Assembly: GCA_964291675.2 (NCBI GenBank)
Contig: OZ219866.1
Span: 3,456,001 to 3,520,000 of the forward strand
Origin: Alphaproteobacteria bacterium
Lineage (GTDB): Bacteria; Pseudomonadota; Alphaproteobacteria; MPNO01
Direction of reading: 5' to 3'
DNA: 64,000 bases
In this document: positions 1-64,000 of the stretch, piece by piece
Layout of the letters: the number at the start of each line of letters is the position of its first letter
How positions within the stretch are numbered: the first letter of the stretch is position 1
Program-made: the position numbers and the translations under genes
Notes under the pieces: generated by a model
The model's input: only the letters and a program-made list of their open reading frames with translations
What the model was told of the DNA's origin: nothing
Database searches by the model: none

Positions 1-159
1 GCGGTGCCGGCGGCGCGCGCCGGCGAGGTGCTGGCGAAGGCCGAATCGATCGTCGCGCGCGAACGCGCGATGACCGAGGCGGTGCGGCGCGGCGAGCCGG
101 TCAGCCGGGTCATGGGAGCGTCCTACGAACGCATGCTGCAACAGGGTGGAGACGAGTGA
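1..159 (+). CDS. 3' end of probable RraA/HMG-aldolase family protein (partial)
   Basis: Frame 1 reads AVPAARAGEVLAKAESIVARERAMTEAVRRGEPVSRVMGASYERML..., resembling RraA-family C-termini; TGA overlaps the next ATG (TGATG). Confidence 0.5.
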   Translation, partial: AVPAARAGEVLAKAESIVARERAMTEAVRRGEPVSRVMGASYERMLQQGGDE

Positions 160-1169
160 TGGCGGACGTCGTACTCGGCATCTGGACAACCCACGGGCCG
201 ACCCTGAACACCACGCCCGACCAATGGGGCGAGCGGGTCAAGGCCGATCTGGTGAACGAGCACTGGTTCAAGGGCGAACGCTTCACCTTCGACGAGCTGG
301 TCGAGCGCCGGGCGGGGGAAGGCATCGCGGCATGGATCGCCGATGACGAACGGCAACAGCGCTACGACGCCTGCCAGGCCGGGATCGCCGCGCTCGCCGA
401 CAGATGGGAGGAGGTGGCGCCGGATGCCTGCGTCATCCTCGGCAACGACCAGCGCGAGCTGTTCCTCGAAAACATCCAGCCGACCTTCACCGTCTATCGC
501 GGCGAGACCTTCTACAACCAGCCGACCAGCGAGGCGCAGAAGGCCAGGCTGCCGCCCGGGATCGCGGAGGCCGAATGGGCCTACCGCCCGGACCGCCATA
601 CCGTCTACCCGGGCCTGCCCGAGCTCGCCGAAATCGTCTTCGCGCGCGCGATGGAGGAAGGCTTCGACCTCGCCGCGTCGAACGACTGGCTGCGCCACGA
701 GAACCATCGCCATGTCGGCACGCCGCACGCCTTCAGCTTCGTCCTGCGCCGGATCATGCGCGACCGCGCGGTTCCCACCCTGCCGGTGATCGCCAACACC
801 TTCTACCCGCCCAACCAGCCGACCGCGCGGCGCTGCTTCGACTTCGGCGCGATGCTCGGCCGCGCGATCCGCGACTGGGACTCGCCCGCCCGCGTCGCCG
901 TCGTCGGGTCCGGCGGGATGTCGCATTTCTGCATCGACGAGGATCTCGACCGACGGTTTCTCGAGGCGTTCTGCGACCGCAACGAGGCGGCGCTCTGCGG
1001 CATCGAGCAGGACTTGCTGCAATCCGGCTCGTCGGAGCTGCGCAACTGGATCGTCGCGGCGGGGGTGCTGTTCGGCACCGGGCTCGGCGGGGACGTGATC
1101 GACTACGTGCCCTGCTACCGCTCGCTGGCGGGGACCGGAACCGCCAACGCCTTCGTCTGCTGGACCTGA
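159..1169 (+). CDS. LigB-family (class III) extradiol ring-cleavage dioxygenase
   Basis: N-terminal THGP, ILGNDQ, GTPHAF, VGSGGMSHF, SGSSELRNW motifs. Confidence 0.85.
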   Translation: MADVVLGIWTTHGPTLNTTPDQWGERVKADLVNEHWFKGERFTFDELVERRAGEGIAAWIADDERQQRYDACQAGIAALADRWEEVAPDACVILGNDQRELFLENIQPTFTVYRGETFYNQPTSEAQKARLPPGIAEAEWAYRPDRHTVYPGLPELAEIVFARAMEEGFDLAASNDWLRHENHRHVGTPHAFSFVLRRIMRDRAVPTLPVIANTFYPPNQPTARRCFDFGAMLGRAIRDWDSPARVAVVGSGGMSHFCIDEDLDRRFLEAFCDRNEAALCGIEQDLLQSGSSELRNWIVAAGVLFGTGLGGDVIDYVPCYRSLAGTGTANAFVCWT

Positions 1170-1183
1170 ACGCCGGCCGGGGG

Positions 1184-2800
1184 ATGGCCGATCGTCCGCG
1201 CGTCGTCGTCGTCGGGGGCGGCCCGGTCGGGCTCGCGCTCGCCGTCGATCTGGGCTTGCGCGGCGTCGCCTGCACCCTGGTCGAGCGGCGCACCGAGCCC
1301 CACCGCATCCCCAAGGGCCAGAACCTTACCCAGCGCACGCTCGACCTGTTCTATTCCTGGGGCATCGCCGACGAGCTGCGCTCCCGGCGGGTCATCCGGC
1401 CCGGCTTCCCCGGCAACGCCATCGTCGCCTATGGCGACCTCGCGGGCGCGCACTGGTTTGCCGGCGTCTACCGGACCGCGGTCGACAAGTACTACTTCCA
1501 GCGGAGCGAACGGCTGCCGCAATACCTCACCGAGCAGGTGCTGCGGGACCGCCTCGCCGGGATCCCGGCGGTCGGGGTGAGGGAGGGCTGGTCCGCCGAA
1601 GCGGTGCGGCAGTCGGCGGGCGGCGCCGCCGTCGACATCGCCGAGCAAGGCGGCACCGTGCGCGAAACCGTCGAGGCGGACTATGTCGTCGGCTGCGACG
1701 GCAGCCGGTCCACGGTGCGCGACAGCGCGGGCCTCGCCTCCGGCGGAACCGATTACGAGCAGACCATGGTGCTCGCCGTGTTCCGCTCGCCCGCGCTCGG
1801 CGAGCGGCTGAAGCGCTTTCCGCCGGCCTATATCTACCGGGTGGTGCACCCGGACCTGAACGGCTACTGGCGCTTCTTCGGGCGGATCGACGAGCATGAG
1901 GGCTGGTTCTTCCACGCGCCCGTAGGCTCGGCGGAACGGAGCGAGGCGGGGGTCCGCGCGCTGCTCCGCGAGGCCGCCGGCTTCGAGTTCGACTGCAGCT
2001 TCGAGCATATCGGCTACTGGGATCTGCGCGTCTCGATTGCCGAGGCGTTTCGCGCGGGCCGCGTGTTCATCGCCGGCGACGCGGCGCACAGCCACCCGCC
2101 CTATGGCGGGTACGGTCTCAATACCGGGTTCGAGGACGCGGCCAATCTGGGGTGGAAGCTGGCGGCGGTGCTGCAGGGCTGGGGCGGCGACGCCCTGCTC
2201 GACTCCTATAGCGAGGAGAGGCAGGAGGTGGCCAGGGACACGGCGGCGGAATTCATCGACAGCCGGATCTCCGCCGACCGCGAGCTGTTCGACCGGATCC
2301 ACCCCGAACGCGACGCCGAGGCGTTCGCGCGCGGCTGGGCGGCTTATGCCGAGGCCGGGAACAGGCATTTGAACAGCTACGCGCCCCATTACGAGGGATC
2401 GACCGCGATCGCCGGCCCGCAAGGCGGGGTCACCGGCGCCGCATCGGCGCGCAGCGAGCGGGCGCGGCCGGGCCACTACTTGCCGCCGTGGCGGCTCGCT
2501 TCGGGGCGCAACGTCTTCGAGGAGCTGGGGCGCGGGTTCACCCTGGTCGCGCTCGGCGCCGCCGACGCGAGCATCGCTCGCCTCCAGCGCGCCTGCGCGG
2601 AACGCTCGATCCCGCTCAAAATCGTCCGCGGGCCGGCGCCCGAGAGCCTGGGCGCCGGTCTCGTCCTGGTCCGCCCGGACGGCTACGTCGCCTGGGCTGG
2701 CGACGCCCCCCCGGAAAGCGCGGACGCGCTGATGGCGCGGGTGACGGGTTCGGCTACCCGCCCATCAGGCCCGGCAGGTAGAGCGTCAGCCCCGGGATGA
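1184..2800 (+). CDS. FAD-dependent monooxygenase (PheA/TfdB-like aromatic hydroxylase)
   Basis: MADRPRVVVVGGGPVG, VGCDG, FIAGDAAHSHPPYGGYGLNTG, LVRPDGYVAW; start is internal to the 404..2800 ORF. Confidence 0.9.
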   Translation: MADRPRVVVVGGGPVGLALAVDLGLRGVACTLVERRTEPHRIPKGQNLTQRTLDLFYSWGIADELRSRRVIRPGFPGNAIVAYGDLAGAHWFAGVYRTAVDKYYFQRSERLPQYLTEQVLRDRLAGIPAVGVREGWSAEAVRQSAGGAAVDIAEQGGTVRETVEADYVVGCDGSRSTVRDSAGLASGGTDYEQTMVLAVFRSPALGERLKRFPPAYIYRVVHPDLNGYWRFFGRIDEHEGWFFHAPVGSAERSEAGVRALLREAAGFEFDCSFEHIGYWDLRVSIAEAFRAGRVFIAGDAAHSHPPYGGYGLNTGFEDAANLGWKLAAVLQGWGGDALLDSYSEERQEVARDTAAEFIDSRISADRELFDRIHPERDAEAFARGWAAYAEAGNRHLNSYAPHYEGSTAIAGPQGGVTGAASARSERARPGHYLPPWRLASGRNVFEELGRGFTLVALGAADASIARLQRACAERSIPLKIVRGPAPESLGAGLVLVRPDGYVAWAGDAPPESADALMARVTGSATRPSGPAGRASAPG

Positions 2801-3203
2801 ACACGATCAGCGCCAGGCGGACGATGTCGGCGACGAAGAACGGGCTGATGCCGGCGAAAATGCCCCACAGCGACATCTCCGGCATGATGGTCTTGAGCAC
2901 GAACACGTTCATGCCGATCGGCGGCGTGATCAGGCTGATCTCGGTCACCATGATGACTACGATGCCGAACCAGATCAGGTCGAAGCCGAGGCTCTGGACC
3001 ACGGGGAAGAAGATCGGCACGGTCAGCAGGATCATGCCGATGCCCTCGAACACGCAGCCCAGCGCGATATAGATCAGGCAGATCACCAGCACGACGGTGA
3101 TCGGGGCGATCTCCAGCGAGTTCACCCAGTCGACGATCTGGTTGGGCATACCCGAGATGTTCATGAAGTTGGACAGGATGATCGCGCCGAAGGCGACGCT
3201 GAA
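2754..3203 (-). pseudogene. dctM: TRAP large permease DctM, 3' fragment cut by IS66 composite
   Basis: FSVAFGAIILSNF...FDLIWFGIVVIMVTEISLITPPIGMNVFV; reading frame continues beyond 16787. Confidence 0.85.
3196..3203. repeat. Target-site duplication, left copy ACGCTGAA (right copy 16780-16787)
   Basis: Identical 8-mer abuts both outer IS66 ends; 8 bp is the IS66 TSD length. Confidence 0.9.
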
Positions 3204-3374
3204 GTAACCCTCCGGCGTAGGCCGCCTGTTGAGCAGGCGCAGGCTTTCAGCGGGGATTGGGGGCTGATCCGCTTGGATTAATCGAGGTTTTGGGGAAGGT
3301 GCCCCCCGGCGATCTTGCAAGAAGGCCGCCGGAGGGCTTGTCTCGGTGACAGCTACATCAACTGAGACGCCCCA

Positions 3375-3989
3375 ATGTCGCACAAGCTGTTCCGTCACTC
3401 CATCCTCTGCAACGCCCGGGTTTGGGACTTTCTGAAGCAGGTCGACGCAGCCGAGGCGGAGGCCTGCCGTGCGGTGGGCTGTCCTCACTGCGGCGGGACG
3501 CTTCACAGCGCGGCCTACCCTCGCAAGCCGTACGGTCTGGCGGCGGATCTTCGGGACGATGTGCGGCGCTTCAGCCTGTGCTGTTCGGTGTGCAGGCGCC
3601 GGGTGCGTCCTGCCTCGGTGCGTTTCTTCGGTCGGAGGTTCTACGTCGGTGCGCTGTTCCTGCTGGTGAGCGCACTGGCGCTGACCGGCGGGGTGCGGTT
3701 GCAGACGATCGCGCGGCGCTGTGGGGTTCCGGTCTCGACGCTGAAGCGCTGGCGTCGCTGGTGGCTGGACGCCTTCCCGGCGACCCCGGAGTGGGCGGCG
3801 AAGCGGGGCGAGCTGGCGACACCGGCCGGGGAAGCGCCTGTGCGCCGGCTGCTGCGCCTGATGCGGGGCCGGGGCCTGCGGGCGCGGCTGCTGCGGAGCC
3901 TGGTCTGGCTGATGCCGTGGACCGGTTCTTGCGCGCTCGGCGCCGGGCCGGCTTCGCCCGCAGAAAGCGTTTCTGTCATGAACGGATAG
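3375..3989 (+). CDS. Cys-rich Zn-finger plus HTH protein (transposon accessory)
   Basis: CPHCGG and CCSVCRRR cysteine pairs; HTH-like IARRCGVPVSTLKRWRRWW. Confidence 0.7.
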   Translation: MSHKLFRHSILCNARVWDFLKQVDAAEAEACRAVGCPHCGGTLHSAAYPRKPYGLAADLRDDVRRFSLCCSVCRRRVRPASVRFFGRRFYVGALFLLVSALALTGGVRLQTIARRCGVPVSTLKRWRRWWLDAFPATPEWAAKRGELATPAGEAPVRRLLRLMRGRGLRARLLRSLVWLMPWTGSCALGAGPASPAESVSVMNG

Positions 3990-4038
3990 GGGCTCTTACA
4001 CCGGCATCTCCCCAACAGGGCGAGGGAGGGATGCCGGG

Positions 4039-5493
4039 ATGGACAGCAACGACGGGAGCGAGCGTCGCGACCGGTGGGCGCGGCTGCGCTTCGCGGTGGT
4101 CGGGCCGCTTCTGGCCTCGCCGCCGCCGAAGGGGAAGCTGCGGGCCGAGCTGGAGCGGCTGGCCGGACGCGAGTGGGAACATCCGTCCGGCAAGGGGCCG
4201 GTGCGCTTCTCGGCCTCCACGATCGAGCGCTGGTACTACCAGGCGCGGGCGCAGGAGCAGGACCCGGTCAAGGCGCTTCGCCGAAAGCCACGGGCCGACA
4301 TCGGCCGCGAACGGGCGATATCGGCGGCACTGATCGAGGTGTTGCGCGATCAGTACCGGGCGCATCCGTCGTGGTCGGCACAGCTGCACCATGAGAACCT
4401 GGCGGCGCTGGTCGCGGCCGATCCGGCGCTCGGCCCGATGCCGTCCTATGCGACGCTCACCCGGGCGATGCGGGCTCGCGGGCTGGTGCGCAAGCGCCGG
4501 CGCAAGTGGCACGAGAGCGAGGCGCGGCCGCCTGTCCAGGCCCGCGAGGTACTGAGCTACGAGGTCACGCGCAGCCACGCCCTGTGGCACAGCGATATGC
4601 ATACCGCCAAGTGTCGTGTGCTGACGGCCTCGGGCGAGTGGAAGACGCCGATCCTTCTGGGCTTTCTCGACGACCACTCCCGGCTCGGCTGCCACCTTCA
4701 GTGGTATCTCGCCGAGACCGCAGAGGTCTTCGTCCATGGGCTGTGCCAGGCGTTGATGAAGCGGGGCCTGCCGCGGTCCCTGCTGACCGACAACGGCTCG
4801 GCGATGACCGCCGGCGAGGTCGAGGAAGGGTTGCTCCGGCTCGGCATCGCGGGGGTCACGACGCTCGCGTACAGCCCGCATCAAAATGGAAAGATCGAGA
4901 CTTTCTGGGGCACGGTCGAATCACGCCTGATGGCCCAGCTCGAAGGCGTCGACGCGCTCACCCTGAAGATGCTCAACGACGCCACCGTCGCCTGGCTGGA
5001 GCAGGACTATCACCGCCGCGAGCACCGCGAACTCGGCATGTCGCCGCATCGGCGCCTCGCCGGGAGCGTCGACGCATCGCGGCCCTGCCCCGGCGCGGCC
5101 GAGCTCAAGGCGGCCTTCCGCATCACGAGGAAGCGCATGCTCCGGCGCTCGGACGGCACCGTCTCGGTCGAGAACATCCGCTACCAGATACCGCCGCCGT
5201 GGCGCCACCTGCGCGAGGCCTGGGTCCGCTATGCGCGCTGGGACCTCAGCAGCGTCGATCTGGTCGACGGCCGGGGCGGCGAACGGCTGTGCACGCTCTA
5301 TCCCCTCGACAAGCGCGGCAACGCCGATGGTGTGCGCCGTCCCATCGGCCCCGGCGACGACGATGGCAAGGGCGGCGAGGGGACAGGCGGACTGCCGCCG
5401 CTGCTCAAGAGCATGCTCGACGCGCAGGCTGCAACCGGCCTGCCGCCGGCATGGCTTGCCTTCGATGACACCCGCGATGATGGAGAACGCTGA
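4039..5493 (+). CDS. DDE (rve) transposase/integrase, Mu/IS481/IS21-like
   Basis: N-terminal HTH (SASTIERWY); catalytic LWHSD, LLTDNGSA, NGKIETFW; C-terminal DGTVSVENIRY. Confidence 0.9.
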   Translation: MDSNDGSERRDRWARLRFAVVGPLLASPPPKGKLRAELERLAGREWEHPSGKGPVRFSASTIERWYYQARAQEQDPVKALRRKPRADIGRERAISAALIEVLRDQYRAHPSWSAQLHHENLAALVAADPALGPMPSYATLTRAMRARGLVRKRRRKWHESEARPPVQAREVLSYEVTRSHALWHSDMHTAKCRVLTASGEWKTPILLGFLDDHSRLGCHLQWYLAETAEVFVHGLCQALMKRGLPRSLLTDNGSAMTAGEVEEGLLRLGIAGVTTLAYSPHQNGKIETFWGTVESRLMAQLEGVDALTLKMLNDATVAWLEQDYHRREHRELGMSPHRRLAGSVDASRPCPGAAELKAAFRITRKRMLRRSDGTVSVENIRYQIPPPWRHLREAWVRYARWDLSSVDLVDGRGGERLCTLYPLDKRGNADGVRRPIGPGDDDGKGGEGTGGLPPLLKSMLDAQAATGLPPAWLAFDDTRDDGER

Positions 5494-6326
5494 TGAACCG
5501 CGAACACCTCACCCTGTACGGGCTCAAGTGGAACCCGTTCGCCCCTGACCTCCCGGTCGACAGCCTGATGGCGACTGGCGCCGTCGACAGCTTCTGCCTC
5601 AGGATCGAACGCCATCTCGTGCGCCACGGCGGCTTCGCACTGATCGCCGGAGAGCCCGGAACCGGAAAGAGCGTTGCCCTGCGCCTGCTCGCCCACCGGC
5701 TCGGGCGATGCGACGGGCTCAGGGTCGCCGCCATCACCCACCCGTCCTCGAGACTGTCGGACTTCTACCGCGAGATCGGCGAGCTGTTTGGCGTCGACCT
5801 GCTGTACAACAATCGCTGGGCCAGCTTCAAAAACCTGCGCCAGCGCTGGCTCGCGCATCTCGATGACACCCGCATGCGCCCGGTGTTGCTCATCGACGAG
5901 GCCCAGGAACTGCTGCCCTCGGTGTTCTCCGAGATCCGCCTGCTCGCGTCGACCGACTTCGACTCGCGCGCCATCCTCTCCGTCGTCTTCGCCGGTGACA
6001 ACCGCCTGCTCGACCGGCTCCGCCAGCCCGACCTGCAGCCCATCGCCTCGCGTATCCGACAGCGTCTGCTGATGACCCGGACCGAGGACGCCGACCTGGC
6101 CGGCCTGCTCGACCATCTGCTCGAAGAGGCCGGCAATCCGGCGCTGATGACCGCCGGGCTCAGGGACACCCTCGTCACCCATGCCGCAGGAAACCCCAGG
6201 GCACTCACCGTCATGGCTGATGCCGTGCTCGCAGCCGGTGCCGAGAAGGATCGCGAGGTGCTCGACGAGAAGCTCTTCATCGAGACCCTCGGCGAGGCAC
6301 CGCCAGCCAGGCGGGCCCGGCGATGA
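5493..6326 (+). CDS. ExeA-like AAA+ ATPase (transposition helper)
   Basis: YGLKWNPF, Walker A GEPGTGKS, Walker B LLIDEAQ, GNPRAL; TGATG coupling to the transposase. Confidence 0.85.
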   Translation: MNREHLTLYGLKWNPFAPDLPVDSLMATGAVDSFCLRIERHLVRHGGFALIAGEPGTGKSVALRLLAHRLGRCDGLRVAAITHPSSRLSDFYREIGELFGVDLLYNNRWASFKNLRQRWLAHLDDTRMRPVLLIDEAQELLPSVFSEIRLLASTDFDSRAILSVVFAGDNRLLDRLRQPDLQPIASRIRQRLLMTRTEDADLAGLLDHLLEEAGNPALMTAGLRDTLVTHAAGNPRALTVMADAVLAAGAEKDREVLDEKLFIETLGEAPPARRARR

Positions 6327-7312
6327 CCGGCTTCCCGACACGGCCACCGGCCGAACTCGAGGAGCGGCCGCGGGAGCGGCAGTGGCTGGTCGATGCCCTG
6401 TGGAGCGAACAGGGGGTCGGCATCGTCGGCGGCGAGCCCAAGTGCGGCAAGTCCTTCCTCGCGCTGGACCTCGCCGTCGCGGTGGCTGCAGGAGTGCCCT
6501 GCCTGCGCCACTTCCGCCCCGCGGCAAGCGGCACCGTGTTGCTCTTCGCCGCCGAGGACGCCGGTCACATCGTGCGCGACCGCCTCAAGGGCATCGCCCG
6601 GGCCGCCGGCGCCGACTTCGAGGCCCTCGACATCGCCGTCATCGACGTGCCCACGCTCCGCCTCGATCATCGCCTCGACCGGCAGCGGCTGCTGGAGACC
6701 GTCGAACGGATCGGACCGCGCCTCCTCGTCCTCGATCCCCTGGTCCGCCTGCATGGCGTCGACGAGAACGCGGTTGCGGAAGTCGCTCCCATCCTCGGCT
6801 TCCTGCGCGACCTGCAGCGCCGCTTCGGGACCGCTGTGCTGCTCGTCCACCACGCTCGCAAGAGTGGCGCCAGCCGCCCCGGCCAGGCGCTGCGCGGCAG
6901 CAGCGAGCTGCATGCCTGGGGCGACAGCAATCTCTACCTGCGCCGGCGCGACGGGCAGATCGTCATGACCGCCGAGCATCGCGCCGCACCCGGCCTCAAC
7001 AATATCGAGATCGAGCTTGCCGATGACGGCGAAGGACCAGCGCTGCAGCTCCGGCGGACAGGACCTCACCAGGCTCCGCCGCAGCCGGACAGCGCCGAAC
7101 AGCGGATCGCCCAGGTGCTCGCGACAGCCGAATCCCCACTCGTGCAGTCCGAGATCCGAAAACGCGCCGGGGTACGCAACGCGACTGTCTCCGCGGCACT
7201 GCACGGGCTTGTGCGCGAGGGACGGGTCGAGCGCGGGACGGGAGGTCGCTACCGCTTCCTCGGAACCGCGGCGAACCAAGCCGACAACCCGACGGACAGC
7301 CACAACCCGTAG
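6323..7312 (+). CDS. AAA_25/RepA-like RecA-fold helicase with C-terminal winged helix
   Basis: QWLVDALW, GGEPKCGKS, LLVLDPL, LLVHHARK, LRGSSEL; ATGA overlap. Confidence 0.8.
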   Translation: MTGFPTRPPAELEERPRERQWLVDALWSEQGVGIVGGEPKCGKSFLALDLAVAVAAGVPCLRHFRPAASGTVLLFAAEDAGHIVRDRLKGIARAAGADFEALDIAVIDVPTLRLDHRLDRQRLLETVERIGPRLLVLDPLVRLHGVDENAVAEVAPILGFLRDLQRRFGTAVLLVHHARKSGASRPGQALRGSSELHAWGDSNLYLRRRDGQIVMTAEHRAAPGLNNIEIELADDGEGPALQLRRTGPHQAPPQPDSAEQRIAQVLATAESPLVQSEIRKRAGVRNATVSAALHGLVREGRVERGTGGRYRFLGTAANQADNPTDSHNP

Positions 7313-7327
7313 GCGAAGCAGCCCCTC

Positions 7328-7381
7328 TTCCCGTTCCCGTTCCGGCGAACCCTTAAGCGTTGCAGGGAACGGGAACGGGAA
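7328..7381. repeat. Perfect 16-bp inverted repeat built of GGGAAC hexamers
   Basis: TTCCCGTTCCCGTTCC (7328-7343) / GGAACGGGAACGGGAA (7366-7381). Confidence 0.85.
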
Positions 7382-7694
7382 CACCAGCGCACAATGCCCC
7401 ACGAAACTGCCTGAAGCGATCGGCCAATGGCCGAAAGCTCTGCTTACGGCCATGGCAGCCCTCTGGCGCGGGGACGGCGGCGGGTCACCCGAAGGGCCGT
7501 AGCGGAGCGAAGGAGCCGCGAAGCGGCTTGAAGCGCCGACGGCCTCGCGACACTCCCCGCCCGGCCTTCCTGCAAACGGCAGACGATCCCCATCGAATAA
7601 CGCGAAATCCGCACCATCAAACAACGTGCGCGCGCTCACTGTTCCGATGGGGGGCGTTTGGTGGGTCTGAGTGCTTGGGAAGTGGGCCCTTGTT

Positions 7695-7724
7695 AAGTGT
7701 CCACTTAGCGGCAAGTGGACACTT
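7695..7724. promoter_or_regulatory. 12-bp inverted repeat over the tnpA start region
   Basis: AAGTGTCCACTT-N6-AAGTGGACACTT. Confidence 0.55.
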
Positions 7725-8146
7725 GGCCGATGTCGGTTGCGAGTGAGAAGCCGGGCGCGGGAAGCGGTGAGACGGCCGATCGGCGGCGCCGTCGGTGGAG
7801 CGAGGCTCAGAAGCGCCAGATCGTCGCGGAGAGCCATGAGCCTGGGGTTTCGGTGTCGGTCGTTGCGCGGCGTTACAACGTCAATGCCAACCAGGTCTTC
7901 ACCTGGCGTCGGCGGTTCCGCGAGGCGGCGCGCGACGCCGGGGCTGGCCGGTTGGTGCCGGTGGTGGTCGAAGCGCCTTGCGACGGGGAGGCCGGCGCGT
8001 CGGCGCCGTGCCGGTCGTCCGGGGACGTTGTCGCGGCGGCGGGGCGGATCGAGATTGCGCTGGCGTGCGGCGCGCGTGTGATCGTCGGCCGGGCGGTGGA
8101 CGGTGTGGCTCTGGCCCGGGTTCTTGCGGTTCTGGATCGGCGATGA
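7715..8146 (+). CDS. tnpA: IS66 TnpA (HTH)
   Basis: RRRRWSEAQKRQIVAES...VARRYNVNANQVFTWRR; start may be ATG 7730. Confidence 0.9.
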   Translation: MDTWPMSVASEKPGAGSGETADRRRRRWSEAQKRQIVAESHEPGVSVSVVARRYNVNANQVFTWRRRFREAARDAGAGRLVPVVVEAPCDGEAGASAPCRSSGDVVAAAGRIEIALACGARVIVGRAVDGVALARVLAVLDRR

Positions 8147-8490
8147 TCCCGGTTCCGGGTGGTGTGCGGGTGTGGCTGGCGACCGGGGTGACGGACATGC
8201 GTCGCGGCATGAACACGCTGGCGCTGCAGGTCCAGGAGGATCTCGGGCGCGACCCTCACGCGGGCGATCTCTACGTTTTCCGGGGCCGTCGCGGCGACCT
8301 GATCAAGATTCTCTGGCACGACGGGGTTGGGATCTCGCTGTATGCCAAGCGGCTTGAGCGGGGCCGGTTCCAGTGGCCGACCACGTCTGGGGGCGCGGTG
8401 TCGATCGGCGCGGCGCAGCTCGGCTACCTGCTGGAAGGGATCGACTGGCGGAATCCGGTTCGGACCTGGCGGCCGTCGCGGGCGGGCTGA
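8143..8490 (+). CDS. tnpB: IS66 TnpB accessory protein
   Basis: MIPVPGGVRVWLATGVTDMRRG...LYAKRLERGRFQWP. Confidence 0.92.
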   Translation: MIPVPGGVRVWLATGVTDMRRGMNTLALQVQEDLGRDPHAGDLYVFRGRRGDLIKILWHDGVGISLYAKRLERGRFQWPTTSGGAVSIGAAQLGYLLEGIDWRNPVRTWRPSRAG

Positions 8491-9971
8491 TCGGCGGGGG
8501 AGCCGTGCGGTCGGCGCGATTGTTGTAGCGCCGAATCGGGTGCTGTGATTCGATTCCGCCAATGACCGGCGGATCCAACATTGCATCTCTGAAGGCGGCG
8601 CTTGCGGCGGCCGAGGCGCGGGCCGCGAACGCCGAGGCGAAGGTGTCGGACGCCGAGGCGGAGATCGCTTTCCTCAAGCTGGCGGTCGAGAAGCTCCGGC
8701 GCGAGCTCTACGGGCAGCGCTCGGAGCGCAAGCAGCGGCTTCTCGACCAGCTCGAGCTGCAACTCGACGAGCTTGAGGCGAACGCGACGGAGGACGAGCT
8801 GGCGGCCGAGCAGGCGGCGGCCGGCACGACCGAGGTCAAGGGGTTCACGCGGCGCAAGCCGGCCCGCAAGCCGTTCCCGGCGCATATTCCGCGCGAGCGG
8901 AAAGTGGTTCCGCCGCCGACATTCTGCGCGTGCTGCGGCTCGGAGAAGCTGTCGAAGATCGGCGAGGACGTGACCGAGACGCTGGAGGCGATCCCGCGCC
9001 AGTGGAAGGTGATCCAGACGGTGCGCGAGAAGTTCACCTGCCGGGCTTGCGAGAAGATCGGCCAGCCGCCGGCGCCGTTCCACCCGACGCCGCGGGGCTG
9101 GGCTGGCCCCAACCTGCTGGCGACGATCCTGTTCGAGAAGTACGGGCAGCACCAGCCGTTGAACCGCCAGCGCGACCGCTACGCGAGGGAGGGTATCGAT
9201 CTCAGCCTGTCGACCCTGGCCGACCAGGTGGGCGCGTGCACGGTGGCGCTGAAGCCGCTGCACGATCTGATCGAGGCCCATGTCATGGCGGCGGAACGCC
9301 TGCATGGCGACGACACCCCGGTGCCGGTGCTGGCCAGGGGCAGGTGCGCCACCGGGCGGGCCTGGGTCTATGTGCGCGATGACAGGCCGTTCGGCGGTCC
9401 GGATCCGCCGGCGGCGCTGTTCCGCTACGCGCGGGACCGGTCCGGCGCTCACCCGGTCGCGCATCTGGAGACCTTCGCCGGCATCCTCCAGGCCGACATC
9501 TACGCCGGCTACAACGCCCTCTATGTGGCCGGGAGATTGCCCGGGCCCGTGATCGAGGCTGCGTGTTGGGCGCATTCGCGAAGGAAGTTCTTCGATCTCG
9601 CCGACATCGCGGCCGGGAAGAGGCGCGGCAAGGACCCGCCGCCGGTCTCGCCGCTCGCGCTGGAGGCGGTGAAGCGGATCGACGTGCTGTTCGATATCGA
9701 GCGCGGGATCGTCGGCAAGTCCGCGGAGGAGCGCCTCGCCGTGCGCCGGGAGTTGAGCGCGCCGGTGCTGGCCGAACTCAAGGAGTGGATGCGGGCCGAG
9801 CGCGTGAAGCTGTCGAAACATGCCCCGGTGGCCAAGGCGATGGACTACATGCTCAGGCGCTGGGAGCTGTTCGCCCGCTTCCTCGACGACGGCCGCATCT
9901 GCCTCACCAACAATGCCGCCGAGAGGGCGCTCAGAGGTATTGCGACGATGGAGTCATTCTGCACCCCTTCT

Positions 9972-12044
9972 TCAAGTGTCTGAAAACATTGACATCTGAT
10001 CCCGACATGAAGCGCGACGCGGGTCTTTCCGCAGTGCCAGGGCGTTGGCGACCCGCTCGGAATGGAGGTCTTTGGCCCTGATTTGCCAGGGCGCTCCGGG
10101 AACGAGTTGCGTGGCAGGTAGCGTTCCATCCTCGATCAGGCGCCTGAGGGTATGGCTGGTCGTGCCCAACTCTTTCGCCGCCTCGGTCATGGTGCGCCAG
10201 TCGCCCTGCTTGTCCGCTGAGAGGTAGCCGTCGATCCCGTTCACACGCCGGATCGATCCGACCCGGTGAGCGGTCCAACTCTTGTGCTGCCCGGTCCGCA
10301 TACCCATCCGGTTGAGCGACGCGGCGATATGTTCGTCCGACCATCGCCCGGCCATGCTGCGTATCACTGCCAGAGCTTCCTCGGGCGTTCGGCAGCCATG
10401 TTCGCCGCTCTTGGGCTTGCGGACCCTGAGACGGGAATGACGGCCACCCATCCAGTGGATCGTCAGCAGGACGTCACGCGCCTCTTCGTCGACATCGACG
10501 ATTATGCCCATGATCAGGGTGCGCACGAGACGCTGGCGGGCGCGCATGCTCACCCCGGGCGCGTTCCAGGCGGCCTTCAGGTCGTCGGCAAGTCCGGCCA
10601 GGTCGGGGACAGTGGGCCGCGGCGACGGCATCGCGCCCAGCCTTGCTTCGCACGCCTGGACGCGTCGAAGCGCTGCCTCCCAACTCTTCTCCAGCTCGGC
10701 GGCGATCAGCCGGTTGTCCGGATCGCAGGCGGCGTAGCGCCGCTCGGCGAGCGCCGCCTCGTAGCGGGCTTGCTGCAGATCCAGCTCGGCCACCCGTTGC
10801 TGTTCGGAAAGACCCTCCGCGTTCATCCGCTCGGCTTCCAACGAGGCTTCCACCGCCATGGGCTCCACGACGCGGAGGATCTCATCGGCAACGGCCGCAT
10901 CCACACGCGCACCCCCGAACCCCAGACAGGGCTCTAGCTCGAGCTGGAGGTGTCGCCGATTGCAGCGGTAGACAGGATTGCCGGGCGTGCGACCGGAATA
11001 GGCAACGCTCATCGTGCGTCCGCAGCGTGCGCAACTGAGGAGGCCGCCAAGAAGCGCCCGCCCGCCGCGCCCCGACTTCGTGCCCCCCGCCTTGCCGAAG
11101 GCATTGGCGGCGAGCTGCGCCTGGTTGCGCTCGAACTCCGGCCAGTCGATGTAGCCCTCGTGATGGTCCTTCAGCACGACCTCCCATTCCGCCATCGGCT
11201 TGCGGTGTCCATAGCTCTTGCGCACGCGCCCGTCGACGATCTCGGTCCGCCGCTCGCTTTTGCCGTAAGCGTAGACCCCGGCGTAGAAAGGGTTCTTCAA
11301 CACCGAAATTACGTTGCGATAGCGGATCGGCGTCCAGTCGAAGGAGACCATTGTCCTGCCATCCGACGGGCGTGGGAAGCAAAGCTTCTGCCCGCTCAGC
11401 GCCAGCAACACCTGCCGCGCGCTGCCAAGCTCGCGAAACCGGGCGAATACCTGACGGATCGCTTCCTGAACCCGAATGTCGGGGTCCAGCCCCAGCCCGG
11501 CCTCGGGATGCCAGACGTAGCCGATCGGGACGCTGATGCGAAGCTCGCCGCGGGCGGCCTTGGAGCGGGCGGCCTCGAACATCCGAGCGCGCAGAACGCC
11601 GAGTTCGAACTCGCTGATCTGGCCCTTCATGCCGAGCAGCAGACGATCGTTGGGGTGGCGAGGATCGTAGATGCCATCCTGGTCGATGACGCGTGCCTCG
11701 ACGAGACCGCAGAGCTCGAGAAGATGGTGCCAGTCCCGGCCGTTGCGAGAGACCCGCGAAGCCTCGAAACAAAGCACGGCTCCAACGTCCCCGGCGCACA
11801 GCCAGGCGACGAGGCGCTCGAAACCGGGCCGCGCAACGGCACCGTCCGCCGACAGGCCCTGATCGTCGTCGATGACTTCGACCCGGGCAAAGCCGTGCCC
11901 GCGCGCCACATCGACGAGATCGTATTGGCGGCGCTGGCTCTCCAGATTGTTCCGCATCTGCTGGGGCGTGGACTGACGGACATAGACCACGGCCTTGCGC
12001 GTCAACACCGATCGCGGCAACGCTTCAGCGACGCCCATCGTCAT
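9972..12044 (-). CDS. Large serine recombinase (resolvase + recombinase + Zn ribbon + C-terminal HTH)
   Basis: AVVYVRQST, EASRVSRN, NPFYAG, CARCG, DPDNRLIAAELE. Confidence 0.92.
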   Translation of the reverse strand: MTMGVAEALPRSVLTRKAVVYVRQSTPQQMRNNLESQRRQYDLVDVARGHGFARVEVIDDDQGLSADGAVARPGFERLVAWLCAGDVGAVLCFEASRVSRNGRDWHHLLELCGLVEARVIDQDGIYDPRHPNDRLLLGMKGQISEFELGVLRARMFEAARSKAARGELRISVPIGYVWHPEAGLGLDPDIRVQEAIRQVFARFRELGSARQVLLALSGQKLCFPRPSDGRTMVSFDWTPIRYRNVISVLKNPFYAGVYAYGKSERRTEIVDGRVRKSYGHRKPMAEWEVVLKDHHEGYIDWPEFERNQAQLAANAFGKAGGTKSGRGGRALLGGLLSCARCGRTMSVAYSGRTPGNPVYRCNRRHLQLELEPCLGFGGARVDAAVADEILRVVEPMAVEASLEAERMNAEGLSEQQRVAELDLQQARYEAALAERRYAACDPDNRLIAAELEKSWEAALRRVQACEARLGAMPSPRPTVPDLAGLADDLKAAWNAPGVSMRARQRLVRTLIMGIIVDVDEEARDVLLTIHWMGGRHSRLRVRKPKSGEHGCRTPEEALAVIRSMAGRWSDEHIAASLNRMGMRTGQHKSWTAHRVGSIRRVNGIDGYLSADKQGDWRTMTEAAKELGTTSHTLRRLIEDGTLPATQLVPGAPWQIRAKDLHSERVANALALRKDPRRASCRDQMSMFSDT

Positions 12045-12210
12045 CCTCCTTCACCGGGGCGGTCGCCGCTTCCAGAAGCAACCCGGCCACTGCGCTCACC
12101 ACCGCGTCTCGTTCCTCCGAGCTCAGACCGCGCAGCGTCGGTGCGTCGAGCGGCATGCCGAGCTGTCGGGGTTCTCTCGGCGGTCGCGCTGTTACAGGCA
12201 AAGACTTCAT
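12025..12210 (-). CDS. Small protein overlapping the recombinase start
   Basis: MKSLPVTARPPREPRQLGMPLD...LLLEAA with GAGGAG Shine-Dalgarno; same frame as the longer 12025..12543 ORF. Confidence 0.6.
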   Translation of the reverse strand: MKSLPVTARPPREPRQLGMPLDAPTLRGLSSEERDAVVSAVAGLLLEAATAPVKEDDDGRR

Positions 12211-12526
12211 CGCGCTCCTCTCCGCTAACGGTTCCGTCATCGGGGGAGCTATGTCGAAAACCTGGCCGACGAGAAGCTCGTGAAGTGCGGCGAGGGCGGC
12301 CGGGGAGGCACGCGGCGCGCCGATCTCCATGCCGGCGCATGACGCAGGATCAAGCATCCAGGCGGGTATCTTGATGATCAGCCCCGGCTCTACCTCGACG
12401 GAGGCCATGAGGCCGTCTGCACGCTGTTCGATAACTTCAGGGCGTACTCGCCGACCGAACAGTGCGTGCCAGCGGTAGTGGATGACGCAATCCTGCCCGA
12501 TATGGGCAGAATGAATGCGCGATCGC
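12211..12526 (-). CDS. Accessory ORF body whose start lies at the other element end (completed on excision)
   Basis: IHSAHIGQDCVIHYRWHALFGRRV...IPAWMLD; in frame with ATG at 9957 across attP. Confidence 0.55.
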
Positions 12527-12856
12527 CCTGGGCCGCAAGTCATGGCTCTTCGCCGGCTCGGACCGCGGCGGCGTACGCGCGGCGGCGATGTACACGCTCA
12601 TCGGCACCGCCAAGCTCAACGATGTCGATCCGCAGGCCTGGCTCGCCGACGTGCTAGACCGAATCGCGGACACGCCGCAGACCAGGCTCGAAGAACTCCT
12701 CCCCTGGAACTGGGTTCGGGAACAGAAGCTCGATCAGGCCGCATAGAGCCTGCCCCCGCGAAGGCGGGGGCCAGATCGCACGCGGACCGTTTCGCTCCGA
12801 GCCAGCTGCTGCTCAAAATCAGACTGAATACCCCTGCGGTCTTCGGCGGATGCTTA

Positions 12857-14773
12857 GAGTGCCAGGCTAACTGGTGGAAGGGTAGCGGGTGAAAGTCCCG
12901 CGAAACGAAAGGAGTAGCCAACCACGTTTCTCCGCGAGCCGTGCATCGTCGGCCGTGAGGCCGGGGGTGAAGCGTCGGTAGCGGTGCATGCGGGCAGGGA
13001 TATTGAGCGCCGAAAACGAGATGGTCCGAAGTGCCGAGACGTTTAAGCTCGTCGAAGGCAACATCGTCCACACCGCAATATGGCGAGGTGTGGGGGAGCT
13101 TCGCGGCGTCGGGGACCCCATGCACGCATGTAAGCCCACCACCGGGACCTGGGAGGTCTTCACACTGCCCCGATGGTCGTATCGGGGCCGCGAAGGGAAG
13201 GAGGTATCCGAAGCCTGAGATGAACGGAGTGAAGAAGTCGGACGGGGCCATAGTACCGTCGAAGCGGGCGAACAACGGGGCGCGAGCCTCTGCGGAGTCC
13301 GTGGAGGAAAGGGCCTCGACCAAGGGGAATCCGCGAAGCGAAAGCACGCGCCGGACGCAGAGCCGGGAAAGCGTGACCCAGGCCGCCGAGCGGATACGTC
13401 AAGCTGCAACGAGGAAACCGCAGGAGAAACTGACGGCGCTCCTGCATCATGTCACGCCGGACGCGCTGCGCTGGGCCTTCCACGCGCTGAAGCGGGACGC
13501 CGCGGCGGGGGTGGACGGCATGACATGGGCCGAGTACGCGAACGGGCTGGAAGAGCGGCTGCTCGACCTGCACCGGCGCGTACAGTCCGGGGCGTATCGG
13601 GCGCCGCCGGTCCGGCGGGTAGAGATACCCAAGCCGGATGGCGGGACACGACCGCTCGGCGTCGCCGCGCTGGAGGACAAGATCGTCCAGAAGGCGGTGA
13701 CGGAGATCATCCTGACGCCGATCTACGAGCCGGTCTTCCTCGGCTTCAGCTACGGGTTCCGACCGGGGCGCGGGGCGCATGACGCACTCGACGCGCTTGC
13801 TGTCGCCATCAATCGGCGGAAGGTCAACTGGGTGGTCGACTGCGACATCCAAAGGTTTTTCGATTCTGTTTCGCGGGACTGGCTCGTCCGGTTCCTTGAG
13901 CACCGGATCGGGGATCGGCGGGTGATCCGGCTGATCGCCAAGTGGCTGAAAGCCGGCGTCATGGTCGATGGCCGGTGGGAGGACACGCAGCAGGGCACGC
14001 CGCAAGGGGCGATCGTCTCAGCCACGCTGGCGAACGTGTATCTGCACTATGTCCTCGACCTCTGGTTCCATCGCAAGTGGCGGCCCGAAAGGGCAGATGG
14101 CGATGCCATCATCGTACGCTACGCCGATGATGTGGTCGTCGGCTTCCAGCGCAAGAGGGACGCGGAACGCTTCCTGCATGCGCTTGGGGAACGGCTCGGC
14201 CAGTTCGATCTGGCCCTGCATCCGGCCAAGACCCGGCTCATCGAGTTCGGCAGGTTCGCGGAAGTGGACCGCCGGGCACGGGGGCTGGGCCGCCCGGAGA
14301 CGTTCGACTTCCTGGGCTTCACGCACTATTGCAGGACGACCAGGAGCGGGCAGTTCGGGCTCGGACGCAAGCCCGTTGCAAAGCGGATGAGCCGCACCCT
14401 GAAGCGCATCGCGGAGGTTCTGCGGCGGCGCAGGCACCACGACCTCCACGAGGTCGCCCGGTGGCTGGGGCGGGTAGTCAACGGATGGCTGAACTACTAC
14501 GCCGTCCCGACGAGTGCCCGCTTCCTGCGAAGCTTCACCTACATCCTGAAACGGATATGGCTGAAGGCGCTGCGCCGACGGTCGCAACGGGATCGCTTCA
14601 GCTGGCAACGGCTGCAAGCCCTGGTTGACCGATACTGGCCCAAGCCATGGATCCGACACCCGTGGCCGGGGCAGCGGTTCGACGTCAAATACCCGAGGTA
14701 GGAGCCGGATGGCTTAACGGCCACGTCCGGATCTGTGCGGGGGGCGCCGGGAAACCGGCGTCCCTACCGCGAC
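12857..14773 (+). mobile_element. Group II intron 1 (1,917 nt) in IS66 right inverted repeat
   Basis: 5' GAGTG (GUGYG variant); domain V GAGCCGGATGGCTTAACGGCCACGTCCGGATC; domain VI ending CCCTACCGCGAC; EBS1 loop TAAGC 13044-13048 pairs with exon GCTTA. Confidence 0.88.
13220..14701 (+). CDS. ltrA: Group II intron reverse transcriptase/maturase (no endonuclease domain seen)
   Basis: AAGVDG, IPKPDGGTRPLG, FSYGFRPGR, GTPQG, RYADD, FDFLGF; start uncertain. Confidence 0.93.
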   Translation: MNGVKKSDGAIVPSKRANNGARASAESVEERASTKGNPRSESTRRTQSRESVTQAAERIRQAATRKPQEKLTALLHHVTPDALRWAFHALKRDAAAGVDGMTWAEYANGLEERLLDLHRRVQSGAYRAPPVRRVEIPKPDGGTRPLGVAALEDKIVQKAVTEIILTPIYEPVFLGFSYGFRPGRGAHDALDALAVAINRRKVNWVVDCDIQRFFDSVSRDWLVRFLEHRIGDRRVIRLIAKWLKAGVMVDGRWEDTQQGTPQGAIVSATLANVYLHYVLDLWFHRKWRPERADGDAIIVRYADDVVVGFQRKRDAERFLHALGERLGQFDLALHPAKTRLIEFGRFAEVDRRARGLGRPETFDFLGFTHYCRTTRSGQFGLGRKPVAKRMSRTLKRIAEVLRRRRHHDLHEVARWLGRVVNGWLNYYAVPTSARFLRSFTYILKRIWLKALRRRSQRDRFSWQRLQALVDRYWPKPWIRHPWPGQRFDVKYPR

Positions 14774-14774
14774 C

Positions 14775-15032
14775 CTTGCGCAGTTCGGATTGCGCGTTGA
14801 AGTAGTCGACGCAACTGCTGACAAAGATATTCGCGCCGGCCCTGGCGGTCGCCTCGATTGCCGATTCGAACATGCGCGGCGCCTTGTTCACGCGCCCGGT
14901 CTCCGACACCTCGGCAAGGATGCCCTGCGGCACGCGATCCAGAGCCCGCATCACCCGGGTTGTGACGTGTGGTAGCCCACCACTCGCCCCTTCGTAAGCG
15001 CGCCACCAGCGCACTTTCCACATAGCCAGCAC
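14775..15032 (-). pseudogene. Hypothetical ORF truncated at the IS66 end
   Basis: Open frame (..MRALDRVPQGILAEVSETGRVNKAPRMFESAIEA..) running into the IRR; no family recognised. Confidence 0.3.
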
Positions 15033-15067
15033 CCCCTCTCGGGGGCCGCGGCTTCGTTCAAACAGGT

Positions 15068-15097
15068 TCAGCAGGCTCGCTCACGCGAACCTGCTGA
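15068..15097 (-). terminator. Stem-loop downstream of the FGE gene
   Basis: Minus strand TCAGCAGGTTCGC-GTGA-GCGAGCCTGCTGA. Confidence 0.45.
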
Positions 15098-15166
15098 GCC
15101 CTAAAGATTTGCGCGGCTCCCCTTCCATGCCCGGTTCCCGGGTCGGGCCCGCGAAATAATCCCGCG

Positions 15167-15181
15167 GGGGGCTCCGCCCCC
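15167..15181 (-). other. GC hairpin with GGA loop, DGR target-recognition-like
   Basis: Minus strand GGGGGC-GGA-GCCCCC, about 27 nt after the FGE stop codon. Confidence 0.65.
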
Positions 15182-15208
15182 GGACCCCCGAGGTAAACAA
15201 GTAAGGAC

Positions 15209-16159
15209 TCAAGGCGTAAGCGTCCGGGCAACGCGGAAGCCGAAGGTGACGACCCGATTCCCGACACTGTACCCGAGGCGGATGGCGGAACGGAGGAACC
15301 ACGGTATGTTGCTCCACGAACCGCCGCGCAATATGCGCTCCCCGCAATCACCGCCCGCCACCCAAGCGCTGCCGTCCGACGGTGCGCCCGCATAGTCACT
15401 GTGCCAGCAGTCCTCGACCCATTCCGATACATTGCCCGACATGTCATGCAAGCCGAAACCGTTCGCCGCAAATGAACCAGCCGGAGCCGTTTCACGGCCG
15501 TCCCAGCGGCTGCCGCAGCCGCGGCAGTTCGCCCGGTTCCGGCCCACCGAATCCCCCCAGCTATAGCGCGTCCGCGTCTTCGCGCGCGCCGCATATTCCC
15601 ACTCCGCCTCCGTCAACAGCCGGTACTCCTTCCCCGTCTTCCGCGACAGCCACGCGACATACGACCGCGCTTCGTTCCAGTTCACATGGATGACCGGCCG
15701 ACTTCCACGGCCCCAGCCCTTGTCATCGGGGCGATACCCGTCGCACCCGCCAGCGGATACGCAGGTATCCCATTCCGCAAACGTCACCTCGTGTTTGCCC
15801 ACCGCAAAGGGTTGCGAGATCATCACCTCATGCTGCAGGACTTCATCTCCGTCACGGCCTACTTCCGACCTCGGCGAGCCCATGACGAACGAACCCGCCG
15901 GCACCACCACCATTTCCGGACAGGACGGGCAATCCCGGAATGTTTCCCCCGCCTTCGGCCCCACTTCCGCTTCGGCCAGCAGCGCCGTCGGAACAAACCC
16001 CGCACGCCCGCCTGCCTCGACACGGCCCGCTGCGTCATGCAGCGCAATCTCTTCTGCTGCCTTTACAACATCTTCAACGCTTCCGGCTGTTCCGTGGCTG
16101 GCAAGAAGCGAAGCGGCTACGAAGGCCACGGCGGAGAGGGTACGGGCTATGAGTTTCAT
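15209..16159 (-). CDS. Secreted FGE-sulfatase (SUMF1)/CLec-fold protein, probable DGR target
   Basis: Signal peptide; FRDCPSCPEMVVVPAGSFVMGS, RLLTEAEWEYAARA, NGFGLHDMSGNVSEW, RGGSW...GFRVARTL. Confidence 0.9.
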   Translation of the reverse strand: MKLIARTLSAVAFVAASLLASHGTAGSVEDVVKAAEEIALHDAAGRVEAGGRAGFVPTALLAEAEVGPKAGETFRDCPSCPEMVVVPAGSFVMGSPRSEVGRDGDEVLQHEVMISQPFAVGKHEVTFAEWDTCVSAGGCDGYRPDDKGWGRGSRPVIHVNWNEARSYVAWLSRKTGKEYRLLTEAEWEYAARAKTRTRYSWGDSVGRNRANCRGCGSRWDGRETAPAGSFAANGFGLHDMSGNVSEWVEDCWHSDYAGAPSDGSAWVAGGDCGERILRGGSWSNIPWFLRSAIRLGYSVGNRVVTFGFRVARTLTP

Positions 16160-16246
16160 GTTGGCACCATCATCAGATCGTTTGTCGTCGGCGCGATCCG
16201 CTTCAGTATCTCATTGTACTGCTCTTCGTCCTCGTCCCACTCAGGC
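16156..16246 (-). pseudogene. 3' remnant of upstream gene cut by IS66 copy B
   Basis: PEWDEDEEQYNEILKRIAPTTNDLMMVPT*, with TGA overlapping the FGE ATG (ATGA). Confidence 0.45.
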
Positions 16247-16779
16247 GTAACCCTCCGCTGAGGACCGCCTTTTGTCAATCGGCTTTCAATACTGACCCCC
16301 TATATCGGCGTGCAAAATTAACCCCCTGAGAGGCACGGCGGAGGTTGTCCCGGTAGCCAATAGGGGGGACCCGCGCGGCTTCGTGTAGCGCCTTGCGTTA
16401 CGCGAAGCGAAGCCGCGTGGGGGGTCCCTGTTGGCTACCGGGGTATCGCCCTCGGAAGACGCAGTTGGTTGTTCGCCGGCTCCGACCGCGGCGGCGCCCG
16501 TGCGGCGACGATGTACACGCTCATCGGCACCGCCAAGCTCAACGATGTCGATCCTCAGGCCTGGCTCGCCGATGTGCTCGGCCGCATCGCCGAGACGCCG
16601 CAGAGCCGGCTCGACGAACTCCTCCCCTGGAACTGGGTCCCGGAGCAAAAGCTCGATCGCGCAGCATAGAGCCGGCCCCCGCGAAGGCGGGGCCGGACCC
16701 CGCCCGGCGCTTAATCGCCAGCATCGCCCCGCCGACAAACTCAGCCCGAATTAGCCCGCGGTGTTCGGCGGATGCTTAC
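16247..16779 (+). mobile_element. IS66 copy B, internally deleted (533 bp): IRL + IS21 end + tnpC 3' end + IRR
   Basis: GTAACCCTCCGCTGAGGACCGCC; GIALGRRSWLFAGSDRGG...LLPWNW (about 16442-16669); TTCGGCGGATGCTTAC. Confidence 0.85.
16273..16442. mobile_element. IS21-family terminal remnant with long hairpin
   Basis: TGTCAATCGGC start; two ATCGGC..AA.A.T.ACCCC repeats; hairpin CCCGGTAGCCAA (16349-16360) / TTGGCTACCGGG (16431-16442). Confidence 0.65.
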
Positions 16780-16787
16780 ACGCTGAA

Positions 16788-17410
16788 CACCATGGCGGTG
16801 GTCTGGTCGGCCTCGATGAGCGCGCTGCAGAACCCGCGCCAGCCCATCTTCCTGCGCGAGACCGCGAAGGCGACCGCGCCCACCGCGCCGATCCCGCCCG
16901 CCTCGGTGGGGGTGCCCGGCACCTTGGTGAGGTGCTTGACGTAGGGCGTCATCTTGAGCTTCCAGACGTCGCCGATCGGGAAGACCAGCCCGTCGACGAT
17001 CCCCTTGGACACCACGTCGAACGCCTTGACGCCCGGCGTGAGTACGACCGCCGCCCCGTCCGGCCGACCGCCTTGGCGACGTCGCCCGGCGGCGAGCGCA
17101 GCTTCATCCGCTTCATGTCCGCCACCGACAGGATGGGGTCCTTGAGGCTGAACAGCTCCCCGCCGCCATGCATGACGTAGCCGAGGAACTTGACGCCCTT
17201 GTGCTGGTTCTTGGCCTCGAAATACTTCTTGTGGGTGCGCCAGAGCGCGGTCGCGGTCGAGGCCGCGTCGGTGATGCTGAAGGGGAGCGTGCCCACCTGG
17301 TCGAGCGACAGCCGCTTGCGCTCGAAATTGTTGTACATCACCGTCGCATCGGCGATGCCGGAGGTGATCATCTTCCACTGGCGCGGCGCCGGCGCCAGCG
17401 GTTGTCTCAA
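16788..17410 (-). pseudogene. Decayed TRAP locus: frameshifted dctP fragment fused to mid-dctM fragment
   Basis: DMKRMKLRSPPG...GIVDGLVFP (DctP) joins TPTEAGGIGAVGA (DctM) near 16915; frameshift near 17055. Confidence 0.75.
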
Positions 17411-17444
17411 TCCGCGGACATGCTATCGGCGGGATTCGGGAGGT

Positions 17445-18719
17445 TCAACCGGCGCCGCCGTCCCGGTCGAAGCCCATCGCCTCGACATAGGCGGCCCGCA
17501 CCTCCGCCGGCTGGCCCGCCTGGAAGACGAAGTCGAGCGTGGACCGCGTGCGCACATGCGCCGCATCCGCGAGGGACTCCCGCGTCCACCCGTCGACGAA
17601 GAAGTCGCGGTCGAAGATCGGCAGCGCGATGCAGTCGTTGACCGCCGCGTCGCGGACCACCGCCTTCGGGTCCTCGCCCCGCCCGATGCGCTCGATGTCG
17701 GCGAGGAAGCGCCGGCGCATCATGATGACGCCGCGGTCCGAGCGCCCGAGCCGCTCCTTCGAGCGGTCGGCGAGCGTGCCCTGGCCCACCCAGGCGACGA
17801 AGTCCTGGTTCATCACGTGGCTGGTGATCCAGCGCCCGTCCGCGTCCTTGATCGGGCCGCGCCAGCAGGGGATCTCGTTCTGGGCGTAGGGCCGCCGGTC
17901 CTGCGGCACCGGGTTGAAGAACCAGCCGACGCTCAGCGTGTTGTCGTCGTCGATCGGCACCCGCCACTCGAAATGGTCGCCGGTGAACAGCGCGTTGGGC
18001 CACAGGCAGTTGCGCCCGACCGTCCACAGCGGGTGGTTCTCGTCGGTGTTCTCGCGGATGCGCTTGTAGGTGATGCCGTAATCGAACTCCTCGAAATCGA
18101 TCCTGAGATGCCTGGGCGCGTAGGGTCCGGCGGCGCCGCCCGCGCGCACCCGCCAGTTCTCGTGCTGCCACTCGAAATGGACCGGGTCGATGGAGTTCTC
18201 CTGGCACTGGAACCAGTTGCAGGGGATTTCCGAGATCACCACCTGGCGGAACCCGTTGGCCCAGGTGAAGGGCTCCCAGGTCGGCACCAGCGGGGCCGGC
18301 TCGGGTCCGAGATAGGCCCACAGCATCCCCGCCTTCTCCGCGACGGGGTAGGACTTTATGCGGACCTTGTCCCTGAACCGGGAGTCCGGGTCGGCGATGT
18401 CCTCGAAGGGCTGCTCGATACAGGCGCCGCCGGCGTCGTAGAGCCAGCCGTGGTAGCTGCATCTCAGCCCGTTCGCCTCGACATAGCCGTGCGTCAGGTC
18501 GGCGCGGCGGTGGCAGCAATGCCGGTCCAGGAGGCCGTAACCGCCCGACAGGTCGCGGTAGAGCACCAGGTCCTCGCCCATCAGCCTGACCGGCAGGGTG
18601 GGCCGGCGCTCCAGCTCGGCGGCGCCCGCGACGGGATGCCAGTAGCGGCGCAGCAACGCCCCCATCGGCGTGTCCGCGCCGACTTGCGAGAGCTTGCGGT
18701 TGGTTTCGTGGTCGAGCAT
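17445..18719 (-). CDS. Rieske non-heme iron oxygenase alpha subunit (phthalate dioxygenase-like)
   Basis: MLDHETN..LLRRYWHP; CCHRR...CSYHGW; ENSIDPVHFEWQH. Confidence 0.9.
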   Translation of the reverse strand: MLDHETNRKLSQVGADTPMGALLRRYWHPVAGAAELERRPTLPVRLMGEDLVLYRDLSGGYGLLDRHCCHRRADLTHGYVEANGLRCSYHGWLYDAGGACIEQPFEDIADPDSRFRDKVRIKSYPVAEKAGMLWAYLGPEPAPLVPTWEPFTWANGFRQVVISEIPCNWFQCQENSIDPVHFEWQHENWRVRAGGAAGPYAPRHLRIDFEEFDYGITYKRIRENTDENHPLWTVGRNCLWPNALFTGDHFEWRVPIDDDNTLSVGWFFNPVPQDRRPYAQNEIPCWRGPIKDADGRWITSHVMNQDFVAWVGQGTLADRSKERLGRSDRGVIMMRRRFLADIERIGRGEDPKAVVRDAAVNDCIALPIFDRDFFVDGWTRESLADAAHVRTRSTLDFVFQAGQPAEVRAAYVEAMGFDRDGGAG

Positions 18720-18808
18720 GGCTGGACCGCAGTATAGCCGCAATCGGATGGCGGGCCGCTCGGCCGTTCTCCCAACGACTCCGGGCGAAACGACGAGAGG
18801 CGGGGACG

Positions 18809-20338
18809 CTACTTCCAGCGTATCCGGCTCATCTCCGCGCCGAACGGGTTGATGATCCCCTTGTCGATCTCGAGGTCCTTCGCGTGCACGAACACCGAAG
18901 GCAGGCCGGCGATCGGGACGATATAGGCCTGCTCGTTGATCCGGTTGAAGATCTTGCGGTAGAGCGCCTCGCGCGCGGCGATGTCGAACGACGCCCCGGC
19001 CTGCTTCATCCACCCGGCGATCTGCGTGTCGCCGTAATAGTTGCGCGCCTTGCTGCCGAAATAGAAGCTGACCAGGGCATCGGTGTCGGGCACCCCGCCG
19101 GAGCTGAACTGGTGCACCAGGGTCTGGATCTTGCCGGTCCTCTGCAGCTTGCGGTAGGCGCCGAAGGTGACGCTCTTGATCGACGCCTCGACGCCGGCCG
19201 CCCGGAGATAGCCGACCACGGCCTCGGCCACCTTGCGGGCCTCTGGCAGGGTGGTGATCTGCAATTTGAGGTCCGCCTTGCCGGCTTCCGCGAGCAACGC
19301 CCTGGCCTTCTTGGGGTCGTAGGCCGGCGGCTTCACGTCGAACACGCAGCCGATCTGGATCGGCTTGCAGATCGAATCCATCCTCTCCACCGCATCGCCG
19401 CCGGCGAAGATGTTGCGGCGGATCGAGTCCCGGTCGATGGCGTGGATCAGCGCCCGACGGACCCGCGCGTCCTTGAGGTCGTCGCTGCCGGTGCGCCCGA
19501 TCGCATCGAAGGCGATGTAGCGATAGAGGATGCCGTTGCTGACCGTGACCGCGAGCTCGGGGTTCTGCGCCAGATTCTCCGCCTGGTCCTTCGGCACGTT
19601 GTGGATCATGTCGAGCCCGCCGGTGATCAGCTGCGCGACCTGGTTCTGCACGTCGGGGATCGGCAGGATGTGGATATTCTCGATCGTCCCCGCCGGCTTG
19701 GACGGGGAGCCGTGCCGGTAGCCGGGGTTGCGCACCATGCGGACGCCGGTATTGGGGTCGTAGGCGACCACCTTGTAGGGGCCGGTGCCGACCGGCTTCT
19801 TGCCGAACGCGGCCTTGTTCTCGAGCGCCCCGTGCACGTCCGACGGGAAGATCGGGATGCTCACCGCGAAGCGGGCGAGCGCCACCGCGCGCGGCCCCTT
19901 GGTGGTGACCCGGACGGTGTGCGAGCCGGTCTTCTCGGCCTTCCCGATCCACAGGAAGCGCGACTTGATGCGGAACTTGACCTTGGGGTCGGCGAGAAAG
20001 TTGAGCGTGTAGACCACGTCGTCGGCATCGAGCGGCGAGCCGTCATGGAACTTTATGTCGTCGCGCAGCACGAACTCGTAGGTCGTCGGGTCGACCGTCT
20101 TCCACGACTTGGCGAGCAGGGGCTCGAACTTCTTGGTGCGCTCGTCGTAGCCGATCAGCGTGTCGAACACCGCGCGCGCCGTGAAGGCGGTCTCGCCCTT
20201 GGGGTCGTAGACCAAGTCGACGCCCGGGATCGGGTCGTAAAAGCCGACCCGGAGCGTATTCTTGGCCTTCTGGCCCAGCGCCGGCGCGGCGGCGACGAGC
20301 ACGGCTGCGGCGATGGCGATCGCGCGTGACCTCGACAT
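18809..20338 (-). CDS. ABC transporter substrate-binding protein, family 5
   Basis: Signal peptide; PLLAKSW, LRDDIKFHDG, VGTGPY. Confidence 0.9.
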   Translation of the reverse strand: MSRSRAIAIAAAVLVAAAPALGQKAKNTLRVGFYDPIPGVDLVYDPKGETAFTARAVFDTLIGYDERTKKFEPLLAKSWKTVDPTTYEFVLRDDIKFHDGSPLDADDVVYTLNFLADPKVKFRIKSRFLWIGKAEKTGSHTVRVTTKGPRAVALARFAVSIPIFPSDVHGALENKAAFGKKPVGTGPYKVVAYDPNTGVRMVRNPGYRHGSPSKPAGTIENIHILPIPDVQNQVAQLITGGLDMIHNVPKDQAENLAQNPELAVTVSNGILYRYIAFDAIGRTGSDDLKDARVRRALIHAIDRDSIRRNIFAGGDAVERMDSICKPIQIGCVFDVKPPAYDPKKARALLAEAGKADLKLQITTLPEARKVAEAVVGYLRAAGVEASIKSVTFGAYRKLQRTGKIQTLVHQFSSGGVPDTDALVSFYFGSKARNYYGDTQIAGWMKQAGASFDIAAREALYRKIFNRINEQAYIVPIAGLPSVFVHAKDLEIDKGIINPFGAEMSRIRWK

Positions 20339-20466
20339 GTCCTCTCCCCTTCGTCTCCGGGAACCTGATCCCGCATTGCCCCCGGAAATATAGGCGCCGC
20401 GCCGGCCGGACCACAACCGGCGCCGCCCGATAGCGGCGCGGTGGCCGCTGCTGCTAATTTCCGCCC

Positions 20467-21384
20467 ATGGCGGACGTGTTCAAGGTCTCGGAGGACGTGC
20501 GGGCCGCGCTCGATGCGGGCCGGCCGGTGGTGGCGCTGGAGACCACCGCCATCGCGCATGGCTTTCCCTATCCGCGATCGCTGGAGGTGGCCGCCGGGCT
20601 CGACCGCGCGGTGCGCGAGGGCGGCGCGCTGCCGGCCTTCATCGGCGTCGTCGCGGGCACGCTGACCGTCGGGCTGGCGCAGGGCGAGGTCGAGCGTCTG
20701 GCATCGCAGCCGGACGCGATGAAGGTGAGCCGGCGCGACCTCGCCTTCGCCGCTGCGACCGGGCGGGACGGGGCGACCACGGTGGCGGCGACGATGATCG
20801 CGGCCGCGCGCGCCGGCATCGCCGTCTTCGCCACCGGCGGCATCGGCGGCGTCCACCGCGGGGTGGAGGAGACGCTCGACGTCTCGGCCGATCTGGAGGA
20901 GCTCGGCCGCACCCCGGTCGCGGTGGTCTGCGCCGGCGCCAAGTCGATCCTGGATCTGCCGCGGACCATGGAATACCTGGAGACCAGGGGCGTGCCGGTC
21001 GTCGGCTACCGCACCGGCGTCCTGCCCGCCTTCTATCTGCGCGAGAGCGGCATCGCGGTGCCCCACAGGGTCGACGACGCGGCGGCGGCGGCGCGTCTCA
21101 TCGCGGCCCAGCGCGCGCTCCGTCTCGGCGCCGGGATCGTGTTCGCCAACCCGCTGCCGGAAGCGGCGGCGCTGGACCCGGAGCGGATCGAGGCGGCGAT
21201 CGCCGATGCGCTCGGCGAGGCCGGCCGCGCCGGCGTCGGCGGCAAGGAGCTCACCCCCTTCCTGCTCGACCGGATCGCCGAGATCACCGGCGGCGAGAGC
21301 CTCGCCGCCAATGCCGCGCTGCTGACCGACAACGCGGCGGTCGCGGCCGCGATCGCGGTGGCGCTGGCCGCCCGCACCGAATAG
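20467..21384 (+). CDS. psuG: Pseudouridine-5'-phosphate glycosidase
   Basis: VALETTAIAHGFPYP, FATGGIGGVHRG, DVSADL, GAKSILD, TPFLL. Confidence 0.92.
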   Translation: MADVFKVSEDVRAALDAGRPVVALETTAIAHGFPYPRSLEVAAGLDRAVREGGALPAFIGVVAGTLTVGLAQGEVERLASQPDAMKVSRRDLAFAAATGRDGATTVAATMIAAARAGIAVFATGGIGGVHRGVEETLDVSADLEELGRTPVAVVCAGAKSILDLPRTMEYLETRGVPVVGYRTGVLPAFYLRESGIAVPHRVDDAAAAARLIAAQRALRLGAGIVFANPLPEAAALDPERIEAAIADALGEAGRAGVGGKELTPFLLDRIAEITGGESLAANAALLTDNAAVAAAIAVALAARTE

Positions 21385-21391
21385 GAGAGAG

Positions 21392-22960
21392 ATGACCGTC
21401 ATCGAGCGCGCGACCCGCGAGCACGACCTCGCGCTTCCCATCGAGCCGGTGGCCACGCTGCTCGCGCGCTACCGCGACCGGCATCCCGGCAAGACCGCCA
21501 TCGTCGATCTCGACCGGGACAGCCGGATCGACTTCGCCGGCCTCCACGCGGCGGCCAACCGGGTCGCCAATTTCCTCGCGCGCCGCGGCGTCGGGCACGG
21601 CGACCGGGTGGCGCTGCTCTCGGAAGAGAGCCTGGAGAAGCTGGTCCTCTGGCTCGGGATCTGGCGTCTCGGCGCGGTGGTGTGCCCGCTCAATGTCGAG
21701 ATGAACGCGGCCCATGTCGGCGAGCTCCTCGCCAATATCGAGCCCCGCTTCACCTTCGTGCACCAAGACCTCGACGCGGCGGCGATGGGTGCCGGAGACC
21801 CGGCGGCGCGCGAAATCTTCGGCGACCGGGACGGCGACGGTTTCTTCGCCCGGCTCGGCGACCTGCCGGCGAGCCCCGAAGTGGGAACCTGCAACGGCAT
21901 TGCCGACATCGCCGCGATCTTCTGCACCTCGGGCACCACGTCGAAGCCCAAATGCGTCGTCTTCGACCACACCGCCTATTGGCTGAGCGGGCTCTCGACG
22001 CTGGACATGCTGGGGCTGACGGCGGACGACAGGACGCTCGAATACCGCTCCTTCGGGTGGAACTCGGCGCAGATCCTCAGCCTGATGCCGTTCCTCCAGA
22101 CCGGGCTCACCCTGCATATCGCCCGGCGCTTCTCGCACGGGCGGTTCTTCCACTGGATCCGCGACAACGGCATCACGTTTGCCGCCGGCGTGCCGACGGT
22201 GGTCAACATGCTGCTCAACGAGCCCGCCGGGATCGCCGCCGACGACGTGCCGACGCTGCGCCTGATGACCTGCTCGACGGCGCCGCTCAGCCCCGACCAG
22301 TGGCGCAGCTTCGAGGAGATGTACGGCGTCACCCTGCTCCAGCTCTACGGCATGTCCGAGGCGGGGTGGATCTGCGGCAACCGGCACGACCGGCGGCGCA
22401 TGGGCACCGTCGGCCCGCCGGCGAGGCACCAGGAATTCGTCATCGTCGACGGCGACGGCAAGCCCTGCCCGCCGGGCGTCGAGGGCGAGGTCACGGTCGG
22501 CGGGCCGCAGACCAGCCGCGCCACCATCTCGCCCGACGGGGTGTGGGAGGACCACAGCCTCGCGCGGCTCAGGACCGGCGACCTCGCGACCATGGACGAG
22601 GACGGTTTCGTGCGGGTCACCGGCCGGACCAAGGACTTGATCATCCGGGGCGGGGTCAATATCGCGCCGCTGGAGATCGACCACGTCCTGATGCGCCACG
22701 ACGACATAGCCGAAGCCGCCGCCGTCGGCGTGCCCGACCCGATCTATGGCGAGGAGGTGGTGTGCTACGTGGTGGCGAGACCCGGGCGCGCGCCCGGCGA
22801 GGCCGAGATCGACGCGCATTGCGCGGCGAGCCTGCCCGCGTTCAAGCGTCCCAGGGCGGTGGTGTTCACCGACTCGCTCCCCAAATCCGACCGCGGCAAG
22901 ATCCGGCGCGACGCGCTGCGCGAGATGTGGATCGAGGCCAAAGGCGAGGACGGCGCGTAG
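21392..22960 (+). CDS. AMP-binding acyl-CoA synthetase
   Basis: TSGTTSKPK, YGMSE, RTGD, GRTKDLIIRGG, LPKSDRGKI. Confidence 0.9.
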   Translation: MTVIERATREHDLALPIEPVATLLARYRDRHPGKTAIVDLDRDSRIDFAGLHAAANRVANFLARRGVGHGDRVALLSEESLEKLVLWLGIWRLGAVVCPLNVEMNAAHVGELLANIEPRFTFVHQDLDAAAMGAGDPAAREIFGDRDGDGFFARLGDLPASPEVGTCNGIADIAAIFCTSGTTSKPKCVVFDHTAYWLSGLSTLDMLGLTADDRTLEYRSFGWNSAQILSLMPFLQTGLTLHIARRFSHGRFFHWIRDNGITFAAGVPTVVNMLLNEPAGIAADDVPTLRLMTCSTAPLSPDQWRSFEEMYGVTLLQLYGMSEAGWICGNRHDRRRMGTVGPPARHQEFVIVDGDGKPCPPGVEGEVTVGGPQTSRATISPDGVWEDHSLARLRTGDLATMDEDGFVRVTGRTKDLIIRGGVNIAPLEIDHVLMRHDDIAEAAAVGVPDPIYGEEVVCYVVARPGRAPGEAEIDAHCAASLPAFKRPRAVVFTDSLPKSDRGKIRRDALREMWIEAKGEDGA

Positions 22961-23023
22961 GCCGGGGACGCCGCCGGTACCCCTGACGCCCGGAGGGTCG
23001 GTCCGCGCCGGGCTCGCGCCGGC

Positions 23024-23452
23024 TCACTTCGAGCCGGGCGGGCCCTGGAACTCCCAGGTGTGGCCCTGCGGATCGGTGACGAAGAGCTGGGGCTCGCCGA
23101 GCAGGTTCGAGATCTCCTCGAAATGTATGCCGAGCGCGCGCATGCGGCCGCGGAAGGCATCCACGTCGCCGATGCGCCAGGCGGTGTGGCGCCCGGCGGG
23201 CTCGATATTGGCGTCCTCCGCCGGCTTCAGCGCCACGTCGTTGGCGATCAGGTGGAACTGCACGTTGTCGCGATCGTCGCCGAGCCATGCGCCCGGGCCG
23301 AGATCGTCCAGCGCCTTGGGGCGCGGCAGCAGCTTGAGGTCCAGCACCTTGGTGTAGAACTCGATACACGCGTCCAGCTTCTCGGTGGCGATCGGGATGC
23401 CCTCGTGGATCGAGCCCTGCCAGGTCAGGCGCGGGGCGTCGGTTTCGCTCAT
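23024..23452 (-). CDS. VOC/glyoxalase family protein
   Basis: FYTKVL, HTAW, DPQGHTWE. Confidence 0.85.
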   Translation of the reverse strand: MSETDAPRLTWQGSIHEGIPIATEKLDACIEFYTKVLDLKLLPRPKALDDLGPGAWLGDDRDNVQFHLIANDVALKPAEDANIEPAGRHTAWRIGDVDAFRGRMRALGIHFEEISNLLGEPQLFVTDPQGHTWEFQGPPGSK

Positions 23453-23482
23453 GGCTTCGCCTCCTTTGTCGGGTTTGCGATG

Positions 23483-24775
23483 CTACACCGCTTTCGCCCG
23501 AAAGCGCGCGGGGTCGACATCGTGCAGCAGGTCGGGCGCGCCGTAGTCCCGGATGATGCGCGCGGGATCGGCGGGCGGCGCGTCGCCGCCATGCTCCAGG
23601 AATGCGCCCAGATAGCGCGAATGCGCCACCAGCCGGCGGCCGAAGTCGAGCTGGGACTCCTCGTACCGGGCGAGAGCCGCGGCGATATCGTCCGATTCCG
23701 CAAGCGACTCCGCGAGGCATTGAGCGTCGAGCGCGGCCTTGGAGACCCCGCCTATCGAATGGGGCCGGGCGACGAAGGCGGCATCGCCCATGACCGCGAC
23801 CCGGCCATGCGTCATGCGCGCGGACTCCATGTCGGTTATCGCCTGTAGCAGCGGCTGCGGCACGCGCTCGACGACCGCGGCCACGGCCGCCGGCAGTCGG
23901 TCACCGGCGTCCGCCTTCATCGCGGCGACCGGGCCGGGCCGGATGAGCGGCGGCGGGATCGAGATTCCGTGGTTCGTGCCGCCCGCGTCGGTGAACAGGT
24001 CGCGGAGCGCGTCGGGCCCGGCCGGGCGGTACCAGATGAAGTAGATGCGCCGGTGGCCGGGGCGCATGTCCTCGCCCGGACCCGGGACGACCATGGTCAG
24101 CAGCAGCTCGCCCGGCGGGAAGCAGAAGACGATCCGCCCGCCGATGGCGTCGCCGGTCTCCCGCGGCACGTCCTGCTCCTCGACGATGCCGCGCCAGGCG
24201 ACGTAGCGGGCATAGCGGGGTTCGGTCTCCGGCATCAGCTGCCGCCGGACGGTGGAGAAGACGCCGTCGGCGGCGACCAGCAGGTCGGCGGCGAGGCGGG
24301 TGCCGTCCTCGAAGACCGCGGTGACCGACCCTGCATCCTGCTCGACGCCGCGCAGCGTCATCCCCTGGCGGTAGATTCCGGGCGGGACGATGTCGCGCAG
24401 CGGCCGGTACACCCGGGCCCAGCTGCTGCCCACCGTCGGGCGGCCGAGCGCGAAGGCGATCGAGCCGTCGCGCTCCATCCACACCTGGCTCAGATGCGCG
24501 ACCCCGGCCGACGGCTCGAAGCGCGCGCCGATGCGGTCCATGATGTCCAGTAGCTGGGCGGAAATCCCGAGACCCGCCCCGCGGCCCGTGAGGTCGCCCA
24601 CGGTGCGTTCGAACACCGTCGCGTCCCAGCCCGCCCGGCGCAGCAGGCTGGCGGCGAGCAGCCCGCCGACCGAGCCGCCGATCACCAGCGCGTGGGGTTT
24701 GTCCGAGATGGCACGCCCGCCTTTCGCATGTCCCGCGCGAGTTAACCACATTAGGCGGCGGCGATGCATGGGCAC
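23483..24775 (-). CDS. FAD-dependent monooxygenase (2,6-dihydroxypyridine hydroxylase-like)
   Basis: VIGGSVGGL, GRGAGL, YVAWRG, GDAAFVARPH; true start probably near 24710-24751. Confidence 0.85.
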   Translation of the reverse strand: MPMHRRRLMWLTRAGHAKGGRAISDKPHALVIGGSVGGLLAASLLRRAGWDATVFERTVGDLTGRGAGLGISAQLLDIMDRIGARFEPSAGVAHLSQVWMERDGSIAFALGRPTVGSSWARVYRPLRDIVPPGIYRQGMTLRGVEQDAGSVTAVFEDGTRLAADLLVAADGVFSTVRRQLMPETEPRYARYVAWRGIVEEQDVPRETGDAIGGRIVFCFPPGELLLTMVVPGPGEDMRPGHRRIYFIWYRPAGPDALRDLFTDAGGTNHGISIPPPLIRPGPVAAMKADAGDRLPAAVAAVVERVPQPLLQAITDMESARMTHGRVAVMGDAAFVARPHSIGGVSKAALDAQCLAESLAESDDIAAALARYEESQLDFGRRLVAHSRYLGAFLEHGGDAPPADPARIIRDYGAPDLLHDVDPARFRAKAV

Positions 24776-24807
24776 GCCGAAGCCCGGGTGCCAGCCCGGA
24801 CTTCTCA

Positions 24808-26790
<1,983 letters not shown>

Positions 26791-27091
26791 CCCCTGTCAT
26801 GGCCTGCGCGGCGCTGTCCGGCCGACAGGGCAGGAGAGGCGCGCGGCGCGATGCGGCACATCGGGCAAGCGCCTCGACGCACCCTGTCGGCCGGACAGCG
26901 CCGCCCGAAGGGTCGCGCCCGGGCGCCCGCCCGCGGCGTCGCGGGCCTCGATCGTATTGCCCGATACGCTCTTCGGCCCGCTCCTGGCGGGACGAACGCC
27001 CGGGCGCGACGCAGGCCGTGACAGGGGTGAGAGGTCCGGGCTAGGCTTCGGTTCGGCTGCAAGAACCAAGCCTGCGGATGGGAGGATTGAA

Positions 27092-28168
27092 ATGGTTTCG
27101 ATTCGGCGAGTCTATGCGTGCCTCGTGCTCGGCGCGGCGGCGATCCCGCTGGTCGCCGGCGCGGTTCATGCGAAGACGGTAAAGCTCACCGTGGTCGGCG
27201 CGCCGCCGCCGATCGTCACCCCGGTCCAGGTCACCAAGGAGTATTTCGTCCCCGAGGTCGACAAGCGGATCGCCGCTTCCGGCAAGGATTTCAGGATCGA
27301 GTGGACCCAGGCCTACGCCTTCACGCTCGCGAAGTTTCACGAGGTGCTGGAGGCGGTCGAGGACGGCATCGCCGACGTGGGCGTGCAGATCCACGTCTTC
27401 GAGGAATCCAAGCTGCCGCTTGAGAACGTTTCCACCTACGTCCCGTTCGGCACCGCCGACGTCCATGCCCTGACCCGGATCATGCGCGACGTCCACAAGC
27501 AGGTGCCGGAGATGGGCAAGGTGTGGCACGGCTACAACCAGGTCTATCTCGGCACCGGGGTCAACGACACGATCCACCTGATGACCAAGTATCCGGTCAA
27601 GCGCTACGAGGATTTGAAGGGGCGCAAGCTCGGCGCCAGCGGCACGATGGGGAACTACCTGCTCAATACCGGCGCGGTGGTGGTGAGTTCGAGCATGGCG
27701 CAGGCCTATCTGCACATCAAGAACGGCGTCTATTCCGGCTACCCGGTCTCCTGGGGGCTGGGCTTTCCCTACAAGATCTATCAATCGGCGCCCTACCTCA
27801 CCAAGGTCAATTTCGGCGCGATCGCCGCCACCGGGCTCAGCGTCAACACCGATTCCTGGAAGAAGCTGCCCGGCTGGGTGCAGACGATCTTCCGCGAGGT
27901 GGCGGTGGGCTGGCAGGACCGCCACGCGGCGGTCAGCCTGGGCAAATCGAAGAAATTCGAATCCATCATGGCCAAGGCCGGGGCCAAGATCTCCGACTTC
28001 CCGGCGGCGGAGCGCGAGCGCTGGGCGCGGGCCCTGCCCAATGTCGCCAAGCAGTGGGCGGAGAGGCTGGAGAAGAAGGGCCAGCCGGGGCAGCGCGTGC
28101 TCGCGGCCTATATGCAGGGCCTGCGCGACGCCAAGGCCGAGATCGTCCGCGACTGGGACAGGGAATAG
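27092..28168 (+). CDS. dctP: TRAP substrate-binding protein DctP
   Basis: Signal peptide; AVEDGIAD, DLKGRKL, NTDSWKKLP; GGAGG Shine-Dalgarno. Confidence 0.88.
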   Translation: MVSIRRVYACLVLGAAAIPLVAGAVHAKTVKLTVVGAPPPIVTPVQVTKEYFVPEVDKRIAASGKDFRIEWTQAYAFTLAKFHEVLEAVEDGIADVGVQIHVFEESKLPLENVSTYVPFGTADVHALTRIMRDVHKQVPEMGKVWHGYNQVYLGTGVNDTIHLMTKYPVKRYEDLKGRKLGASGTMGNYLLNTGAVVVSSSMAQAYLHIKNGVYSGYPVSWGLGFPYKIYQSAPYLTKVNFGAIAATGLSVNTDSWKKLPGWVQTIFREVAVGWQDRHAAVSLGKSKKFESIMAKAGAKISDFPAAERERWARALPNVAKQWAERLEKKGQPGQRVLAAYMQGLRDAKAEIVRDWDRE

Positions 28169-28244
28169 CCTCGTCCCGCAGTCCCGCCCCGGGTGTCCGC
28201 GCCGCGCGGCCGCGCCCGGGGCGCCTCCCTTGAGCGCCTAGCCG

Positions 28245-30194
28245 ATGGCCGACAGGTCCGCTCCCGGCGCGGCGCGGCGCCTCGACCCCATGGTCGCGGT
28301 CGATTGGGCGATCTCCGGGCTGAACGCGGTCGGCACGCTCTGGATCTTCGCGATCATGGTGGCGATCAACGCCGACGTGTTCGCGCGGTTCCTGTTCAGC
28401 GCGCCGATCAGCGGCGTGCCGCTGCTGATCGAGCTGTCGATCGTCGCCATCGTCTTCGTCCAGCTCGCCGCCGCGCTCAGAGGCGGGCGGATGACCCGTT
28501 CCGACGTGCTGATCGGCCGTCTGCTCGGTTCCCGGGCGATGCTGGGCCACACCCTGCAGGCGATATACCACCTCGCCGGCGCCGTCCTGATGGCGGGGAT
28601 CGTCCTCTATGTCCTGCCGATCTTCCAGCGCGCGTGGGAGCGCGACACCTATGCCGGGCTGGAGGGCGACGTGACGATCGCGATCTGGCCCTTCAAGCTT
28701 TTCCTTGTCCTCGGCGCGGGGTTCTGCGCGGTCCAGTTCCTGCGCGAGCTATGGGCCGATCTCCGGTTCATCGCGCGCCGGCGGCGGGAGGGCGACCGGG
28801 AGCTGGGCGGTCCGCTCGCGGGCATCGCCGCCGCCATCGCCGTCGCGCTGGTCTTCCTCGCGCTCGGCACCGCGTTCGACTTCACCAGGGCGCAGATCGC
28901 CGTGATCTCGGTGCTCTTCGTCCTGTTCCTGGTCTATGTCGGCGTCCATGTCGGGGTCGCGCTCTCGCTGCTCTCCTTCATCTGCGTCTGGATCATGCGC
29001 GACAACTTCGAGATCGCCGGCAGGCTGATGGGGCTGGCGGCATCCGAAGGCCTGCAGCGCTACGAGTTCGGCGTCATCCCGCTGTTCGTGCTGATGGGGC
29101 TGTTCGTCAGCGTCTCCGACATCGGCAAGGACACCTACGACGTGGCGAACCACCTGTTCCGCCGCTTCAGGGCGGGGTTGGGCTCGGCGACGGTCGGCGC
29201 GAACGCGGTCTTCGCCGCGGTGACCGGGACCTCGATCGCCTCCGCGTCGGTCTTCACCAAGGTCGCGGTGCCGGAGATGCTGCGGCTCGGCTACCGCCCC
29301 CGCTTCGCCGTCGGCGTGGTGGCGGGCTCGTCGGTGCTCGGCATGCTGATCCCGCCGAGCCTGCTGCTGATCCTGTTCGGCATCCTCGCCGAGACCTCGA
29401 TCGGCGATCTGTTCATCGCCGGGATCGTCCCCGGTCTCCTCCTGTCGGCGGCCTATTGCGCGCTGATCTGGATCATGGCGCGCCGCTTTCCCGACCGGGT
29501 CGCCGCGCGCGAGACGCTGGAGCGCGAGACCCGCTCGGAGATGTCCGCTCGCGAGCTCTGGGTCAAGCTCGCCCCCATCGTGCTCTTGATCCTTATCGTG
29601 CTCGGCGGCATCTATGGCGGGGTGTTCACGGCGACCGAGGCGGGCGCGGTCGGCGCGCTGGGCGCCATGATCCTGACGATGCTCAAGCGCAGGCTGACCT
29701 GGAAGACGTTCTGGGAGGCGTTGTCGGAGACCGGGCATGTGACCGCGGCGATCTGCTTCCTGCTGATCGCCGCCCAGCTCTACTCCCGGATGATCGCCTT
29801 GTCCGGCGTCCCCAACCTGATGGAGCAGTACATCCTCGCATCGGGGCTCGGCTATGCCGGCCTGCTCGCGGTCTACATCGTGGTGCTGATCCTCCTCGGG
29901 ACCATCCTGGACGCGGGCTCGATTATGCTGATCACCGTGCCCCTCGCGGTGCCCGCGCTGGCATCGTTCGACATCGACCTCGTCTGGTTCGGGATCGTGA
30001 CCATCATCGCGGTCGAGATCGGGCTGCTGACGCCGCCGCTCGGGCTGGCGTGCTTCGTGATCCACAACAACCTTCAGGACCGCCGCATCAAGGTGGAGGA
30101 CATCTTCTGGGGCGCGGCGCCGTTCGCGCTGACCATGCTGGTGGTCCTGATCCTGGTCACCGTGTTCCCCTGGATCGCGCTCGCGCTCGTATAG
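28245..30194 (+). CDS. Fused TRAP permease DctQ-DctM
   Basis: DctQ-like ADVFARFLFSAPI followed by DctM IPLFVLMG, GMLIPPS, EIGLLTPPLG. Confidence 0.88.
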   Translation: MADRSAPGAARRLDPMVAVDWAISGLNAVGTLWIFAIMVAINADVFARFLFSAPISGVPLLIELSIVAIVFVQLAAALRGGRMTRSDVLIGRLLGSRAMLGHTLQAIYHLAGAVLMAGIVLYVLPIFQRAWERDTYAGLEGDVTIAIWPFKLFLVLGAGFCAVQFLRELWADLRFIARRRREGDRELGGPLAGIAAAIAVALVFLALGTAFDFTRAQIAVISVLFVLFLVYVGVHVGVALSLLSFICVWIMRDNFEIAGRLMGLAASEGLQRYEFGVIPLFVLMGLFVSVSDIGKDTYDVANHLFRRFRAGLGSATVGANAVFAAVTGTSIASASVFTKVAVPEMLRLGYRPRFAVGVVAGSSVLGMLIPPSLLLILFGILAETSIGDLFIAGIVPGLLLSAAYCALIWIMARRFPDRVAARETLERETRSEMSARELWVKLAPIVLLILIVLGGIYGGVFTATEAGAVGALGAMILTMLKRRLTWKTFWEALSETGHVTAAICFLLIAAQLYSRMIALSGVPNLMEQYILASGLGYAGLLAVYIVVLILLGTILDAGSIMLITVPLAVPALASFDIDLVWFGIVTIIAVEIGLLTPPLGLACFVIHNNLQDRRIKVEDIFWGAAPFALTMLVVLILVTVFPWIALALV

Positions 30195-30207
30195 CGGGCA
30201 CGCGGTC

Positions 30208-30969
30208 TCAGGCCATGCCGGAAATCGTGTGCTGCTTCGGCCGGGGCGGGGTCTCCCCGGTGCCGGCGGCGTAGACCCGCCGGACGGCGGGGCGCGCCAT
30301 CAGGCGGTCGTACCAGCCGTTGACGCGGGAAAACCGGTCGCGGTCGAGCATCGCCGGACGCAGCTCGGTCACCCGGTGGACGATGGCGAGCATGCCGATA
30401 TCCGCCAGCGAGTAGGTCTCGCCGGCAAGCCACGGCCCGTCGGCGAGATCTTCCTCCGCCCGCCCGATGACGAAACCGAGGCGGTCGAAGGCATGGTCGA
30501 TCTCGCCCTCGTCGAACCCGCCGCCGACGATCCGGCGCATACGCTCCCGCCTTTCCGGCGCGGGCATGCGGTGGAGCAGGCGCTCGATCTCGGCGGGCTC
30601 AAGATCGGTCATCTTCCGCTTCAGCACCCCGTCATAGGTCGCGTTCTGCAACGCCGGATGGACCATGTCGGCGGCCCAGGTCCAGAGCCGCATGCGGCTC
30701 CGCGCCCCGGGGTCGGACGGGCGCAGCGGCGGGTCGGGAAATGCGTCCTCGAGGTACTCGGCGATCGCCGCCGAGTTGACGATGGGGCGCCCGTCATGCA
30801 CCAGCGTCGGCACCACCCCCCAGGGGTTGAGCTTGAGATAGTCGGCGCTCAGATGCGCATGGTGCTGGAGCTCGATATAGCGGCTGACATAGGGCAGCCC
30901 CTTCTCGACCAGCGCGAGGCGCACCTGTTTGGAGCAGGTCGACAGGCCGGAATGATAGAGCTCGAGCAT
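30208..30969 (-). CDS. Glutathione S-transferase family protein
   Basis: STCSKQVR, LNPWGVVPTL, YSLADI. Confidence 0.9.
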   Translation of the reverse strand: MLELYHSGLSTCSKQVRLALVEKGLPYVSRYIELQHHAHLSADYLKLNPWGVVPTLVHDGRPIVNSAAIAEYLEDAFPDPPLRPSDPGARSRMRLWTWAADMVHPALQNATYDGVLKRKMTDLEPAEIERLLHRMPAPERRERMRRIVGGGFDEGEIDHAFDRLGFVIGRAEEDLADGPWLAGETYSLADIGMLAIVHRVTELRPAMLDRDRFSRVNGWYDRLMARPAVRRVYAAGTGETPPRPKQHTISGMA

Positions 30970-30979
30970 CTCTCCCTCC

Positions 30980-31972
30980 TCAGTTGCCGCGTTCGTCCGC
31001 GCCCAGCAGGCTGCGGGGCGGCTCGCCGTCCAGCCAGCGGCGCACGTTGCGCGCGCCGAGCCGCACCGCCTCGACCTGCGCGCCCGCCACGCTGGCCGAG
31101 TTGTGCGGCGCGGCGATCACGTTTGGCAGGTCGAGGAACGGATGGTCGATGCGGAACTCGCCGTGCCGCACCGGCTCGACCCACCACGACTCCAGGCAGG
31201 CGAAGAACCGCCGGTTGGCGACGAGGTGGCGGTAGAGCGTGTCCTGGTCGACGATCTCGCCGCGCGCGACGTTGACCAGGATCGCGTCGTCCTTCATCCA
31301 GCCGAGCTCGCGCGCGCCGATCAGCCCCGCCGTCGCCCTTGTCAGCGACAGCGAGACCAGGACGACATCGGCGGCGCGGAGCACCTCTTCCAGCGCCGCC
31401 AGGGTGCCGATGAACGCCACCGCCTCGGCGGTCTCGCCGCTGCGGTTGATGGCGTGGATCTCCGCACCCAGCGCCCGGAACAGCCCCGCCGCCTGCCGCC
31501 CGACGCCGCCGAAGCCGATTATCGCGCAGACCGCCCCGTCGAGGGTACGGTTGGCGACGAACTGGTTGAACCGCCCCGCGCGCATCTCCCGGTGCTCGAC
31601 CGGCAGGCGCTTGGCGGCGGCCAGCGTCATCGCCAGCGCGAACTCCGCCATCGGGCCGGCGAACGCGCCCGCATTCGAGGCGATCGGCAGGTCGCGCGGG
31701 AACAGATGCAGCGGCACGTGGTCGACCCCCGCGGTCAGGAGCTGGACGAAGCCGAGCGAGGTCATCGCGGCCACGTCGTCCGCCGCGACCTCGATCCGGG
31801 GGTTCTGGGCGATCAGCACGCGCGCCCGCGCCCGCGCGTCCTCCCAGTCTCCCGGCGCGAGATCGGGCCTGTACAGCAGCTCGCAGCGCGCGCCGAGCTC
31901 GTGGCGGTAGACGCTGCGCGCCTCGGCGGCCGGGTCGTGGGCGACAAGGACGCAGGGCGGGGCCGCGGTCAT
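30980..31972 (-). CDS. D-2-hydroxyacid dehydrogenase
   Basis: IIGFGGVG, VNVARG, APHN. Confidence 0.88.
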   Translation of the reverse strand: MTAAPPCVLVAHDPAAEARSVYRHELGARCELLYRPDLAPGDWEDARARARVLIAQNPRIEVAADDVAAMTSLGFVQLLTAGVDHVPLHLFPRDLPIASNAGAFAGPMAEFALAMTLAAAKRLPVEHREMRAGRFNQFVANRTLDGAVCAIIGFGGVGRQAAGLFRALGAEIHAINRSGETAEAVAFIGTLAALEEVLRAADVVLVSLSLTRATAGLIGARELGWMKDDAILVNVARGEIVDQDTLYRHLVANRRFFACLESWWVEPVRHGEFRIDHPFLDLPNVIAAPHNSASVAGAQVEAVRLGARNVRRWLDGEPPRSLLGADERGN

Positions 31973-32017
31973 CTGGGATACTCCATCTTTGGGCGAGGAC
32001 CCGGTGCGGCGCCCCCG

Positions 32018-32944
32018 CTACCGCCAGGAAGGCTCTTCCGGGTCCGGGTTGTCGGGATGGGTCGAGTCCGGGCCCATATAGACGCCGCGTTTCCAGCTCC
32101 GCTTGAGGGGATCGGCGACGCCCACCTCCATGCGCCCGATGCCGGCGATCTCGATCTCCGCGCGGTCGCCGTCCTGCAGCGGCCCCAGCCCCTCGTGATT
32201 GGTGCCGCAGCCGATGACGTCGCCCGAGTTGAGGGTCATGATTGCGCTCGCCCACGCGACGAGCTCGGGCACCGGGTGCTCCATGTCGGCGGTGTTGTAG
32301 TCGTGGCGCAGCTCGCCCGAGACCCGGAACCGGACGTCGAGGTCGTTGGGGTCGGCGATCTCGTCCGCCGTGACGATGCACGGGCCGAGCGGGGCGAAGG
32401 TGTCGAAGGACTTGCCCATCCAGCTCCGCGCCCGCCAGGTCGAACGCCCCTCGCCGCGCGCGGAGACGTCGATCAGGCAGGTGTAGCCGAACACCGCCTC
32501 GCGCCAGTGCTCCCGCCGCACGCGCCTGGCCGGGCCCTTGACGACCAGGGCGAGCTCCGCCTCGTGGTGAAACGCCCAGGGCTCGGTCGTCTCGGGCAGC
32601 ATGACGGTGTCTCCCGGTCCGATCACCGCATCGTGGTTTTTCAGGAACATGTTGAGCGGGCGCGGATCGCGCTCCCGGTGCTCCCGGTAATTGCCGATGC
32701 AGCAGAGCATCTTGCCGGGCCGCGGCAGCGGCGCGCGCAGCCGGACCCGGTCGAGCGGGATCGCGTCTCCTTCGGCGTCCAGGCGGGCAAGGTCTCCCCG
32801 CATCGCATCGAAGCCGTCGACGATGCCGTTCATCGTCCGCGCCGGGCCCCCGACCGCCTCGGCCATGTCGACGATACCGCGCGGCGTCAGCAGGCCGGGC
32901 CGGACCTCGCCGCCTTCCCGATCCTGAAACTGGACGAGCTTCAA
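32018..32944 (-). CDS. Fumarylacetoacetate hydrolase family protein
   Basis: GNYREH, HEAEL, GKSFDTFAPLGP; TTG start after GGAGGG. Confidence 0.88.
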   Translation of the reverse strand: MKLVQFQDREGGEVRPGLLTPRGIVDMAEAVGGPARTMNGIVDGFDAMRGDLARLDAEGDAIPLDRVRLRAPLPRPGKMLCCIGNYREHRERDPRPLNMFLKNHDAVIGPGDTVMLPETTEPWAFHHEAELALVVKGPARRVRREHWREAVFGYTCLIDVSARGEGRSTWRARSWMGKSFDTFAPLGPCIVTADEIADPNDLDVRFRVSGELRHDYNTADMEHPVPELVAWASAIMTLNSGDVIGCGTNHEGLGPLQDGDRAEIEIAGIGRMEVGVADPLKRSWKRGVYMGPDSTHPDNPDPEEPSWR

Positions 32945-32990
32945 GTGCTTCCCTCCATCGGCCGGCCTCCCCTGCGCCGCGGATCGTCCC

Positions 32991-33734
32991 TCAGGGCCCG
33001 TCGACCATCGCGAAGACGCGCGCCGGCGAGCCGTCGAGCCCTTCGAGCCGCAGCGGGATCGCCGCCAGCACGAACGGTTCGGCGCCGATGGCGCCGACAT
33101 TGGTGACCATCTGGACGATCGTCGTGCCGTTGCCGAGCAGCGCGCGGTGGTTCGGCCCGGGCGGCAGGCCCGGCGCCGGCGGCATGCGCCAGAACGGGAT
33201 CTCCGGATGGAAGTCGATGGCGACCGCGCTGACGCCGCGTTCGACCAGCAGCCGGCTGACGCTCACGTCCATGTAGATGACGTCGTTCCAGTAGGCGTCG
33301 GTGCCCCATGCCCGGTCGGTCCAGGCGGTATGCAGGATCGGGATCACCGTTTCGTCGAACGCCACGCCGGTCTCCAGGATCGCGTCCGCGGTGACGCTCC
33401 CGCCGGGCTCGATATGCGTCAGCGGAATCACGCGTCCCGGCTTCACCAGGCTCTCCAGCGGGATCTCGTCGACCGCCCTGCCGCCATCGATGAAGTGGCG
33501 CGGCGCGTCGATATGAGTGCCGATATGGGTCAGGATCTCGACCTTGCTGGTCATGTGATGGGCGATCTCGATTCCGTCAGCCAGCTCGATGCGTTCCTCC
33601 GCGAGCGTCGCGGCCTGGGCCTCGCTGAGCGCGGTCAGGGCGATGCAGCGCGTCGGGTTGTCCCGGTACTGCGCGAGCCGCGGCATCGGGCGCATGTCGC
33701 GGTTGATCGGCAGCGTCAGGTCGACGATTCGCAT
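32991..33734 (-). CDS. Cyclase/kynurenine formamidase family metal hydrolase
   Basis: HIGTHIDAPRH, DGSPARVFA. Confidence 0.85.
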   Translation of the reverse strand: MRIVDLTLPINRDMRPMPRLAQYRDNPTRCIALTALSEAQAATLAEERIELADGIEIAHHMTSKVEILTHIGTHIDAPRHFIDGGRAVDEIPLESLVKPGRVIPLTHIEPGGSVTADAILETGVAFDETVIPILHTAWTDRAWGTDAYWNDVIYMDVSVSRLLVERGVSAVAIDFHPEIPFWRMPPAPGLPPGPNHRALLGNGTTIVQMVTNVGAIGAEPFVLAAIPLRLEGLDGSPARVFAMVDGP

Positions 33735-33788
33735 AACTCTCCTCGCTCGGTTCACGGGGGACGAGGGCGCCAGGGAGTCGGACCCCGG

Positions 33789-34196
33789 TCAGTTCAGGGT
33801 CTCGGGCTCTCCCGGCGGCTCGTCGGTCGGCGGGCGGCCCTGGGTGGGGCCGGAATGGTGGTGGCAGATTCTCCAGAGGCTGCCCTCGCGCACGAACAGG
33901 TTGGTGGCGAGCAGGAACTGCCCCTCCAGCTCCTCGTAGCAGGTCACCACGCCGATATCGCCGTTGGCGTAGGCGATGGCGGCATGGCACGAGATGTCGG
34001 GCGAGTTGGGATTGCCGATGATCGCCGCCCAGCTCCGCATCACCGCCTCGCGGCCGATCAGCACGTCCCAGCCCGGGTGCATGCAGACGATGGGCTCGCG
34101 TTCCGCCCACATCGCCTCCATCGCCTCGGCGTCACGGTCGGCGAAGGCGCGGTAGAACGCCTCGTTGGCAAACAGCAGCGTGTCGATATCGGACAT
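33789..34196 (-). CDS. SnoaL/NTF2-like protein
   Basis: ANEAFYRAF, CMHPGW, ATNLF..W...HHS. Confidence 0.85.
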   Translation of the reverse strand: MSDIDTLLFANEAFYRAFADRDAEAMEAMWAEREPIVCMHPGWDVLIGREAVMRSWAAIIGNPNSPDISCHAAIAYANGDIGVVTCYEELEGQFLLATNLFVREGSLWRICHHHSGPTQGRPPTDEPPGEPETLN

Positions 34197-34318
34197 CCGG
34201 TGTCCCCCGGCCGAACAGCAGCACATGCGCCGCGCTTTGGCAATCCGGGGACCGCCTCCGCCTTGTCCGGTCCCCGGCCCTGTGGTCAAATCCGCTGCCG
34301 CGGATTCGGGAGACCGCC

Positions 34319-35384
34319 ATGTTCCTGCGCAATTGCTGGTATGTCGCCGCCTACGACCACGAGGTCGGCGAGGCGCCCTTCGCCCGCACGCTCCTCGGCG
34401 AGCCCGTCGTGCTCTACCGCAAGAGCGACGGCACCGCCGCGGCGCTCGCCGATTCGTGCTGCCACCGGGCGCTGCCGCTGTCGATGGGGACGGTCGTCGG
34501 CGACCACCTGCGCTGCGGCTATCACGGCCTCGTCTTCGCCGCCGACGGCGCCTGCGTCTCGGTCCCCGGCCAGACCGCGGTGCCGCCCGGCGCCGCCGTG
34601 CAATCCTACCCGGCGACCGAGCGCTATGGCTGGATCTGGGTGTGGATGGGCGATCCCGCGCTCGCCGATCCGGCGCTGCTGCCGGACTGGCACTGGCTCG
34701 AATCGCCCGACTGGGAGATGGTGGAGGGCAATGGCGGGAAGCCGCTGCCGATGGCCTGCAACTACGAGCTGATCTCGGACAACCTGTTCGACCTCACCCA
34801 CCTGTCCTATGTGCATGCCCACCTCGACCTCCATCGGCACCGACGCGATCGTCGATTTTCCCTGCAAGACCGAGCGCCTGGAGCGGTCGGTGCGCATGTC
34901 GCGGCTGGTGATCGACCGCCCCGCGGCGCCGTTCTACCAGTGGTGCGGCAACTTCGCGGGCAATGTCGACCGCTGGCTGATCACGACGATCGACATGCCG
35001 TGCTTCCTGGTCAACCACGCGGGCTGCGTCGATACCGGGACCGGGATCGACATGCATGACGGCCGCCGCGACGGCGGGGTGGAGCTCAAGGTGCTGAACG
35101 CGCTCACCCCGGAGACCGCGACGACGACGCACTATTTCTACGGGCACACGCGCAATTTCCGCCTCGGAGAGGAAGAGGTGACCGAGAAGTTCCGCACCAA
35201 CTTCACCCAGGTCTTCCTGGAGGACAAGGCGATCCTGGAGGCCCAGCAGGCGATGATGTCGAGCGATCCCGATGCGCCGCAGATCGACATCAACGCGGAC
35301 GGCCCCGGCATCCAGGTCCGCCGGCTGCTGCGCGAGCTGATCGCCGCCGAGCGGCGCGACCCCGCGTCGATCGCCGCGGAATAG
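34319..35384 (+). pseudogene. VanA-like Rieske oxygenase with frameshift near 34820
   Basis: CCHR...CGYHG, DNLFDLTHLSYVH in one frame; TSIG..LTPET..EDKAILEAQQ in the next. Confidence 0.8.
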
Positions 35385-35395
35385 GCGAAGCGGCA

Positions 35396-36571
35396 ATGGC
35401 GGCGCTCGACGGGATCCGCATCCTCGAACTCACCACGATGATCACCGGCCCGCTCGGCGGGCAGATGCTCGCCGATCTCGGGGCCGATGTCGTCAAAATC
35501 GAGAACCCCGCCGGCGGCGACATGTTCCGCAGCTGGCGGGGCGGCACCTACAGCGCCCATTTCCTCGCCTATAACCGCAACAAGCGCTCGATGACCCTCA
35601 ATTTGCGGTCGGAGGAGGGGAGGGAGATCCTGCTCCGCCTGGTCGAGACCGCCGACGTGCTGCTGGAGAACTTCCGGCCGGGGGTGATGGACCGGCTCGG
35701 CCTCGGGCTGGACGCGCTGAGAGCGCGCAATCCGGGGCTGATCTATTGCTCGATCACCGGTTTCGGCGAGGACGGACCCTACCGGGACCGCCCGGCCTAC
35801 GATGCCGTCGCGCAGTCGCTGTCGGGCGTCTCCTCGATGTTCATCGAGCCCGAGGACCCGCAGATCACCGGACCCACGATCGCCGACAACATGACCGGAA
35901 TCAACGCCTGCTACGGCATTCTCGGCGCCCTGTTCGAGCGCGAACGGACCGGCAAGGCGCGCCGGGTCGACGTCAACATGCTCGAATCGACCATCACCTT
36001 CATGCCCGACCCGTGGTCCAACCTGATCCAGGGCGGGTTCCCGCAGGGGCCGCATGCGAGGGTCCGGGCGTCGCAGTCCTACTCGCTGCGCTGCTCGGAC
36101 GGCAAGCTGCTGGCGCTCCATCTGTCGTCGCCGCAGAAATTCTGGCAGGGGGTGCAGAACGCGTTCGAGCGGCCCGATCTCGGCGCCGACGAGCGCTTCG
36201 CCCTGCGAGAGTCGCGAATCGAGAACTATTTCGCGCTCAAGGCCGAGTTCCAGAAGACGGTCGGAACCAGGCCGCGGGCGCACTGGATGGCCAGGCTGGA
36301 GGCCGAGGACGTGCCGTTCGCGCCGATCCTCACCCTGCCCGAGGTGCGCGAGGACCCGCAGGTCCGCCATCTGGAGAGCTTTTTCGAGACCGCGCACCCG
36401 GAGGAGGGGACGATGACGCTGCTGCGCCGGCCGGTGCGCTTCGACGGCGCGCGCGACGACCAGCCGACGGCGCCGCCGCCCCAGCTCGGCGAGCATACCG
36501 ACGACATTCTGGGCGAGCTCGGCTACGACGCGGCCGGGATCGGCCGCCTGCGCCAGGACGCGGTGGTCTGA
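35396..36571 (+). CDS. CaiB/BaiF family III CoA-transferase
   Basis: LADLGADVVKIE, NRNKRS, ENFRPG, LGEHT. Confidence 0.92.
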   Translation: MAALDGIRILELTTMITGPLGGQMLADLGADVVKIENPAGGDMFRSWRGGTYSAHFLAYNRNKRSMTLNLRSEEGREILLRLVETADVLLENFRPGVMDRLGLGLDALRARNPGLIYCSITGFGEDGPYRDRPAYDAVAQSLSGVSSMFIEPEDPQITGPTIADNMTGINACYGILGALFERERTGKARRVDVNMLESTITFMPDPWSNLIQGGFPQGPHARVRASQSYSLRCSDGKLLALHLSSPQKFWQGVQNAFERPDLGADERFALRESRIENYFALKAEFQKTVGTRPRAHWMARLEAEDVPFAPILTLPEVREDPQVRHLESFFETAHPEEGTMTLLRRPVRFDGARDDQPTAPPPQLGEHTDDILGELGYDAAGIGRLRQDAVV

Positions 36572-36647
36572 CCGGCGGCGTGCGGTTGACCGCGCCTTGC
36601 CGCGCTGCGAAAAGGGCGGGGGCGGCAGGGCGAGCGGGGCGCGCCGG

Positions 36648-37064
36648 ATGAAGGTCAGGATCACCGAGTATCTCGACATCGAGCTCGAAGCCGAGCGCTG
36701 GTGCTGCAATCGCTGCGGCCACGATCTGGGCGATGCGCGCGAATCCTACAAGCGGGGGTGCCTGGTACGCGAGCGCGACCCCCGCGAGATCCATTTCCCG
36801 ATCGGCCCGAGCAAGGAGTTCAACTTCTCCTTCGATCCCGACTGGATGCGCATCGTCGAGTTCTACTGCCCGGGCTGCGCGGTCATGGTGGAGAACGAAT
36901 ACCTGCCGCCCGGCCACCCGCTGACCTGGGACATCCAGCTCGACATCGACAAGCTCAAGAAGAAGCACGGGGTGAAATCCCGCAGGCGGTCCCGCAAGCC
37001 CGCGTCCGGCGCAAAGCGCGCCGCCGGCCGCTCCCGGGCCGGGACCGGGGCGCCGGCGCGCTAG
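36648..37064 (+). CDS. Acetone carboxylase gamma subunit-like protein
   Basis: RITEYLDI, CNRCGH, EFYCPGCA, EYLPPGHP. Confidence 0.8.
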   Translation: MKVRITEYLDIELEAERWCCNRCGHDLGDARESYKRGCLVRERDPREIHFPIGPSKEFNFSFDPDWMRIVEFYCPGCAVMVENEYLPPGHPLTWDIQLDIDKLKKKHGVKSRRRSRKPASGAKRAAGRSRAGTGAPAR

Positions 37065-37147
37065 CCGAGCCGCTTGCGCCAGGCCGGCAAATGCGGAAAC
37101 CTGTCCGTCCGACACGTCCGGGAAACGAAACCACAGGGAGCTCGACC

Positions 37148-38143
37148 ATGAGGAAATCACTGCTCACGATCGCCGCCGCGGCGGTGGCCGGAGCGCTGCT
37201 CGCCGCGCCGGCGGTGCAGGCCGCGGAGGTCGCACTCAAGGGCATTTCCGCCTGGCCCAAGAACTTCCCGCTCACCCCCGATTTCCTGCGCTTCATCGAA
37301 CACGCCAACAAGGAAGCGGCGGGGCAGTTCAAGATCAAGTTCATCGGCGGGCCGGAGATCGCCAAGGCGCCGGCCCAGGCCAAGGGGTTCAAGTCGGGTC
37401 TCTACGACCTGATGTTCACCGCCGCCAGCTACCACCGCGGCGTGGCCCCCGAGGTCGACGCGCTGTCGGCGACGATGATCCGGCCGTGGGATGCCCGCAA
37501 GTCCGGCGCGATGGACGCCCTCAACCGGGCGATGACCAAGCGACTCGACGGGATCATCCTGTCGCAGACCGCGACCAGCGTCTCCTTCGTGCTCTATCTC
37601 AGCCGCGAGCCCAAGCGGCACGCCGACGGCATGATCTCGCTCGAAGGCTTCAAGATGCGCTCGGTGCCGATCTATGACGCGTTCCTGAGGGCGCTGGGCG
37701 CGACCACCATCACCGTCCAGGTGCCGGAGATCTACAACGCGCTGGAGCGCGGGCTGGTCGACGGCTTCGCCTTCCCCGAGCTGTTCACCCGGCCTATGGG
37801 CTGGCCGAAATTCGTCAAGTACCGGGTCTATCCGAGGTTCTACCAGCTCGAGCCCTGCATCTTCATCTCCAACAAGGCGCTGAAGAAGCTGAGCCCGAAA
37901 GGCCGCGAGCTGATGCTCAAGCTGGGCCGCGACTGGGAGCACATTTCGCACGACTACTGGAAGCCGCTGGTGGAGAAGGAGTCCGAGATCCTCGCCAAGG
38001 AGTTCGGCCACAAGACGATCACCATGTCGGGCGACGCGGCGAAGCGCTATATCGGCCTGGCCAACAACCTGCCCATCGAGCGCCTGAAGAAGGTCGACAC
38101 GCCCGAGGCGAAGACGCTTTCCAAGCTCTATCACGGCCAGTAG
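37148..38143 (+). CDS. dctP: TRAP substrate-binding protein DctP
   Basis: Signal peptide; IGGPE, EIYNALERGLVDG. Confidence 0.9.
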   Translation: MRKSLLTIAAAAVAGALLAAPAVQAAEVALKGISAWPKNFPLTPDFLRFIEHANKEAAGQFKIKFIGGPEIAKAPAQAKGFKSGLYDLMFTAASYHRGVAPEVDALSATMIRPWDARKSGAMDALNRAMTKRLDGIILSQTATSVSFVLYLSREPKRHADGMISLEGFKMRSVPIYDAFLRALGATTITVQVPEIYNALERGLVDGFAFPELFTRPMGWPKFVKYRVYPRFYQLEPCIFISNKALKKLSPKGRELMLKLGRDWEHISHDYWKPLVEKESEILAKEFGHKTITMSGDAAKRYIGLANNLPIERLKKVDTPEAKTLSKLYHGQ

Positions 38144-38156
38144 GCCGCAACCCCGC

Positions 38157-38191
38157 CCGCGCGCTCCGGAAGCCGCTTCGGGAGCGCGCGG
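38157..38191 (+). terminator. Intercistronic stem-loop after dctP
   Basis: CCGCGCGCTCC...GGAGCGCGCGG. Confidence 0.5.
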
Positions 38192-38215
38192 CGGTGCCTC
38201 CCTGGCGTCGCCGCG

Positions 38216-38728
38216 ATGAAACTCCTATCCCGCGCCTATGACGGGCTGATCGTCGGCCTCGCCATTCTCGCCGGGCTGATGCTGGTGGTGATCTTCGTCG
38301 GCATCATCGCCGACGTGGCGATCCGCACCGCCGGTTACAACGCGCTCCAGTGGTACAGCGCGATCGCCGAATACTGCCTCCTGTTCTCGACCATGCTGGC
38401 CGCCCCCTGGCTGGTGCGGCTCAGGGGCCACGTGGTCGTCGAGTCGCTGACCATGGCGATGCCGCCGCCGGTGCGATGGGCGATGGCCAAGGCGGTCTAT
38501 GTGCTCTGCATCGTGCTGTCCCTGCTGTTCGTCTATTACGGCTTCGTCGAGCTGGCGCTGACGCTGGAGACCGGCGAGCTCGACCTGCGCTCGATCGACA
38601 TGCCGAAATGGATCCTGTTCCTGCCGTTTCCGCTCGGCTTCACCCTGGTGGCGATCGAGTTCGGCCGCTATTTGCTCGGCTTCGGGTCCTACTACACCGG
38701 CAGGGTCGGCTCCTCGGAGTCGCTGTGA
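38216..38728 (+). CDS. dctQ: TRAP small permease DctQ
   Basis: Four hydrophobic helices; LAAPWLVRLRGHV. Confidence 0.88.
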   Translation: MKLLSRAYDGLIVGLAILAGLMLVVIFVGIIADVAIRTAGYNALQWYSAIAEYCLLFSTMLAAPWLVRLRGHVVVESLTMAMPPPVRWAMAKAVYVLCIVLSLLFVYYGFVELALTLETGELDLRSIDMPKWILFLPFPLGFTLVAIEFGRYLLGFGSYYTGRVGSSESL

Positions 38729-40056
38729 TGGCGCTGCTCGGCGAGTGGTACGGCATCGCCGGGTTCCTGGTCGGCATGGTCGTGGTGTTCATGCTGCTCG
38801 GCATCCCGGTCGCCTTCGCCTTCCTGACCGCCAACATCGTCGGCGCGATGATCTATATGGGCGGGCTCGACGCGATGCCGCAGATCGTCGTCAACGCCGT
38901 CGAATCGGTCACCATCTTCGCCCTGATCCCGGTGCCGCTGTTCATCATCATGGGCGAATTGTTCTTCCACACCGGGCTTGCCATCCGGGTGTTCGACGCG
39001 CTCGACCTGTGCTTCGGCCGGCTGCCCGGGCGGCTCTCCTACATCACCGTCGTCGGCGGCACCATCTTCGCCACGCTGTCGGGCTCGACCATGGCGAATA
39101 CCGCGATGATGGGCTCGATGATGGTCCCCGAGATGACCAGCCGGGGCTACAAGAAGCACATGTCGATGGGGCCGATCCTCGGCACCGGCGGGCTGGCGAT
39201 GATCATCCCGCCATCGGCGCTCGCGGTGCTGCTGGCGAGCCTCGCCGAGATCGATATCGGGGCGCTGCTGATCGCCGGCGTGCTCCCCGGGCTGGTGCTG
39301 GCGGCGCTCTACTCGATCCTGATCTACGCCCAGGTCAAGCTCGACAAGGACGCGGCACCGGCCTATGTGGTGGAATCGGCCTCTCTCGGCCGGGTGCTGC
39401 TCGCGCTCGTGGTCAACGTCCTGCCGATGGGCTTCGTGGTGTTCTGCGTGATCGGGCTGATCATCCTGGGCATCGCGACGCCCACCGAATCGGCCGGGTT
39501 CGGTGCGCTCGGCGTGCTCATCCTCGCCGCGCTCTACCGGGTGCTCTCCTGGGACGTGATCGTGAAGTCGGTCGCCGGCTCGGTCCGGGTGACCGCGATG
39601 GTGCTGCTGATCATCCTCGCCTCCTCGACCTTCAGCCAGCTGCTTGCCTTCACCGGCGCCAGCGCCGGGCTGATCGACTGGGCGACCAAGGTCGATCTGG
39701 CGCCGATCGTCATGCTGCTGATCATGTTCGGTGTCCTCCTGGTCCTCGGCATGTTCATGGACCAGGTCTCGATGATGCTGATCACCGTGCCGATCTTCTT
39801 CCCGCTCGCCCAGACGCTGGAGTTCGACCTGGTCTGGTTCGGGCTGGTGATGCTGCTGGCGCTGGAGATCAGCCTCACCACCCCGCCCTTCGGGCTGCTG
39901 CTGTTCGTGATGATCGGCGTCGCGCCGCGCGGGACGACGCTCTGGCAGGTCGCGATGGCGGCCGCCCCCTATATCGGCTGCGCGCTGATCGTTCTGGTGC
40001 TGCTGATCCTGTTCCCCGGGCTCGCGCTCTACCTGCCGGGGCTGATGGTGAGCTGA
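38728..40056 (+). CDS. dctM: TRAP large permease DctM
   Basis: VPLFIIMG, MIIPPS, ATPTES, TTPPFG; TGATG coupling. Confidence 0.9.
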   Translation: MALLGEWYGIAGFLVGMVVVFMLLGIPVAFAFLTANIVGAMIYMGGLDAMPQIVVNAVESVTIFALIPVPLFIIMGELFFHTGLAIRVFDALDLCFGRLPGRLSYITVVGGTIFATLSGSTMANTAMMGSMMVPEMTSRGYKKHMSMGPILGTGGLAMIIPPSALAVLLASLAEIDIGALLIAGVLPGLVLAALYSILIYAQVKLDKDAAPAYVVESASLGRVLLALVVNVLPMGFVVFCVIGLIILGIATPTESAGFGALGVLILAALYRVLSWDVIVKSVAGSVRVTAMVLLIILASSTFSQLLAFTGASAGLIDWATKVDLAPIVMLLIMFGVLLVLGMFMDQVSMMLITVPIFFPLAQTLEFDLVWFGLVMLLALEISLTTPPFGLLLFVMIGVAPRGTTLWQVAMAAAPYIGCALIVLVLLILFPGLALYLPGLMVS

Positions 40057-40083
40057 CCCGCGCTTGCTCCAATTTGGGGCTTG

Positions 40084-40098
40084 GTGTATCTTATACAC
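40084..40098. promoter_or_regulatory. Palindromic vapBC operator candidate
   Basis: GTGTAT-CTT-ATACAC immediately before the vapB ATG. Confidence 0.6.
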
Positions 40099-40302
40099 AT
40101 GTCACGCACCAATATCGACATCGACGACGAAGCCTGTGCCGAGGTGATGCGCCGCTTCCGCCTGGCGACCAAGCGGGAAGCGGTGAATTTCGCTCTGCGG
40201 ATGCTCGCGGCGGAGCCGCTCGGGATCGATGAGGCCAGGCGGCTTCGCGGATCGGGCTGGGACGGCGATCTCGAAGAGCTGCGCTCCGGCCGCTCGGCTT
40301 GA
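40099..40302 (+). CDS. vapB: VapB antitoxin
   Basis: [10 protein letters not shown]...[11 protein letters not shown]. Confidence 0.88.
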
Positions 40303-40691
40303 TCCTGGTCGATACATCCGCCTGGGTCGAATTCCTGCGCGGTACCGGCTCGGCGACCTGTAACCGCGTCGAGGCCCTGCTCGCGAGCGAGACCGCGACC
40401 TGCGACGTGGTCCGGATGGAGCTGCTGGCCGGCGCGCGCGACGAGCGCCATCTCGAGAATCTCCGACGCCTGCTTGCGCGAGCGGTCTTCATTCCTGTGA
40501 TGCCGGCGGATTACGAGCGCGGCGCCGAACTCTATCGCCGCTGCCGACAGCGCGGCGAGACGGTGCGCAAGCTGGTCGACTGTCTCATCGCCGCCGTCGC
40601 GATTCGCGTCGATGTGGCGGTGCTCCATCGCGACGCCGATTTCGACGTCCTGGCGCGTCACACGGAGCTGCGGATCGACCGCTGCGGCTGA
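40299..40691 (+). CDS. vapC: VapC PIN-domain toxin
   Basis: [23 protein letters not shown]. Confidence 0.9.
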
Positions 40692-40703
40692 AGCCGCGCC
40701 CCC

Positions 40704-41729
40704 TCAACCCGGCCGGGCGAGGGCGGTGGCGATGCGTTCCAGGCGGACGGAGCCGACCGGCTTGCCGTCGCGGGTGACCGCGGCGACCTCCGCCCCGCTG
40801 CCGATCAGCGATTGAAGAGCGTCGTCGAGCACCGTCGCGGCGTCGATCTCGGGCGCGCCGTTCGCCGGCCCGGCGTCCATGATCGAGGCGACCTCGATCA
40901 CCCGGCCGCGGTTGATGTCCTTGATGAAGTCGGAGACGTAGTCGTCCGCCGGGCGCAGCACGATGTCCTGCGGGGTCCCGATCTGCACCGCCTCGCCGTC
41001 GCGCAGGATGGCGATGTTGTTGCCGAGCCGCAGCGCCTCTTCGAGGTCGTGGGTGATGAACACGATGGTCTTGTGCAGCTCGGTCTGGAGGTCGAGCAGG
41101 ATGTCCTGCATGTCGGTGCGGATCAGCGGGTCGAGCGCCGAGAACGGCTCGTCCATCAGCAGGATCTCGGCATCGGTGGCGAGCGCCCGCGCCAGCCCCA
41201 CCCGCTGCTGCATGCCGCCCGAGAGCTGCGCGGTGTAGTAGTTCTCGTAGCCGCTGAGCCCGACCCGGTCGATCCAGCGCTGGCTGCGTTCGGCGACCTC
41301 CGCCTTGTCGACCCCCTGGATGTGCAGGCCGTAGGCGACGTTGGCGACGACGGTCCGGTGGGGCAGCAGCGCGAAGCGCTGGAACACCATCGACGCCTTC
41401 GCGCGCCGGAAGTCGCGCAGCGCCGGCGGGCTCATGGCGAGCACGTCCTCGCCGTCGACCAGCACCTCGCCCGAGGTCGGCTCGATCAGCCGGTTGACGT
41501 GGCGGATCAGGGTCGACTTGCCCGACCCCGACAGCCCCATCACCACCTGGATGTGACGCGCCTCGACGTCGAGGTTGATGTCCTTGAGGCCGAGCACGTG
41601 GCCGTGCCGCTCCAGCAGGTCGTCCTTGGACATCCCCGCCCGGACATGGTCCGTCATGGCGGCCGCGCTGGGCCCGAAGATCTTGTAGAGGTCCCTGATC
41701 GCGACCTTGATGTCAGCGTTGGTGCTCAT
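40704..41729 (-). CDS. proV: Glycine betaine/proline ABC ATP-binding protein
   Basis: GLSGSGKS, LSGGMQQRVGLARAL, DEPFSALDPLIR. Confidence 0.88.
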   Translation of the reverse strand: MSTNADIKVAIRDLYKIFGPSAAAMTDHVRAGMSKDDLLERHGHVLGLKDINLDVEARHIQVVMGLSGSGKSTLIRHVNRLIEPTSGEVLVDGEDVLAMSPPALRDFRRAKASMVFQRFALLPHRTVVANVAYGLHIQGVDKAEVAERSQRWIDRVGLSGYENYYTAQLSGGMQQRVGLARALATDAEILLMDEPFSALDPLIRTDMQDILLDLQTELHKTIVFITHDLEEALRLGNNIAILRDGEAVQIGTPQDIVLRPADDYVSDFIKDINRGRVIEVASIMDAGPANGAPEIDAATVLDDALQSLIGSGAEVAAVTRDGKPVGSVRLERIATALARPG

Positions 41730-42603
41730 CCCTCCGGTGCTTTTGCAGGTTCTTGCCGAATCCCTGCGAGATCCGGTCGAAGATGATCGCCAGCACGACG
41801 ATGGCGAGGCCGTTCATCAGCCCGAGCGCGAGATACTGGTTGGAGATCGCCCTGAGCACCGGAACGCCGAGCCCCTTGACCCCGATCATCGAGGCGATGA
41901 CCACCATGGCGAGCGACATCATGATCGTCTGGTTGACGCCGGCGAAGATGTTGGGGAGCGCCAGCGGGATCTGCACCCCCAGCAGCTTCTGGATATAGCT
42001 CGCCCCGAAGGCGTCGGCGGCCTCCAGCACCTCCCGGTCGACCAGCCGGATGCCGAGATTGGTCAGGCGCACGATCGGCGGCAGGGCGTAGATGCACACC
42101 GCGATCAGCCCCGGGACCTTGCCGATGCCGAGCAGCATCACGACGGGGATCAGATAGACGAAGCTCGGGATCGTCTGCATCACGTCGAGCAGCGGGGTGA
42201 TCGCCGCCTGGACGCGGTCCGAGCGCGCCATGGCGATGCCGATCGGAATCCCCACCGCGATGCAGAGCAGCGTGGCGACGGACACGATGGCGAGCGTCGC
42301 CATCGTGTCCTGCCACATGCCGAGATAGCCGATCGCGAGAAACGCCGCGACCGTCCCGCCCACCACCAGCCAGTTCCGGGCGCCGAGCCAGGCGAAGGCG
42401 GCGATGGCCAGGATGACCAGCGGCCACGGGCTGGTCTGCAGCAGCCGCTCGAACCAGACCAGGAACTGGAGCAGCGGCTCGAAGAAGTTCTCGATCGCTT
42501 CCCCGTGGCTGCGCGAGAAATCGCGAAACCCCCGGTCTATGGCATTCTTGAGGTCGCGAAGCGCCTGATCCCCCAGCGTGGGGAATTTGTCCAACAGTTC
42601 CAC
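41713..42603 (-). CDS. proW: Glycine betaine/proline ABC permease
   Basis: LDVMQTIPSFVYLIP, GVNQTIMMSL. Confidence 0.88.
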   Translation of the reverse strand: MELLDKFPTLGDQALRDLKNAIDRGFRDFSRSHGEAIENFFEPLLQFLVWFERLLQTSPWPLVILAIAAFAWLGARNWLVVGGTVAAFLAIGYLGMWQDTMATLAIVSVATLLCIAVGIPIGIAMARSDRVQAAITPLLDVMQTIPSFVYLIPVVMLLGIGKVPGLIAVCIYALPPIVRLTNLGIRLVDREVLEAADAFGASYIQKLLGVQIPLALPNIFAGVNQTIMMSLAMVVIASMIGVKGLGVPVLRAISNQYLALGLMNGLAIVVLAIIFDRISQGFGKNLQKHRRDEHQR

Positions 42604-42677
42604 GTCCGGAAGCCCTGGCGCAGCGCGGCCGGGTCCGCCGACGACCGGCGGTCAGCGGACCCGTGAGTAACCAGGGC

Positions 42678-43682
42678 CTACAGCGAGGCCTTCACCTTGG
42701 CCGCGGCATCCGCCGACACCCACTTGGTCCAGACGCCCTCGTGCTTGCGCAGGAACTCCACCGCCGCGTCCTCGCCGCTCGCCTGGTTGGCCTGCATGTA
42801 GACCAGCATGCCGTTCATGATGTCGCCGGGAAAGACGCGCTTCTTCAGATAGTCGAGCGCCACCCCGCCGGCCTTCATGAACTTGTCGCTGACCACGGTA
42901 TGCACCTCGGACTTGGTCCAGGACGAGGGTTTCGGATCCGCGCATTCCTGTTCCGGTTTGACGATGCAGCCGTCCCAGTGCTCGCTGCCGACGAACGGCA
43001 CGCCGAACGGCACCTTCACGATGCCGAGCTTGCCGACCAGCGCGGTCGGCGACCAGTAATAGCCGAACCAGTTCTGGCCCCGCTCCACCGCCTTGGCCAT
43101 GGAGCCGTCCAGACCCGCGGCGGAACCGGGATCGACCAGCACCCAGCCCTTCTCCTTCATCTTGAAGCCCCGGAACAGGTTGGCGTTGGTCAACTGGCAG
43201 CCCCAGCCGGCCGGGCAGCCGACGAACGCCCCCTTCGACTTGTCCTCCTGGTAGGGGAACAGGTCGGGGCGTTCCAGGATGTCCAGAACCGTCTTCAGCT
43301 CAGGGTGCTTCTTCGCCGTGTGCGGCGAAATCCACCAGCCCTCGCCGAGCCCGGTGATCGGCCCTTCGTTCAGCGAGTGCAGCCGCCCTTCCTTGGTCGC
43401 CATGCCGAGCGGGTTGCGCACCGCGTTGATCCAGAGCTCGGGCGCAACGTCGGGCGCGCCCTTCTCGTTCATCGAGGTGAAGGTCGGCATCGTGTCACCC
43501 GGAACCAGCGAGGCCTTGCAGCCATAGCCCTTCTCCAGGACGATCTTGTCCACGTTGGCCATCAGCTCGGCCGATGCCCAGTTCATGTTCGCGATCACCA
43601 CCGACCCGCAAGCGGCCAGCGCGCCCGGCGCCGCGGCCAGCCCTACCGCCGCCGCCGCCAGAACCGTCAGAAGCTTCTTCAT
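42678..43682 (-). CDS. proX: Glycine betaine-type ABC substrate-binding protein
   Basis: Signal peptide; MNWAS, CPAGWGC, YYWSPT. Confidence 0.85.
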   Translation of the reverse strand: MKKLLTVLAAAAVGLAAAPGALAACGSVVIANMNWASAELMANVDKIVLEKGYGCKASLVPGDTMPTFTSMNEKGAPDVAPELWINAVRNPLGMATKEGRLHSLNEGPITGLGEGWWISPHTAKKHPELKTVLDILERPDLFPYQEDKSKGAFVGCPAGWGCQLTNANLFRGFKMKEKGWVLVDPGSAAGLDGSMAKAVERGQNWFGYYWSPTALVGKLGIVKVPFGVPFVGSEHWDGCIVKPEQECADPKPSSWTKSEVHTVVSDKFMKAGGVALDYLKKRVFPGDIMNGMLVYMQANQASGEDAAVEFLRKHEGVWTKWVSADAAAKVKASL

Positions 43683-43774
43683 GCGTACCTCCCACCTTCT
43701 TTTGCTACTGCGCCCCAGCATAAACACATGGCTGGAGAAGTCACCCCGGGATGTTCCCGGCGGTTGCAGGAAAT

Positions 43775-44524
43775 TCAGAAATCGCCGGCAGGAATTGCGC
43801 CGGCTCCCCGTCGCGCCGGCAGGACGGCATCGAGCAGGGCGGGCGCGGCGCGCCACACCTCGCCCGCTGCGCGAATGCGCGGCAGGGGGAGGACGGGCGT
43901 CGTCGGCAGGAAACCGCGCAGCGTCTCCACGGTCGGCGCGAGGCCGACATCGTTGTCCTCCGACTCGCTGATCGCCGCCGCCGCGATGGCGATGCCCGCG
44001 CTCTCCAGGGCGCGCGCGGCGGTGAGCGTGTGGCTGAGCGCCCCCAGATAGCTGCCGCCGACGAGGACCGCGGGAAGGCCGAGCGCGGCGATCCAGTCGA
44101 GCACGGTCCGGCGCGTCGTCACCGGCACCATCGCGCCGCCCACCCCCTCGATCAGCAGGGTCTCGCCGGCGGCGGCGCACGCCTTCATCTCGGCCCGGCA
44201 GAACCCGACCAGGGCGTCGAAGTCGATCTCCCGCCCTTCGGCGGCGGCGGCCATGTGGGGGGAGAGCGGCGCACCGAAGCGCCAGGGCGAGATCCCGGCG
44301 ATCCCGTCCGCGTCCACCGGCCGGCCGAGCGCGGCGAGGAGCCGGCCCGAATCCGAATCCGCGGGGGCAACCTCGTCGAGCCCGCTGATCACCGGCTTGA
44401 GCGCGCGCACCGGACGCCCCGCCTCGCGGAGCTGGTGGACCAGGGCCGCGGTCACCAGCGTCTTGCCGATTTCCGTGCCGGCGGCGGTGACGAACAGCGC
44501 GCGCGCGTCGGGATCGCGTTCCAT
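43775..44524 (-). CDS. bioD: Dethiobiotin synthase
   Basis: FVTAAGTEIGKT, ALKPV, IEGVGG, YLGALSHT. Confidence 0.88.
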   Translation of the reverse strand: MERDPDARALFVTAAGTEIGKTLVTAALVHQLREAGRPVRALKPVISGLDEVAPADSDSGRLLAALGRPVDADGIAGISPWRFGAPLSPHMAAAAEGREIDFDALVGFCRAEMKACAAAGETLLIEGVGGAMVPVTTRRTVLDWIAALGLPAVLVGGSYLGALSHTLTAARALESAGIAIAAAAISESEDNDVGLAPTVETLRGFLPTTPVLPLPRIRAAGEVWRAAPALLDAVLPARRGAGAIPAGDF

Positions 44525-44538
44525 CGGGCAAGCGGCGC

Positions 44539-45522
44539 TCAGGGCACGATCGCGATCTTGCCGAGATGCGAATCGCGGCGCATCTCGGCATAGGCGTCGG
44601 CCACCCGTTCGAGCGGATAGGCGGCGTGCAGCGGCAGCTCGATCTTCCCGCCCTCGATCGACGGGCCGAGATCGGCCCAGGCGCGCTCGACGATGGCGGC
44701 GATCTCGTCGTCCGAGCGGGTGCGGAAGGTCACCCCGATATAGTCGATCCGCTTGAGCGCGTGCAGGTCGAAGTCGAACTCCCCCGTCATCCCGCCGAGC
44801 CGCCCGACATTGACGATCCGGCCGCGAACCGCCGCCGCCTGCATGCCGGCGTTCACCGCCGGGCCCGACACCATGTCGACGATCAGATCGACCCCCTTGC
44901 CACCGGTCGCCGCGCGCACCCGGTCGGGCCAGAGGGGGTCGGATATGTCGATCCCCTCGTCCATGCCGAACGCGGCCAGGCGTTCCAGCCGGTCGCGCGA
45001 GCGCGAGGCGCCGAGCACCGGGGACGCCCCCTTGGCCCTGGCGATCTGCATGCCGACGATGCCGACGCCCGAACCGGCGCCGAGGAAGAGCACGCTCTCG
45101 CCCGCCGCGAGCCGGCCGTTGGTGACGATGGCATCGTGCATGGTCTCGACGGCGACGGGGAAGGCGGCCGCGCGCTCCCACGCCATGCCGTCGGGCACCG
45201 GGAAGACGTGGCGCTGGTCGACCGTGGTCAGTTCGGCGAAGGCGGAAGCGCCGAACCCCATCACCCGGTCGCCCGCCGCGAACCGGTCGGTGCCCGGGCC
45301 GAGGGCGGCGACCGTGCCGGCGAACTCGTTGCCGGCGATCGCCGGGCCCGATGCGCCGGTGCCGTGGCGGTGCCGGAGCGGCATCACCAGATCGGCGCGG
45401 TTGAGCCCCGCCGCCCCCACCCGCACCAGGAGCTCGCCCTCGCCGGGCGACGGTTCGGGCAGGTCGCCCGCGACCTCCAGCCGCCGCCTTCCGCCGTCTT
45501 CGACAATCACCGCCGCGCGCAT
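44539..45522 (-). CDS. MDR/quinone oxidoreductase family protein
   Basis: AAGLNRAD, GAGSGVG, HLGKIAI. Confidence 0.88.
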   Translation of the reverse strand: MRAAVIVEDGGRRRLEVAGDLPEPSPGEGELLVRVGAAGLNRADLVMPLRHRHGTGASGPAIAGNEFAGTVAALGPGTDRFAAGDRVMGFGASAFAELTTVDQRHVFPVPDGMAWERAAAFPVAVETMHDAIVTNGRLAAGESVLFLGAGSGVGIVGMQIARAKGASPVLGASRSRDRLERLAAFGMDEGIDISDPLWPDRVRAATGGKGVDLIVDMVSGPAVNAGMQAAAVRGRIVNVGRLGGMTGEFDFDLHALKRIDYIGVTFRTRSDDEIAAIVERAWADLGPSIEGGKIELPLHAAYPLERVADAYAEMRRDSHLGKIAIVP

Positions 45523-45536
45523 CTGTCTCTCCTCGG

Positions 45537-46940
45537 TCAGGGCAGGACTTCCGCCAGGTCGATCTTGTCCAGGTTGAGCGGCATCGCCGGCTCGAAGCGC
45601 TCGCGAACCGAGCTGTCGGCGCCCACCGGGCGCGTCGCGTCGATCAGCCACTTGGTGCCGATCCGGTACATCGGGCTCTGGCCCGGCACGATGTCGGATA
45701 TGTTGTCGAGCGACCAGGTCCGCGCGTTCGGTATTTTTACGACATCGCGCCCGGCGTCGACCCGCGTGGTCAGCGACCAGAAGACCTGGCGCAGATCGGT
45801 GCAGTCGATGTCCTCGTCGACCGCGATGGCGAGCTTGGGGTGCATCTGCGGACCCGAGAGCGCGGCCATCAGGGCGGTCTTCGCCTGGCCTTCCACCCGC
45901 GGCCTCAGCTTGACCACCACCGCCATCAGCCCGGCGATCCCGAGGCAGCGCAGGTCGAGCAGGTCGAGCCCGCCCTCGACGCGCTCCAGATGCTGCCACA
46001 GCAGCATGTCGATGGCGCTCGCGACCAGCGCCTGGGTGTCGGTCATCGGCGCGCCGCACTGCATGGCATAGAAGATCGGGTCGGCGCGGCGCGTCAGCGC
46101 CGCCACCTTGAAGACCTGAATGCGGCCCTCCATCGCATAGCCGCCCGATCCCTCGCCGAACGGACCCTCGGGCGTGGTCTCGTCGGGCGGGATCTCGCCT
46201 TCCAGCACCAGCTCCGCGTCGGCCGGCACCTCCATGTCGACGCTCTCGCAGCGCACCATGCGGACCGGCTCGCCGAGCAGCGCGCCCGCGACGGTGAGCT
46301 CGTCGGTGCCGTAGGGCGCGGTATAGGAGGACGCGAAATAGATCGCCGGATGCGCCCCCACCGCGACCGCCACCGGCATCGGCTCGTTTCGCGCCTGGTA
46401 TTTCTGGTAGATCCTGAGCGCCTGGCGCGGGCAGATCAGGTAGCCCGTCCGGTCGGGGCCGAGCACCTGCATGCGGTGGATCGACATGTTGCGGATGCCG
46501 GTGTCGGGGTCCTTGACGATCGCCATGCCGGCGGCGATGTAGGGGCCGGGATCGGCCTCCGACGTCCAGACCGCGGGGATGCGCGTGAGGTCGACCTCCG
46601 GGCCGCGCAGGACGACCTGCTTGACCGGGGCATCCGCCCGCGGGATCTCCGCCGTCGGCACGGGCTTTCGCAGCCGCGCGTTGAAGCTCGCCACCACGTC
46701 CCGCTCGGCGACGCCGAGCGCGATACCCCATTTGCGCCGGTCGGCGATGATCTGGTTCGCCACCCGCCAGCCCGCAAACCCCACCGGGTCGGTGAACAGG
46801 CTCGCCTTGCCCAGCCGGTCGTATGTCTTCCAGCCGATGGCGGTGAGGTCGGCGAGCGGATCGACCGGCCGGTCGAAGCGGACCAGCTCGCCCGCCGCTT
46901 CCAGCGCATCGAGATAGCCGCGAATCGATTGATCGCCCAC
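45537..46940 (-). CDS. UbiD family (prFMN) decarboxylase
   Basis: DPGPYI, NMSIHR, EGPFGE, VDEDID. Confidence 0.9.
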   Translation of the reverse strand: MGDQSIRGYLDALEAAGELVRFDRPVDPLADLTAIGWKTYDRLGKASLFTDPVGFAGWRVANQIIADRRKWGIALGVAERDVVASFNARLRKPVPTAEIPRADAPVKQVVLRGPEVDLTRIPAVWTSEADPGPYIAAGMAIVKDPDTGIRNMSIHRMQVLGPDRTGYLICPRQALRIYQKYQARNEPMPVAVAVGAHPAIYFASSYTAPYGTDELTVAGALLGEPVRMVRCESVDMEVPADAELVLEGEIPPDETTPEGPFGEGSGGYAMEGRIQVFKVAALTRRADPIFYAMQCGAPMTDTQALVASAIDMLLWQHLERVEGGLDLLDLRCLGIAGLMAVVVKLRPRVEGQAKTALMAALSGPQMHPKLAIAVDEDIDCTDLRQVFWSLTTRVDAGRDVVKIPNARTWSLDNISDIVPGQSPMYRIGTKWLIDATRPVGADSSVRERFEPAMPLNLDKIDLAEVLP

Positions 46941-47018
46941 GCATGCCTCCGGCCGATTGATCCGGCCCCGCGGTGCCGGTAAGGAACGGCCAATCTACCA
47001 CCAGCGGGAGCACGCGGC

Positions 47019-48197
47019 ATGACCGCCCGGTTCGACGATCCGCTCGGCGCGTTCTGCACCCACAGCCGCCCGACCGCGCCGGGGAGCGGGCAGGGACCCC
47101 TCAAGGGTTTCGCCTTCGCGGTCAAGGACGTGTTCGACATCGCCGGCTACAAGACCGGGTTCGGCAGCCCGGAATGGCTCGCCACGCACGAGGCGGCGAC
47201 GGCGACGGCCCCGGCGGTCCGGCGCCTGCTCGATGCCGGCGCGCGGATGGTGGGCAAGACCCTGACCGACGAGCTTGCCTACAGCCTGACCGGGGAGAAC
47301 GTCCATTACGGCACGCCGGTCAACCCGGCGGCTCCCGACCGGGTTCCCGGCGGCTCGTCCAACGGCTCCGCCTCGGCGGTGGCCGGCGGGCTGGCCGATT
47401 TCGCGCTCGGGACCGATTGCGGCGGCTCGGTGCGGCTGCCGGCGAGCTATTGCGGCATCTTCGGCATCCGCCCGACGGTCGACCGGGTACCGCTCGACGG
47501 CGTGATTCCGTTCGGCCCGCCCTTCGACGTGGCCGGCTGGTTCGCCCGCGATGCGGGGCTGCTGGAGGCCGTCGGCCGGGTGTTGCTCGACGACGCCGCG
47601 CCGCCGCCGCGGCGCCTGCTGCGCGGGGTCGATGCCTTCGCGGCGGCCGGGGAGCGGGTCGCCGCGGCGCTCGCCGAGGCGGTCGCCCGGGCGGAGGACG
47701 CGGTCGCCCCGGCGGTCGATTTGTCGCTGGCCGAGGGCGGGCTGGGAGGCTGGTTCGAGACCTTCCGGGTCGTGCAGGCCGCCTCGATCTGGTCCAATCT
47801 CGGCGCCTGGGTGACCGAGACCCGGCCGCGCCTCGGGCCCGGGGCGAAGATGCGGCTCGACTGGGCTTCCGGTCTCGACGCGCGCACCGTCGCCGCGGCG
47901 CGGGCCGAGCACGCGGCGATCCGGGACCGCCTGGACTCGGTCCTCGGGGACGGGGACGTGCTCGTCATCCCCACCTCGCCGCGCGCCGCGCCGCTCAAGA
48001 ACACGCCGCTCGACGACATCGAGATCCGCTTCCGCAACCAGGCGATGCATCTGCTGTGCATCGCCGGGCTCGGCGGGCTGCCGCAGGTCAGCCTGCCGAT
48101 GGCGACGATCGACGGCCTGCCGCTCGGCCTCTCGCTGGTCGGGCCGCGCGGGGCGGACATGCAATTGCTGGCGCTGGCCCGTAAACTGTGCGCCTGA
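47019..48197 (+). CDS. Amidase signature family protein
   Basis: AVKD, PGGSSNGSA, GTDCGGSVRLPA. Confidence 0.9.
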   Translation: MTARFDDPLGAFCTHSRPTAPGSGQGPLKGFAFAVKDVFDIAGYKTGFGSPEWLATHEAATATAPAVRRLLDAGARMVGKTLTDELAYSLTGENVHYGTPVNPAAPDRVPGGSSNGSASAVAGGLADFALGTDCGGSVRLPASYCGIFGIRPTVDRVPLDGVIPFGPPFDVAGWFARDAGLLEAVGRVLLDDAAPPPRRLLRGVDAFAAAGERVAAALAEAVARAEDAVAPAVDLSLAEGGLGGWFETFRVVQAASIWSNLGAWVTETRPRLGPGAKMRLDWASGLDARTVAAARAEHAAIRDRLDSVLGDGDVLVIPTSPRAAPLKNTPLDDIEIRFRNQAMHLLCIAGLGGLPQVSLPMATIDGLPLGLSLVGPRGADMQLLALARKLCA

Positions 48198-48214
48198 CCG
48201 GAGGGAGGGAGAGG

Positions 48215-48916
48215 ATGCCCCATCAGCTGGAGATCCCGGACTACGTGATCGAACGCATCATGGCCAAGCGGGGCCGTCTTCACGTCTTCGACAGGTTCGA
48301 TCCGACGAAGACCGCCCTGGTGGTGATCGACATGCAGAACTTCTTCGTCGCCGAGGTCGACACCGCGAAAAGCATCTGCCCCAACATCAACCGGCTCGCC
48401 GCTTCGGTCCGGGCGCGCGGCGGCGTGGTCGCCTGGGTGCTGCTGACGGTGGCCGAGGAGATGGACGGCCCGAGCCTGTGGCCGATCTACCACGACCACT
48501 TCTTCACCCCGGCCAAGATGAAGGCGCACAAGGACGGTCTGACCGAGGGCAGCGAGGGCCACCGGCTCTACCACACCCTGGAGGTGGAGGAGACCGACCT
48601 GATCGCCCGCAAGACGCGGTTCTCGACCTTTATCCAGGGGTCTTCCGACCTCGACGAGAGGCTGCGCGCGCGCGGCATCGAGAACCTGCTGATCGCCGGC
48701 ACCGCGACCAATTTCTGCTGCGAGACCAGCGCGCGCGACGCGATGATGATCGGCTACCGCGTGGTCATGGTCTCCGACGCCAACGCGGCGCGCTACGACG
48801 AGGACCACCTGGTCGGGCTGACCTCGGTCTGGCAGAGCTTCGGCGACGTGCGCGGCGTGGACGACTGCATCGACGCGCTGCTGGCGCCCGGGGTCGAAAC
48901 CGCGGCCGCCGAATAG
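48215..48916 (+). CDS. Isochorismatase/cysteine hydrolase
   Basis: VIDMQN, KTRFS, GTATNFCCETSARDA. Confidence 0.88.
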   Translation: MPHQLEIPDYVIERIMAKRGRLHVFDRFDPTKTALVVIDMQNFFVAEVDTAKSICPNINRLAASVRARGGVVAWVLLTVAEEMDGPSLWPIYHDHFFTPAKMKAHKDGLTEGSEGHRLYHTLEVEETDLIARKTRFSTFIQGSSDLDERLRARGIENLLIAGTATNFCCETSARDAMMIGYRVVMVSDANAARYDEDHLVGLTSVWQSFGDVRGVDDCIDALLAPGVETAAAE

Positions 48917-48923
48917 CGGCTCC

Positions 48924-49697
<774 letters not shown>

Positions 49698-49702
49698 GGG
49701 GC

Positions 49703-50176
49703 TCAGCGGAACTCGACGCCCATCACCTCGTAGGACTTGGTGCCCTTGGGGGTGGTCACCTCGACCGAGTCGCCGATGGTCCGCCCGATCACCGCGCGGG
49801 CCAGCGGGGAGGTGACCGACAGCCGTCCGGCGTCGACATCGGACTCGTGCTCGCCCACGATCTGGAACGTGCGCTCCTGCTCGGTGTCCTCGTCGGAGAG
49901 CGTGACGATGGCGCCGAACTTGATCTCCTTGCCCGAGAGCTTGGCCACGTCGATCACCTCGGCGCGCCTGATCACGTCCTCGATATCGGCCACCCTTCCC
50001 TCGACGAAGGCCTGGCGTTCGCGCGCGGCGTGGTATTCCGCGTTCTCGGAGAGGTCGCCATGCTCGCGCGCGGCGGCGATGGCGCGAATGATCTCCGGCC
50101 GCTCGACCGATTTCAGCCGCTTGAGCTCCGCTTCCAGGTGCGAATACCCTTCCGCGGTCATGGGCACTCTGTCCAT
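49703..50176 (-). CDS. greA: Transcription elongation factor GreA
   Basis: [16 protein letters not shown]. Confidence 0.95.
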
Positions 50177-50431
50177 CATCCGACCACCGTACCAAAACCG
50201 CCCCCACGCGGCGCCGGCCACGCGAACCCGATGCCGATGCGAGGGGACTTGTCAGGCCCTTGAATGTAGGATCGCCGGATGTCAAGTTCAAGCGTCGAGC
50301 CCCGTGGGCGCCCCGGCGGGGCCAGCCGCAAGCGGCGGGCCGGAGGCTGCGGCCGGGGTCCCGGCCCGGCGAGACGGCAGCGCGTTCGCGGTCTGTAATC
50401 CGGCGTGGTTGGCATCGAGCAGGGAGCCGAG

Positions 50432-50893
50432 ATGCTTCGCAAGCGCCTGGCCGACCGGCTGAAAGCGGGGATGAAGGAAAAGGACGCCTGCACGGTGTCG
50501 ACGGTTCGCCTGATCCTGGCCGCGATCAAGGACCGCGATATCGCCTCGCGCGGCAGGGGCGAGGGCGAAGCGATCGCCGACCAGGACATACTGGGCGTGT
50601 TGCAGACCATGGTGCGCCAGCGCGAGGAGGCGATCGCGCTCTACCGGCAGGGCGGCCGGGACGAGCTCGCGCGGCAGGAAGAGGAGGAGATCCGCGTCAT
50701 CGAGGGCTTCCTGCCGCGGCAGATGTCGGACGACGAGACCGCCGGCGCGGTTCACGCGCTGATCGCCGAGATCGGCGCGGACAGCATCAAGGACATGGGA
50801 CGCACGATGGCGCTCCTGAAGGAGCGCTATGCCGGGCGGATGAATTTCGGCCGTGCCAGCGCGGTGGTAAAATCCGAGCTGGCCGGAAGCTGA
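50432..50893 (+). CDS. GatB/YqeY domain protein
   Basis: RLILAAIKDRDI, FLPRQM, DMGRTM. Confidence 0.9.
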   Translation: MLRKRLADRLKAGMKEKDACTVSTVRLILAAIKDRDIASRGRGEGEAIADQDILGVLQTMVRQREEAIALYRQGGRDELARQEEEEIRVIEGFLPRQMSDDETAGAVHALIAEIGADSIKDMGRTMALLKERYAGRMNFGRASAVVKSELAGS

Positions 50894-50928
50894 CCGGCCC
50901 GGGCGCATAGCACGCGACGGGGGACGGG

Positions 50929-52731
50929 ATGGCGATAGCGCCGGATTTCCTCGACGAGATCCGCGCCCGTGTCGGGCTTGGCGACGTCATCGCGCGCCAT
51001 GTGTCGCTCAAGCGCGCCGGGCGCGAGCTCAGCGGCCTCTGCCCGTTCCACAACGAGAAGACCCCGTCTTTCACGGTCAGCGAGGAGAAGGGGTTTTTCC
51101 ACTGCTTCGGCTGCGGCGCGCATGGCGACGTGATCGGCTTCGTCATGCGCCAGGAGGGGCTCTCCTTCCCCGAGGCGGTCGAGCGCCTGGCTTCCGAGGC
51201 GGGGCTCGAAATGCCGCGGGCGACCCCGGCGGAGCGCGAGGCGGAACGGCAGAGGGCGAACCTGCACGACGCGATGGAGCGCGCCTGCCGCTTCTTCGAG
51301 GCCGAGCTGCGAAGCCCGAGGGGCGCCCGGGCGCTGGCCTATCTGGCGGAGCGGCAGATCGACGCGGCGACCATCGCCCGGTTCCGGCTGGGCTACGCGC
51401 CGGATTCGCGGACCGCGCTGCGCAACGCGGTGATGGACGCCGACCACCCCGAGGCGCTGCTCGTCGAGGCCGGTCTGCTGATCCGCCCGGACAGCGGCAC
51501 CCCCTATGACCGGTTCCGCGGCCGGGTGATCTTTCCCATCGCCGACCGGCGCGGCCGGGTGATCGCGTTCGGCGGCCGGACGCTCGGCGACGGCACCCCG
51601 AAATACCTCAACTCGCCGGAGACGCCGCTGTTCGACAAGAGCCGCGTGCTGTACGGCATGGCGACCGCGCGCGAGGCGGCGCACCGCAACCGCCGGGTGA
51701 TCGTGACCGAGGGCTACACCGACGTGATCGCGCTCAACCGGGCGGGATATGCGGAGGCGGTGGCGCCGCTCGGCACCGCGCTGACCGAGAGCCATCTGCA
51801 CGCGCTGTGGCGCATGGCGCCCGAGCCGATCCTGTGCTTCGACGGCGACGAGGCCGGAAAGCGGGCGGCCCGGCGCGCCGCCGAGCGGGCGCTGCCGCTG
51901 CTGGAGCCCGGCCGGTCGCTGCAATTCGTGTCCCTGCCGCCGGGCCTGGACCCGGACGGGCTGGTCGCCGAGGGCGGCAGCGGCGCCGTCGATGCCTGTC
52001 TGGCGGGGCGGCGCGGCCTGGTCGAGCTGGTGTGGGAGATGCACGCCGAGGGCCGGAATTTCGATACGCCCGAACGGATCGCCGGTCTCGAACAGGCGCT
52101 GGAGCGCGCCGCCGACAGGATCGACAACCGCAGGGTGCAGTACCAGTACCGGACCCGCTTCCGAAGCCGGCTCGACGACCGGTTCGGCTTCCGGCGCGGC
52201 CCGCGCCGGCGCGGCGGCGGCGAAGGGATCGGCATCCGCCCCGGCATGTCGCCCGAGACGCTGCCGCGCAGCACCGTCCGACATGTCGTCGCGACCCTGC
52301 TGCGCCACCCGCCGCTGATCGAGGAGTTCGACGAACGCCTGGCTTCGCTGGAGGTGGAAGAGCGGCGGGTGGACGGCCTGCTGCGGCGAATCCTGGCCGT
52401 GGTTCACGACGCGCCGGGGCTTGACGAACACGGACTCAAGAGCCACTTGAGCGGGACGGATGCGGAGCTGGCCGAGGCTCTGATCCGCGCCGATGTCTAT
52501 ACGCAATGGCGTTTTGCCGGGCCTGACGCTACAATCGAGTCGGCACGGTCCGGCGTTTCCCATGCCTTGGACGGGCTTGAGTTGTCCAGTGTGAAGGCGG
52601 ATTTGGCAGCGGCGGAAATGGCACTTGCCAACGATCCCAGCGAAGAGAACGTAGAGCGACTGATCCAATTGAAGGCCGAACTCGAACTTTTCGACGGCGA
52701 GGACGCGGTGCCCGCCGGGGAGACGGGCTAG
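50929..52731 (+). CDS. dnaG: DNA primase
   Basis: CPFHNEKTPSF, CFGC, KYLNSPET, EGYTD, FDGD, DPD. Confidence 0.96.
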   Translation: MAIAPDFLDEIRARVGLGDVIARHVSLKRAGRELSGLCPFHNEKTPSFTVSEEKGFFHCFGCGAHGDVIGFVMRQEGLSFPEAVERLASEAGLEMPRATPAEREAERQRANLHDAMERACRFFEAELRSPRGARALAYLAERQIDAATIARFRLGYAPDSRTALRNAVMDADHPEALLVEAGLLIRPDSGTPYDRFRGRVIFPIADRRGRVIAFGGRTLGDGTPKYLNSPETPLFDKSRVLYGMATAREAAHRNRRVIVTEGYTDVIALNRAGYAEAVAPLGTALTESHLHALWRMAPEPILCFDGDEAGKRAARRAAERALPLLEPGRSLQFVSLPPGLDPDGLVAEGGSGAVDACLAGRRGLVELVWEMHAEGRNFDTPERIAGLEQALERAADRIDNRRVQYQYRTRFRSRLDDRFGFRRGPRRRGGGEGIGIRPGMSPETLPRSTVRHVVATLLRHPPLIEEFDERLASLEVEERRVDGLLRRILAVVHDAPGLDEHGLKSHLSGTDAELAEALIRADVYTQWRFAGPDATIESARSGVSHALDGLELSSVKADLAAAEMALANDPSEENVERLIQLKAELELFDGEDAVPAGETG

Positions 52732-52818
52732 GGCAGGAATTTTCGGCGCCGGGGGCATGCCCCGGTGCCGCGCAGCCGGAGCTCCGGCTGCCCGGGGTAC
52801 ACATCGACAGGGGCGGCG

Positions 52819-54774
<1,956 letters not shown>

Positions 54775-54829
54775 CGCGGACCGGCGCTCCGGCTCCGGTC
54801 CGAACCGTGTAGAGCCGGGAGCGGCCCCT

Positions 54830-56324
<1,495 letters not shown>

Positions 56325-56332
<8 letters not shown>

Positions 56333-58403
56333 CCTGCCGCTGCCCCCTGGGGAGGAGGAAGATCTGACCGGGATAGATCAGGTCCGGATCGCGGATCTGA
56401 TCCCGGTTGGCCTCGTAGATCAGCGTGTACTGGATGCCGCCGCCATAGGTCCGGCGCGCGATGCGCCACAGGCTGTTGCCCGGCTGGACGAACACCACGG
56501 CGTCGCGCGGCAGATCGCTGATCGGACCGGCGGGGAAGAACGGCGACTCGACGCGCGCGACCACCTTCCCGTCCGGGGCGACCTGGTCGACCCGCACCGT
56601 GTAGCGCCGGGACTCCACCCTGTCGCCCAGATCGACCCGCCATACCCCCGACTGCCCGGGATCGGCCCCGCCGACCGGCCGGTCGTCCAGATACAGCAGG
56701 ACCCGCGACCCCTCCGGCGCGCGGCCGCCTATGGCGACCCTGCCCTGCTGGTCGTAATCCACGGTGTCCAGCGAGAGTTGCGATCCCTGCTCTCCCGCCT
56801 GGCCCGGTCGACCGGAAGTCGTCGAGCCGGCAGGCTCCGCGCGTGCGGCCTCGCCCGCGCGTTCCGGGGCGGCGGGCTGCGGGGCCCGGGCGGCGGACGA
56901 CGGTTGCGCCGGACTGGGACCTCCGGTTTCCCCGGCGGACGGCGTCGCGGGAGGTCCGGGCTTCTGCATCACCTCGGAGCCGGCCGATCCGCTGCGCGGA
57001 ACGGTCAGCGCGAGCACGCCCGTCTTGCCCTCGGTCGGCCGCCCGGCGATATCCTTCCCGGGTTCGGGGACGACGACGATGACCTTCTTGTCGGATTGCG
57101 CTTCGGTCTCCGGCTCGTCCGGATCGGTGCGGCTCGTCGCCTCCAACTCGTGATCCCCCGGCTCCAGCGGCCGGTCCGGGATGAGCACCCAGTCTCCGCG
57201 CTTGTCCGCCGTGGTCCGGCCGATCTCCTCGCCCTTGTCCAGAACCGTCACTTCGGCGCCCGGCCGGGCGCGGCCGGCGATCACGGTGTTGCCTTCGGGG
57301 CTGACCCGGACCACGTCGAAGCTCGGCCCCGGCTTCTCTGCCTCCGTCTCGGAGGTCCGGCGTGCCGATCCCGGCTCTGTCCCCGCGGTCTTCTCCGGTG
57401 CCCGTTCATCGGCCGCGGCGGCTTTCGCTGCCGGTTCGGCGGTCGGTCGCCGGGCCTGCGCGGGAAGCCGGCTCGCGGTTGCCGCCGTGCCGCCCGCGGT
57501 ATCGGTCCGGTCGCGCGCGGCGGGCTTCGGTGCAGGGGCCTGGGCGGCGGCGGTCCCGGGCGCGGGCTTGGCCGCCGGCGGTTCGGCCTGCGCGGCGGGT
57601 CGGGTATCGGCTGCCGCCGTGCCCCCCGCTCGTTCGGGCTGGCCGCGCGCGGCTGCCTGCGGCGCAGGGGCTTGAGTGGCGGCGGTCCCGGGCGCGGGCT
57701 TGGCGGCTGGGCGCTCGGCCTGCGCGGGAGGTCGGGTATCGGCTGCCGCCGTGCCGCCCGCTCGTTCGGTCTGGCCGGGCGCGGCTGCCTGCGGCGCAGG
57801 GGCTTGAGTGGCGGCGGTCCCGGGCGCGGGCTTGGCCGCCGGGCGCCCGGCCTGTGCGGCGGGTCGGGTATCGGCTGCCGCCGTGCCGTCCGCTCGTTCG
57901 GTCTGGCCGGGCGCGGCGGGCTTCGGCGCAGGGGCCTGGGTGGCGGCGGTCTCGGGCGCGGGCTTGGCCGCCGGCGGTTCGGCCTGCGCGGCGGGTCGTG
58001 TTTCGGTTGCCGCCGTGCCGCCCGCTCGTTCGGTCTGGCCGCGCGTGGCGGTTTCCTGTACCGGGGCCTGGGTGGCGGCGGTCCCGGGCTCGGCGGCCGG
58101 TCGCCCGGCCTCCACCGGCGCCTCCGTCGCGACCTCGTCGCGCGCAGCGGTCTCCGACAGCCGGGTCTGCGCCCCGCCCGACCCCGGCGCAGGCTCGGCG
58201 GGCGACTCTCCCGTCGCTTCCGGTCGGTCGGGCTGCCGCGGCGCGATCTCCGATTCCGGCTTGGCGGGTGCGGGAATCGTCGACGTGGCGCCGGCCCGCG
58301 CCGTCTCGGCGTCTTCCGTCCCGCGGTCGGCAAACAACAGCAGCAGGATCGCGGCCACGACGATCGCAATCCCGGCGACGCCGAGAACGATGTTCCTGTT
58401 CAA
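56325..58403 (-). CDS. Membrane-anchored LysM protein with Ig-like domains and Ala/Pro repeat linker
   Basis: N-terminal TM; PSFDVVRV; C-terminal [11 protein letters not shown]...[11 protein letters not shown]; TTG start. Confidence 0.88.
57440..58110. repeat. About 5 tandem 132-bp (44-aa) coding repeats
   Basis: CGGGTATCGGCTGCCGCCGTGCC at 57601, 57733, 57865; variant at 57997. Confidence 0.88.
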
Positions 58404-58548
58404 CTGACTACCATCCCGATCGCGACAACACGCCTGTGCTAATATAGGCGCAGTCCGGGCAAAATACATCGCTGCCCTGCACAGCTTGTGTCGCCGTCGA
58501 GCCTAGAGGCGGCCCCGATGCGGGGCTGCGGTCCGCCGGGGAGGTTTC

Positions 58549-59982
58549 GTGGGCGAACTCGTCGCCTTGCCCGTCTGGCTCGTCGTGCTGGTCTCGGCAC
58601 TCGCCCTGCTTTCCCTTTTCGGCCACTTCCTCATGCCGGGCACGCGCTGGGTGCTCCGGCGCCGCGTCTACCGGGTCATCGAGGACGTGAATTCGAGGCT
58701 GCGGATCGACCTGCCGCCGTTCATGCTGACCAAGCGCGACACGCTGATCGACCGCCTGATCTACGACGAGAAAGTGCTCGGGGCGGCTTCCGAGGCGGCT
58801 TCCGAGCGGGACGTGCCGCAGCAGATCGTCGTCGAGGAGATCCGGGGCTACGCCGAAGAGATCGTGCCCGGGTTCAACGCCTATTTCTATTTCCGCCTCG
58901 GCTACCGGCTGGCCCGCCGCTTCATCCGCTTCTTCTATCGCGTGCGGCTCGGCTACGCCGACCAGGAAACGCTCGACAAGATGGACAGCGGCGCCAGCCT
59001 GGTGCTGGTGATGAACCACCGCAGCAATTTCGACTACCTGCTCATCACCTATCTCGCCTCGCGCCGCGCCGCGCTCTCCTATGCGGCGGGCGAGTGGACG
59101 CTGTTCTGGCCGGTGGCGAATCTGCTGCGCGCGATGGGCGCCTATTTCGTGCGGCGCAACTCTAGGAATCCGCTCTACCGGCGCGTGGTGGAGCGCTACG
59201 TCCAGCTCGCGGTGGAGGGCCGCGTGCCCCAGGCGCTGTTCCCCGAGGCCGGGCTGTCGCATGACGGCGGGCTGCGGCCGCCCAAGGCCGGGCTGATCGA
59301 CTACATCATGCGCGGCTTCGACGTCGAGTCCTCGCCCGATGTCCTGTTCGTCCCCGTTGCCATCAACTACGAGCGGGTGGTCGAGGACCGCACCCTGCTG
59401 CGCCATGGCGACGAGGCGATGCTCAGCCAGCGCGGCACCGTCTTCGTCCTGCGCTCCACGGTCGCGTTCTTCCTCCGCACCTCGCTCGAGCTGATCCACG
59501 GGCGACGCCAGCGATTCGGCCGGGCCTGCGCCAATTTCGGGGCTCCGGTCTCCCTCAAGGCGTGGCTTGCCGAGAACGAGGTCGTGCTCGATGGACTCGA
59601 CCGCGAGACCCGCTACGGCGTCTCCATGAAGCTCGTGACCGGGTTGATGGAGGAGGTGGGCAGGCTGATTCCCGTGCTGCCGGTCTCGCTGATCGCGACC
59701 GCGATGGCGGAAAGCCCCGACCGGGTGCTGAGCGAGCTGGAGCTGAAGGCGGGCGTGCACCGGCTCATCGGCGCGTTCGAGAGCACCGGCGCGCATGTGT
59801 ATGTTCCCTTCGGCGAAGAGAGCCTGGCCGTCAGCGACGGGTTGAAGCTGCTGCTGAAGCGCCGAATCCTGCTTGAAGATCCGCCCGGCAGGTACAAGGT
59901 AAACCCCGAAGAACGCAAATTGCTGGATTTCTACGTCAAGCCCGTGAACCACTTGCTGCCAGAGCGGGGCGCCGCGTCTTGA
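58549..59982 (+). CDS. Glycerol-3-phosphate acyltransferase-like (PlsB/PlsC family)
   Basis: NHRSNFD (HX4D), GAYFVRR, FPEAG, VPVAINY. Confidence 0.85.
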   Translation: MGELVALPVWLVVLVSALALLSLFGHFLMPGTRWVLRRRVYRVIEDVNSRLRIDLPPFMLTKRDTLIDRLIYDEKVLGAASEAASERDVPQQIVVEEIRGYAEEIVPGFNAYFYFRLGYRLARRFIRFFYRVRLGYADQETLDKMDSGASLVLVMNHRSNFDYLLITYLASRRAALSYAAGEWTLFWPVANLLRAMGAYFVRRNSRNPLYRRVVERYVQLAVEGRVPQALFPEAGLSHDGGLRPPKAGLIDYIMRGFDVESSPDVLFVPVAINYERVVEDRTLLRHGDEAMLSQRGTVFVLRSTVAFFLRTSLELIHGRRQRFGRACANFGAPVSLKAWLAENEVVLDGLDRETRYGVSMKLVTGLMEEVGRLIPVLPVSLIATAMAESPDRVLSELELKAGVHRLIGAFESTGAHVYVPFGEESLAVSDGLKLLLKRRILLEDPPGRYKVNPEERKLLDFYVKPVNHLLPERGAAS

Positions 59983-61406
59983 AGGCTGGCCCGGTCTTTC
60001 CCGAGGGCTGGGAACCGCGTCTCACCGCCGAGGATTTCAGCGAGAGATGGTTGTGCTCGCCCGTCGGCGCGGGGCTGGCGCGGCCGTGGTTCGACCCCGT
60101 GGCGCTGTGGCTTCTGGGGCGCTGGTTCTTCCCGCTGTCGCGGCTGTGGGCGGCGGCGCGGGCCGCCAACGGGTCGCTGCTCAAGTTCTACGAGGAAGTG
60201 CCGATGGACCCGATCCCGGGGATCGGGGCCAGGCTGCGCAAGACGCTCGACCGGTTCGAGACCGCCCGCGAGGCGGTGAACGCGACCGAAGCGCGCTGGC
60301 GACAGGTGTTCTTCGGCGAAGACGGGACCGAGCTCTACCGCCTGGTGGCGATCGAGGCCGCGCGGCGCGACCGGCGCAACGCCTACAACGCCACGCGGCG
60401 GCATTTCTCCTATCTCAGGCGCCGGCGGCGGGTGCCGCCGGTGCGCTGGGATGTGCCGGGCGCGGCGGAGGTCGAGGCCGAGTACGGCGCCTGGCTGGCC
60501 GATCCCGCCGCCGCCTTCGCGCCGGAACCGCCGTTTCCCGAGGTGTTCGAGTCGCAGCGCGTGCCGGGGCCGGTGGGCGAGGAGTACTGGCTCAGGTTCC
60601 GCTCGCCCAGCCCGGTGATGGACGACGACGTGTTCGCCCGGGTCTACGAGCCGGTCGGCGTCGCCGATCCGCCCACGCTGGTGTTCGGCCACGGAATCTG
60701 CGTCGAGTTCGACCACTGGCACGGGCTGGTCGACGAGGTCTTCCTGATGTGCCAGATGGGGATCCGCGTGGTCCGGCCGGAAGCGCCGTGGCACGGCAGG
60801 CGGGTCCCCGACGGGCGCTATGGCGGCGAGATGTTCATCGCCCGCGCGCCGCGCGGCGCGCTGGACACGTTCTCCGCCCAGCTGCTCGAATGGCCGGTGC
60901 TGATCGACTGGAGCCGGCGGACCAGCCGCGGCCCGGTCGCCGTCGGCGGCAGCAGCCTCGGCGCGCTGCTCTCCCAGCTTCTCGCGGTCAGGGCGAGCGC
61001 CTGGCCGGCCGCGGTCCGGCCCGACGCGCTGTTCCTCGTCACCCATTGCGGGCATCACGAGGACGCGGCGCTGCGCGGCAGCATGGCCCGGCTCTGGGGC
61101 GTTGAGGACGCCATCGCCGCGCGCGGCTGGACCCGCGACGAGGCCTTGCGCTGGCTCCCTTTGCTCGACCCCCAGGGCGGCCCCCCGGCGATGGACCCGG
61201 AGAACATCGTCACCGTGCTCGGCAGCCGCGACACCGTGACCCCGTTCGCCACCGGCAAGGCGCTGATCGACGAATGGCGGGTGCCGCCGGAGAACCGCTT
61301 CATCTGGCGGCGCGGCCATTTCTCGGTGCCGATGCAGATGATGCGCGACCGTACCCCGCTGGAGCGCCTCAAACAGCTGCTCGAACGGCTCGGCGCCTCG
61401 GGCTAG
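59979..61406 (+). CDS. Alpha/beta-hydrolase-fold protein
   Basis: FGHG, PWHG, GSSLG nucleophile elbow, D..TP, GH near C-terminus. Confidence 0.65.
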   Translation: MKAGPVFPEGWEPRLTAEDFSERWLCSPVGAGLARPWFDPVALWLLGRWFFPLSRLWAAARAANGSLLKFYEEVPMDPIPGIGARLRKTLDRFETAREAVNATEARWRQVFFGEDGTELYRLVAIEAARRDRRNAYNATRRHFSYLRRRRRVPPVRWDVPGAAEVEAEYGAWLADPAAAFAPEPPFPEVFESQRVPGPVGEEYWLRFRSPSPVMDDDVFARVYEPVGVADPPTLVFGHGICVEFDHWHGLVDEVFLMCQMGIRVVRPEAPWHGRRVPDGRYGGEMFIARAPRGALDTFSAQLLEWPVLIDWSRRTSRGPVAVGGSSLGALLSQLLAVRASAWPAAVRPDALFLVTHCGHHEDAALRGSMARLWGVEDAIAARGWTRDEALRWLPLLDPQGGPPAMDPENIVTVLGSRDTVTPFATGKALIDEWRVPPENRFIWRRGHFSVPMQMMRDRTPLERLKQLLERLGASG

Positions 61407-61576
61407 CGGGTGGTGGGCCCGGCAGGGGCCGGGCGGTCAACTCACGTTCGATCCATTTGACCCTATCGAAACAGCTTATTGATCTATTTTAGAATATCAC
61501 CATTTGATCTGCGTCCGCCGAATTGATACATGAAGATTAATTGTGATGGCTTATCGATAGATATAAGTGCATCAAT

Positions 61577-62179
61577 ATGAACTATGCCACCGAGCCTATC
61601 GCCCGCGCGCTCAGAAACGCCCGCGAAGCCCGCGGGCTGAGCCAGCGCGCGCTCGGCGCCAAAGCCGGGATCGCCCAGGGACACATCTCGAAGATCGAGA
61701 ACGGTGCGGTGGATCTCCGGCTCTCCAGCCTGGTCGAGCTCGCCCGCGTGCTGGATCTGGACCTCGTGCTGGTGCCCCGCAAGGCGCTTCCCGCCGTCGA
61801 CGCCATAGTCGGGCGGCGCGACGCAACGACGCCGGCGCCCGCGCAAGCCTCGCGGCGCTCGCTCGACGCGCTCAACGCGCTTCAGGACCTGGCCGCCCGC
61901 GCGGCGCGGGCCCGCCCGGCCGTGGTCGAGCTGGCCCGGATCCAGCGGCAGGTCCGCGACCTCCGGCACTTCGCGATTCCCGGAGACCGTCTCGGCGCGA
62001 TCCGCGACGTAGCGGCGGCGGTGAAGGCCTTCCACGAGAACGCCGCTGGTGCGGGCGCGCTTCACGACGCGCTCGCGCACCTCGACGGCCTGCGCAACGC
62101 GCTCGCACATGCCCTGCCTGCTGGCGAAGACGCTGCAACCGCCCGGCCCGCCTACAGCCTGGACGACGACGATGGCTGA
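61577..62179 (+). CDS. hipB: XRE-HTH antitoxin (HipB-like, extended C-terminus)
   Basis: LSQRALGAKAGIAQGHISKIENG; overlaps hipA start. Confidence 0.8.
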   Translation: MNYATEPIARALRNAREARGLSQRALGAKAGIAQGHISKIENGAVDLRLSSLVELARVLDLDLVLVPRKALPAVDAIVGRRDATTPAPAQASRRSLDALNALQDLAARAARARPAVVELARIQRQVRDLRHFAIPGDRLGAIRDVAAAVKAFHENAAGAGALHDALAHLDGLRNALAHALPAGEDAATARPAYSLDDDDG

Positions 62180-63434
62180 CGTCCACACCCTCGACGTCCT
62201 GCTTCACGGAGTTCCCATCGGCACGCTCACGCATGTGGCGGGGGAGCGCACGCTGTTCGCCTTCGCCGAGGACTACGTGGCGGACGAATGCCGGCCTGTC
62301 CTCGGGCTCGCCTTCAAGGACCGGTTCGGGGAGCTCATCGAGGAATTCAGGCCCAGGCGTGTCAGGCTGCCGCCGTTCTTCTCGAACCTTCTGCCCGAAG
62401 GGCGGATGCGCGACTACCTGGCCGCGCGCGCCGGCGTGAATCCGGTGCGCGAGTTCTTCCTGCTGCGGGCGCTCGGGAGCGACCTGCCGGGCGCCGTCAC
62501 CGTCGTGCCGGCCGGGGGCGAGGCACGGTCGCACGACGTCGACGATCGCGACGAGCGGCATCGCCGCGGGCGCGGCAACGCGCTGCGCTTCTCGCTGGCC
62601 GGCGTCCAGCTCAAGTTTTCCGCGATCGAGGCGGCGCGAGGCGGGTTGACGATCCCGGTGCACGGCATGGGCGGATCGTGGATCGTGAAGCTGCCGTCCC
62701 GCGAATTCGAAGGCGTGCCCGAGAACGAATTCGCCATGATGACGCTCGCCCGAACGATCGGCATGGACGTACCGGCCCTGAAGCTCGTCGATCCGGCAGC
62801 CATAGGGAACCTGCCCCGGGATATCGGCGTGCCGGATGGACCTGCCCTCGCCGTCCAGCGCTTCGACCGGCTCGCGGACGGAACCCCCGTTCATGTCGAG
62901 GACTTCGCCCAGATCTTCGGCGTCTATCCCGAGGACAAGTACAAGAAGGCGAGCGCCCGCAGCATCGCCGGCGTCATCGGTGCCGAGGGAAGCGAGGACG
63001 ACACCGCCGAGTTCATTCGCCGGCTCACCTTCAACACCCTGATCGGCAACGCCGACATGCATCTCAAGAACTGGTCGCTGATCTATCCCGACAGGCGGCG
63101 TGCGACGCTCGCGCCGGCCTACGATTTCGTCTCCACGATCCCCTACATCCCGGACGACGGGGCGGCGCTCAATTTCAGCCGAACCAGGCGCTTCGATGGA
63201 TTCTCCGAGGACGAGCTTGCCCATCTCGCGGCCAGGGCGCGGCTGTCCGCCAGGCTGGTGCTCGACACCGCCCGCGAGACGGTCGAGCTCTTCCACCAGC
63301 ACTGGAACGCCGACAAGGCGCATCTGCCGCTCGCCGACAGCGTCGCCGATGCCGTCGAAAGGCAGCTGGAGACCGTGCCCGTTGCCGGGCGGGGCGCGGT
63401 CCGATCGCGCCGGTCGACCGGAAGGGGAGCGTAG
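62172..63434 (+). CDS. hipA: HipA family kinase toxin
   Basis: PPFFSNLLPEG, FSLAGVQLK, RFDR, GNADMHLKN, LAPAYD. Confidence 0.92.
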   Translation: MADVHTLDVLLHGVPIGTLTHVAGERTLFAFAEDYVADECRPVLGLAFKDRFGELIEEFRPRRVRLPPFFSNLLPEGRMRDYLAARAGVNPVREFFLLRALGSDLPGAVTVVPAGGEARSHDVDDRDERHRRGRGNALRFSLAGVQLKFSAIEAARGGLTIPVHGMGGSWIVKLPSREFEGVPENEFAMMTLARTIGMDVPALKLVDPAAIGNLPRDIGVPDGPALAVQRFDRLADGTPVHVEDFAQIFGVYPEDKYKKASARSIAGVIGAEGSEDDTAEFIRRLTFNTLIGNADMHLKNWSLIYPDRRRATLAPAYDFVSTIPYIPDDGAALNFSRTRRFDGFSEDELAHLAARARLSARLVLDTARETVELFHQHWNADKAHLPLADSVADAVERQLETVPVAGRGAVRSRRSTGRGA

Positions 63435-63464
63435 CCGATCGAAGACGAGGCCGTTGCGTGGGCT

Positions 63465-63541
63465 TGGTGGGCCCGGCAGGACTTGAACCTGCGACAACGC
63501 CGTTATGAGCGGCGCGTTCTAACCAGCTGAACTACGGGCCC
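63465..63541 (-). tRNA. tRNA with CAT anticodon, most likely tRNA-Ile2 (lysidine)
   Basis: GGGCCCGTAGTTCAGCTGGTTAGAAC...CTCATAA...GGTTCAAGTCC...GGGCCCACCA, 77 nt with encoded CCA. Confidence 0.9.
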
Positions 63542-63688
63542 GGGGCGAAGCTGCCACTTCCCCGGTGCGGTGACAAGCGTGCCGTGCGGGCCCGCCCGCT
63601 CCCGGTTGGATCGCCGGGGCCGGACGGGTAGAGTGTCTGCCGACGCGCCGCGGCCGGAGTCCGGGGGCGGCGCGGGAAAGGGGGATGC

Positions 63689-64000
63689 GTGGACGCCGTC
63701 GCGAAGGCTCATCTGTGGCTGCTGAACCTGTTCAAGGCCGGTTCGGGGCTGATCATATTCGCGGTGTTCGTGGTCATCGTCGCCGATGTCGGGCTGACCA
63801 TCCTCGCCGGGTGGGGCCTCCCCGTACTTCCCTGGGACCGCACCCACGGGCTGGTCGAGTACGGGCTGCTGTGGTTCACCATGCTGGCCGCGCCCTGGCT
63901 CGTGCGCATCAAGGGTCACGTGTTCGTCGACGCCCTCACCCAGCTCCTGCCCCCGCGGGTCAAGCTGGCGACGGCGAAGTTCGCCTATCTCGTGGCGATC
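63689..64000 (+). CDS. dctQ: TRAP small permease DctQ (partial, runs off window)
   Basis: EYGLLWFTMLAAPWLVRIKGHVFVD, similar to 38216..38728. Confidence 0.8.
   Translation, partial: MDAVAKAHLWLLNLFKAGSGLIIFAVFVVIVADVGLTILAGWGLPVLPWDRTHGLVEYGLLWFTMLAAPWLVRIKGHVFVDALTQLLPPRVKLATAKFAYLVAI

Follow-up and report, generated by a model that had tools for sequence, protein, structure and literature searches.

A block of 13,576 bp (positions 3204-16779) lies between two IS66-family ends in the window, by which we mean the whole stretch of 64,000 nucleotides analysed here. On the best reading of its structure, it is probably an IS66-family compound transposon that moved as one unit by means of its outer ends. 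The block consists of a left insertion sequence (IS66-A), a short cargo and a right insertion sequence (IS66-B), and IS66-A is itself interrupted by three other mobile elements (Table 1). All the junctions, the duplications and the reading frames restored by removal of the inserted pieces can be read directly in the DNA.

Table 1. Features of the composite and its target site. Positions are those of the window.
Feature	Positions	Strand	Remarks
3′ piece of dctM remnant	2754..3203	-	149 codons + stop; Pfam DctM profile positions 278-413
Target-site duplication (8 bp), left copy	3196..3203	.	ACGCTGAA; adjoins IS66 left end at 3204
IS66-A	3204..14774	+	IRL, tnpA, tnpB, tnpC, IRR; 2,658 bp minus nested elements
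IRL(A), 26-bp tip	3204..3229	+	still next to flank
Tn6049-like transposon	3230..7638	+	4,409 bp; ends TGAGC...; CTGT at 3226-3229 and 7639-7642
HTH ORF (Tn6049-like)	3375-3989		
IS481-like DDE transposase ORF	4039-5493		
AAA_22 ATPase ORF	5493-6326		
AAA_25 + winged-helix ORF	6323-7312		
tnpA (IS66-A)	7730..8146	+	NCBIfam IS66_ISRel24_TnpA 105.6 bits, cut-off 74
tnpB (IS66-A)	8143..8490	+	NCBIfam IS66_TnpB 114.5 bits, cut-off 50
tnpC, 5′ part (IS66-A)	8562..9940	+	codons 1 to ~460; Pfam LZ_Tnp_IS66, zf-IS66, DDE_Tnp_IS66
Large-serine-recombinase (LSR) element	9941..12523	-	2,583 bp; boundaries ambiguous within repeated AT.GC
LSR gene	9972..12044	-	690 aa, uninterrupted, N-terminal VYVRQST; Pfam Resolvase, Recombinase, Zn_ribbon_recom, HTH_17
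Conserved ORF of unknown family (orf172)	12025..12526	-	conserved coding starts at most 3 codons from the element's right boundary
tnpC, 3′ part (IS66-A)	12524..12750	+	
IRR(A) minus last base	12814..12856	+	last base C at 14774
Group II intron	12857..14773	+	1,917 bp; one base from IRR(A) tip
Cargo	14775..16246	-	1,472 bp
5′ ORF fragment in cargo	14775-15032	-	ORF without assigned family
Complete PvdO-like gene, formylglycine-generating-enzyme (FGE) fold	15209-16159	-	Pfam FGE-sulfatase; PDB PvdO 5hha, E = 7e-59
IS66-B	16247..16779	+	non-autonomous relic, 533 bp
Target-site duplication (8 bp), right copy	16780..16787	.	ACGCTGAA; adjoins IS66 right end at 16779
5′ piece of dctM remnant	16788..16913	-	42 codons; NCBIfam dctM profile 220-262
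Frameshifted DctP-like fragment	16914-17410		upstream of dctM 5′ piece; Pfam DctP profile 46-150

The outer ends of the block are of the IS66 type, reading GTAACCCTCCGG... from 3204 on the left and ...GGCGGATGCTTAC up to 16779 on the right, and each is directly flanked by the same 8-bp sequence, ACGCTGAA. The flanks of the inner ends are unlike each other, CTTGCGCA (14775-14782) versus ACTCAGGC (16239-16246), and no pairing of ends other than the outer one has matching flanks. In both respects the DNA bears out the preliminary description, which had reported the outer repeat and the lack of a matching duplication at the inner ends. By base composition ACGCTGAA has a probability of 7.9e-6 at any given place, with about 0.5 copies expected per strand of the window; a third copy occurs at 3738, within the nested Tn6049-like element, and the opposite strand of the window has none. 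Transposition of the entire block in the IS66 manner would be expected to leave a matched 8-bp repeat at its outer ends and at no others, as observed, and two ISs of the same family enclose the cargo, as in a compound transposon. The same description had the block move as one unit using only the outer ends. The duplication speaks for this; since the composite was found at this single site, and not caught moving, its movement as a unit is something that we infer.

IS66-A has the gene content of its family, tnpA, tnpB and a tnpC with DDE_Tnp_IS66, the 5′ part of tnpC scoring 397 bits with NCBIfam transpos_IS66 (cut-off 180). Its terminal inverted repeats are imperfect (15 of 20 positions agree between IRL(A) and IRR(A)), both start GTAA, and the 8-bp duplication stands at the composite's outer ends. 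In silico removal of the three nested elements leaves an open frame for a 533-aa TnpC within 2,662 bp if both CTGT copies are kept, or 2,658 bp if only one is; the arithmetic previously given for this removal (4,409+4, 2,583 and 1,917 bp, leaving a 2,658-bp IS66) was correct. So was the claim that no intact TnpC is now encoded: the tnpC of IS66-A is split by the recombinase element and IS66-B keeps only 76 codons, so the block cannot move itself at present. A flanking IS would provide a working transposase only after exact excision of the recombinase element.

The leftmost of the nested elements carries the three core genes of Tn6049 from Cupriavidus metallidurans CH34 in the same order (HTH, IS481-like DDE, GspA-like AAA_22; PMC2864759), and we class it as Tn6049-like. 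Protein identities to Tn6049 (locus L094) are 38% for the HTH protein, 52% for the DDE transposase and 51% for the AAA_22 ATPase. The element measures 4.4 kb here, compared with 3.5 kb for Tn6049, and its additional AAA_25 and winged-helix gene has no counterpart in L094. A simple inverted-repeat search on pMOL30 did not resolve the ends of Tn6049 itself. The boundary of the Tn6049-like element in IS66-A is independently confirmed by two other loci, L005 and L008, whose IS66 left ends are uninterrupted at this site and have a single CTGT.

The element at the opposite end of IS66-A is a group II intron, with domains I-IV, domains V-VI and an ORF for a reverse transcriptase/maturase. The Rfam model D1D4-6 (RF02005) matches at 12892-13118 with 170 bits (gathering score 49), and D5-D6 (RF00029) matches over its full length at 14700-14773, ending exactly at 14773, with 32.4 bits, which is below its gathering score of 40. 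The ORF ends at 14701 and scores 369 bits with NCBIfam group_II_RT_mat (cut-off 300). The junction reads GCTTA / intron / C, and removal of the intron restores GCTTAC; in our reading of the alignment, a domain I loop (13042-13049) carries UAAGC (13044-13048), a 5-nt complement to the exon end GCUUA (12852-12856). The nearest plasmid-borne relatives of the intron are about 66-68% identical to it. The related intron RmInt2 is reported to use the inverted repeats of ISRm17 as homing sites, and Sr.md.I1 to sit in an IS66 transposase ORF (PMC4615759). RmInt2, too, is a bacterial group II intron that has a reverse transcriptase/maturase and homes to the terminal repeats of an IS; the intron in the window differs in that its site is in an IS66 right end, one base from the tip.

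This position suggests a variant of the main explanation that would fix the order of events: the intron would have split IRR(A) first, putatively disabling that end, and the transposase would then have used IRR(B) in its place. The placement of the intron, the complementarity of its loop to the exon and the reported precedent of RmInt2 homing into the repeats of ISRm17 (PMC4615759) all accord with it. However, the intron is undated relative to the move, and ordinary compound transposons arise without damage to their inner ends, so that we consider this sequence of events unlikely, though it deserves some weight.

The third nested element, in tnpC, encodes a large serine recombinase, with a Resolvase domain that has the serine motif, a Recombinase domain and a zinc-ribbon domain; its match to NCBIfam recomb_XisF, 74.8 bits, is far under the cut-off of 375. 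The tnpC genes of L005 and L003 are continuous across the recombinase site, which independently confirms the insertion. In the window, as in 12 of the 13 plasmid loci inspected, the element occupies one and the same conserved motif of TnpC; it occurs in both orientations and in IS66 hosts whose TnpC proteins are only 29-69% identical. Homology between copies of the element that are 94% identical stops at the junctions. It has one specific insertion site and discrete ends common to its copies, and the transposase genes of IS66 elements appear to be its specific homing target. The crossover core is likely, but not certainly, GC (9942-9943 and 12525-12526): of 12 elements, 9 have GC at both junctions when these are placed at a constant distance from the end motifs, two have AC/GC and one has GG/GG. 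We also considered AT as the crossover and rejected it; it fits the window but adds six target bases in L092, whereas GC fits both orientations.

Large serine recombinases move transposons such as Tn4451 and Tn5397, and also the excising fdxN and skin elements. The element in tnpC resembles these in the Resolvase, Recombinase and zinc-ribbon domains of its recombinase, in its short imperfect inverted repeats and in its fixed site in a gene that exact excision would restore. It differs from them in its target, the tnpC of IS66, which is a transposase gene of another mobile element, in its size of only 2.6 kb with two genes, and in its occurrence in both orientations. A serious but still tentative possibility is that the element is an autonomous parasite of IS66 that uses one crossover in tnpC, restores the gene on excision and thereby gates its host. 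The crossover would then probably be a palindromic GC, that of the Ala codon within R-G/P-I/V/L-A-L/M-x-R-K, and, since this motif lies inside the most conserved stretch of tnpC, the element could enter, in either orientation, IS66 elements with as little as 29% TnpC identity. It would ride IS66 between replicons and genera, and its exact excision would restore tnpC and so gate both IS66 transposition and the mobility of this composite. Because conserved coding begins so close to the junction, the second gene would seem to be whole only in the excised circle. In a limited literature search we found no description of an element parasitizing IS66 in such a way.

The right IS is of another kind. 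IS66-B begins with an IRL-type end, which is followed by a 94-nt palindrome (16349-16442) and then by the final 76 codons of tnpC with IRR; it keeps both ends and a tnpC remnant, but tnpA and tnpB are absent, and it is a non-autonomous derivative rather than a functional member of the family. IS66-A and IS66-B are 81% identical over their common 3′ 334 nt, with identical runs of up to 46 nt, and their left ends are unrelated beyond about 26 nt. IS66-B is from a different IS66 lineage than IS66-A. The right ends IRR(A) and IRR(B) are alike at 19 of 20 positions, or at 23 of 26, and, since the lineages differ, it is from this likeness of the ends that we assume recognition of IRR(B) by the transposase of IS66-A. 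The inner flanks place the start of IS66-B at 16247 and so delimit the cargo (14775-16246). The preliminary description had two IS66 copies capture a cargo of 1.47 kb; the cargo and its length stand, but its borders are not two copies of one IS. Homology of IS66-B to tnpC begins about 9-10 nt to the left of the presumed recombinase crossover. We asked whether the serine recombinase had caused the deletion in IS66-B and rejected this as a canonical event, the neighbouring sequence being unlike the ends of the element; for the same reason, a flank at IS66-B unlike the element's ends, we rejected 9941-16446 as a single recombinase-mediated insert in one IS66.

The likeness of the two 3′ regions also bears on an explanation in which the unit never transposed. 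A plain IS66 would have entered dctM first, generating ACGCTGAA, and the arrangement of IS66-A, cargo and IS66-B would later have been swapped in by homologous recombination, with one crossover in the IS body and the other in the 3′ 330 bp. The flanks seen are exactly those that such an exchange would produce; identical runs of up to 46 nt are enough for RecA-dependent exchange, and IS66 relatives are plentiful in the community. It would however require a resident IS that was like IS66-A on the left and like IS66-B on the right, two sequences with the limited identity given above, as well as more events than a single transposition, and no plain IS66 is known at the dctM site. We regard it as improbable, and prefer transposition of the compound transposon as a unit.

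In silico deletion of 3204-16787 gives an open minus-strand frame over the junction, and the restored residues 178-366 align without a break to residues 377-566 (of 568) of a DctM paralogue in the window. DctM is present only as its last ~190 residues, which are fused to the frameshifted DctP-like fragment, so that the insertion target is a gene remnant; dctM was one already at the time of insertion, or has become one later. The initial claim that deletion of the block restores dctM in frame thus stands as far as the open junction is concerned but applies only to the last ~190 codons and their fusion to the DctP-like remnant.

The complete gene of the cargo encodes a predicted periplasmic PvdO-like protein. 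The left 370 nt of the cargo (14775-15144) yield no Pfam or NCBIfam match with the threshold relaxed to E = 5 and have no homologue among the fetched loci, which number 79 and were obtained by searching genome contigs with the cargo protein. The stretch 15145-16159 is about 98% identical in six loci from metagenome-assembled genomes (MAGs). For the cargo gene itself the identity is 97.7-98.2% across six other MAG species, in each of which the gene is joined to IS66 sequence. In L005 the same gene lies in an IS66-bounded unit of 9,239 bp that has its own 8-bp duplication, TAACATTC, and whose IS66 right end reads ...GGATGCTTAC, an independent confirmation of the intron insertion in IRR(A). The units in the MAGs are built differently from the composite, the cargo abutting a truncated tnpA of a third IS66, and are therefore evidence that the gene is mobile in association with IS66 rather than that this composite is. 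The IS66-end-like sequence GTAAGCGTCCG near 15216, matched by sequences of its type in all six MAG loci in an end search, was considered as an alternative left end and rejected, the homology between genomes continuing to 15145. None of the 79 loci holds a second copy of the composite, and the window holds neither a second composite nor further IS66 repeats. In the plasmid collection no plasmid covers at least 80% of the block, the best identities being 80-90% and confined to tnpC; cargo plus IS66-B gave only matches to the 3′ part of tnpC and a weak match to the cargo gene.

That the nearest relatives of the cargo are all MAGs rich in IS66, IS3 and IS256 fragments raises the concern that all or part of the block is a chimera in which the assembly joined repeated IS66 sequences from several strains, such repeats being the usual cause of misjoins. 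A misjoin would not however yield four self-consistent signatures (the 8-bp duplication, CTGT, the tnpC frame and the restoration of GCTTAC), which makes a chimera very improbable. The MAG locus L010, in other genomic surroundings, shares with the window the 87 nt that precede the cargo gene, ACTCAGGC and the initial 11 nt of IRL(B), so that the junction between cargo and IRL(B) predates the insertion into dctM and was not made in place. This contradicts a scheme in which the relic, having both an IRL-type and an IRR-type end, entered dctM alone and IS66-A and the cargo were added beside it; the relic's own flanks, ACTCAGGC and ACGCTGAA, differ as well, and the scheme is hardly credible.

For the compound transposon we return to transposition by the outer ends, for which we infer the order of events and the source of the transposase as follows. 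Independent insertions of two different IS66-family elements would first have flanked a short foreign segment, made up of a truncated ORF and the gene for the periplasmic PvdO-like protein of FGE fold. The left end of IS66-A and the right end of IS66-B would then have served as substrates of an IS66 transposase; this enzyme may have come from IS66-A while its tnpC was whole, from a tnpC restored by excision, or in trans from another copy. The whole block would have entered the 3′ remnant of the chromosomal dctM, making the 8-bp duplication ACGCTGAA. Before or after this move, three mobile elements would have entered IS66-A: the Tn6049-like transposon 26 bp inside the left end, the LSR element in tnpC and the intron one base from the right tip.

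In the compound transposons Tn5 and Tn10, one IS is defective, the cargo lies between the ISs, the outer ends are used, and the duplication is found only there. The composite shares with them the two ISs around a cargo, the duplication at the outer ends only and the one defective IS. It belongs to another IS family, its ISs are direct repeats from different lineages and its defective partner, IS66-B, has lost about 80% of its length, unlike those of Tn5 and Tn10. To our knowledge, the chemistry of the IS66 family is poorly known. The direct repeat listed for the Paracoccus IS66 members ISPpa5a and ISPpa7 is 8 bp (PMC3281130), and the composite agrees with them in the tnpA-tnpB-tnpC trio, the GTAA ends, the 8-bp duplication and an IS length of about 2.7 kb. 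Cargo between IS66 elements also has a parallel on Pseudomonas plasmids, in the IS66-flanked guuH-bguH region of 8 kb (bioRxiv 10.1101/2025.04.28.651035). Unlike in these cases, one IS here is a 533-bp relic of another lineage and the complete IS carries three nested invaders, which together leave the composite non-autonomous at present.

With a cargo gene that at least seven genomes share at about 98% identity, the composite provides a clean and readable case of gene pickup and spread by IS66. It also shows mobile elements piling into one another, which is useful for annotation and not surprising. If the LSR element does home into tnpC and restore it on excision, it would be a mobile element that lives on, and maybe switches, another mobile element, and such elements would explain many of the pseudogenes annotated as "IS66 family transposase / recombinase family protein" on plasmids of rhizobia, Azospirillum, sphingomonads and Burkholderia.

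The 13,576-bp block lies between two copies of an 8-mer, ACGCTGAA, found at 3196-3203 and 16780-16787, where the preliminary description had placed a repeat directly at the outer IS66 ends. An IS66-type left end (GTAACCCTCCGG..., from 3204) abuts the first copy on its inner side, and an IS66-type right end (...GGCGGATGCTTAC, to 16779) directly precedes the second. By composition about 0.5 copies of this 8-mer are expected per strand, and the probability that it matches at a particular pair of positions is ~8e-6; a third copy, at 3738, lies within a nested element. PMC3281130 lists 8 bp as the duplication made by IS66 members. The inner flanks, CTTGCGCA and ACTCAGGC, differ from one another and from the outer repeat, in line with the earlier claim that the inner ends have no matching duplication. 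The features of the block are listed in the table.

Features of the block in window coordinates
Feature	Position	Strand	Size	Remarks
IS66-A	3204-14774			first in block
4,409-bp element	3230-7638		4,409 bp	ends TGAGC..., CTGT on both sides; 26 bp inside IS66-A left end
tnpA	7730-8146			IS66-A; family models
tnpB	8143-8490			IS66-A; family models
tnpC	8562-9940 + 12524-12750			IS66-A; family models; split
Recombinase element	9941-12523	minus	2,583 bp	intact 690-aa large serine recombinase; splits tnpC
Second ORF	12025-12526	minus		conserved; also in 10 plasmid loci
Group II intron	12857-14773		1,917 bp	splits last base off right end: GCTTA / intron / C
Cargo	14775-16246		1,472 bp	second in block
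Cargo ORF fragment			86 codons	5' part; no family match
Cargo main gene			316 aa	complete; FGE-sulfatase fold
IS66-B	16247-16779		533 bp	relic; third in block
Palindrome	16349-16442		94 nt	near-perfect; IS66-B; abuts point where tnpC homology resumes

The surrounding DNA is G+C-rich and chromosomal, with dnaG and rpoD at 50.9-54.8 kb, in a region rich in aromatic-catabolism and TRAP-transporter genes. Once 3204-16787 is removed, the minus-strand frame stays open across the junction, and the restored frame aligns, gapless at that point, to the C-terminal 190 residues of a DctM paralogue encoded in the window. The earlier statement that deleting the block restores dctM in frame therefore holds for the frame, but not for a whole gene: upstream, the frame runs into a DctP-like fragment, frameshifted near 17075, which has no N-terminus (the first ~45 profile positions are absent) and is directly fused to the last ~190 dctM codons. 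Because only ~190 DctM residues are left and the DctP-like fragment is frameshifted and incomplete, the composite is located in the remnant of a TRAP operon (16788-17448 on its upstream side). Just past this fragment, at 17448, a Rieske oxygenase gene ends. Elsewhere in the window, a 132-nt unit is tandemly repeated four or five times at 57384-58079, the copies being ~78-79% alike, and at 62049-63541 a HipA-family kinase gene (Couple_hipA, HipA_C) adjoins a tRNA gene (63468-63541).

Scripted removal of the three invaders from IS66-A, the left-hand IS66, gave a 2,658-bp element with an open 533-aa TnpC, values identical to those already proposed. By sequence comparison, related loci confirm each of the three removals. 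Two metagenome-assembled genome (MAG) loci with the cargo gene, L005 and L008, have an unbroken IS66 left end (GTA.CCATCCGGCGTAGGCCG.CTGTTC...) with one CTGT only, and their alignment to the window from 7639 onward overlaps the final 4 nt of the stretch matching 3204-3229. No element interrupts the recombinase site in L005, whose tnpC is 81% identical, or in the tnpC of L003, an Azospirillum plasmid locus; the right end of L005 reads ...CGGATGCTTAC. On plasmid p1 of Azospirillum sp. TSA2s (L003, 1139-4528), the annotation places a 479-aa 'recombinase family protein' just upstream of the unbroken IS66 transposase, on the same strand and in the expected tnpA/tnpB place.

The 4,409-bp element has its gene order in common with Tn6049 of Cupriavidus metallidurans (PMC2864759), with proteins 38%, 52% and 51% identical, but it carries an additional AAA_25 gene. 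The intron in IS66-A gave an Rfam D1-D4 match of 170 bits, a reverse-transcriptase/maturase score of 369 bits and a full-length D5-D6 match that ends exactly at 14773 but whose 32.4 bits fall short of the gathering score of 40. It shares ~66-68% identity with introns carried on plasmids of Skermanella, Burkholderia, Rhizobium and Sinorhizobium, the alignments stopping at 14772-14773 (14782 for the top match). In our own reading of the Rfam alignment, a domain-I loop, UAAGC, faces exon GCUUA; a related intron homes into IS terminal repeats, according to PMC4615759. The window has one more group II intron, belonging to a different Rfam type, at 24834-26790 (D1D4-4 24834-24976, D5-D6 26647-26790, reverse-transcriptase ORF 25127-26638), with a DctP-family gene just downstream.

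The preliminary description had two IS66 copies flanking the cargo. Both sides are indeed IS66, but IS66-A and the right-hand IS66-B, judged from their sequences, are not two copies of one IS: they are 81% identical over the common 3' 334 nt, the longest stretch without a difference being 46 nt, and their left ends agree at 20/26 positions and diverge thereafter (23/26 at the right ends). IS66-B is made up of ~100 nt of left end, the palindrome, the last 76 tnpC codons and a right end. Its homology to tnpC, and to hundreds of plasmid IS66 copies, starts at 16439, a near-coincidence with the putative recombinase crossover, which is 9-10 nt away.

The nearest solved relative of the cargo protein is PvdO (5hha, E = 7e-59). 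Searching species-representative genomes with this protein gave 608 matching stretches, 482 of which encode relatives; 80 were kept, representing 79 distinct loci. Among these, six MAG loci (L005-L010) carry the cargo gene at 97.7-98.2% nucleotide identity over at least window positions 15145-16159. In every one of them, the gene's 3' flank meets the 5' part of the tnpA of a third IS66 at one common point; where comparable, this third IS66 shares 77-80% identity with IS66-A, and two loci retain only its last ~70-80 nt. At the same point the window has instead 370 nt that are unique relative to the fetched loci. L010 matches the window over the 87 nt preceding the gene, at the flank ACTCAGGC and in the opening 11 nt of the IS66-B left end, past which it continues into an IS256-family transposase fragment. 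In L005, the cargo gene lies in a 9,239-bp unit with an IS66 left end and right end and an 8-bp duplication, TAACATTC. Besides that gene, the unit contains an IS3 fragment and three passenger genes, as well as a frameshifted tnpC and a related serine recombinase. Across the six loci the PvdO-like gene sits amid IS66, IS3-family and IS256-family fragments, and the insertion points near its start codon vary slightly. These surroundings mark a very active shared mobilome. These arrangements show that the cargo gene has been moved more than once by IS66 ends, and that its junction with IS66-B predates the entry of the block into dctM.

In the simplest, two-step history, a pair of IS66 relatives would first have inserted, one on either side of a foreign segment; a single transposition would then have acted on A's left end and B's right end, creating ACGCTGAA. 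The composite-transposon reading put forward earlier is the best of those compared and probably correct, and gene blocks flanked by IS66 are reported elsewhere (bioRxiv 10.1101/2025.04.28.651035). A variant of it, in which the intron disabled the right end of A first and the next right end was then used, is attractive, undated and rather doubtful. Recombination of an incoming composite into an IS66 resident at the site would leave identical flanks, but it requires a resident IS near both A and B, and we consider it improbable. Still less likely is an assembly error, against which four self-consistent junction signatures speak. That a solo relic occupied the site and the rest was assembled beside it in place is contradicted by L010 and hardly credible. 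No second copy of the composite was found in the window, the plasmid collection or the 79 cargo-protein loci. The composite transposon, as it now stands, cannot move by itself.

The element that splits tnpC recurs on plasmids. In Rhizobium and Ensifer plasmids, single alignments extend from tnpC across into the recombinase gene, and a protein search returned 497 plasmid records (152 at 60-80% identity). We inspected 13 plasmid loci: L001, L002 and L004 came from DNA matches and are biased toward IS66, L084-L091 are eight from the top of a spread listing, from eight genera, and L092 and L093 are near-identical copies of one of these eight. IS66 TnpC sequence flanks the element on both sides in 12 of the 13 (L001, L002, L004, L084-L090, L092, L093), including seven of the eight picked without regard to IS66; the exception, L091, has a truncated recombinase. 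TnpC stops at residue 458 or 459 of the window N-part (...ER..R.) and, 2,489-2,603 nt further on, picks up again at residue 1 of the C-part (A/G-x-x-R-K/R-x-x-L-F). The recombinase is 66-71% identical to that of the window in all 12, the flanking TnpC 29-69% (N-part) and 37-85% (C-part). The element is antisense to tnpC in the window and 10 plasmid loci, and sense in two. Over precisely the length of the element, the copy in Azospirillum sp. TSA2s shows 94.3-94.4% identity to two copies from A. brasilense; the flanking tnpC is only ~67-77% identical, and the element is inverted relative to tnpC. Palindromic cores let serine integrases insert in either orientation. A putative crossover at a palindromic GC, which forms positions 1 and 2 of an Ala codon, fits the junctions of both orientations; at constant spacing from the end motifs, GC occurs at both junctions in 9 of the 12 elements.

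The second ORF of the element has no family match and no Pfam family. Across 36 codons in 11 sequences, differences number 587, 468 and 962 at codon positions 1, 2 and 3, third-position differences thus being about twice those of the other two, a coding pattern. Its conserved region begins at most 3 codons from the junction. When the ends are joined in an in silico circle, and only then, an ATG from the opposite element end comes into frame, in 12 of 12 elements. As a lead, the circular form may supply the start codon, which may partly follow from fixed binding-site geometry. No title or abstract describing such an element was found in the literature searched. The composite is of a kind already known, and its added interest comes from the recombinase element.

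Follow-up and report, generated by a model that had tools for sequence, protein, structure and literature searches.

Mu and the Tn7 relatives that lack TnsA (Tn5053/Tn402 and type V-K CAST) have in common a TnsB-like transposase and a MuB/TnsC-like ATPase, and their replication uses host proteins; that of Mu depends on host PriA and DnaB-DnaC. In replicative transposition it has long been asked how a strand-transfer complex becomes a replication fork, and to our knowledge this step has been worked out for Mu alone, with host factors. Tn7 proper has in addition the TnsA nuclease and a TniQ/TnsD selector. Both Tn5053 and Tn7 carry target selectors after the TnsC-like gene, and elements of the Tn5053 and Tn552 type encode a resolvase and have a res site. 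A staphylococcal plasmid element, which we take to be Tn552, has long terminal repeats, a Mu-type transposase of ~480 aa, an overlapping AAA ATPase of ~271 aa, a serine recombinase and bla cargo. PMC8649781 predicts that Tn7-like elements without TnsA transpose replicatively. Closer to the element described here is Tn6049 of Cupriavidus metallidurans CH34, also present on Pseudomonas aeruginosa pHS87a, for which PMC4739549 gives TG..CA termini with short imperfect inverted repeats and a 4-bp direct repeat; it is multicopy, with 12 copies in CH34 according to PMC2864759. The Tn6049 family is named and is functionally uncharacterised in the searchable literature.

We analysed a 64-kb window (64,000 nt) from an Alphaproteobacteria bacterium (GCA_964291675.2, contig OZ219866.1, positions 3,456,001-3,520,000 of the forward strand); all element and gene coordinates below are positions within this window. 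An earlier note on this DNA had described a four-gene transposon with TG..CA ends and a 4-bp CTGT target-site duplication; these features are real, and the element has been mobile recently. The transposon spans 3230-7638 (4,409 bp), with its four genes within 3375-7312 (Table 1), and a DNA search of its own genome recovered four copies, all 100% identical and with the same limits. By script comparison all four are one and the same 4,409-bp string, whose ends read TGAGCAGG...GCGCGCTCA, and so share the TGAGC...GCTCA termini. The terminal inverted repeats match at 11 of 14 nt, and TGAGC termini are kept in relatives at ~50% protein identity. A subterminal inverted motif, TTAWTCGAKGG, lies at 3278-3288 (+) and 7590-7600 (-). 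As the subterminal inverted repeat of the earlier note it gains from its symmetric placement and its retention across five aligned relatives, but not from its frequency, since its 3 matches in the window against 1.55 expected are within chance by count alone. The non-coding ends were aligned for five subfamilies with 74-87% protein identity; the conserved left end probably holds transposase-binding sites and a promoter, and a sigma-70 consensus scan found no promoter in it.

Table 1 Features of the element and its flanks, in window coordinates.
Feature	Position	Strand	Remark
Target-site duplication CTGT, left copy	3226..3229	.	Same 4 bases at right flank
Left terminal inverted repeat TGAGCAGGCGCAGG, TG start	3230..3243	+	Boundary from four identical copies
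Left non-coding end with subterminal motif	3230..3374	+	Mean column identity 92% across five subfamilies
Cys4 zinc-ribbon and HTH protein, 204 aa	3375..3989	+	HTH_23, E 2.5e-6; conserved CxxC...CCxxC
DDE transposase, TnsB/MuA type, 484 aa	4039..5493	+	rve domain
AAA+ transposition ATPase, MuB/TnsC type, 277 aa	5493..6326	+	AAA_22, E 2e-21
RepA(RSF1010)/DnaB-like RecA-fold helicase with C-terminal winged helix, 329 aa	6323..7312	+	AAA_25, E 1e-37
Hairpin, arms of three tandem TTCCC / GGGAA units	7328..7381	+	16 nt past helicase stop codon
Non-coding core, ~150 nt, predicted stems	7402..7553	+	Near-invariant in five subfamilies
Right terminal inverted repeat, CA end	7625..7638	-	
Target-site duplication CTGT, right copy	7639..7642	.	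Same 4 bases at left flank

The element moves: its insertions duplicate 4-5 bp of the target and weakly prefer NCNGN sites. The other three copies in its own genome are flanked by 5-bp duplications (CCGGT, CCGGA and ACCCG), and among 72 copies in four other assemblies (9 to 33 retrieved loci apiece) the duplication measures 5 bp in 40, 4 bp in 24, 6 bp in 1 and 3 bp in 1 and is missing from 6; with 24 of 72 copies at 4 bp, that length is normal for the element. Mu likewise makes a 5-bp duplication, and its target consensus, N-Y-S-R-N, resembles that of this element. In contigs of two public runs, each from a different study, position 3225 is followed by 7639, which represents an empty site with a single CTGT; the joint omits 4,413 bases and contains 5 ambiguous letters, and because its shorter side is only 22-25 letters long it is supportive rather than proof. 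Insertion orientation showed no bias relative to the GC skew of the flanks (32/72 positive, p 0.41). Duplications are intact in 66 of the 72 copies, which fits simple insertion and resolved replicative events alike. Window 3230-7638 is almost certainly an active Tn6049-family transposon.

Profile matches bear out the DDE plus AAA+ core proposed earlier and place it among systems of the Mu/Tn7/Tn552 kind. The transposase matches the phrog_310 transposase (E 2e-38), its family profile aligns with ShCAST TnsB 7svw (E 2.6e-19, positions 53-412), its relatives contain Mu-transposase C-terminal domains, and D186, D251 and E287, which fall in invariant D/D/E alignment columns, are candidate catalytic residues. 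The ATPase matches phrog_296 'DNA transposition protein' (E 3e-20), and its profile matches MuB 8xvb (E 9e-9) and ShTnsC (E 1.6e-4). The last three genes are coupled, as had been noted, by stop/start overlaps: TGATG at 5491-5495 between transposase and ATPase, and ATGA at 6323-6326 between ATPase and helicase. Compared with Mu and the Tn7 relatives the element is far smaller and has no TniQ, resolvase or guide system: no Pfam or NCBIfam match to TniQ or a TnsA-type second nuclease was found among its four genes, so that both hallmarks of Tn7 proper are missing, and in contrast to the Tn5053 and Tn552 type no resolvase or recombinase domain lies within it. A serine recombinase at window 9972-12044 is outside the element. 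Tn552, the catalytic region of whose transposase is 24% identical to that of the window transposase, has neither the zinc/HTH protein nor the helicase. IS21 (IstA/IstB) and IS481 also use an rve-fold DDE enzyme, IS21 together with a helper AAA+ ATPase, but membership was rejected for both: the scores were 114 bits against an NCBIfam cut-off of 224 for IS481 and 40 bits against 160 for IS21, and the window ATPase had no IstB match.

The first three genes are homologous to those of Tn6049, in the same order and with the same overlaps. Identity is 41% (E 5e-30) for the zinc/HTH protein, 50% for the transposase (each ~480 aa) and 51% (E 3e-93) for the 277-aa 'GspA/ExeA' ATPase. Both elements have TG..CA ends, imperfect short inverted repeats and a 4-5-bp duplication, with TGTGC termini in Tn6049 and TGAGC here. 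Cysteines C36, C39, C69/C70 and C73 of the zinc/HTH protein, and likewise its RWRxWW motif, are invariant in 37 sequences from the window and Tn6049 clades, and a DUF6431 protein is a weak profile match (probability 38%, E 3e-4). Sources name the Tn6049 homologue 'protein involved in mobility of Tn6049', and the window protein is a putative family-specific 'mobility protein' of this kind. The TniQ-like target-selecting role once suggested for it finds no support, given the lack of a TniQ match and a target preference that is only weakly NCNGN.

What separates the two elements is the fourth gene. Tn6049 is 3.5 kb long and has an open frame of 71-90 aa where the window element has its 329-aa helicase; no helicase remnant is detectable there. 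A search of the genome collection with the Tn6049 transposase matched 460 stretches, and the helicase was found in 0/80 Tn6049-type loci. The transposition chemistry therefore does not depend on the helicase, and the window element, at 4,409 bp with a helicase, is a distinct Tn6049-family branch and not Tn6049 itself. The earlier note had suspected the family to be poorly described and had treated relatives without the helicase as evidence against its reading. The core turns out to match a named family, for which the papers searched hold no functional characterisation, and the helicase, absent from the Tn6049-type loci, is present in all 80 of the window-clade loci. In FastTree and quick IQ-TREE phylogenies the helicase-less clade nests among helicase-bearing lines, and the AU test did not reject a tree grouping all helicase-bearing rows (p 0.65); gain and loss of the helicase are both compatible with the trees.

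A large clade of these elements conserves the helicase gene, which is under selection, and with it the TTCCC/GGGAA hairpin. The group is abundant: 206 stretches of the genome collection matched in the transposase search and 386 in the helicase-family profile search, and a single assembly yielded 33 retrieved loci. Many of the relatives lie on short contigs from binned metagenome genomes, and host assignments are unreliable for that reason. In 80/80 loci, drawn from 10 assemblies and with transposases 72-88% identical, the helicase gene lies directly 3' of the ATPase gene, and the two adjoin in 79 of 80 more distant loci found by the helicase-family profile, the one exception being a contig that begins within the helicase gene. 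Its dN/dS is 0.28, against 0.34, 0.35 and 0.33 for the other three genes, and transposase and helicase identities co-vary (Spearman 0.69). On a distant backbone, whose transposase is 29% identical to that of the window and does not fall in the main clade of the transposase tree, the helicase nests within the main helicase clade (SH-aLRT 99); the module has therefore been recruited again. Co-occurrence, selection and re-recruitment make the helicase integral rather than incidental, as the earlier note had proposed, and very probably it serves the element. The best solved relative of its profile is RSF1010 RepA 1g8y (E 1.5e-14, against 0.012-0.019 for DnaB), to which it aligns residue by residue with corresponding Walker A, catalytic Glu, Walker B, His and Arg motifs; its C-terminus matches Z-alpha winged helices (E 7e-4). 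Walker A K43, E78/D79, D138, H176/H177 and R191 are invariant in 44 helicase sequences, down to 34% identity, and presumably include the catalytic Glu, sensor His and Arg finger.

Downstream of the helicase gene lies a structured non-coding region. The hairpin arms are 27 nt long and 81% complementary, and changes between subfamilies are compensatory (GTTCCC/GGGAAC versus GTTACC/GGTAAC). Its motif matches once in the 64-kb window, and the strict form has 0 other matches in 620 kb of the same loci. The repeat hairpin occurs downstream of the helicase module on three transposase backbones, a median of 42 nt 3' of the helicase gene, and the relaxed motif was found in 0/70 Tn6049-type loci. It was detected in 35/80 loci by the strict definition and in 42/70 by the relaxed one, and 12 of 12 inspected among the remaining loci have variant repeat hairpins. 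The hairpin could merely be a transcription terminator travelling with the helicase gene. The adjoining core has three predicted pairs with compensatory change and no match in Rfam; by nhmmer it is present in 75/80 window-clade loci, 15/25 own-genome loci and 0/163 in other clades.

A sister lineage adds a primase. Four loci (L292, L293, L296 and L297) have the order transposase, ATPase, helicase, DnaG-type primase, and L296 has ends TGTTACG...CGTAACA with a 5-bp duplication, GGGCT. The next-nearest helicase relatives, which are the nearest outside transposons, are primase-helicase fusions in 5/6 cases. Together these point to a role in replication and strengthen that part of the earlier note. 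RSF1010 pairs its RepA helicase with the RepB' primase and has ssi hairpins, just as this group has a helicase, a sister-lineage primase and an adjoining hairpin. RSF1010 RepA, however, belongs to a plasmid replicon and has no C-terminal winged helix, whereas the window helicase belongs to a transposon and has one, and the sister-lineage primase is DnaG-type, unlike RepB'.

The conserved helicase and its matching hairpin suggest that the element brings part of its own copying machinery. Overall, the best explanation is probably Mu-like replicative transposition aided by the element-encoded helicase. The transposase would nick only the 3' ends and join them to DNA that the ATPase has captured as target, as in Mu and the TnsA-less Tn7 relatives, and the resulting forked intermediate would then be replicated. 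Mu and those relatives use host replication proteins, whereas this element encodes a helicase, which could take over the opening of the fork from the host PriA/DnaB-DnaC route; a specific action at the strand-transfer fork is a finely balanced proposition, a shade short of an even chance. The helicase is possibly positioned by the ATPase and/or by its winged helix, which would sit on the repeat hairpin close to the right end, and in the sister lineage the DnaG-type primase would complete a self-encoded primosome. More tentatively, a widespread Mu/TnsB-type group may encode its own primosome, with the TTCCC/GGGAA hairpin as loading or recognition site and a module portable between backbones. 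In that case the element itself would perform the transpososome-to-replisome hand-over, for which Mu depends on PriA and DnaB-DnaC. Against a replicative reading, the element has no resolvase for cointegrates.

Helicase and hairpin might instead form a small replicon, the excised circle replicating like a plasmid before reinserting. The winged helix would then bind the origin, the helicase would act as RepA, and the hairpin would provide an origin or a site of single-strand initiation. The RSF1010 kinship of the helicase, the sister-lineage pairing that mirrors RepA and RepB', the resemblance of the repeat hairpin to iterons or an initiation hairpin and the conserved structured core beside it all fit, but we consider this unlikely: tblastn found no match to the helicase among 72,556 plasmid records, the element has no separate initiator or polymerase, and excised-circle formation is not known for TnsB/MuA-type enzymes. 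Nor did the assembled contigs show a circle junction, although such data could not have revealed one. It is also improbable that the helicase-like protein works in target selection or regulation, directing the ATPase to particular DNA structures or using its winged helix to repress the element. Every catalytic NTPase motif is invariant, target preference is weak and orientation unbiased, and the sister-lineage primase and the primase-helicase fusions indicate replication, even though the gene follows the TnsC-like gene, translationally coupled, in the position where Tn5053 and Tn7 have TniQ, TnsD or TnsE-type selectors, and the helicase-less Tn6049 clade implies that the chemistry works without it. 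Three of the four own-genome copies sit in or at IS66-family elements, as selection of targets might produce, but such dispensable DNA may simply tolerate insertions.

According to PMC8649781, cargo is common among transposons of this superfamily, and the absence of the helicase from the Tn6049-type relatives (0/80) would suit a passenger, either a replication remnant of another mobile element or a host-beneficial or defence-related gene. Such a role is very doubtful for a gene whose position is constant over deep divergence, which is under purifying selection equal to that on the transposase, which a distant backbone re-recruited and which a specific cis hairpin accompanies; nor did it match any PADLOC defence family. 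Should the helicase be no more than a passenger, what remains is a new branch of the Tn6049 family. If replicative transposition with an element-encoded helicase is correct, the step from strand transfer to fork becomes open to direct genetics and in vitro tests: these elements are compact, with four or five genes in 4.4-5.5 kb, and seem to bring the helicase, and in some cases the primase, with them. Current annotation of these elements goes no further than 'IS481 family transposase', 'ExeA family protein' and 'AAA family ATPase', and NCBI's pipeline labels Tn6049 transposases 'IS481 family'.

The transposon that carries the helicase is a mobile unit with defined ends, as the earlier note had proposed. 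This is borne out by a DNA search of its own genome with window positions 3100-7800, which matched four places at 100% identity, the part common to all being exactly 3230-7638. A script found this 4,409-bp string identical in the four copies, with termini TGAGCAGG...GCGCGCTCA. The four open frames and their stop/start overlaps (TGATG at 5491-5495 and ATGA at 6323-6326) also match the earlier description. CTGT stands on either side of the window copy, and 5-bp duplications flank the remaining three (CCGGT, CCGGA and ACCCG). The ends of the window element form an imperfect terminal inverted repeat of 14 nt, of which 11 match; the subterminal motif is unremarkable in count, but its placement is symmetric and conserved. 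Consensus scans of the element returned neither a sigma-70 promoter nor an intrinsic terminator. The insertion of the window copy appears to be polymorphic, given that contigs from two public runs, each of a different study, show an empty site with a single CTGT, joining 3225 to 7639 (five ambiguous letters), although the shorter side of this joint spans just 22-25 letters and it hence carries limited weight.

Features of the transposon and its surroundings in window coordinates, with the genes of the sister lineage that has an added primase (primase-type)
Feature	Position	Strand	Description
Gene 1 (zinc protein)	3375-3989		HTH_23 match
Gene 2 (DDE transposase)	4039-5493		rve fold; phage transposase family match at E 2e-38
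Gene 3 (AAA+ ATPase)	5493-6326		AAA_22
Gene 4 (RepA-like helicase)	6323-7312		AAA_25, E 1e-37; C-terminal winged helix
Subterminal motif	3278-3288	+	
Subterminal motif	7590-7600	-	
Hairpin	7328-7381		Arms of three tandem TTCCC / GGGAA units; 16 bases past the helicase stop codon
Non-coding core	7402-7553		About 150 nt; adjoins the hairpin near the right end; nearly invariant; predicted GAA-loop stems
DctM (TRAP transporter) gene	2754-3204	-	C-terminal third only, profile positions 278-413 of 413
IS66-family element	7640-10300		orfA, TnpB_IS66, DDE_Tnp_IS66
Large serine recombinase	9972-12044	-	Resolvase, Recombinase, zinc ribbon, HTH_17
Primase-type gene 1			251-aa protein, no known family
Primase-type gene 2			rve transposase; its catalytic stretch aligns to that of the window transposase at 29% identity
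Primase-type gene 3			AAA_22 ATPase
Primase-type gene 4			AAA_25 helicase
Primase-type gene 5			DnaG CHC2 zinc ribbon and Toprim; dnaG TIGR01391, E 1e-29

Across 72 copies in four assemblies, the target duplication is 5 bp in 40 and 4 bp in 24, with six copies lacking one and single cases of 6 bp and 3 bp. The mixture of 4 and 5 bp is real, because duplications that were all 4 bp would look like 5 bp in only about a quarter of cases. Reconstructed target sites lean weakly towards N-C-N-G-N (C in 28/40, G in 26/40), and the copies have no orientation bias relative to the GC skew of their flanks. The suggestion in the earlier note that the zinc protein selects targets finds no backing here, as nothing points to site-specific targeting by this protein.

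In an alignment of 37 homologues of the zinc protein, C36, C39, C69/C70 and C73 are invariant, and a PRKP motif and an RWRxWW helix are present; the protein reads as a probable Cys4 zinc ribbon followed by an HTH domain. It has a weak profile match (probability 38%, E 3e-4) to the DUF6431 protein that occupies its position in distant relatives, and a search for a relative of solved structure found none. The transposase has an invariant D186, D251 and E287, and its family profile matches TnsB of the type V-K CAST at E 2.6e-19 over positions 53-412. Assignment to IS481 or IS21 was rejected, given NCBIfam scores of 114 bits against a cut-off of 224 and 40 against 160, respectively. The ATPase profile matches MuB (E 9e-9) and TnsC (E 1.6e-4). 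That of the helicase matches the RSF1010 RepA helicase (E 1.5e-14), followed by DnaB (E 0.012-0.019) and RadA (E 0.08), and its C-terminus matches Z-alpha winged helices (E 7e-4). In 44 helicase sequences, down to 34% identity, there is no variation in Walker A, a Glu-Asp pair, Walker B, a His pair or the Arg of LRGSS. PADLOC assigned the helicase to no defence family, and a tblastn search of plasmid records with it returned zero matches.

The closest annotated relatives of the element in plasmid records (tblastn) are from Cupriavidus and Paraburkholderia. In pMOL30 a ‘transposase’ gene (181 aa) comes first, followed by genes for an ‘IS481 family transposase’, an ‘AAA family ATPase’ and a hypothetical protein of 71 aa, and the first three proteins are 41%, 50% and 51% identical to those of window genes 1-3. 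More distant, with 24% identity over the catalytic region, are staphylococcal plasmid genes for a recombinase, a 480-aa Mu-type transposase and a 271-aa ATPase, an arrangement that we take to be Tn552. An exact look-up identified the pMOL30 proteins as those of Tn6049, named ‘protein involved in mobility of Tn6049’ and ‘ATPase ... Tn6049 / GspA’. Tn6049 is described in a section of PMC2864759 as 3.5 kb long, carrying ‘gspA’ and present in 12 copies in CH34, and in a section of PMC4739549 as having 12-bp imperfect inverted repeats that start with TGTGC and a 4-bp direct repeat. The open literature searched yielded no functional study of Tn6049 and no description of the helicase-bearing form, a branch that may already have a name in ISfinder, TnCentral, subscription journals or supplements.

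We assessed how closely the helicase is tied to the transposon from three sets of loci. Among close relatives (the best 80 of 206 genome-collection stretches matching the window transposase, at 72-88% identity and from 10 assemblies), a helicase homologue follows the ATPase gene in 80/80, with irregularities in three loci, where it is displaced by an insertion (L063), cut by the contig end (L089) or interrupted by an internal stop (L013). The zinc protein is present in 79/80, the sequence of the exception starting inside the element. On the Tn6049 side (the best 80 of 460 stretches matching a Tn6049 transposase, 15 with full 5-kb flanks), neither the family HMM nor BLAST found the helicase in any of the 80, and no helicase remnants were found. 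These loci retain the zinc protein, transposase and ATPase together, the zinc protein being present in 71/80 and the remainder mostly truncated contigs. A whole-library search with the helicase gave 487 clusters at 50% identity (E < 1e-30), and a profile of 17 of these proteins with 41-53% mutual identity retrieved 386 genome-collection stretches. In the best 80 of these, the ATPase gene lies directly upstream of the helicase in 79, and the eightieth contig starts inside the helicase gene. The complete order of zinc protein, transposase, ATPase and helicase is clean in 51 of the 80; the others are cut short or have their order disturbed by overlapping stop-to-stop frames. The boundaries in this clade are marked by two copies from a single assembly, each 4,751 bp long, whose TGAGC...GCTCA ends enclose the helicase; a 4-bp duplication flanks one of them and the other lacks one. 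Given this constant neighbourhood and enclosure, the helicase family at ≥ ~50% identity was found essentially only within these transposons. Many of the loci are on short contigs of binned metagenome genomes, which makes their taxon labels unreliable, but long contigs place the hosts in at least Alpha- and Gammaproteobacteria and Kofleriaceae.

Among nine subfamilies of close relatives, the zinc protein, transposase and ATPase have median dN/dS values of 0.33, 0.34 and 0.35, respectively (36 pairs each), and the helicase has 0.28 (31 pairs). Transposase and helicase identities correlate across 74 elements (Spearman 0.69). The helicase module has moved between transposon backbones, because in four loci (L234, L236, L247 and L261) the helicase nests within the main clade (SH-aLRT 99) while the transposase lies outside it. 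The transposases of L247 and L234 are 29% identical to the window's, and the first gene in all four loci encodes a DUF6431 protein. In L247 (371-910) and L234 (1978-2691), the DUF6431 gene is preceded by an additional first gene, whose product has a SEC-C zinc motif plus TPR repeats. The helicase-less Tn6049 elements form a single clade on the transposase tree (SH-aLRT 99), which falls among helicase-bearing lines in trees from FastTree and a quick IQ-TREE run; the AU test does not reject the alternative that groups every helicase-bearing element (p 0.65). Helicase presence changed state once, by a gain or a loss, and we do not favour loss over gain.

When 401 genomes of the phylum were searched with the helicase, homologues at 42-43% identity were found in a five-gene unit that ends in a DnaG-type primase. 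Homology of its first protein to the zinc protein was not detected. The order transposase, ATPase, helicase and primase recurs in two Magnetococcales loci (L292 and L293) and in L296 and L297, in the latter two at ~50% identity of the primase; another three loci have the helicase and primase only. The primase-bearing unit of L296 is a genuine transposon, 5,282 bp long, bounded by TGTTACG...CGTAACA inverted repeats and flanked by the 5-bp duplication GGGCT. Of the six next-nearest helicase relatives in the phylum sample, at 28-37% identity, five are fusions of a primase and a helicase. Primase parts are linked to this transposon superfamily once more in L290, a distant relative with three genes, where the ATPase gene is followed by a 107-aa open frame that has a CHC2 zinc finger of DnaG type (149-472, minus strand).

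The hairpin that follows the helicase gene is the sole match to its motif within the 64-kb window, and its arms co-vary between subfamilies (GTTCCC/GGGAAC versus GTTACC/GGTAAC). With a strict pattern, 35 of the 80 loci with enough sequence showed a hairpin no more than 350 nt beyond the helicase gene (median distance 42 nt), and the pattern matched nowhere else in the 620 kb of these loci. All 12 of the pattern ‘negatives’ inspected have the same kind of hairpin, with the variant units GGGAAG, GGGAAA or GGAACC. A relaxed pattern found it in 42/70 distant-clade loci versus 0/70 Tn6049-type loci; in the window clade, where alignment shows the hairpins to be present as GTTACC variants that escape this pattern, it found 1/10. 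The hairpin is also found 3' of the helicase on the alternative backbone and, as GTTCCGTTCC...GGAACGGAAC, after the primase gene in 4/7 primase-type loci. We infer that it is recognised by a protein rather than being a mere terminator, because its repeat units are conserved across helicases down to ~40% identity. The adjoining non-coding core is confined to the window clade and loci of the window's own genome, and its conservation exceeds that of the coding sequence. An Rfam search of 3100-7800, core included, found no family, the only match being a chance one to a microRNA (E 0.79).

The element is a mobile unit with a TnsB/MuA-MuB/TnsC core and without a second nuclease or resolvase, in which the helicase is conserved, a primase is added in one lineage and a hairpin is associated. 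For Tn7-like elements without TnsA, replicative transposition is predicted in a passage of PMC8649781. In the element, the forked strand-transfer intermediate may be opened for replication by its own helicase, possibly brought in by the winged helix at the hairpin or by the ATPase. Because Tn6049-type elements thrive without a helicase, the protein is not required, and would act as an enhancer or take the place of host factors.

Other roles can be proposed for the helicase. The element could replicate as an excised circle; the empty site was the sole joint found at the element among public-run contigs, which would not reveal a circle, and a Hi-C run sampled at about 1 in 100 reads gave 0 matching reads. 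The helicase could instead be a target selector or regulator, but the target sites show only the weak preference described and no orientation bias. It could also be plain cargo, as the earlier note had it should homologous transposase-ATPase pairs usually lack a helicase. That is so for the Tn6049 side (0/80), but it does not hold for the helicase-bearing clade, in which the helicase and ATPase genes adjoin in 80/80 close relatives and 79/80 helicase-profile loci (best 80 each). This retention and the dN/dS of 0.28 argue against cargo. Assistance to replication is the reading that we prefer.

Several individual copies depart from the typical form. L015 and L026, from one Alphaproteobacteria assembly, have no duplication of their own and swapped flanks (CGACC to the left of one and the right of the other, ACGG the reverse), as expected from a cointegrate that was never resolved or from recombination between the pair. 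L063 and L080 measure 7,105 and 6,458 bp against ~4,400 typically, so something is inserted in each; in L063 the inserted sequence splits the helicase region. Very high copy numbers occur in single assemblies, with 33 fetched loci (L046-L078) and 20 (L014-L033, L080, L091), nearly all of one length. The window's own genome has a second, diverged relative of the transposon at a contig start (L005, C1:13-2898; 77% DNA identity), with a transposase match limited to residues 199-470 and an ATPase gene cut by the contig end, which takes any helicase gene out of view.

The surroundings of the transposon in the window look like a nest of mobile elements. An IS66-family element begins directly after it and is adjoined by a large serine recombinase gene, and the DctM gene on the other side is truncated where the IS66-like and transposon sequences start. 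Of the four own-genome copies, three sit within or beside IS66-family elements: the window copy at the left end, L002 between orfA and orfB, and L003 inside the transposase gene. This association could reflect targeting or mere tolerance.

Follow-up and report, generated by a model that had tools for sequence, protein, structure and literature searches.

State-sensing through a promoter assembled at the junction of a circular intermediate is already known among mobile elements. In IS911, IS30, IS2 and Tn4451, whose TnpX is a large serine recombinase (LSR), the joined circle ends switch on the recombination genes and favour re-insertion of a non-replicating circle; the junctions of the IS911 type and of Tn4451 build a -35/-10 promoter and act on transcription. 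Other LSR elements interrupt a gene that their precise excision restores, as in the case of skin (recombinase SpoIVCA) and of the fdxN element (XisF). For ICEKp1, int promoter switching is described as dependent on the integrated or circular state (PMC13023037). The SSV-type or ‘suicidal’ integrases of archaeal viruses and plasmids are described as splitting a gene upon integration, so that it is whole in the circle only (PMC7253208).

Within a window of 64,000 nucleotides from an alphaproteobacterial genome, we find a site-specific and widespread LSR mini-element of 2.58 kb that is apparently undescribed: no description of elements of this type was found in the literature on serine recombinases with IS66 or circles, or on reconstitution of a start codon by recombinase excision. 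We consider it likely that the element carries a topology-gated translational switch, in which a small gene, ORF1, is split from its own Shine-Dalgarno (SD) sequence and ATG. As in the SSV-type systems, the recombination site falls within an ORF of the element that is intact only in the circular form. There, however, the recombinase is of the tyrosine type and the split gene is the integrase, whereas here the LSR is intact, the split gene encodes a small putative cofactor, and the part cut off from the gene body is limited to the SD, the ATG and five codons. Circle-junction promoters are transcriptional devices, whereas here a ribosome-binding site and start codon would be joined to a gene body, a translational arrangement; a consensus scan, which can miss alphaproteobacterial promoters, placed a sigma-70-like promoter across the joined ends in none of 47 elements. 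Unlike in skin and the fdxN element, the insertion here disrupts a transposase gene that belongs to a second mobile element, and the insert is only 2.6 kb long, multi-copy and not known to respond to a developmental signal. ICEKp1 shares the state-dependent expression of recombination genes, but as described (PMC13023037) its control is transcriptional and belongs to a tyrosine-recombinase ICE.

Read from the sequence, the insert occupies positions 9944-12526 of the window, inside the tnpC gene of an IS66-family element whose tnpA (7715-8146) and tnpB (8143-8490) lie upstream. The 5′ part of tnpC (8562-9943, plus strand; Pfam DDE_Tnp_IS66 with E 3.9e-82, zf-IS66 and LZ_Tnp_IS66) is broken after ..R-G-I-A at the GC of 9942-9943, and the gene resumes at 12527 as L-G-R-K-S-W-L-F, its 3′ part (12525-12746, plus strand) matching DDE_Tnp_IS66_C (E 9e-20). 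The crossover dinucleotide GC stands at 9942-9943 and again at 12525-12526, where the initial annotation had located the exchange. Two more copies, 99% identical, reside in the same genome within a different IS66 tnpC; their flanks are different and they too have GC at both junctions, which fixes the crossover position independently. The 2-nt core is identical in both partners and leaves no target duplication, being GC in the three own-genome copies. Of the 52 related elements, 42 have matching dinucleotides at their two junctions; in nine the two differ, and one element is cut by a contig end. Contigs that skip exactly from 9941 to 12525 are present in runs X1, X2 and X20, so uninterrupted targets exist, and the sequence shows that precise excision would restore tnpC. 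Insertion by the LSR is invariably in antisense orientation and hits a single dinucleotide within the coding sequence of the conserved motif ..AER..R.IA|LGRKNWLF.. of IS66-family transposases. Relatives are encoded on 293 stretches in genome_contigs (one genome per species), and 201 plasmid records match the element, many of them rhizobial plasmids. An IS66 fragment at about 16445 of the window was rejected as a second same-site insertion: its tnpC likeness carries on past the GC for about 12 nt on the upstream side, and it has no element arm.

Within the junctions lie 9-nt inverted arms, TCATTCTGC (9954-9962) and GCAGAATGA (12506-12514), each 10 nt from the GC. On the gene strand (minus) the former reads GCAGAATGA and holds an ATG (9957-9955), which is at a fixed place in 52 of 52 elements; the latter reads TCATTCTGC and encodes H-S-A of ORF1, with exactly this arm found in 43 of 47 distinct elements. 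The recombinase stop (9972-9974, minus strand) is directly followed by the SD-like run GAAGAAGGGG (9963-9973, minus strand), 6 nt and the ATG. In the integrated state this ATG opens an ORF of 8 codons only. When the ends are joined in silico it is in frame with the ORF1 body, the crossover falling between codons 5 and 6, and in the window copy a 171-aa frame ending at 12025 results. The att site is inside an ORF of the element and integration splits ORF1, whose SD, ATG and first five codons sit beyond the LSR stop at the opposite end, within the att arm. Comparing the joined with the integrated sequence shows that ORF1 has a canonical SD-ATG in frame ahead of it only as attP, in the excised circle. 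The crossover at GC, the inverted arms, the SD and ATG behind the recombinase stop and the 8-codon integrated ORF, all reported by the initial annotation, are read in the sequence as it had described them.

Conservation was followed over 97 scanned loci, 54 of which had a candidate far arm; one was dropped because the arm ran off the contig and one (L070) for a false arm, leaving 52 elements with both ends, 47 of them distinct. In all 52 the far-end ATG occupies its fixed place and reads without a stop across the in-silico attP into ORF1 (165-179 aa), and the suggested conservation of start and frame in homologous elements is thereby borne out. The 52 are one ancestral design and not independent trials, so only the SD run, the missing internal starts and the open frame add support. 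An SD-like motif precedes the far-end ATG in 44 of 47 distinct elements as against 292 of 1982 control ATGs, and an 8-nt SD match is found in 12/47 as against 2/1982. Stops within about 19 codons of the ATG number 0/47 in frame and 15/47 in the +2 frame. The 47 distinct elements have no conserved internal ORF1 start and no in-frame ATG before codon 32 inside the element, and in the window copy the element itself offers no start codon earlier than codon 40. Together with a metagenome contig that carries the ends joined (L105, below), these observations strongly support the proposal that start codon and body lie at opposite ends and meet only in the circle. Gene callers miss ORF1 for want of a chromosomal start codon; on pSmeSM11b, PGAP annotates ORF2 and the recombinase and not ORF1.

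Could the far-end ATG be no more than a consequence of site symmetry? Reverse-complementing it gives CAT, the His codon of the other arm, so that ATG and frame follow from att symmetry at a fixed spacing, the 24 nt being set by arm-N10-NN-N10-arm. The start and its frame would then stem from an inverted repeat that encodes His-Ser-Ala, and ORF1 would be translated from integrated copies through flank or non-canonical starts or by IS66 antisense read-through. The window copy offers such a start, as had been cautioned: a host-derived in-frame ATG (12541-12543, minus strand), antisense of the tnpC S-W codons and six codons before the junction, could drive ORF1 translation in the integrated state. 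Some in-frame ATG, GTG or TTG is also present in 17 of 52 flanks, 11 of 47 elements have one within the first 17 internal codons (GTG or TTG, at varying positions), and no circle of the window element appears in the run contigs, which drop rare variants. The ATG at 12543, however, is an accident of the target: a flank ATG in frame occurs in 7/52 elements, 35/52 flanks hold no start at all, 32/52 have an in-frame stop within 30 codons, and both sister copies in the same genome have a flank stop and no start. Moreover, the far end retains a strong SD (AGGAGGT at its best, 5-6 nt ahead of the ATG), although the sequence at the mirror position of the other arm does not resemble it. If ORF1 were not its target, this SD-ATG would open just a few codons leading into variable host DNA. 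We regard the symmetry explanation as unlikely, and favour a start codon that is set apart from its gene by integration.

The element is made up of three overlapping genes on one strand, ORF1, ORF2 and the LSR. The conserved, folded, DUF5372-like N-domain of ORF1 spans 12235-12525 (minus strand), its first full codon beginning with the C of the right GC; the tail in its normal frame covers 12041-12261 (minus strand; row 12041-12340 of the ORF listing) and ends in a TGA that overlaps the recombinase ATG (ATGA). This 4-nt overlap recurs in 32 of the 40 elements whose recombinase has at least 680 aa. ORF2 (12025-12210, minus strand; 61 aa) is nested in the ORF1 tail in the +1 frame, ends 20 nt past the recombinase start and has its own SD and ATG (12210), both of which are present in 31 of 33 distinct intact elements. 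From ORF1 codon 98 up to the LSR start, neither the ORF1 frame (34/34) nor the ORF2 frame (34/34) holds a stop, whereas the third frame is open in 0/34, with a mean of 4.06 stops. The ORF2 model is a single helix (residues 31-50, mean pLDDT 73); the protein is annotated ‘hypothetical protein’ in pSmeSM11b, and its matches in the ESM Atlas are all unnamed clusters. Neither ORF1 nor ORF2 has a family match in Pfam, NCBIfam or PHROGs.

This layout revises the 171-aa ORF of the initial annotation: its frame is indeed open in the joined window sequence to 12025, but it is a frameshift fusion of ORF1 and ORF2 and not the normal gene. Alignment of copies gives CCTGG at 12262-12263 here and CCTTGG or an equivalent elsewhere. 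The base near 12262, absent from the window copy, is present in 16 of 16 other aligned copies, and Logan contigs carry it at full depth (12.9 of 12.9 in X1, 59.6 of 59.6 in X2). Without this base the ORF1 N-domain runs on in the frame of ORF2 and is cut off from its own tail; the 1-base gap is either real or an assembly error. A single accessory protein of 171 aa, with its body between the junction and 12025, could be proposed as the functional product from the window as given, and a few metagenome proteins (P0007, P0009, P0013 and P0056) do have the ORF2 motif in frame with the N-domain. Given the extra base in every other aligned copy and at full depth in both runs, an ORF1 that uses a frame other than the fused one in 51/52 elements (160-174 codons inside the element), and the separate SD-ATG of ORF2, we consider such a product very improbable. 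A programmed frameshift from ORF1 into ORF2 was likewise not favoured, ORF2 lying in the +1 frame behind an SD-ATG of its own in 31/33 elements.

ORF1 is composed of an N-domain of about 95 aa followed by an unstructured tail; AF2 assigns pLDDT values of about 81-92 to residues ~11-90 and of 33-42 to the tail. Over the first ~8 codons (H-S-A-H-I/V-G-Q) even third positions are conserved in the DNA, which might suggest that ORF1 is not a protein and that the conserved end is a recombinase DNA site only. Against this, conservation with synonymous change spans about 95 codons of the N-domain, an alignment of 42 sequences at 39-76% identity retains 11 invariant columns, the fold is confidently predicted, the frame is open in 52/52 elements and the features resemble those of DUF5372; a purely DNA-level role is hence extremely improbable, and ORF1 is treated here as a protein. 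The apparent likeness to DUF5372, a Pfam domain of unknown function, is remote in sequence. PF17342 (DUF5372) matched none of 24 ORF1-family members at E up to 5, and the window ORF1 matched no Pfam family. In the ESM Atlas all 30 of the 30 listed matches of ORF1 are DUF5372, with a score of 0.94 and 222 of 256 features shared, a score that is uncalibrated for protein parts; hhalign aligns ORF1 and DUF5372 colinearly over 74 columns (probability 17.9%, E 0.0014). A true DUF5372 gene in this genome (C2:3652735-3652409) is followed by a 152-aa ORF and a 718-aa LSR and shares with ORF1 a place upstream of an LSR. True members, however, begin at a Met of their own just ahead of the first strand. 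ORF1 lacks such a start, and its N-terminus is longer by about 14 residues, which overlap the att site. Foldseek against the PDB returned no ORF1 match at E <= 0.001, with weak SH3/Tudor/KOW-like rows only, and no description of DUF5372 was found in the literature. A Raffinose_syn match in 10/24 ORF1-family members (best E 0.00014) was taken as spurious. The beginning of ORF1 is rich in His, and a metal-binding or HUH-like function is conceivable.

The recombinase (9972-12044, minus strand; 690 aa, identified with Pfam and PHROGs) matches Resolvase PF00239 (E 2e-20, residues 18-167), Recombinase PF07508 (DBD1, E 1e-17), Zn_ribbon_recom PF13408 (E 2.5e-07) and a C-terminal HTH_17 (E 5.5e-06), as well as phrog_95 integrase (1.6e-57); the match to NCBIfam XisF (6.6e-21) is far below the cut-off. 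It is 65-89% identical across 28 elements, and in all 28 sequences the resolvase motif R23-Q24-S25-T26, with the serine nucleophile, and the zinc-ribbon (DBD2) residues C338, C341, C361 and C373 are invariant. A coiled-coil is probably inserted in DBD2 at about residues 395-470. In models of the ORF1-LSR complex, built from our own alignments and scored by model confidence, ipSAE reached 0.72 in three runs against 0.00 for the best of three controls, a mark that was attained in 58 of the 80 solved complexes and in 2 of the 110 mismatched pairs. At least 79% of contacts were common to the runs, the partner pLDDT was at least 72, and the predicted LSR interface comprises residues 337-344, 388-405, 477-510 and 528-538. 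The model supports, but does not prove, docking of ORF1 at the zinc-ribbon/coiled-coil junction, where recombination directionality factors (RDFs) bind. Verified RDFs are all predicted at the DBD2-CC junction in the account of PMC12286644. Like gp3, gp47 and SprB in that account, ORF1 is a small protein that is encoded beside its recombinase and predicted at the DBD2/coiled-coil junction, but it has no sequence likeness to them, and topology-gated synthesis fits an excision-only factor poorly. An accessory protein had been foreseen as a directionality, replication or regulatory factor; a replication or regulatory role found no support, and a role as recombinase cofactor did.

Evidence for the joined form in real DNA comes from metagenome contig L105, in which the recombinase C-terminus, stop, SD, ATG, arm-N22-arm and ORF1 follow one another. 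The contig carries an IS3 inside ORF1, so the joined form may be a tandem or trapped one and not a transient circle. The arm-N22-arm pattern occurs once only in metagenome_contigs, and was absent from genome_contigs (two patterns) and from viral_contigs. Contigs of X1, X2, X19 and X20, four of the 24 listed runs, drop rare variants and showed no attP go-back joint of the window element over 9700-12750. X19 and X20 are RNA libraries and X1 and X2 presumably DNA; RNA-library contigs, from which strand, starts and transcription are not readable, extend over the left junction and over parts of the recombinase gene (X19 record 9, 9756-10364). No promoters or terminators were called in 9700-12800 of the integrated sequence.

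How might such a switch operate? ORF1 would be made essentially from the circle only; its ribosomes would pass across the ORF2 start and finish translation at the LSR start, and the protein would bind the LSR where RDFs do, at the zinc-ribbon/coiled-coil junction. Which cofactor the recombinase works with would then depend on the topology of the element. As the LSR is equipped with an SD, translational coupling to ORF1 may not be needed. A classic RDF made from the circle only would block re-integration, which makes a simple RDF reading of ORF1 awkward. As a tentative extension, which we hold to be possible and no better than that, the three genes may form a directionality toggle: integrated copies translate only ORF2 and the LSR, with ORF2, a peptide of one helix, as the excision factor, and the circle starts ORF1, whose ribosomes traverse the overprinted, unstructured tail, occlude the ORF2 start and arrive at the LSR ATG through the ATGA overlap, the ORF1 protein resetting the LSR to integration from the DBD2/coiled-coil junction. 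If this were true, a two-cofactor switch would be packed into 2.6 kb with hardly any non-coding DNA, and DUF5372-like proteins would have their first function.

If the split-start reading is correct, mini-elements of an abundant and unannotated family sense through translation whether they are integrated or excised, and a DUF5372-like protein acquires a testable function as a recombinase cofactor. The family would offer compact sets of recombinase, att sites and cofactor, of defined sequence, for recombination studies. There is a practical warning as well, in that annotation of linear sequence does not see a gene that is divided by an att site. For the biology of the family, the element would be a mobile element specialised in parasitising the IS66 transposase gene, a target that is safe, multi-copy and itself mobile.

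The IS66 unit in the window, with tnpA at 7715-8146, tnpB at 8143-8490 and tnpC from 8562 (assigned with Pfam), is interrupted after the R-G-I-A codons of tnpC, which resumes at 12527 with L-G-R-K-S-W-L-F. The crossover dinucleotide GC lies at 9942-9943 and 12525-12526, and perfect inverted arms of 9 nt (9954-9962 and 12506-12514) are each placed ten bases inside their GC. The minus strand encodes a large serine recombinase (LSR) of 690 aa (12044..9972) with Resolvase, Recombinase, Zn_ribbon_recom and C-terminal HTH_17 domains by Pfam. Directly behind its stop is a Shine-Dalgarno (SD)-like run, GAAGAAGGGG, followed by six bases and an ATG (9957) that in the integrated state opens an ORF of only eight codons. 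Direct reading of the window bore out all the sequence statements of the initial annotation. Judged from the sequence, this SD and ATG precede ORF1, one of two small genes of the element, only in attP, the joined ends of the excised circle. Excision would also restore tnpC, rejoining R-G-I-A to L-G-R-K, and the suggested repair of the IS66 transposase holds at this level.

Two sister copies of the element, 99% identical, are found in the same genome (G000; C1:902539-905313 and C2:1235494-1238268). Their host is another IS66 tnpC, and their left flanks differ from that of the window copy right up to the GC. The element edges and GC core are thus fixed by independent insertions. The flanks of the two sister copies are identical to each other over the stretches compared and, since the reported contamination of the genome is 6.67%, the pair may be one locus assembled twice. 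Contigs of three sequencing runs skip exactly from 9941 to 12525, hence uninterrupted targets with these flanks exist; this joint falls short of proving excision, as uninterrupted IS66 copies would yield an identical one. Two decayed relatives are also present in G000, at C2:2698-3370 and C2:3252588-3252849. One retains the ORF1/ORF2 region at 84% identity together with an IS66 flank, without a matching recombinase; of the other, some 170 bp from the end of ORF1 survive, adjoining an IS66 fragment.

A stretch of 139 bp just left of the IS66 unit (7501-7639) recurs with 100% identity at C1:346819, C1:900671 and C2:3253028. About 150 nt past the right border of the interrupted IS66 begin a D1-D4 match (170 bits; 12892-13118) and an ORF of 556 aa resembling reverse transcriptases (13031-14701), which mark a group II intron; a second intron is found near 24.8-26.8 kb (24834-24976 and 26647-26790). 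At about 16430-16692 lies a 3' fragment of an IS66 tnpC, 87% identical to 12522-12769, whose likeness extends upstream of the same GC by only about 12 nt and which adjoins no element arm.

The 171-aa ORF originally proposed is indeed an open frame in the window; as a single gene it did not stand, being a fusion produced by one absent base. Alignment of the gene region with 16 other copies (13 loci of other genomes and, from G000 itself, both sister copies and an 84% relative) places the missing base near 12262, absent from the window copy alone, and run contigs carry it at full depth (12.9/12.9 in X1 and 59.6/59.6 in X2). The three copies are collapsed in these contigs, so the gap in the window copy may be either a real mutation or an assembly error. 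With the base restored, two genes emerge. ORF1 spans 160-174 internal codons from the element edge and its terminal TGA overlaps the recombinase ATG. ORF2, 61 aa in the window copy (12210..12025), is nested in the +1 frame inside the ORF1 tail, with an SD-like motif and ATG of its own in 31 of 33 distinct intact elements. ORF2 carries a conserved motif (alignment A3, 30 sequences) and ends 11-20 nt (maximum 74) beyond the recombinase start. From ORF1 codon 98 to the start of the recombinase, no stop interrupts either frame in 34/34 distinct intact elements; the third is stop-free in 0/34, with a mean of 4.06 stops. Structure prediction gives a fold for ORF1 residues about 11-90 (pLDDT 81-92), an unstructured tail (pLDDT 33-42), which is also unconserved, and a single ORF2 helix at residues 31-50. 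Four metagenome proteins (P0007, P0009, P0013 and P0056) hold the ORF1 N-domain and the ORF2 motif in a single frame, either as natural fusions or through frameshift errors resembling that of the window copy.

How general is the split gene? A protein search returned 57 unnamed relatives, whose N-termini vary and whose conserved part starts roughly six residues behind them. When one genome per species was scanned with a profile, 293 stretches encoding a relative came up, 80 of which were retrieved; carriers belong to Alpha-, Beta- and Gammaproteobacteria, and a small number are MAGs with the labels Gemmatimonadota, Chloroflexota and Terriglobia. Matching plasmid records number 201, most frequently from Rhizobium (67) and Sinorhizobium (57); culturable carriers include plasmids of Paracoccus yeei and Sinorhizobium meliloti. 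In 54 of the 97 loci scanned, a candidate far arm lay 2.5-2.7 kb downstream; two were excluded, one with its near edge off the contig and one (L070) with a false arm, leaving 52 elements (47 distinct) of 2579-2623 bp. A start codon and ORF body at opposite ends, joined on excision, had been proposed for the window alone, and the far-end SD-ATG in frame across attP proved to be conserved: the far arm holds an ATG at a fixed place in 52/52, and the ends joined in silico read stop-free into ORF1 in 52/52. The dinucleotide is equal at both junctions in 42/52, mostly GC, also AC, GT and TT. The ATG mirrors a His codon of the other arm, and both this start and its frame are consequences of the site's symmetry; the family-wide count of ATG and frame is therefore a single design met many times over.

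Weight is added by the SD, the missing internal start and a natural joined contig. An SD-like run stands ahead of 44/47 far-end ATGs against 292/1982 other ATGs of these elements, and an 8-nt SD match ahead of 12/47 against 2/1982. Inside the element no in-frame ATG occurs before codon 32 (0/47), and in-frame ATG, GTG or TTG among the first 17 internal codons is seen in 11/47, at varying positions. In keeping with this, ORF1 is left uncalled in pSmeSM11b, for which RefSeq annotates ORF2 and the recombinase. The host flank has an in-frame stop within 30 codons in 32/52, any in-frame start in 17/52 and an ATG in 7/52; the window copy is one of these seven (12543), and both sister copies lack a start and contain a stop. 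That the joined ends occur as real DNA is shown by a natural contig. An arm-N22-arm pattern had one match in metagenome contigs (L105, 2389 bp), with none in genome contigs (two patterns) or viral contigs. The recombinase C-terminus and its stop are followed in L105 without a break by the SD, the ATG, the joined site (with AC as core) and ORF1, and the ORF reads through as predicted. Its ORF1 is interrupted by an IS3-type orfA/orfB pair (217-1745); L105 may thus represent a tandem or a trapped form.

Among 44 distinct insertion sites flanked on either side, 26 show the strict tnpC motif pattern; by eye the remaining sites are mostly IS66-like too, and element genes run antisense to tnpC at all strict-pattern and IS66-like sites. 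The site of L017 is a look-alike outside IS66. At eight loci (L052, L040, L048, L049, L063, L072, L092 and L103) one flank resembles a mirror image of the target half-site, replacing the expected tnpC 5' part, which looks like recombinase-mediated inversion between two copies.

ORF1 matched no family in Pfam, NCBIfam or PHROGs, and Foldseek returned no solved relative, with weak SH3-like rows only. By its ESM Atlas features ORF1 resembles DUF5372 at a score of 0.94, with 30/30 of the matches listed belonging to that family, and the ORF1 profile against four true DUF5372 proteins gives a weak, colinear match (probability 17.9%, E 0.0014). G000 also has another recombinase module, distinct from the element and found near the ends of both contigs (C2:3649410-3652735 and C1:1135630-1137780), in which an LSR of 718 aa accompanies an ORF of 152 aa and a true DUF5372 gene (67.5 bits) with its own Met; that gene lies upstream of the LSR, as ORF1 does. 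The LSR (alignment A5) and ORF1 residues 1-100 (alignment A2), modelled as a complex, reached ipSAE 0.72 in three runs against 0.00 for the best of three controls, a mark reached by 58/80 solved complexes and 2/110 mismatched pairs. At least 79% of contacts are common to the runs, partner pLDDT is at least 72, and the predicted interface (LSR 337-344, 388-405, 477-510 and 528-538) covers the zinc ribbon and segments flanking the presumed coiled coil. The model supports, rather than shows, binding of ORF1 to the LSR. According to PMC12286644, all verified recombination directionality factors are predicted to bind at this DBD2-CC junction.

We propose that ORF1 would be synthesized from the circle only. 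Because no terminator was predicted in and around the element (9700-12800), any sense-strand promoter within it would drive transcription round the whole circle, junction included. Ribosomes translating ORF1 would pass over the ORF2 start and finish on the LSR start, and the protein would bind the LSR. A classic excision factor would have little point if it were synthesized only once the element has left its site; we therefore favour ORF1 as a factor licensing or protecting integration, or acting in trans on sister copies.

Among the nearest known kinds are the circle-junction promoters of IS elements and Tn4451. Here the junction instead unites translation signals and no promoter boxes; a sigma-70-like site across the joined ends was found in 0/47 elements. 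Two further kinds are SSV-type integrases, which have their own gene split upon integration (PMC7253208), and ICE integrases with state-dependent promoters (PMC13023037). The present case also differs in that the enzyme is a serine recombinase and in that, unlike the SSV type, its gene is unsplit, the split gene being a candidate cofactor. In the literature searched, neither the element family nor DUF5372 was found described. The split-gene feature is real and conserved, and its main interest lies in topology-gated translation and in the candidate cofactor role of ORF1.

What the first reader, a model, noticed from the sequence alone, without database searches (positions are those of the whole stretch)
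15160..16159. Orphan DGR target gene carried as transposon cargo
Seen: the 3' end of the secreted FGE-sulfatase gene reads TGG AGC AAC ATA CCG TGG TTC CTC CGT TCC GCC ATC CGC CTC GGG TAC ... AAT CGG GTC GTC ACC TTC GGC TTC CGC GTT GCC CGG ACG CTT. NNC codons fall where DGR templates normally have AAC. A pyrimidine-rich tract and a GGGGGC-GGA-GCCCCC hairpin follow. Known: DGRs diversify CLec/FGE C-termini by adenine mutagenesis and use a downstream GC hairpin, often with a GRA loop. No TR, avd or DGR RT was found in the window. Inference: this is a remote DGR target (or frozen variant) being spread by an IS66 composite, i.e. a mobile plug-in target cassette.
Basis: partly seen in the sequence, partly recalled or inferred. 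Interest (0 to 1): 0.82.

Follow-up and report, generated by a model that had tools for sequence, protein, structure and literature searches.

The report
Frozen orphan DGR target gene
A secreted binding-protein gene still carries the DNA marks of a gene once rewritten by a diversity-generating retroelement, but its genome has no such retroelement; the once-variable tip is now fixed and occurs nearly unchanged in sister species, always among insertion-sequence fragments.

Summary
Window 15209-16159 (-) encodes a 316-aa protein with a signal peptide and an FGE-sulfatase (C-type-lectin-like) domain. Its last ~113 nt look like a DGR variable region (VR). The end motif GTTGCCCGGACGCT, a TTACCTCGGGGGTCC tract and a GGGGGC-GGA-GCCCCC hairpin match almost base for base the VR 3' ends of complete DGRs (target-bAvd-RT-TR) in a same-genus genome (G017) and in unrelated taxa. 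At the 11 AAC codons of the G017 template the window has 10 NNC codons (gene-wide 32% of codons end in C; p=1e-4).

The DGR itself is missing. The 4.8-Mb genome has no template repeat, no bAvd and no DGR reverse transcriptase; its 7 RTs are all group II introns. Five sister species carry 98-99% identical copies, and they also lack bAvd and a TR.

The VR is frozen. Across 27 close protein variants that cover it, six genomes and four metagenome assemblies, it changes only at R290G, G296R and two synonymous sites.

The cassette (15145-16272) lies among IS66 fragments at different chromosomal sites in each species. It is therefore an orphan, fixed DGR target moved with IS66 debris. It is not an active remote target, and it is not bounded by two whole IS66 copies.

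The parts
15209..16159 (-). Gene for a 316-aa secreted FGE-sulfatase / C-type-lectin-like protein (P0001). The closest solved structure is PvdO.
   Evidence: ORF and translation; PF03781 E 6.6e-54; PvdO 5hha E 7.2e-59, T. denticola variable protein 2y3c E 5.9e-15
15219..15331 (-). VR-equivalent segment: 113 nt that align without gaps to the template repeat of the G017 DGR. The variable codons 283-306 are at 15242-15313.
   Evidence: 18 of 28 TR-A positions mismatched against 16 of 85 other positions; 10 of 11 AAC positions are NNC
15219..15232 (-). IMH-like end of the VR, GTTGCCCGGACGCT. It is identical to the VR ends of G017; the core GCCCGGACGCT is also shared by L039, L020 and L129. The templates read GCCCGCACGCT instead.
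   Evidence: unique in the own genome
15182..15196 (-). Conserved post-stop motif TTACCTCGGGGGTCC, shared with the VRs of complete DGRs
   Evidence: one copy in the own genome
15167..15181 (-). GC hairpin GGGGGC-GGA-GCCCCC. Four sister copies have an 8-bp stem, CCGGGGGC-GGA-GCCCCCGG.
   Evidence: direct reading; not scored as an intrinsic terminator
15145..16272 (-). Cassette shared at 98-99% nucleotide identity with five same-genus species
   Evidence: shared block 15145-16159 in G009, G010 and G011, to 16257 in G019, and 15099-16272 in G012
16445..16779 (+). Lone IS66 right-end fragment. 16466-16669 encodes the IS66 C-terminal element; a GTAAGC-type end sits at about 16779.
   Evidence: PF13817 E 1.8e-19; 87% identical to 12522-12769; end read
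7640..12856 (+). IS66-family element: tnpA 7715-8146, tnpB 8143-8490, tnpC 8562-9983, and a C-terminal element at 12522-12746. It is interrupted by a 2.8-kb serine-recombinase segment.
   Evidence: Pfam; repeat map. The outer ends are approximate.
12836..14776 (+). Group II intron (3 genome copies at 99.8-99.9%) with RT 13031-14701. It is not a DGR RT.
   Evidence: RVT_1 plus GIIM; Rfam group-II-D1D4-6 at 12892-13118, E 1.3e-50; copies
16349..16442 (.). Imperfect inverted repeat (42-nt arms, 79% complementary) between the gene's upstream region and the IS66 fragment. It is a repeated element.
   Evidence: other copies at about 91% in the genome and in sister genomes

Best explanation
This is an orphan, frozen target gene of a diversity-generating retroelement (DGR). 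The protein is a secreted, non-catalytic FGE/C-type-lectin-fold binder. Its ligand-binding tip was once written by adenine-mutagenic retrohoming from a template repeat of the AAC-rich type still found in a same-genus genome.

The gene kept the cis signals of a target: an IMH-like end, the TTACCTC-G5 motif and a GC hairpin. It was separated from its template, Avd and RT. It then spread between species of the genus as a ~1.1-kb passenger in IS66-derived DNA. In these genomes nothing diversifies it any more, so it encodes one fixed binding specificity under weak constraint.

Shown: the cis signals and their identity to real VRs; the absence of TR, Avd and DGR RT; the invariance of the VR; the IS66 fragments at the cassette borders; and the different genomic sites.

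Inferred: that a DGR wrote this VR; that IS66 machinery was the vehicle; and that the protein binds a ligand.
For: 1. Complete DGRs with homologous targets exist.
- G017 (same genus) has three target-bAvd-RT-TR loci. TR/VR mismatches fall at TR adenines in 17 of 19, 15 of 17 and 17 of 19 cases.
- G017 also has a fourth, remote target with no avd beside it (19 of 22).
- L039 (16 of 17) and L090 (14 of 15) are complete DGRs too.

2. The window's 3' end shares IMH, motif and hairpin with these VRs nearly base for base. The same module follows VRs in L129, L134 (two), L148 (two) and L136.

3. Codon signature.
- 10 of 11 AAC positions are NNC, p 9.5e-5.
- Control on 50 same-spacing genes (the window, G017 and 48 homologue loci): the 7 with the 3' motif, window included, average 9.9 of 11; the 43 without it average 5.9 of 11; background C3 is 0.37 and 0.39.

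4. No DGR in the genome.
- BLAST of the VR finds only itself.
- The exhaustive match-or-A scan gives a best non-self score of 70 of 90, with 33 exact matches. Real TRs score 89-90 of 90 and noise is 61 or less in positive controls.
- bAvd: 0 hits.
- RVT_1, and the L039 DGR RT used as a query, hit only 7 group II intron RTs.

5. Orphan state in relatives. 98-99% copies occur in G009, G010, G011, G012 and G019. None has bAvd. None has a second VR-like sequence. G009 is a closed, 100%-complete genome.

6. Frozen VR.
- Of 29 other cluster members at 90% identity or more, 27 cover the VR. The only changes are G296R (4 members) and R290G (2 members).
- Among six genomes there are 24 variable coding sites. 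Three lie in codons 283-306, and two of those are synonymous third positions.
- Contigs of 4 runs from 4 studies show one VR difference, the synonymous AGT>AGC.

7. Mobility.
- The cassette border at 15145 abuts the same IS66 tnpA fragment in G009, G011 and G019, and a tnpC fragment in G012.
- The neighbouring genes differ between species.
- pS between species copies is 0.034 or less.
Against: - No cognate template was found anywhere, so past DGR action is inferred from homology and codon pattern, not observed.
- The excess of mismatches at TR adenines (p 2e-5) is not specific. Any diverged homologue would mismatch AAC codons in these loops.
- 6 of 43 homologues without the motif also reach 9 or more of 11 NNC.
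- The hairpin does not meet the published phage-DGR description of a 7-10 bp stem with a 4-nt GRNA loop (passages of PMC3240598 and PMC6602519). It has 6 bp here, 8 bp in sister copies, and a 3-nt loop.
- The genome is 93.7% complete, so a plasmid or phage could be missing.
- Contigs cannot show rare variants.
- The IS66 vehicle is pieced together from junctions in different genomes. In this window the left IS66 part is absent, and no target-site duplication was sought.
- pN/pS of 0.41-1.3 rests on few changes.
Confidence: 0.8

Rival explanations
1. It is an active remote target. A DGR elsewhere (an unassembled plasmid or prophage, or the missing ~6% of the genome) still rewrites this VR in trans, as G017 does for its fourth target.
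For: Trans-diversified remote targets exist in the genus (L123: 19 of 22 mismatches at TR-A with no avd nearby). They are also described in print (passages of PMC7517822, PMC10907252 and PMC6602519). The cis signals are intact. The genome is 93.7% complete.
Against: - No TR, bAvd or DGR RT was found in the own genome.
- No bAvd and no TR were found in the five sister genomes carrying the gene, including a closed one.
- The VR is the same in 27 close variants, six genomes and four metagenome assemblies. By contrast, the three G017 VRs all differ from one another.
- The window copy has lost one stem pair of the hairpin.
Confidence: 0.07
2. It is an ordinary PvdO/FGE-family periplasmic protein that was never a DGR target. 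The resemblance reflects shared ancestry of the protein family and GC-rich codon usage.
For: - The best solved match is PvdO (5hha, E 7.2e-59).
- The family is huge (7987 of 8000 scored candidates with E<=0.001).
- Only 2 of 80 homologue loci have a TR within the fetched flanks.
- The loops vary in all members.
Against: - The non-coding 3' module (about 45 nt after the stop) is shared with verified VRs from several phyla and is unique in the genome. Protein ancestry does not explain that.
- The IMH-like end carries the VR-type G, not the template-type C.
- The NNC signature separates motif-bearing genes from the rest at equal background C3.
Confidence: 0.08
3. It has the same origin as in the best explanation, but the cassette is now a functionless relic drifting towards a pseudogene, carried along only because it sits in repetitive IS DNA.
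For: - pN/pS is 0.41-1.3 among the six copies, with 15 non-synonymous and 9 synonymous variable sites.
- The hairpin is weakened here.
- GC3 is 0.72, against about 0.9 for neighbouring genes.
- Shortened or frame-shifted relatives appear among the protein hits (P0010, P0054, P0139, P0146).
Against: - The frame is intact and full length in all six genomes.
- 15 of the 29 other cluster members examined are 316 aa and two more are 318 aa.
- The stretch is held by contigs of 6 RNA libraries, and one metatranscriptome contig spans all of it. That does not prove transcription.
Confidence: 0.25

Closest known systems
DGR variable proteins with a C-type-lectin/FGE fold (Treponema denticola TvpA, PDB 2y3c; FGE-type targets of the complete DGRs in G017, L039 and L090)
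   Same: A C-terminal FGE-sulfatase domain with the variable residues in its last ~35 codons. An IMH-like end and a GC hairpin follow the stop. NNC codons sit at template AAC positions.
   Different: There is no cognate template, Avd or RT in the genome, and there is no variation of the VR.
Remote DGR targets and non-diversified paralogues of variable proteins (cyanobacteria, e.g. all3226 in PCC 7120, PMC7517822; incomplete loci shaped by transposons in Thiohalocapsa PB-PSB1, PMC10907252; passages read)
   Same: A target-type gene away from any RT, with transposases next to it. Those authors already proposed that a favourable variant can be set aside by transposition.
   Different: Those cases lie in genomes that still hold a DGR. 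Here the whole genome and five sister genomes lack one. The same frozen VR is shared across species, and the cis signals are still nearly intact.
PvdO of Pseudomonas aeruginosa (PDB 5hha)
   Same: The closest solved sequence relative: E 7.2e-59 over residues 67-314. It has the same RGxxW...GFRVAR scaffold.
   Different: PvdO is not known as a DGR target (recalled). No pyoverdine genes were looked for here. The 3' DNA module belongs to DGR targets, not to the protein family as a whole (6 clear cases among the window and 79 loci read).
BPP-1 phage DGR target signals (IMH plus hairpin/cruciform; Guo et al. 2011, PMC3240598, passages read)
   Same: A GC-rich inverted repeat a short distance after the VR. 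The stem sequence varies while pairing is kept: CCGG/CCGG, TCGG/CCGA, CCAG/CTGG and CCAAGG/CCTTGG.
   Different: The loop is 3-5 nt and not GRNA. An additional conserved TTACCTC-G5 motif lies between the stop and the stem. I did not see that motif in the passages I read.
IS66-family insertion sequences and IS derivatives that carry passenger genes
   Same: IS66 tnpA, tnpB, tnpC and C-terminal-element fragments border the cassette here and in four sister genomes.
   Different: No complete pair of ends around the cassette in this window. No intact transposase belongs to the cassette-bearing unit. Target-site duplication was not examined. That IS66 ends start with GTAA is recalled, not tested.

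Membership tests
DGR target (variable protein) gene | C-terminal C-type-lectin / FGE-fold domain holding the VR | tested here: met
   PF03781 E 6.6e-54; 2y3c variable protein E 5.9e-15
DGR target (variable protein) gene | A cognate template repeat in the same genome that differs from the VR almost only at template adenines | tested here: not met
   Only a self hit. The match-or-A scan gave a best non-self score of 70 of 90, against 89-90 of 90 for real TRs. None was found in five sister genomes. The best foreign TR has 85.7% identity at non-A positions.
DGR target (variable protein) gene | IMH at the VR 3' end that differs from the template's IMH* | tested here: met
   GTTGCCCGGACGCT equals the VR ends of G017; the core GCCCGGACGCT is also shared by L039, L020 and L129. 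Their templates read GCCCGCACGCT.
DGR target (variable protein) gene | GC-rich inverted repeat shortly downstream of the VR (published for phage DGRs: 7-10 bp stem, 4-nt GRNA loop, 4-34 bp away) | tested here: inconclusive
   A hairpin is present about 36 nt after the IMH end (about 34 nt to the 8-bp sister stem). It has 6 bp and a GGA loop here, and 8 bp in four sister copies. It matches the hairpins of verified VRs of this lineage, but not the GRNA 4-nt loop rule.
DGR target (variable protein) gene | Variation concentrated in the VR among close relatives or reads | tested here: not met
   R290G, G296R and two synonymous changes only
Complete DGR | DGR-clade reverse transcriptase and accessory Avd in the genome | tested here: not met
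   bAvd 0 hits. The 7 RVT_1 hits are all group II intron RTs in two multicopy families; GIIM was confirmed on the window copy of each family. The L039 DGR RT query hits only those.
IS66 composite transposon | Two complete IS66 copies bracketing the cargo | tested here: not met
   One interrupted IS66 (7640-12856) and one right-end fragment (16445-16779), both in the same orientation, with a group II intron between the IS66 and the gene
IS66-derived passenger-carrying element | Cargo joined to IS66 sequence at conserved junctions in independent genomic sites | tested here: met
   The same tnpA-fragment/cassette junction occurs in G009, G011 and G019, and a tnpC fragment in G012. The neighbours are unrelated.
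IS66-derived passenger-carrying element | Both terminal inverted repeats and a target-site duplication around the unit | not tested
   Only a right end was read. A GTAAGCG at 14994 proved to lie in an unrelated intergenic repeat.
Catalytic formylglycine-generating enzyme | Pair of catalytic cysteines just after the GGS[FW] motif (positions recalled from the human enzyme) | tested here: not met
   Residues 273-316 contain no cysteine. Alignments to the bacterial FGE chains stop at the GGSW motif (residues 282-283).
Group II intron (neighbouring RT 13031-14701) | RT with maturase domain inside a ribozyme, in multiple copies | tested here: met
   RVT_1 plus GIIM; Rfam RF02005 E 1.3e-50; 3 copies at 99.8-99.9%

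The most novel reading that the evidence does not exclude
Targets and diversifiers circulate separately. The ~1.1-kb cassette (VR plus IMH plus TTACCTC-G5 motif plus hairpin) is a portable, DGR-ready socket. IS66-type elements spread it through a sponge- and coral-associated genus. A DGR of the matching lineage arriving later could re-adopt it in trans and restart diversification. G017 carries three such DGR copies and already rewrites one remote target. The conserved post-stop motif would then be a lineage-specific recognition signal beyond the known IMH and hairpin.
Probability: 0.15. Interest if true: 0.75.

Novelty: new variant of a known kind. Interest (0 to 1): 0.48.

Why it matters
DGR surveys start from the reverse transcriptase or from TR/VR pairs, so they cannot see target genes that have left their retroelement. 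This case shows that a DGR-written binding site can be fixed and then passed between species without the machinery.

It also gives a practical marker for finding such orphans and remote targets: the IMH-like end plus TTACCTC-G5 plus the hairpin. That module is unique in this genome and is shared with at least seven other DGR-bearing genomes or contigs.

In addition, it flags a conserved post-stop motif that may belong to target recognition in this DGR lineage.

Tried and rejected
- **Hairpin folding.** Single-sequence DNA folding of ten downstream regions gave weak z-scores (-0.9 to -4.2). It also gave competing pairings with the upstream G-run. I therefore rest on sequence conservation and on stem changes read directly, not on folding energy.
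- **Covariation count.** MAFFT misaligned the stems of unequal length, so no formal covariation count was made.
- **Possible IS66 left end.** A GTAAGCG at 14994 was rejected as an IS66 left end. The surrounding 14976-15115 is a dispersed repeat (at least 7 copies at 79% in G009), and in G009 one copy lies upstream of a Meth_synt_2 gene.
- **Wrong frame.** Pfam on the wrong frame of 16431-16754 found nothing. The right frame gave the IS66 C-terminal element.
- **L129.** Near the bAvd of the L020 genome, L129 yielded a second VR but no TR within 3.2 kb. Whether L020 is a remote target is left open.
- **A-position enrichment.** The excess of mismatches at TR adenines was judged non-specific. It was replaced by the NNC control on 50 genes.
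- **Reads.** Read laying used assembled contigs only. Parts without cover, and the many short pieces from paralogues at 15401-15472, 15581-15630 and 15872-15922, say nothing about rare variants.
- **Not examined.** No structure prediction or complex prediction was run. Supplementary tables of PMC7517822 and PMC8144416, which may list orphan or remote targets, were not seen.
- **Literature.** Two full-text searches and passages of five papers turned up no description of a DGR-free genome carrying a frozen target, or of the TTACCTC motif. This is not an exhaustive search.
Full report
**What is there.** The finding covers the minus-strand ORF 15209..16159. It encodes 316 residues. The N-terminus, MKLIARTLSAVAFVAASLLASHG, reads as a Sec signal (direct reading; no predictor was run). 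A full-length PF03781 FGE-sulfatase domain follows (E 6.6e-54).
- The closest solved relative is PvdO (5hha, E 7.2e-59). Catalytic FGEs and the Treponema denticola DGR variable protein (2y3c, E 5.9e-15) follow.
- The last 44 residues hold no cysteine. The catalytic cysteine pair of true FGEs, whose position I recall rather than tested, therefore has no counterpart. I read the protein as a binder, not an enzyme.

After the stop come GTCCTTACTTGTTTACCTCGGGGGTCC and the hairpin GGGGGC-GGA-GCCCCC (15167-15181).
- In the 4.8-Mb genome the 15-mer TTACCTCGGGGGTCC, the end motif GTTGCCCGGACGCT and the pattern GGGGGC-N3-4-GCCCCC each occur exactly once.
- The hairpin is not followed by a T-run and is not called a terminator.

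**Related loci show what these signals mean.** I fetched 80 homologue loci from species-representative genomes.
- Two of them (L039, L090) have a near-repeat of the gene's 3' end 1.6 kb downstream. Its mismatches fall on adenines of the second copy in 16 of 17 and 14 of 15 cases. Pfam shows target-bAvd-RT at both. These are complete DGRs.
- In the window's own genus, G017 has three bAvd genes. Each sits next to an FGE target and a template (17 of 19, 15 of 17 and 17 of 19 mismatches at template A). The three VRs differ from one another.
- G017 also has a fourth target, a 709-aa Sel1/PG-binding/ankyrin/FGE protein with no avd nearby, which matches the same template (19 of 22 at A).
- Aligned to these VRs, the window's 3' end is almost the same from the IMH-like end through the stop, the TTACCTC-G5 motif and the hairpin. 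G017 reads CCGGGGGC-GAA-GCCCCCGG. The templates diverge immediately after GCCCGCACGCT.
- The same module follows VRs in L129, L134 (two), L148 (two) and L136, and it follows the homologues L019, L020 and L047.
- Stem sequences differ while pairing is kept (CCGG/CCGG, TCGG/CCGA, CCAG/CTGG, CCAAGG/CCTTGG; read directly).

**Codon signature.** The 113 nt at 15219-15331 align without gaps to the G017 template.
- At its 11 AAC codons the window has 10 NNC codons, against 32.3% of codons ending in C gene-wide (p 9.5e-5). The exception, AAT, is AAC in four sister copies.
- As a control I scored the same 11 positions in the window, the G017 target and the 48 of the 80 homologue loci that have the same spacing, 50 genes in all. 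The 7 with the 3' motif (window and G017 included) average 9.9 of 11. The 43 without it average 5.9 of 11. Background C3 is alike, 0.37 and 0.39.
- Six of the 43 reach 9 or more. One of them (L049, 11 of 11) is probably a DGR target with another kind of 3' end.
- Mismatches are enriched at template adenines (18 of 28 against 16 of 85, p 2e-5). I give this little weight, because any diverged loop would mismatch AAC.

**The retroelement is absent.**
- BLAST of the VR against the own genome returns only itself.
- An exhaustive ungapped scan that accepts 'match or A' gives at best 70 of 90 elsewhere, with 33 exact matches, which is A-rich noise. The same scan scores real templates at 89-90 of 90, and noise at 61 or less.
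- bAvd has no hit.
- PF00078 finds 7 RTs in two multicopy families (3 and 4 copies). GIIM was confirmed on the window copy of each family. One sits in a ribozyme matched by Rfam at E 1.3e-50. A genuine DGR RT used as a query hits only these seven.
- bAvd is rare around this organism: 1 of 12 genomes in the genus and 2 of 78 in the order.
- A pattern for the template-type end found 16 metagenome and 7 viral loci. The best is 85.7% identical to the window's VR at non-A positions, so no cognate template was found.

**The VR is frozen.** The protein belongs to a 133-member cluster at 90% identity, and a second cluster has 24 members.
- I aligned the 30 sequences that were listed. Of the 29 others, 27 cover the VR, and within residues 283-306 they show only G296R (4 members) and R290G (2 members). 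Differences elsewhere are scattered.
- Five sister species (G009, G010, G011, G012, G019) carry the gene at 98-99% nucleotide identity.
- Among the six copies there are 24 variable coding sites, 15 non-synonymous and 9 synonymous. Three lie in the VR codons: G296R in one genome, and AGT>AGC and AAT>AAC, both synonymous.
- None of the five has bAvd or any second VR-like sequence.
- Contigs of four runs from four studies show a single difference in the VR, the same synonymous AGT>AGC.
- 20 of the 24 listed runs, from 14 studies and mostly sponge metagenomes, hold the stretch. 6 of them are RNA libraries, and one metatranscriptome contig spans all of it. That shows presence in an RNA library, not transcription.
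- pN/pS among copies is 0.41-1.3 on few changes. pS is 0.034 or less, which is low for different species and fits recent transfer (the comparison with typical between-species divergence is inference).

**The vehicle.** The block shared with sister species starts at 15145, about 20 nt beyond the hairpin. It runs to the start codon, and to 16272 in G012.
- In G009, G011 and G019 its 3' border abuts the same fragment of an IS66 tnpA (like window 7639/7784-7975, 79-84%). In G012 the upstream side abuts an IS66 tnpC fragment (like 9065-9283, 89%).
- The surrounding genes differ: branched-chain transporter, MaoC and IS3 in G009; cupin, Mutator, IS5 and Rieske in G019.
- In the window the cassette lies between two IS66 pieces in the same orientation. 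On one side is an IS66 (tnpA, tnpB, tnpC at 7715-9983, with a C-terminal element at 12522-12746) that is itself split by a 2.8-kb serine-recombinase segment and followed by a group II intron. On the other side is a lone right-end fragment (16466-16669, PF13817 E 1.8e-19).
- Put together, the junctions fit an IS66 whose middle (about 7976-9064) was replaced by the cassette and which then decayed differently in each genome. This is a reconstruction, not an observed intact element. It is not a composite of two whole IS66 copies.

**Comparison with what is known.**
- Remote targets, non-diversified paralogues with remnant template homology, and transposases near variable-protein genes have been described in cyanobacteria. 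Those authors proposed that transposition may set aside favourable variants (PMC7517822, passages).
- Transposon-shaped, incomplete and trans-acting DGR loci are described in Thiohalocapsa (PMC10907252, passages).
- IMH plus hairpin suffice to direct a DGR to a foreign gene when a cognate template is engineered (PMC3240598, abstract and passages).
- What is different here: the genome and five sister genomes have no DGR at all; one frozen VR is shared across species; the target signals survive nearly intact; and a conserved post-stop motif accompanies the hairpin in this DGR lineage.
- I did not find these points in two full-text searches and the passages read. Supplements were not available.

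**Verdict.** It needs two corrections: the VR is frozen rather than remotely served, and the vehicle is IS66-derived debris rather than a demonstrated composite. Confidence is 0.8. It is of moderate interest as a clean example, and as a source of a search marker for targets that RT-centred DGR surveys miss.

Noticed in passing
window 9939-12712: A 2.8-kb segment with a 690-aa large serine recombinase (9972-12044, minus strand) is present in 3 genome copies at 98%. Here it splits the IS66 tnpC gene. The repeat unit includes the IS66 C-terminal part, so the same insertion site may recur.
   Followed up: partly
window 12836-14776 and 25127-26638: There are two different group II intron families: 3 copies at 99.8-99.9% and 4 copies. 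The first intron starts at the right end of the IS66. Its copies share only 11-20 nt of upstream flank, as expected for a homing-site match.
   Followed up: partly
window 16273-16443: A repeated element holds an imperfect inverted repeat with 42-nt arms (16349-16442, 79% complementary). Other copies lie at G000:C2:9674-9844 and 2437-2554 (91%) and in sister genomes.
   Followed up: no
window 14976-15115: A dispersed ~130-nt repeat has at least 7 copies at 79% in G009. One copy lies upstream of a Meth_synt_2 gene, so it is intergenic and not an IS end.
   Followed up: partly
window 4039-7639: An element with an rve transposase, an AAA_22 ATPase and an AAA_25 ATPase. Its last 640 nt are 100% identical at three other genome sites, and it ends exactly where the IS66 sequence begins.
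   Followed up: no
L122 (G017:C6:8000-23000) and L123 (G017:C17:145000-157000): A same-genus genome holds three near-identical DGR cassettes flanked by IS3-type and DDE_Tnp_1 transposases, each with a different VR. It also holds a remote multidomain target next to an IS3 copy. The whole DGR therefore seems to multiply with IS elements there.
   Followed up: partly
L049:6299-7018: A Parabeggiatoa homologue has 11 of 11 NNC codons at the template-AAC positions with a background C3 of only 0.23, but it lacks the TTACCTC motif. It is probably a DGR target with a different 3' signal.
   Followed up: no
L134 and L148 (metagenome contigs): In each locus one template-type repeat is accompanied by two VR-type ends on opposite strands, each followed by the motif and a 10-bp hairpin with a GTCA loop. 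This looks like a two-target DGR of the same lineage.
   Followed up: no
window 14692-14773: A weak Rfam match to the sRNA family BjrC68 (19.8 bits, gathering score 39, E 0.089) lies at the 3' end of the group II intron. It is probably intron domain V/VI rather than an sRNA.
   Followed up: no
window 15209-16159: The gene's GC3 is 0.72, against about 0.9 for the neighbouring metabolic genes, which is consistent with foreign origin.
   Followed up: no
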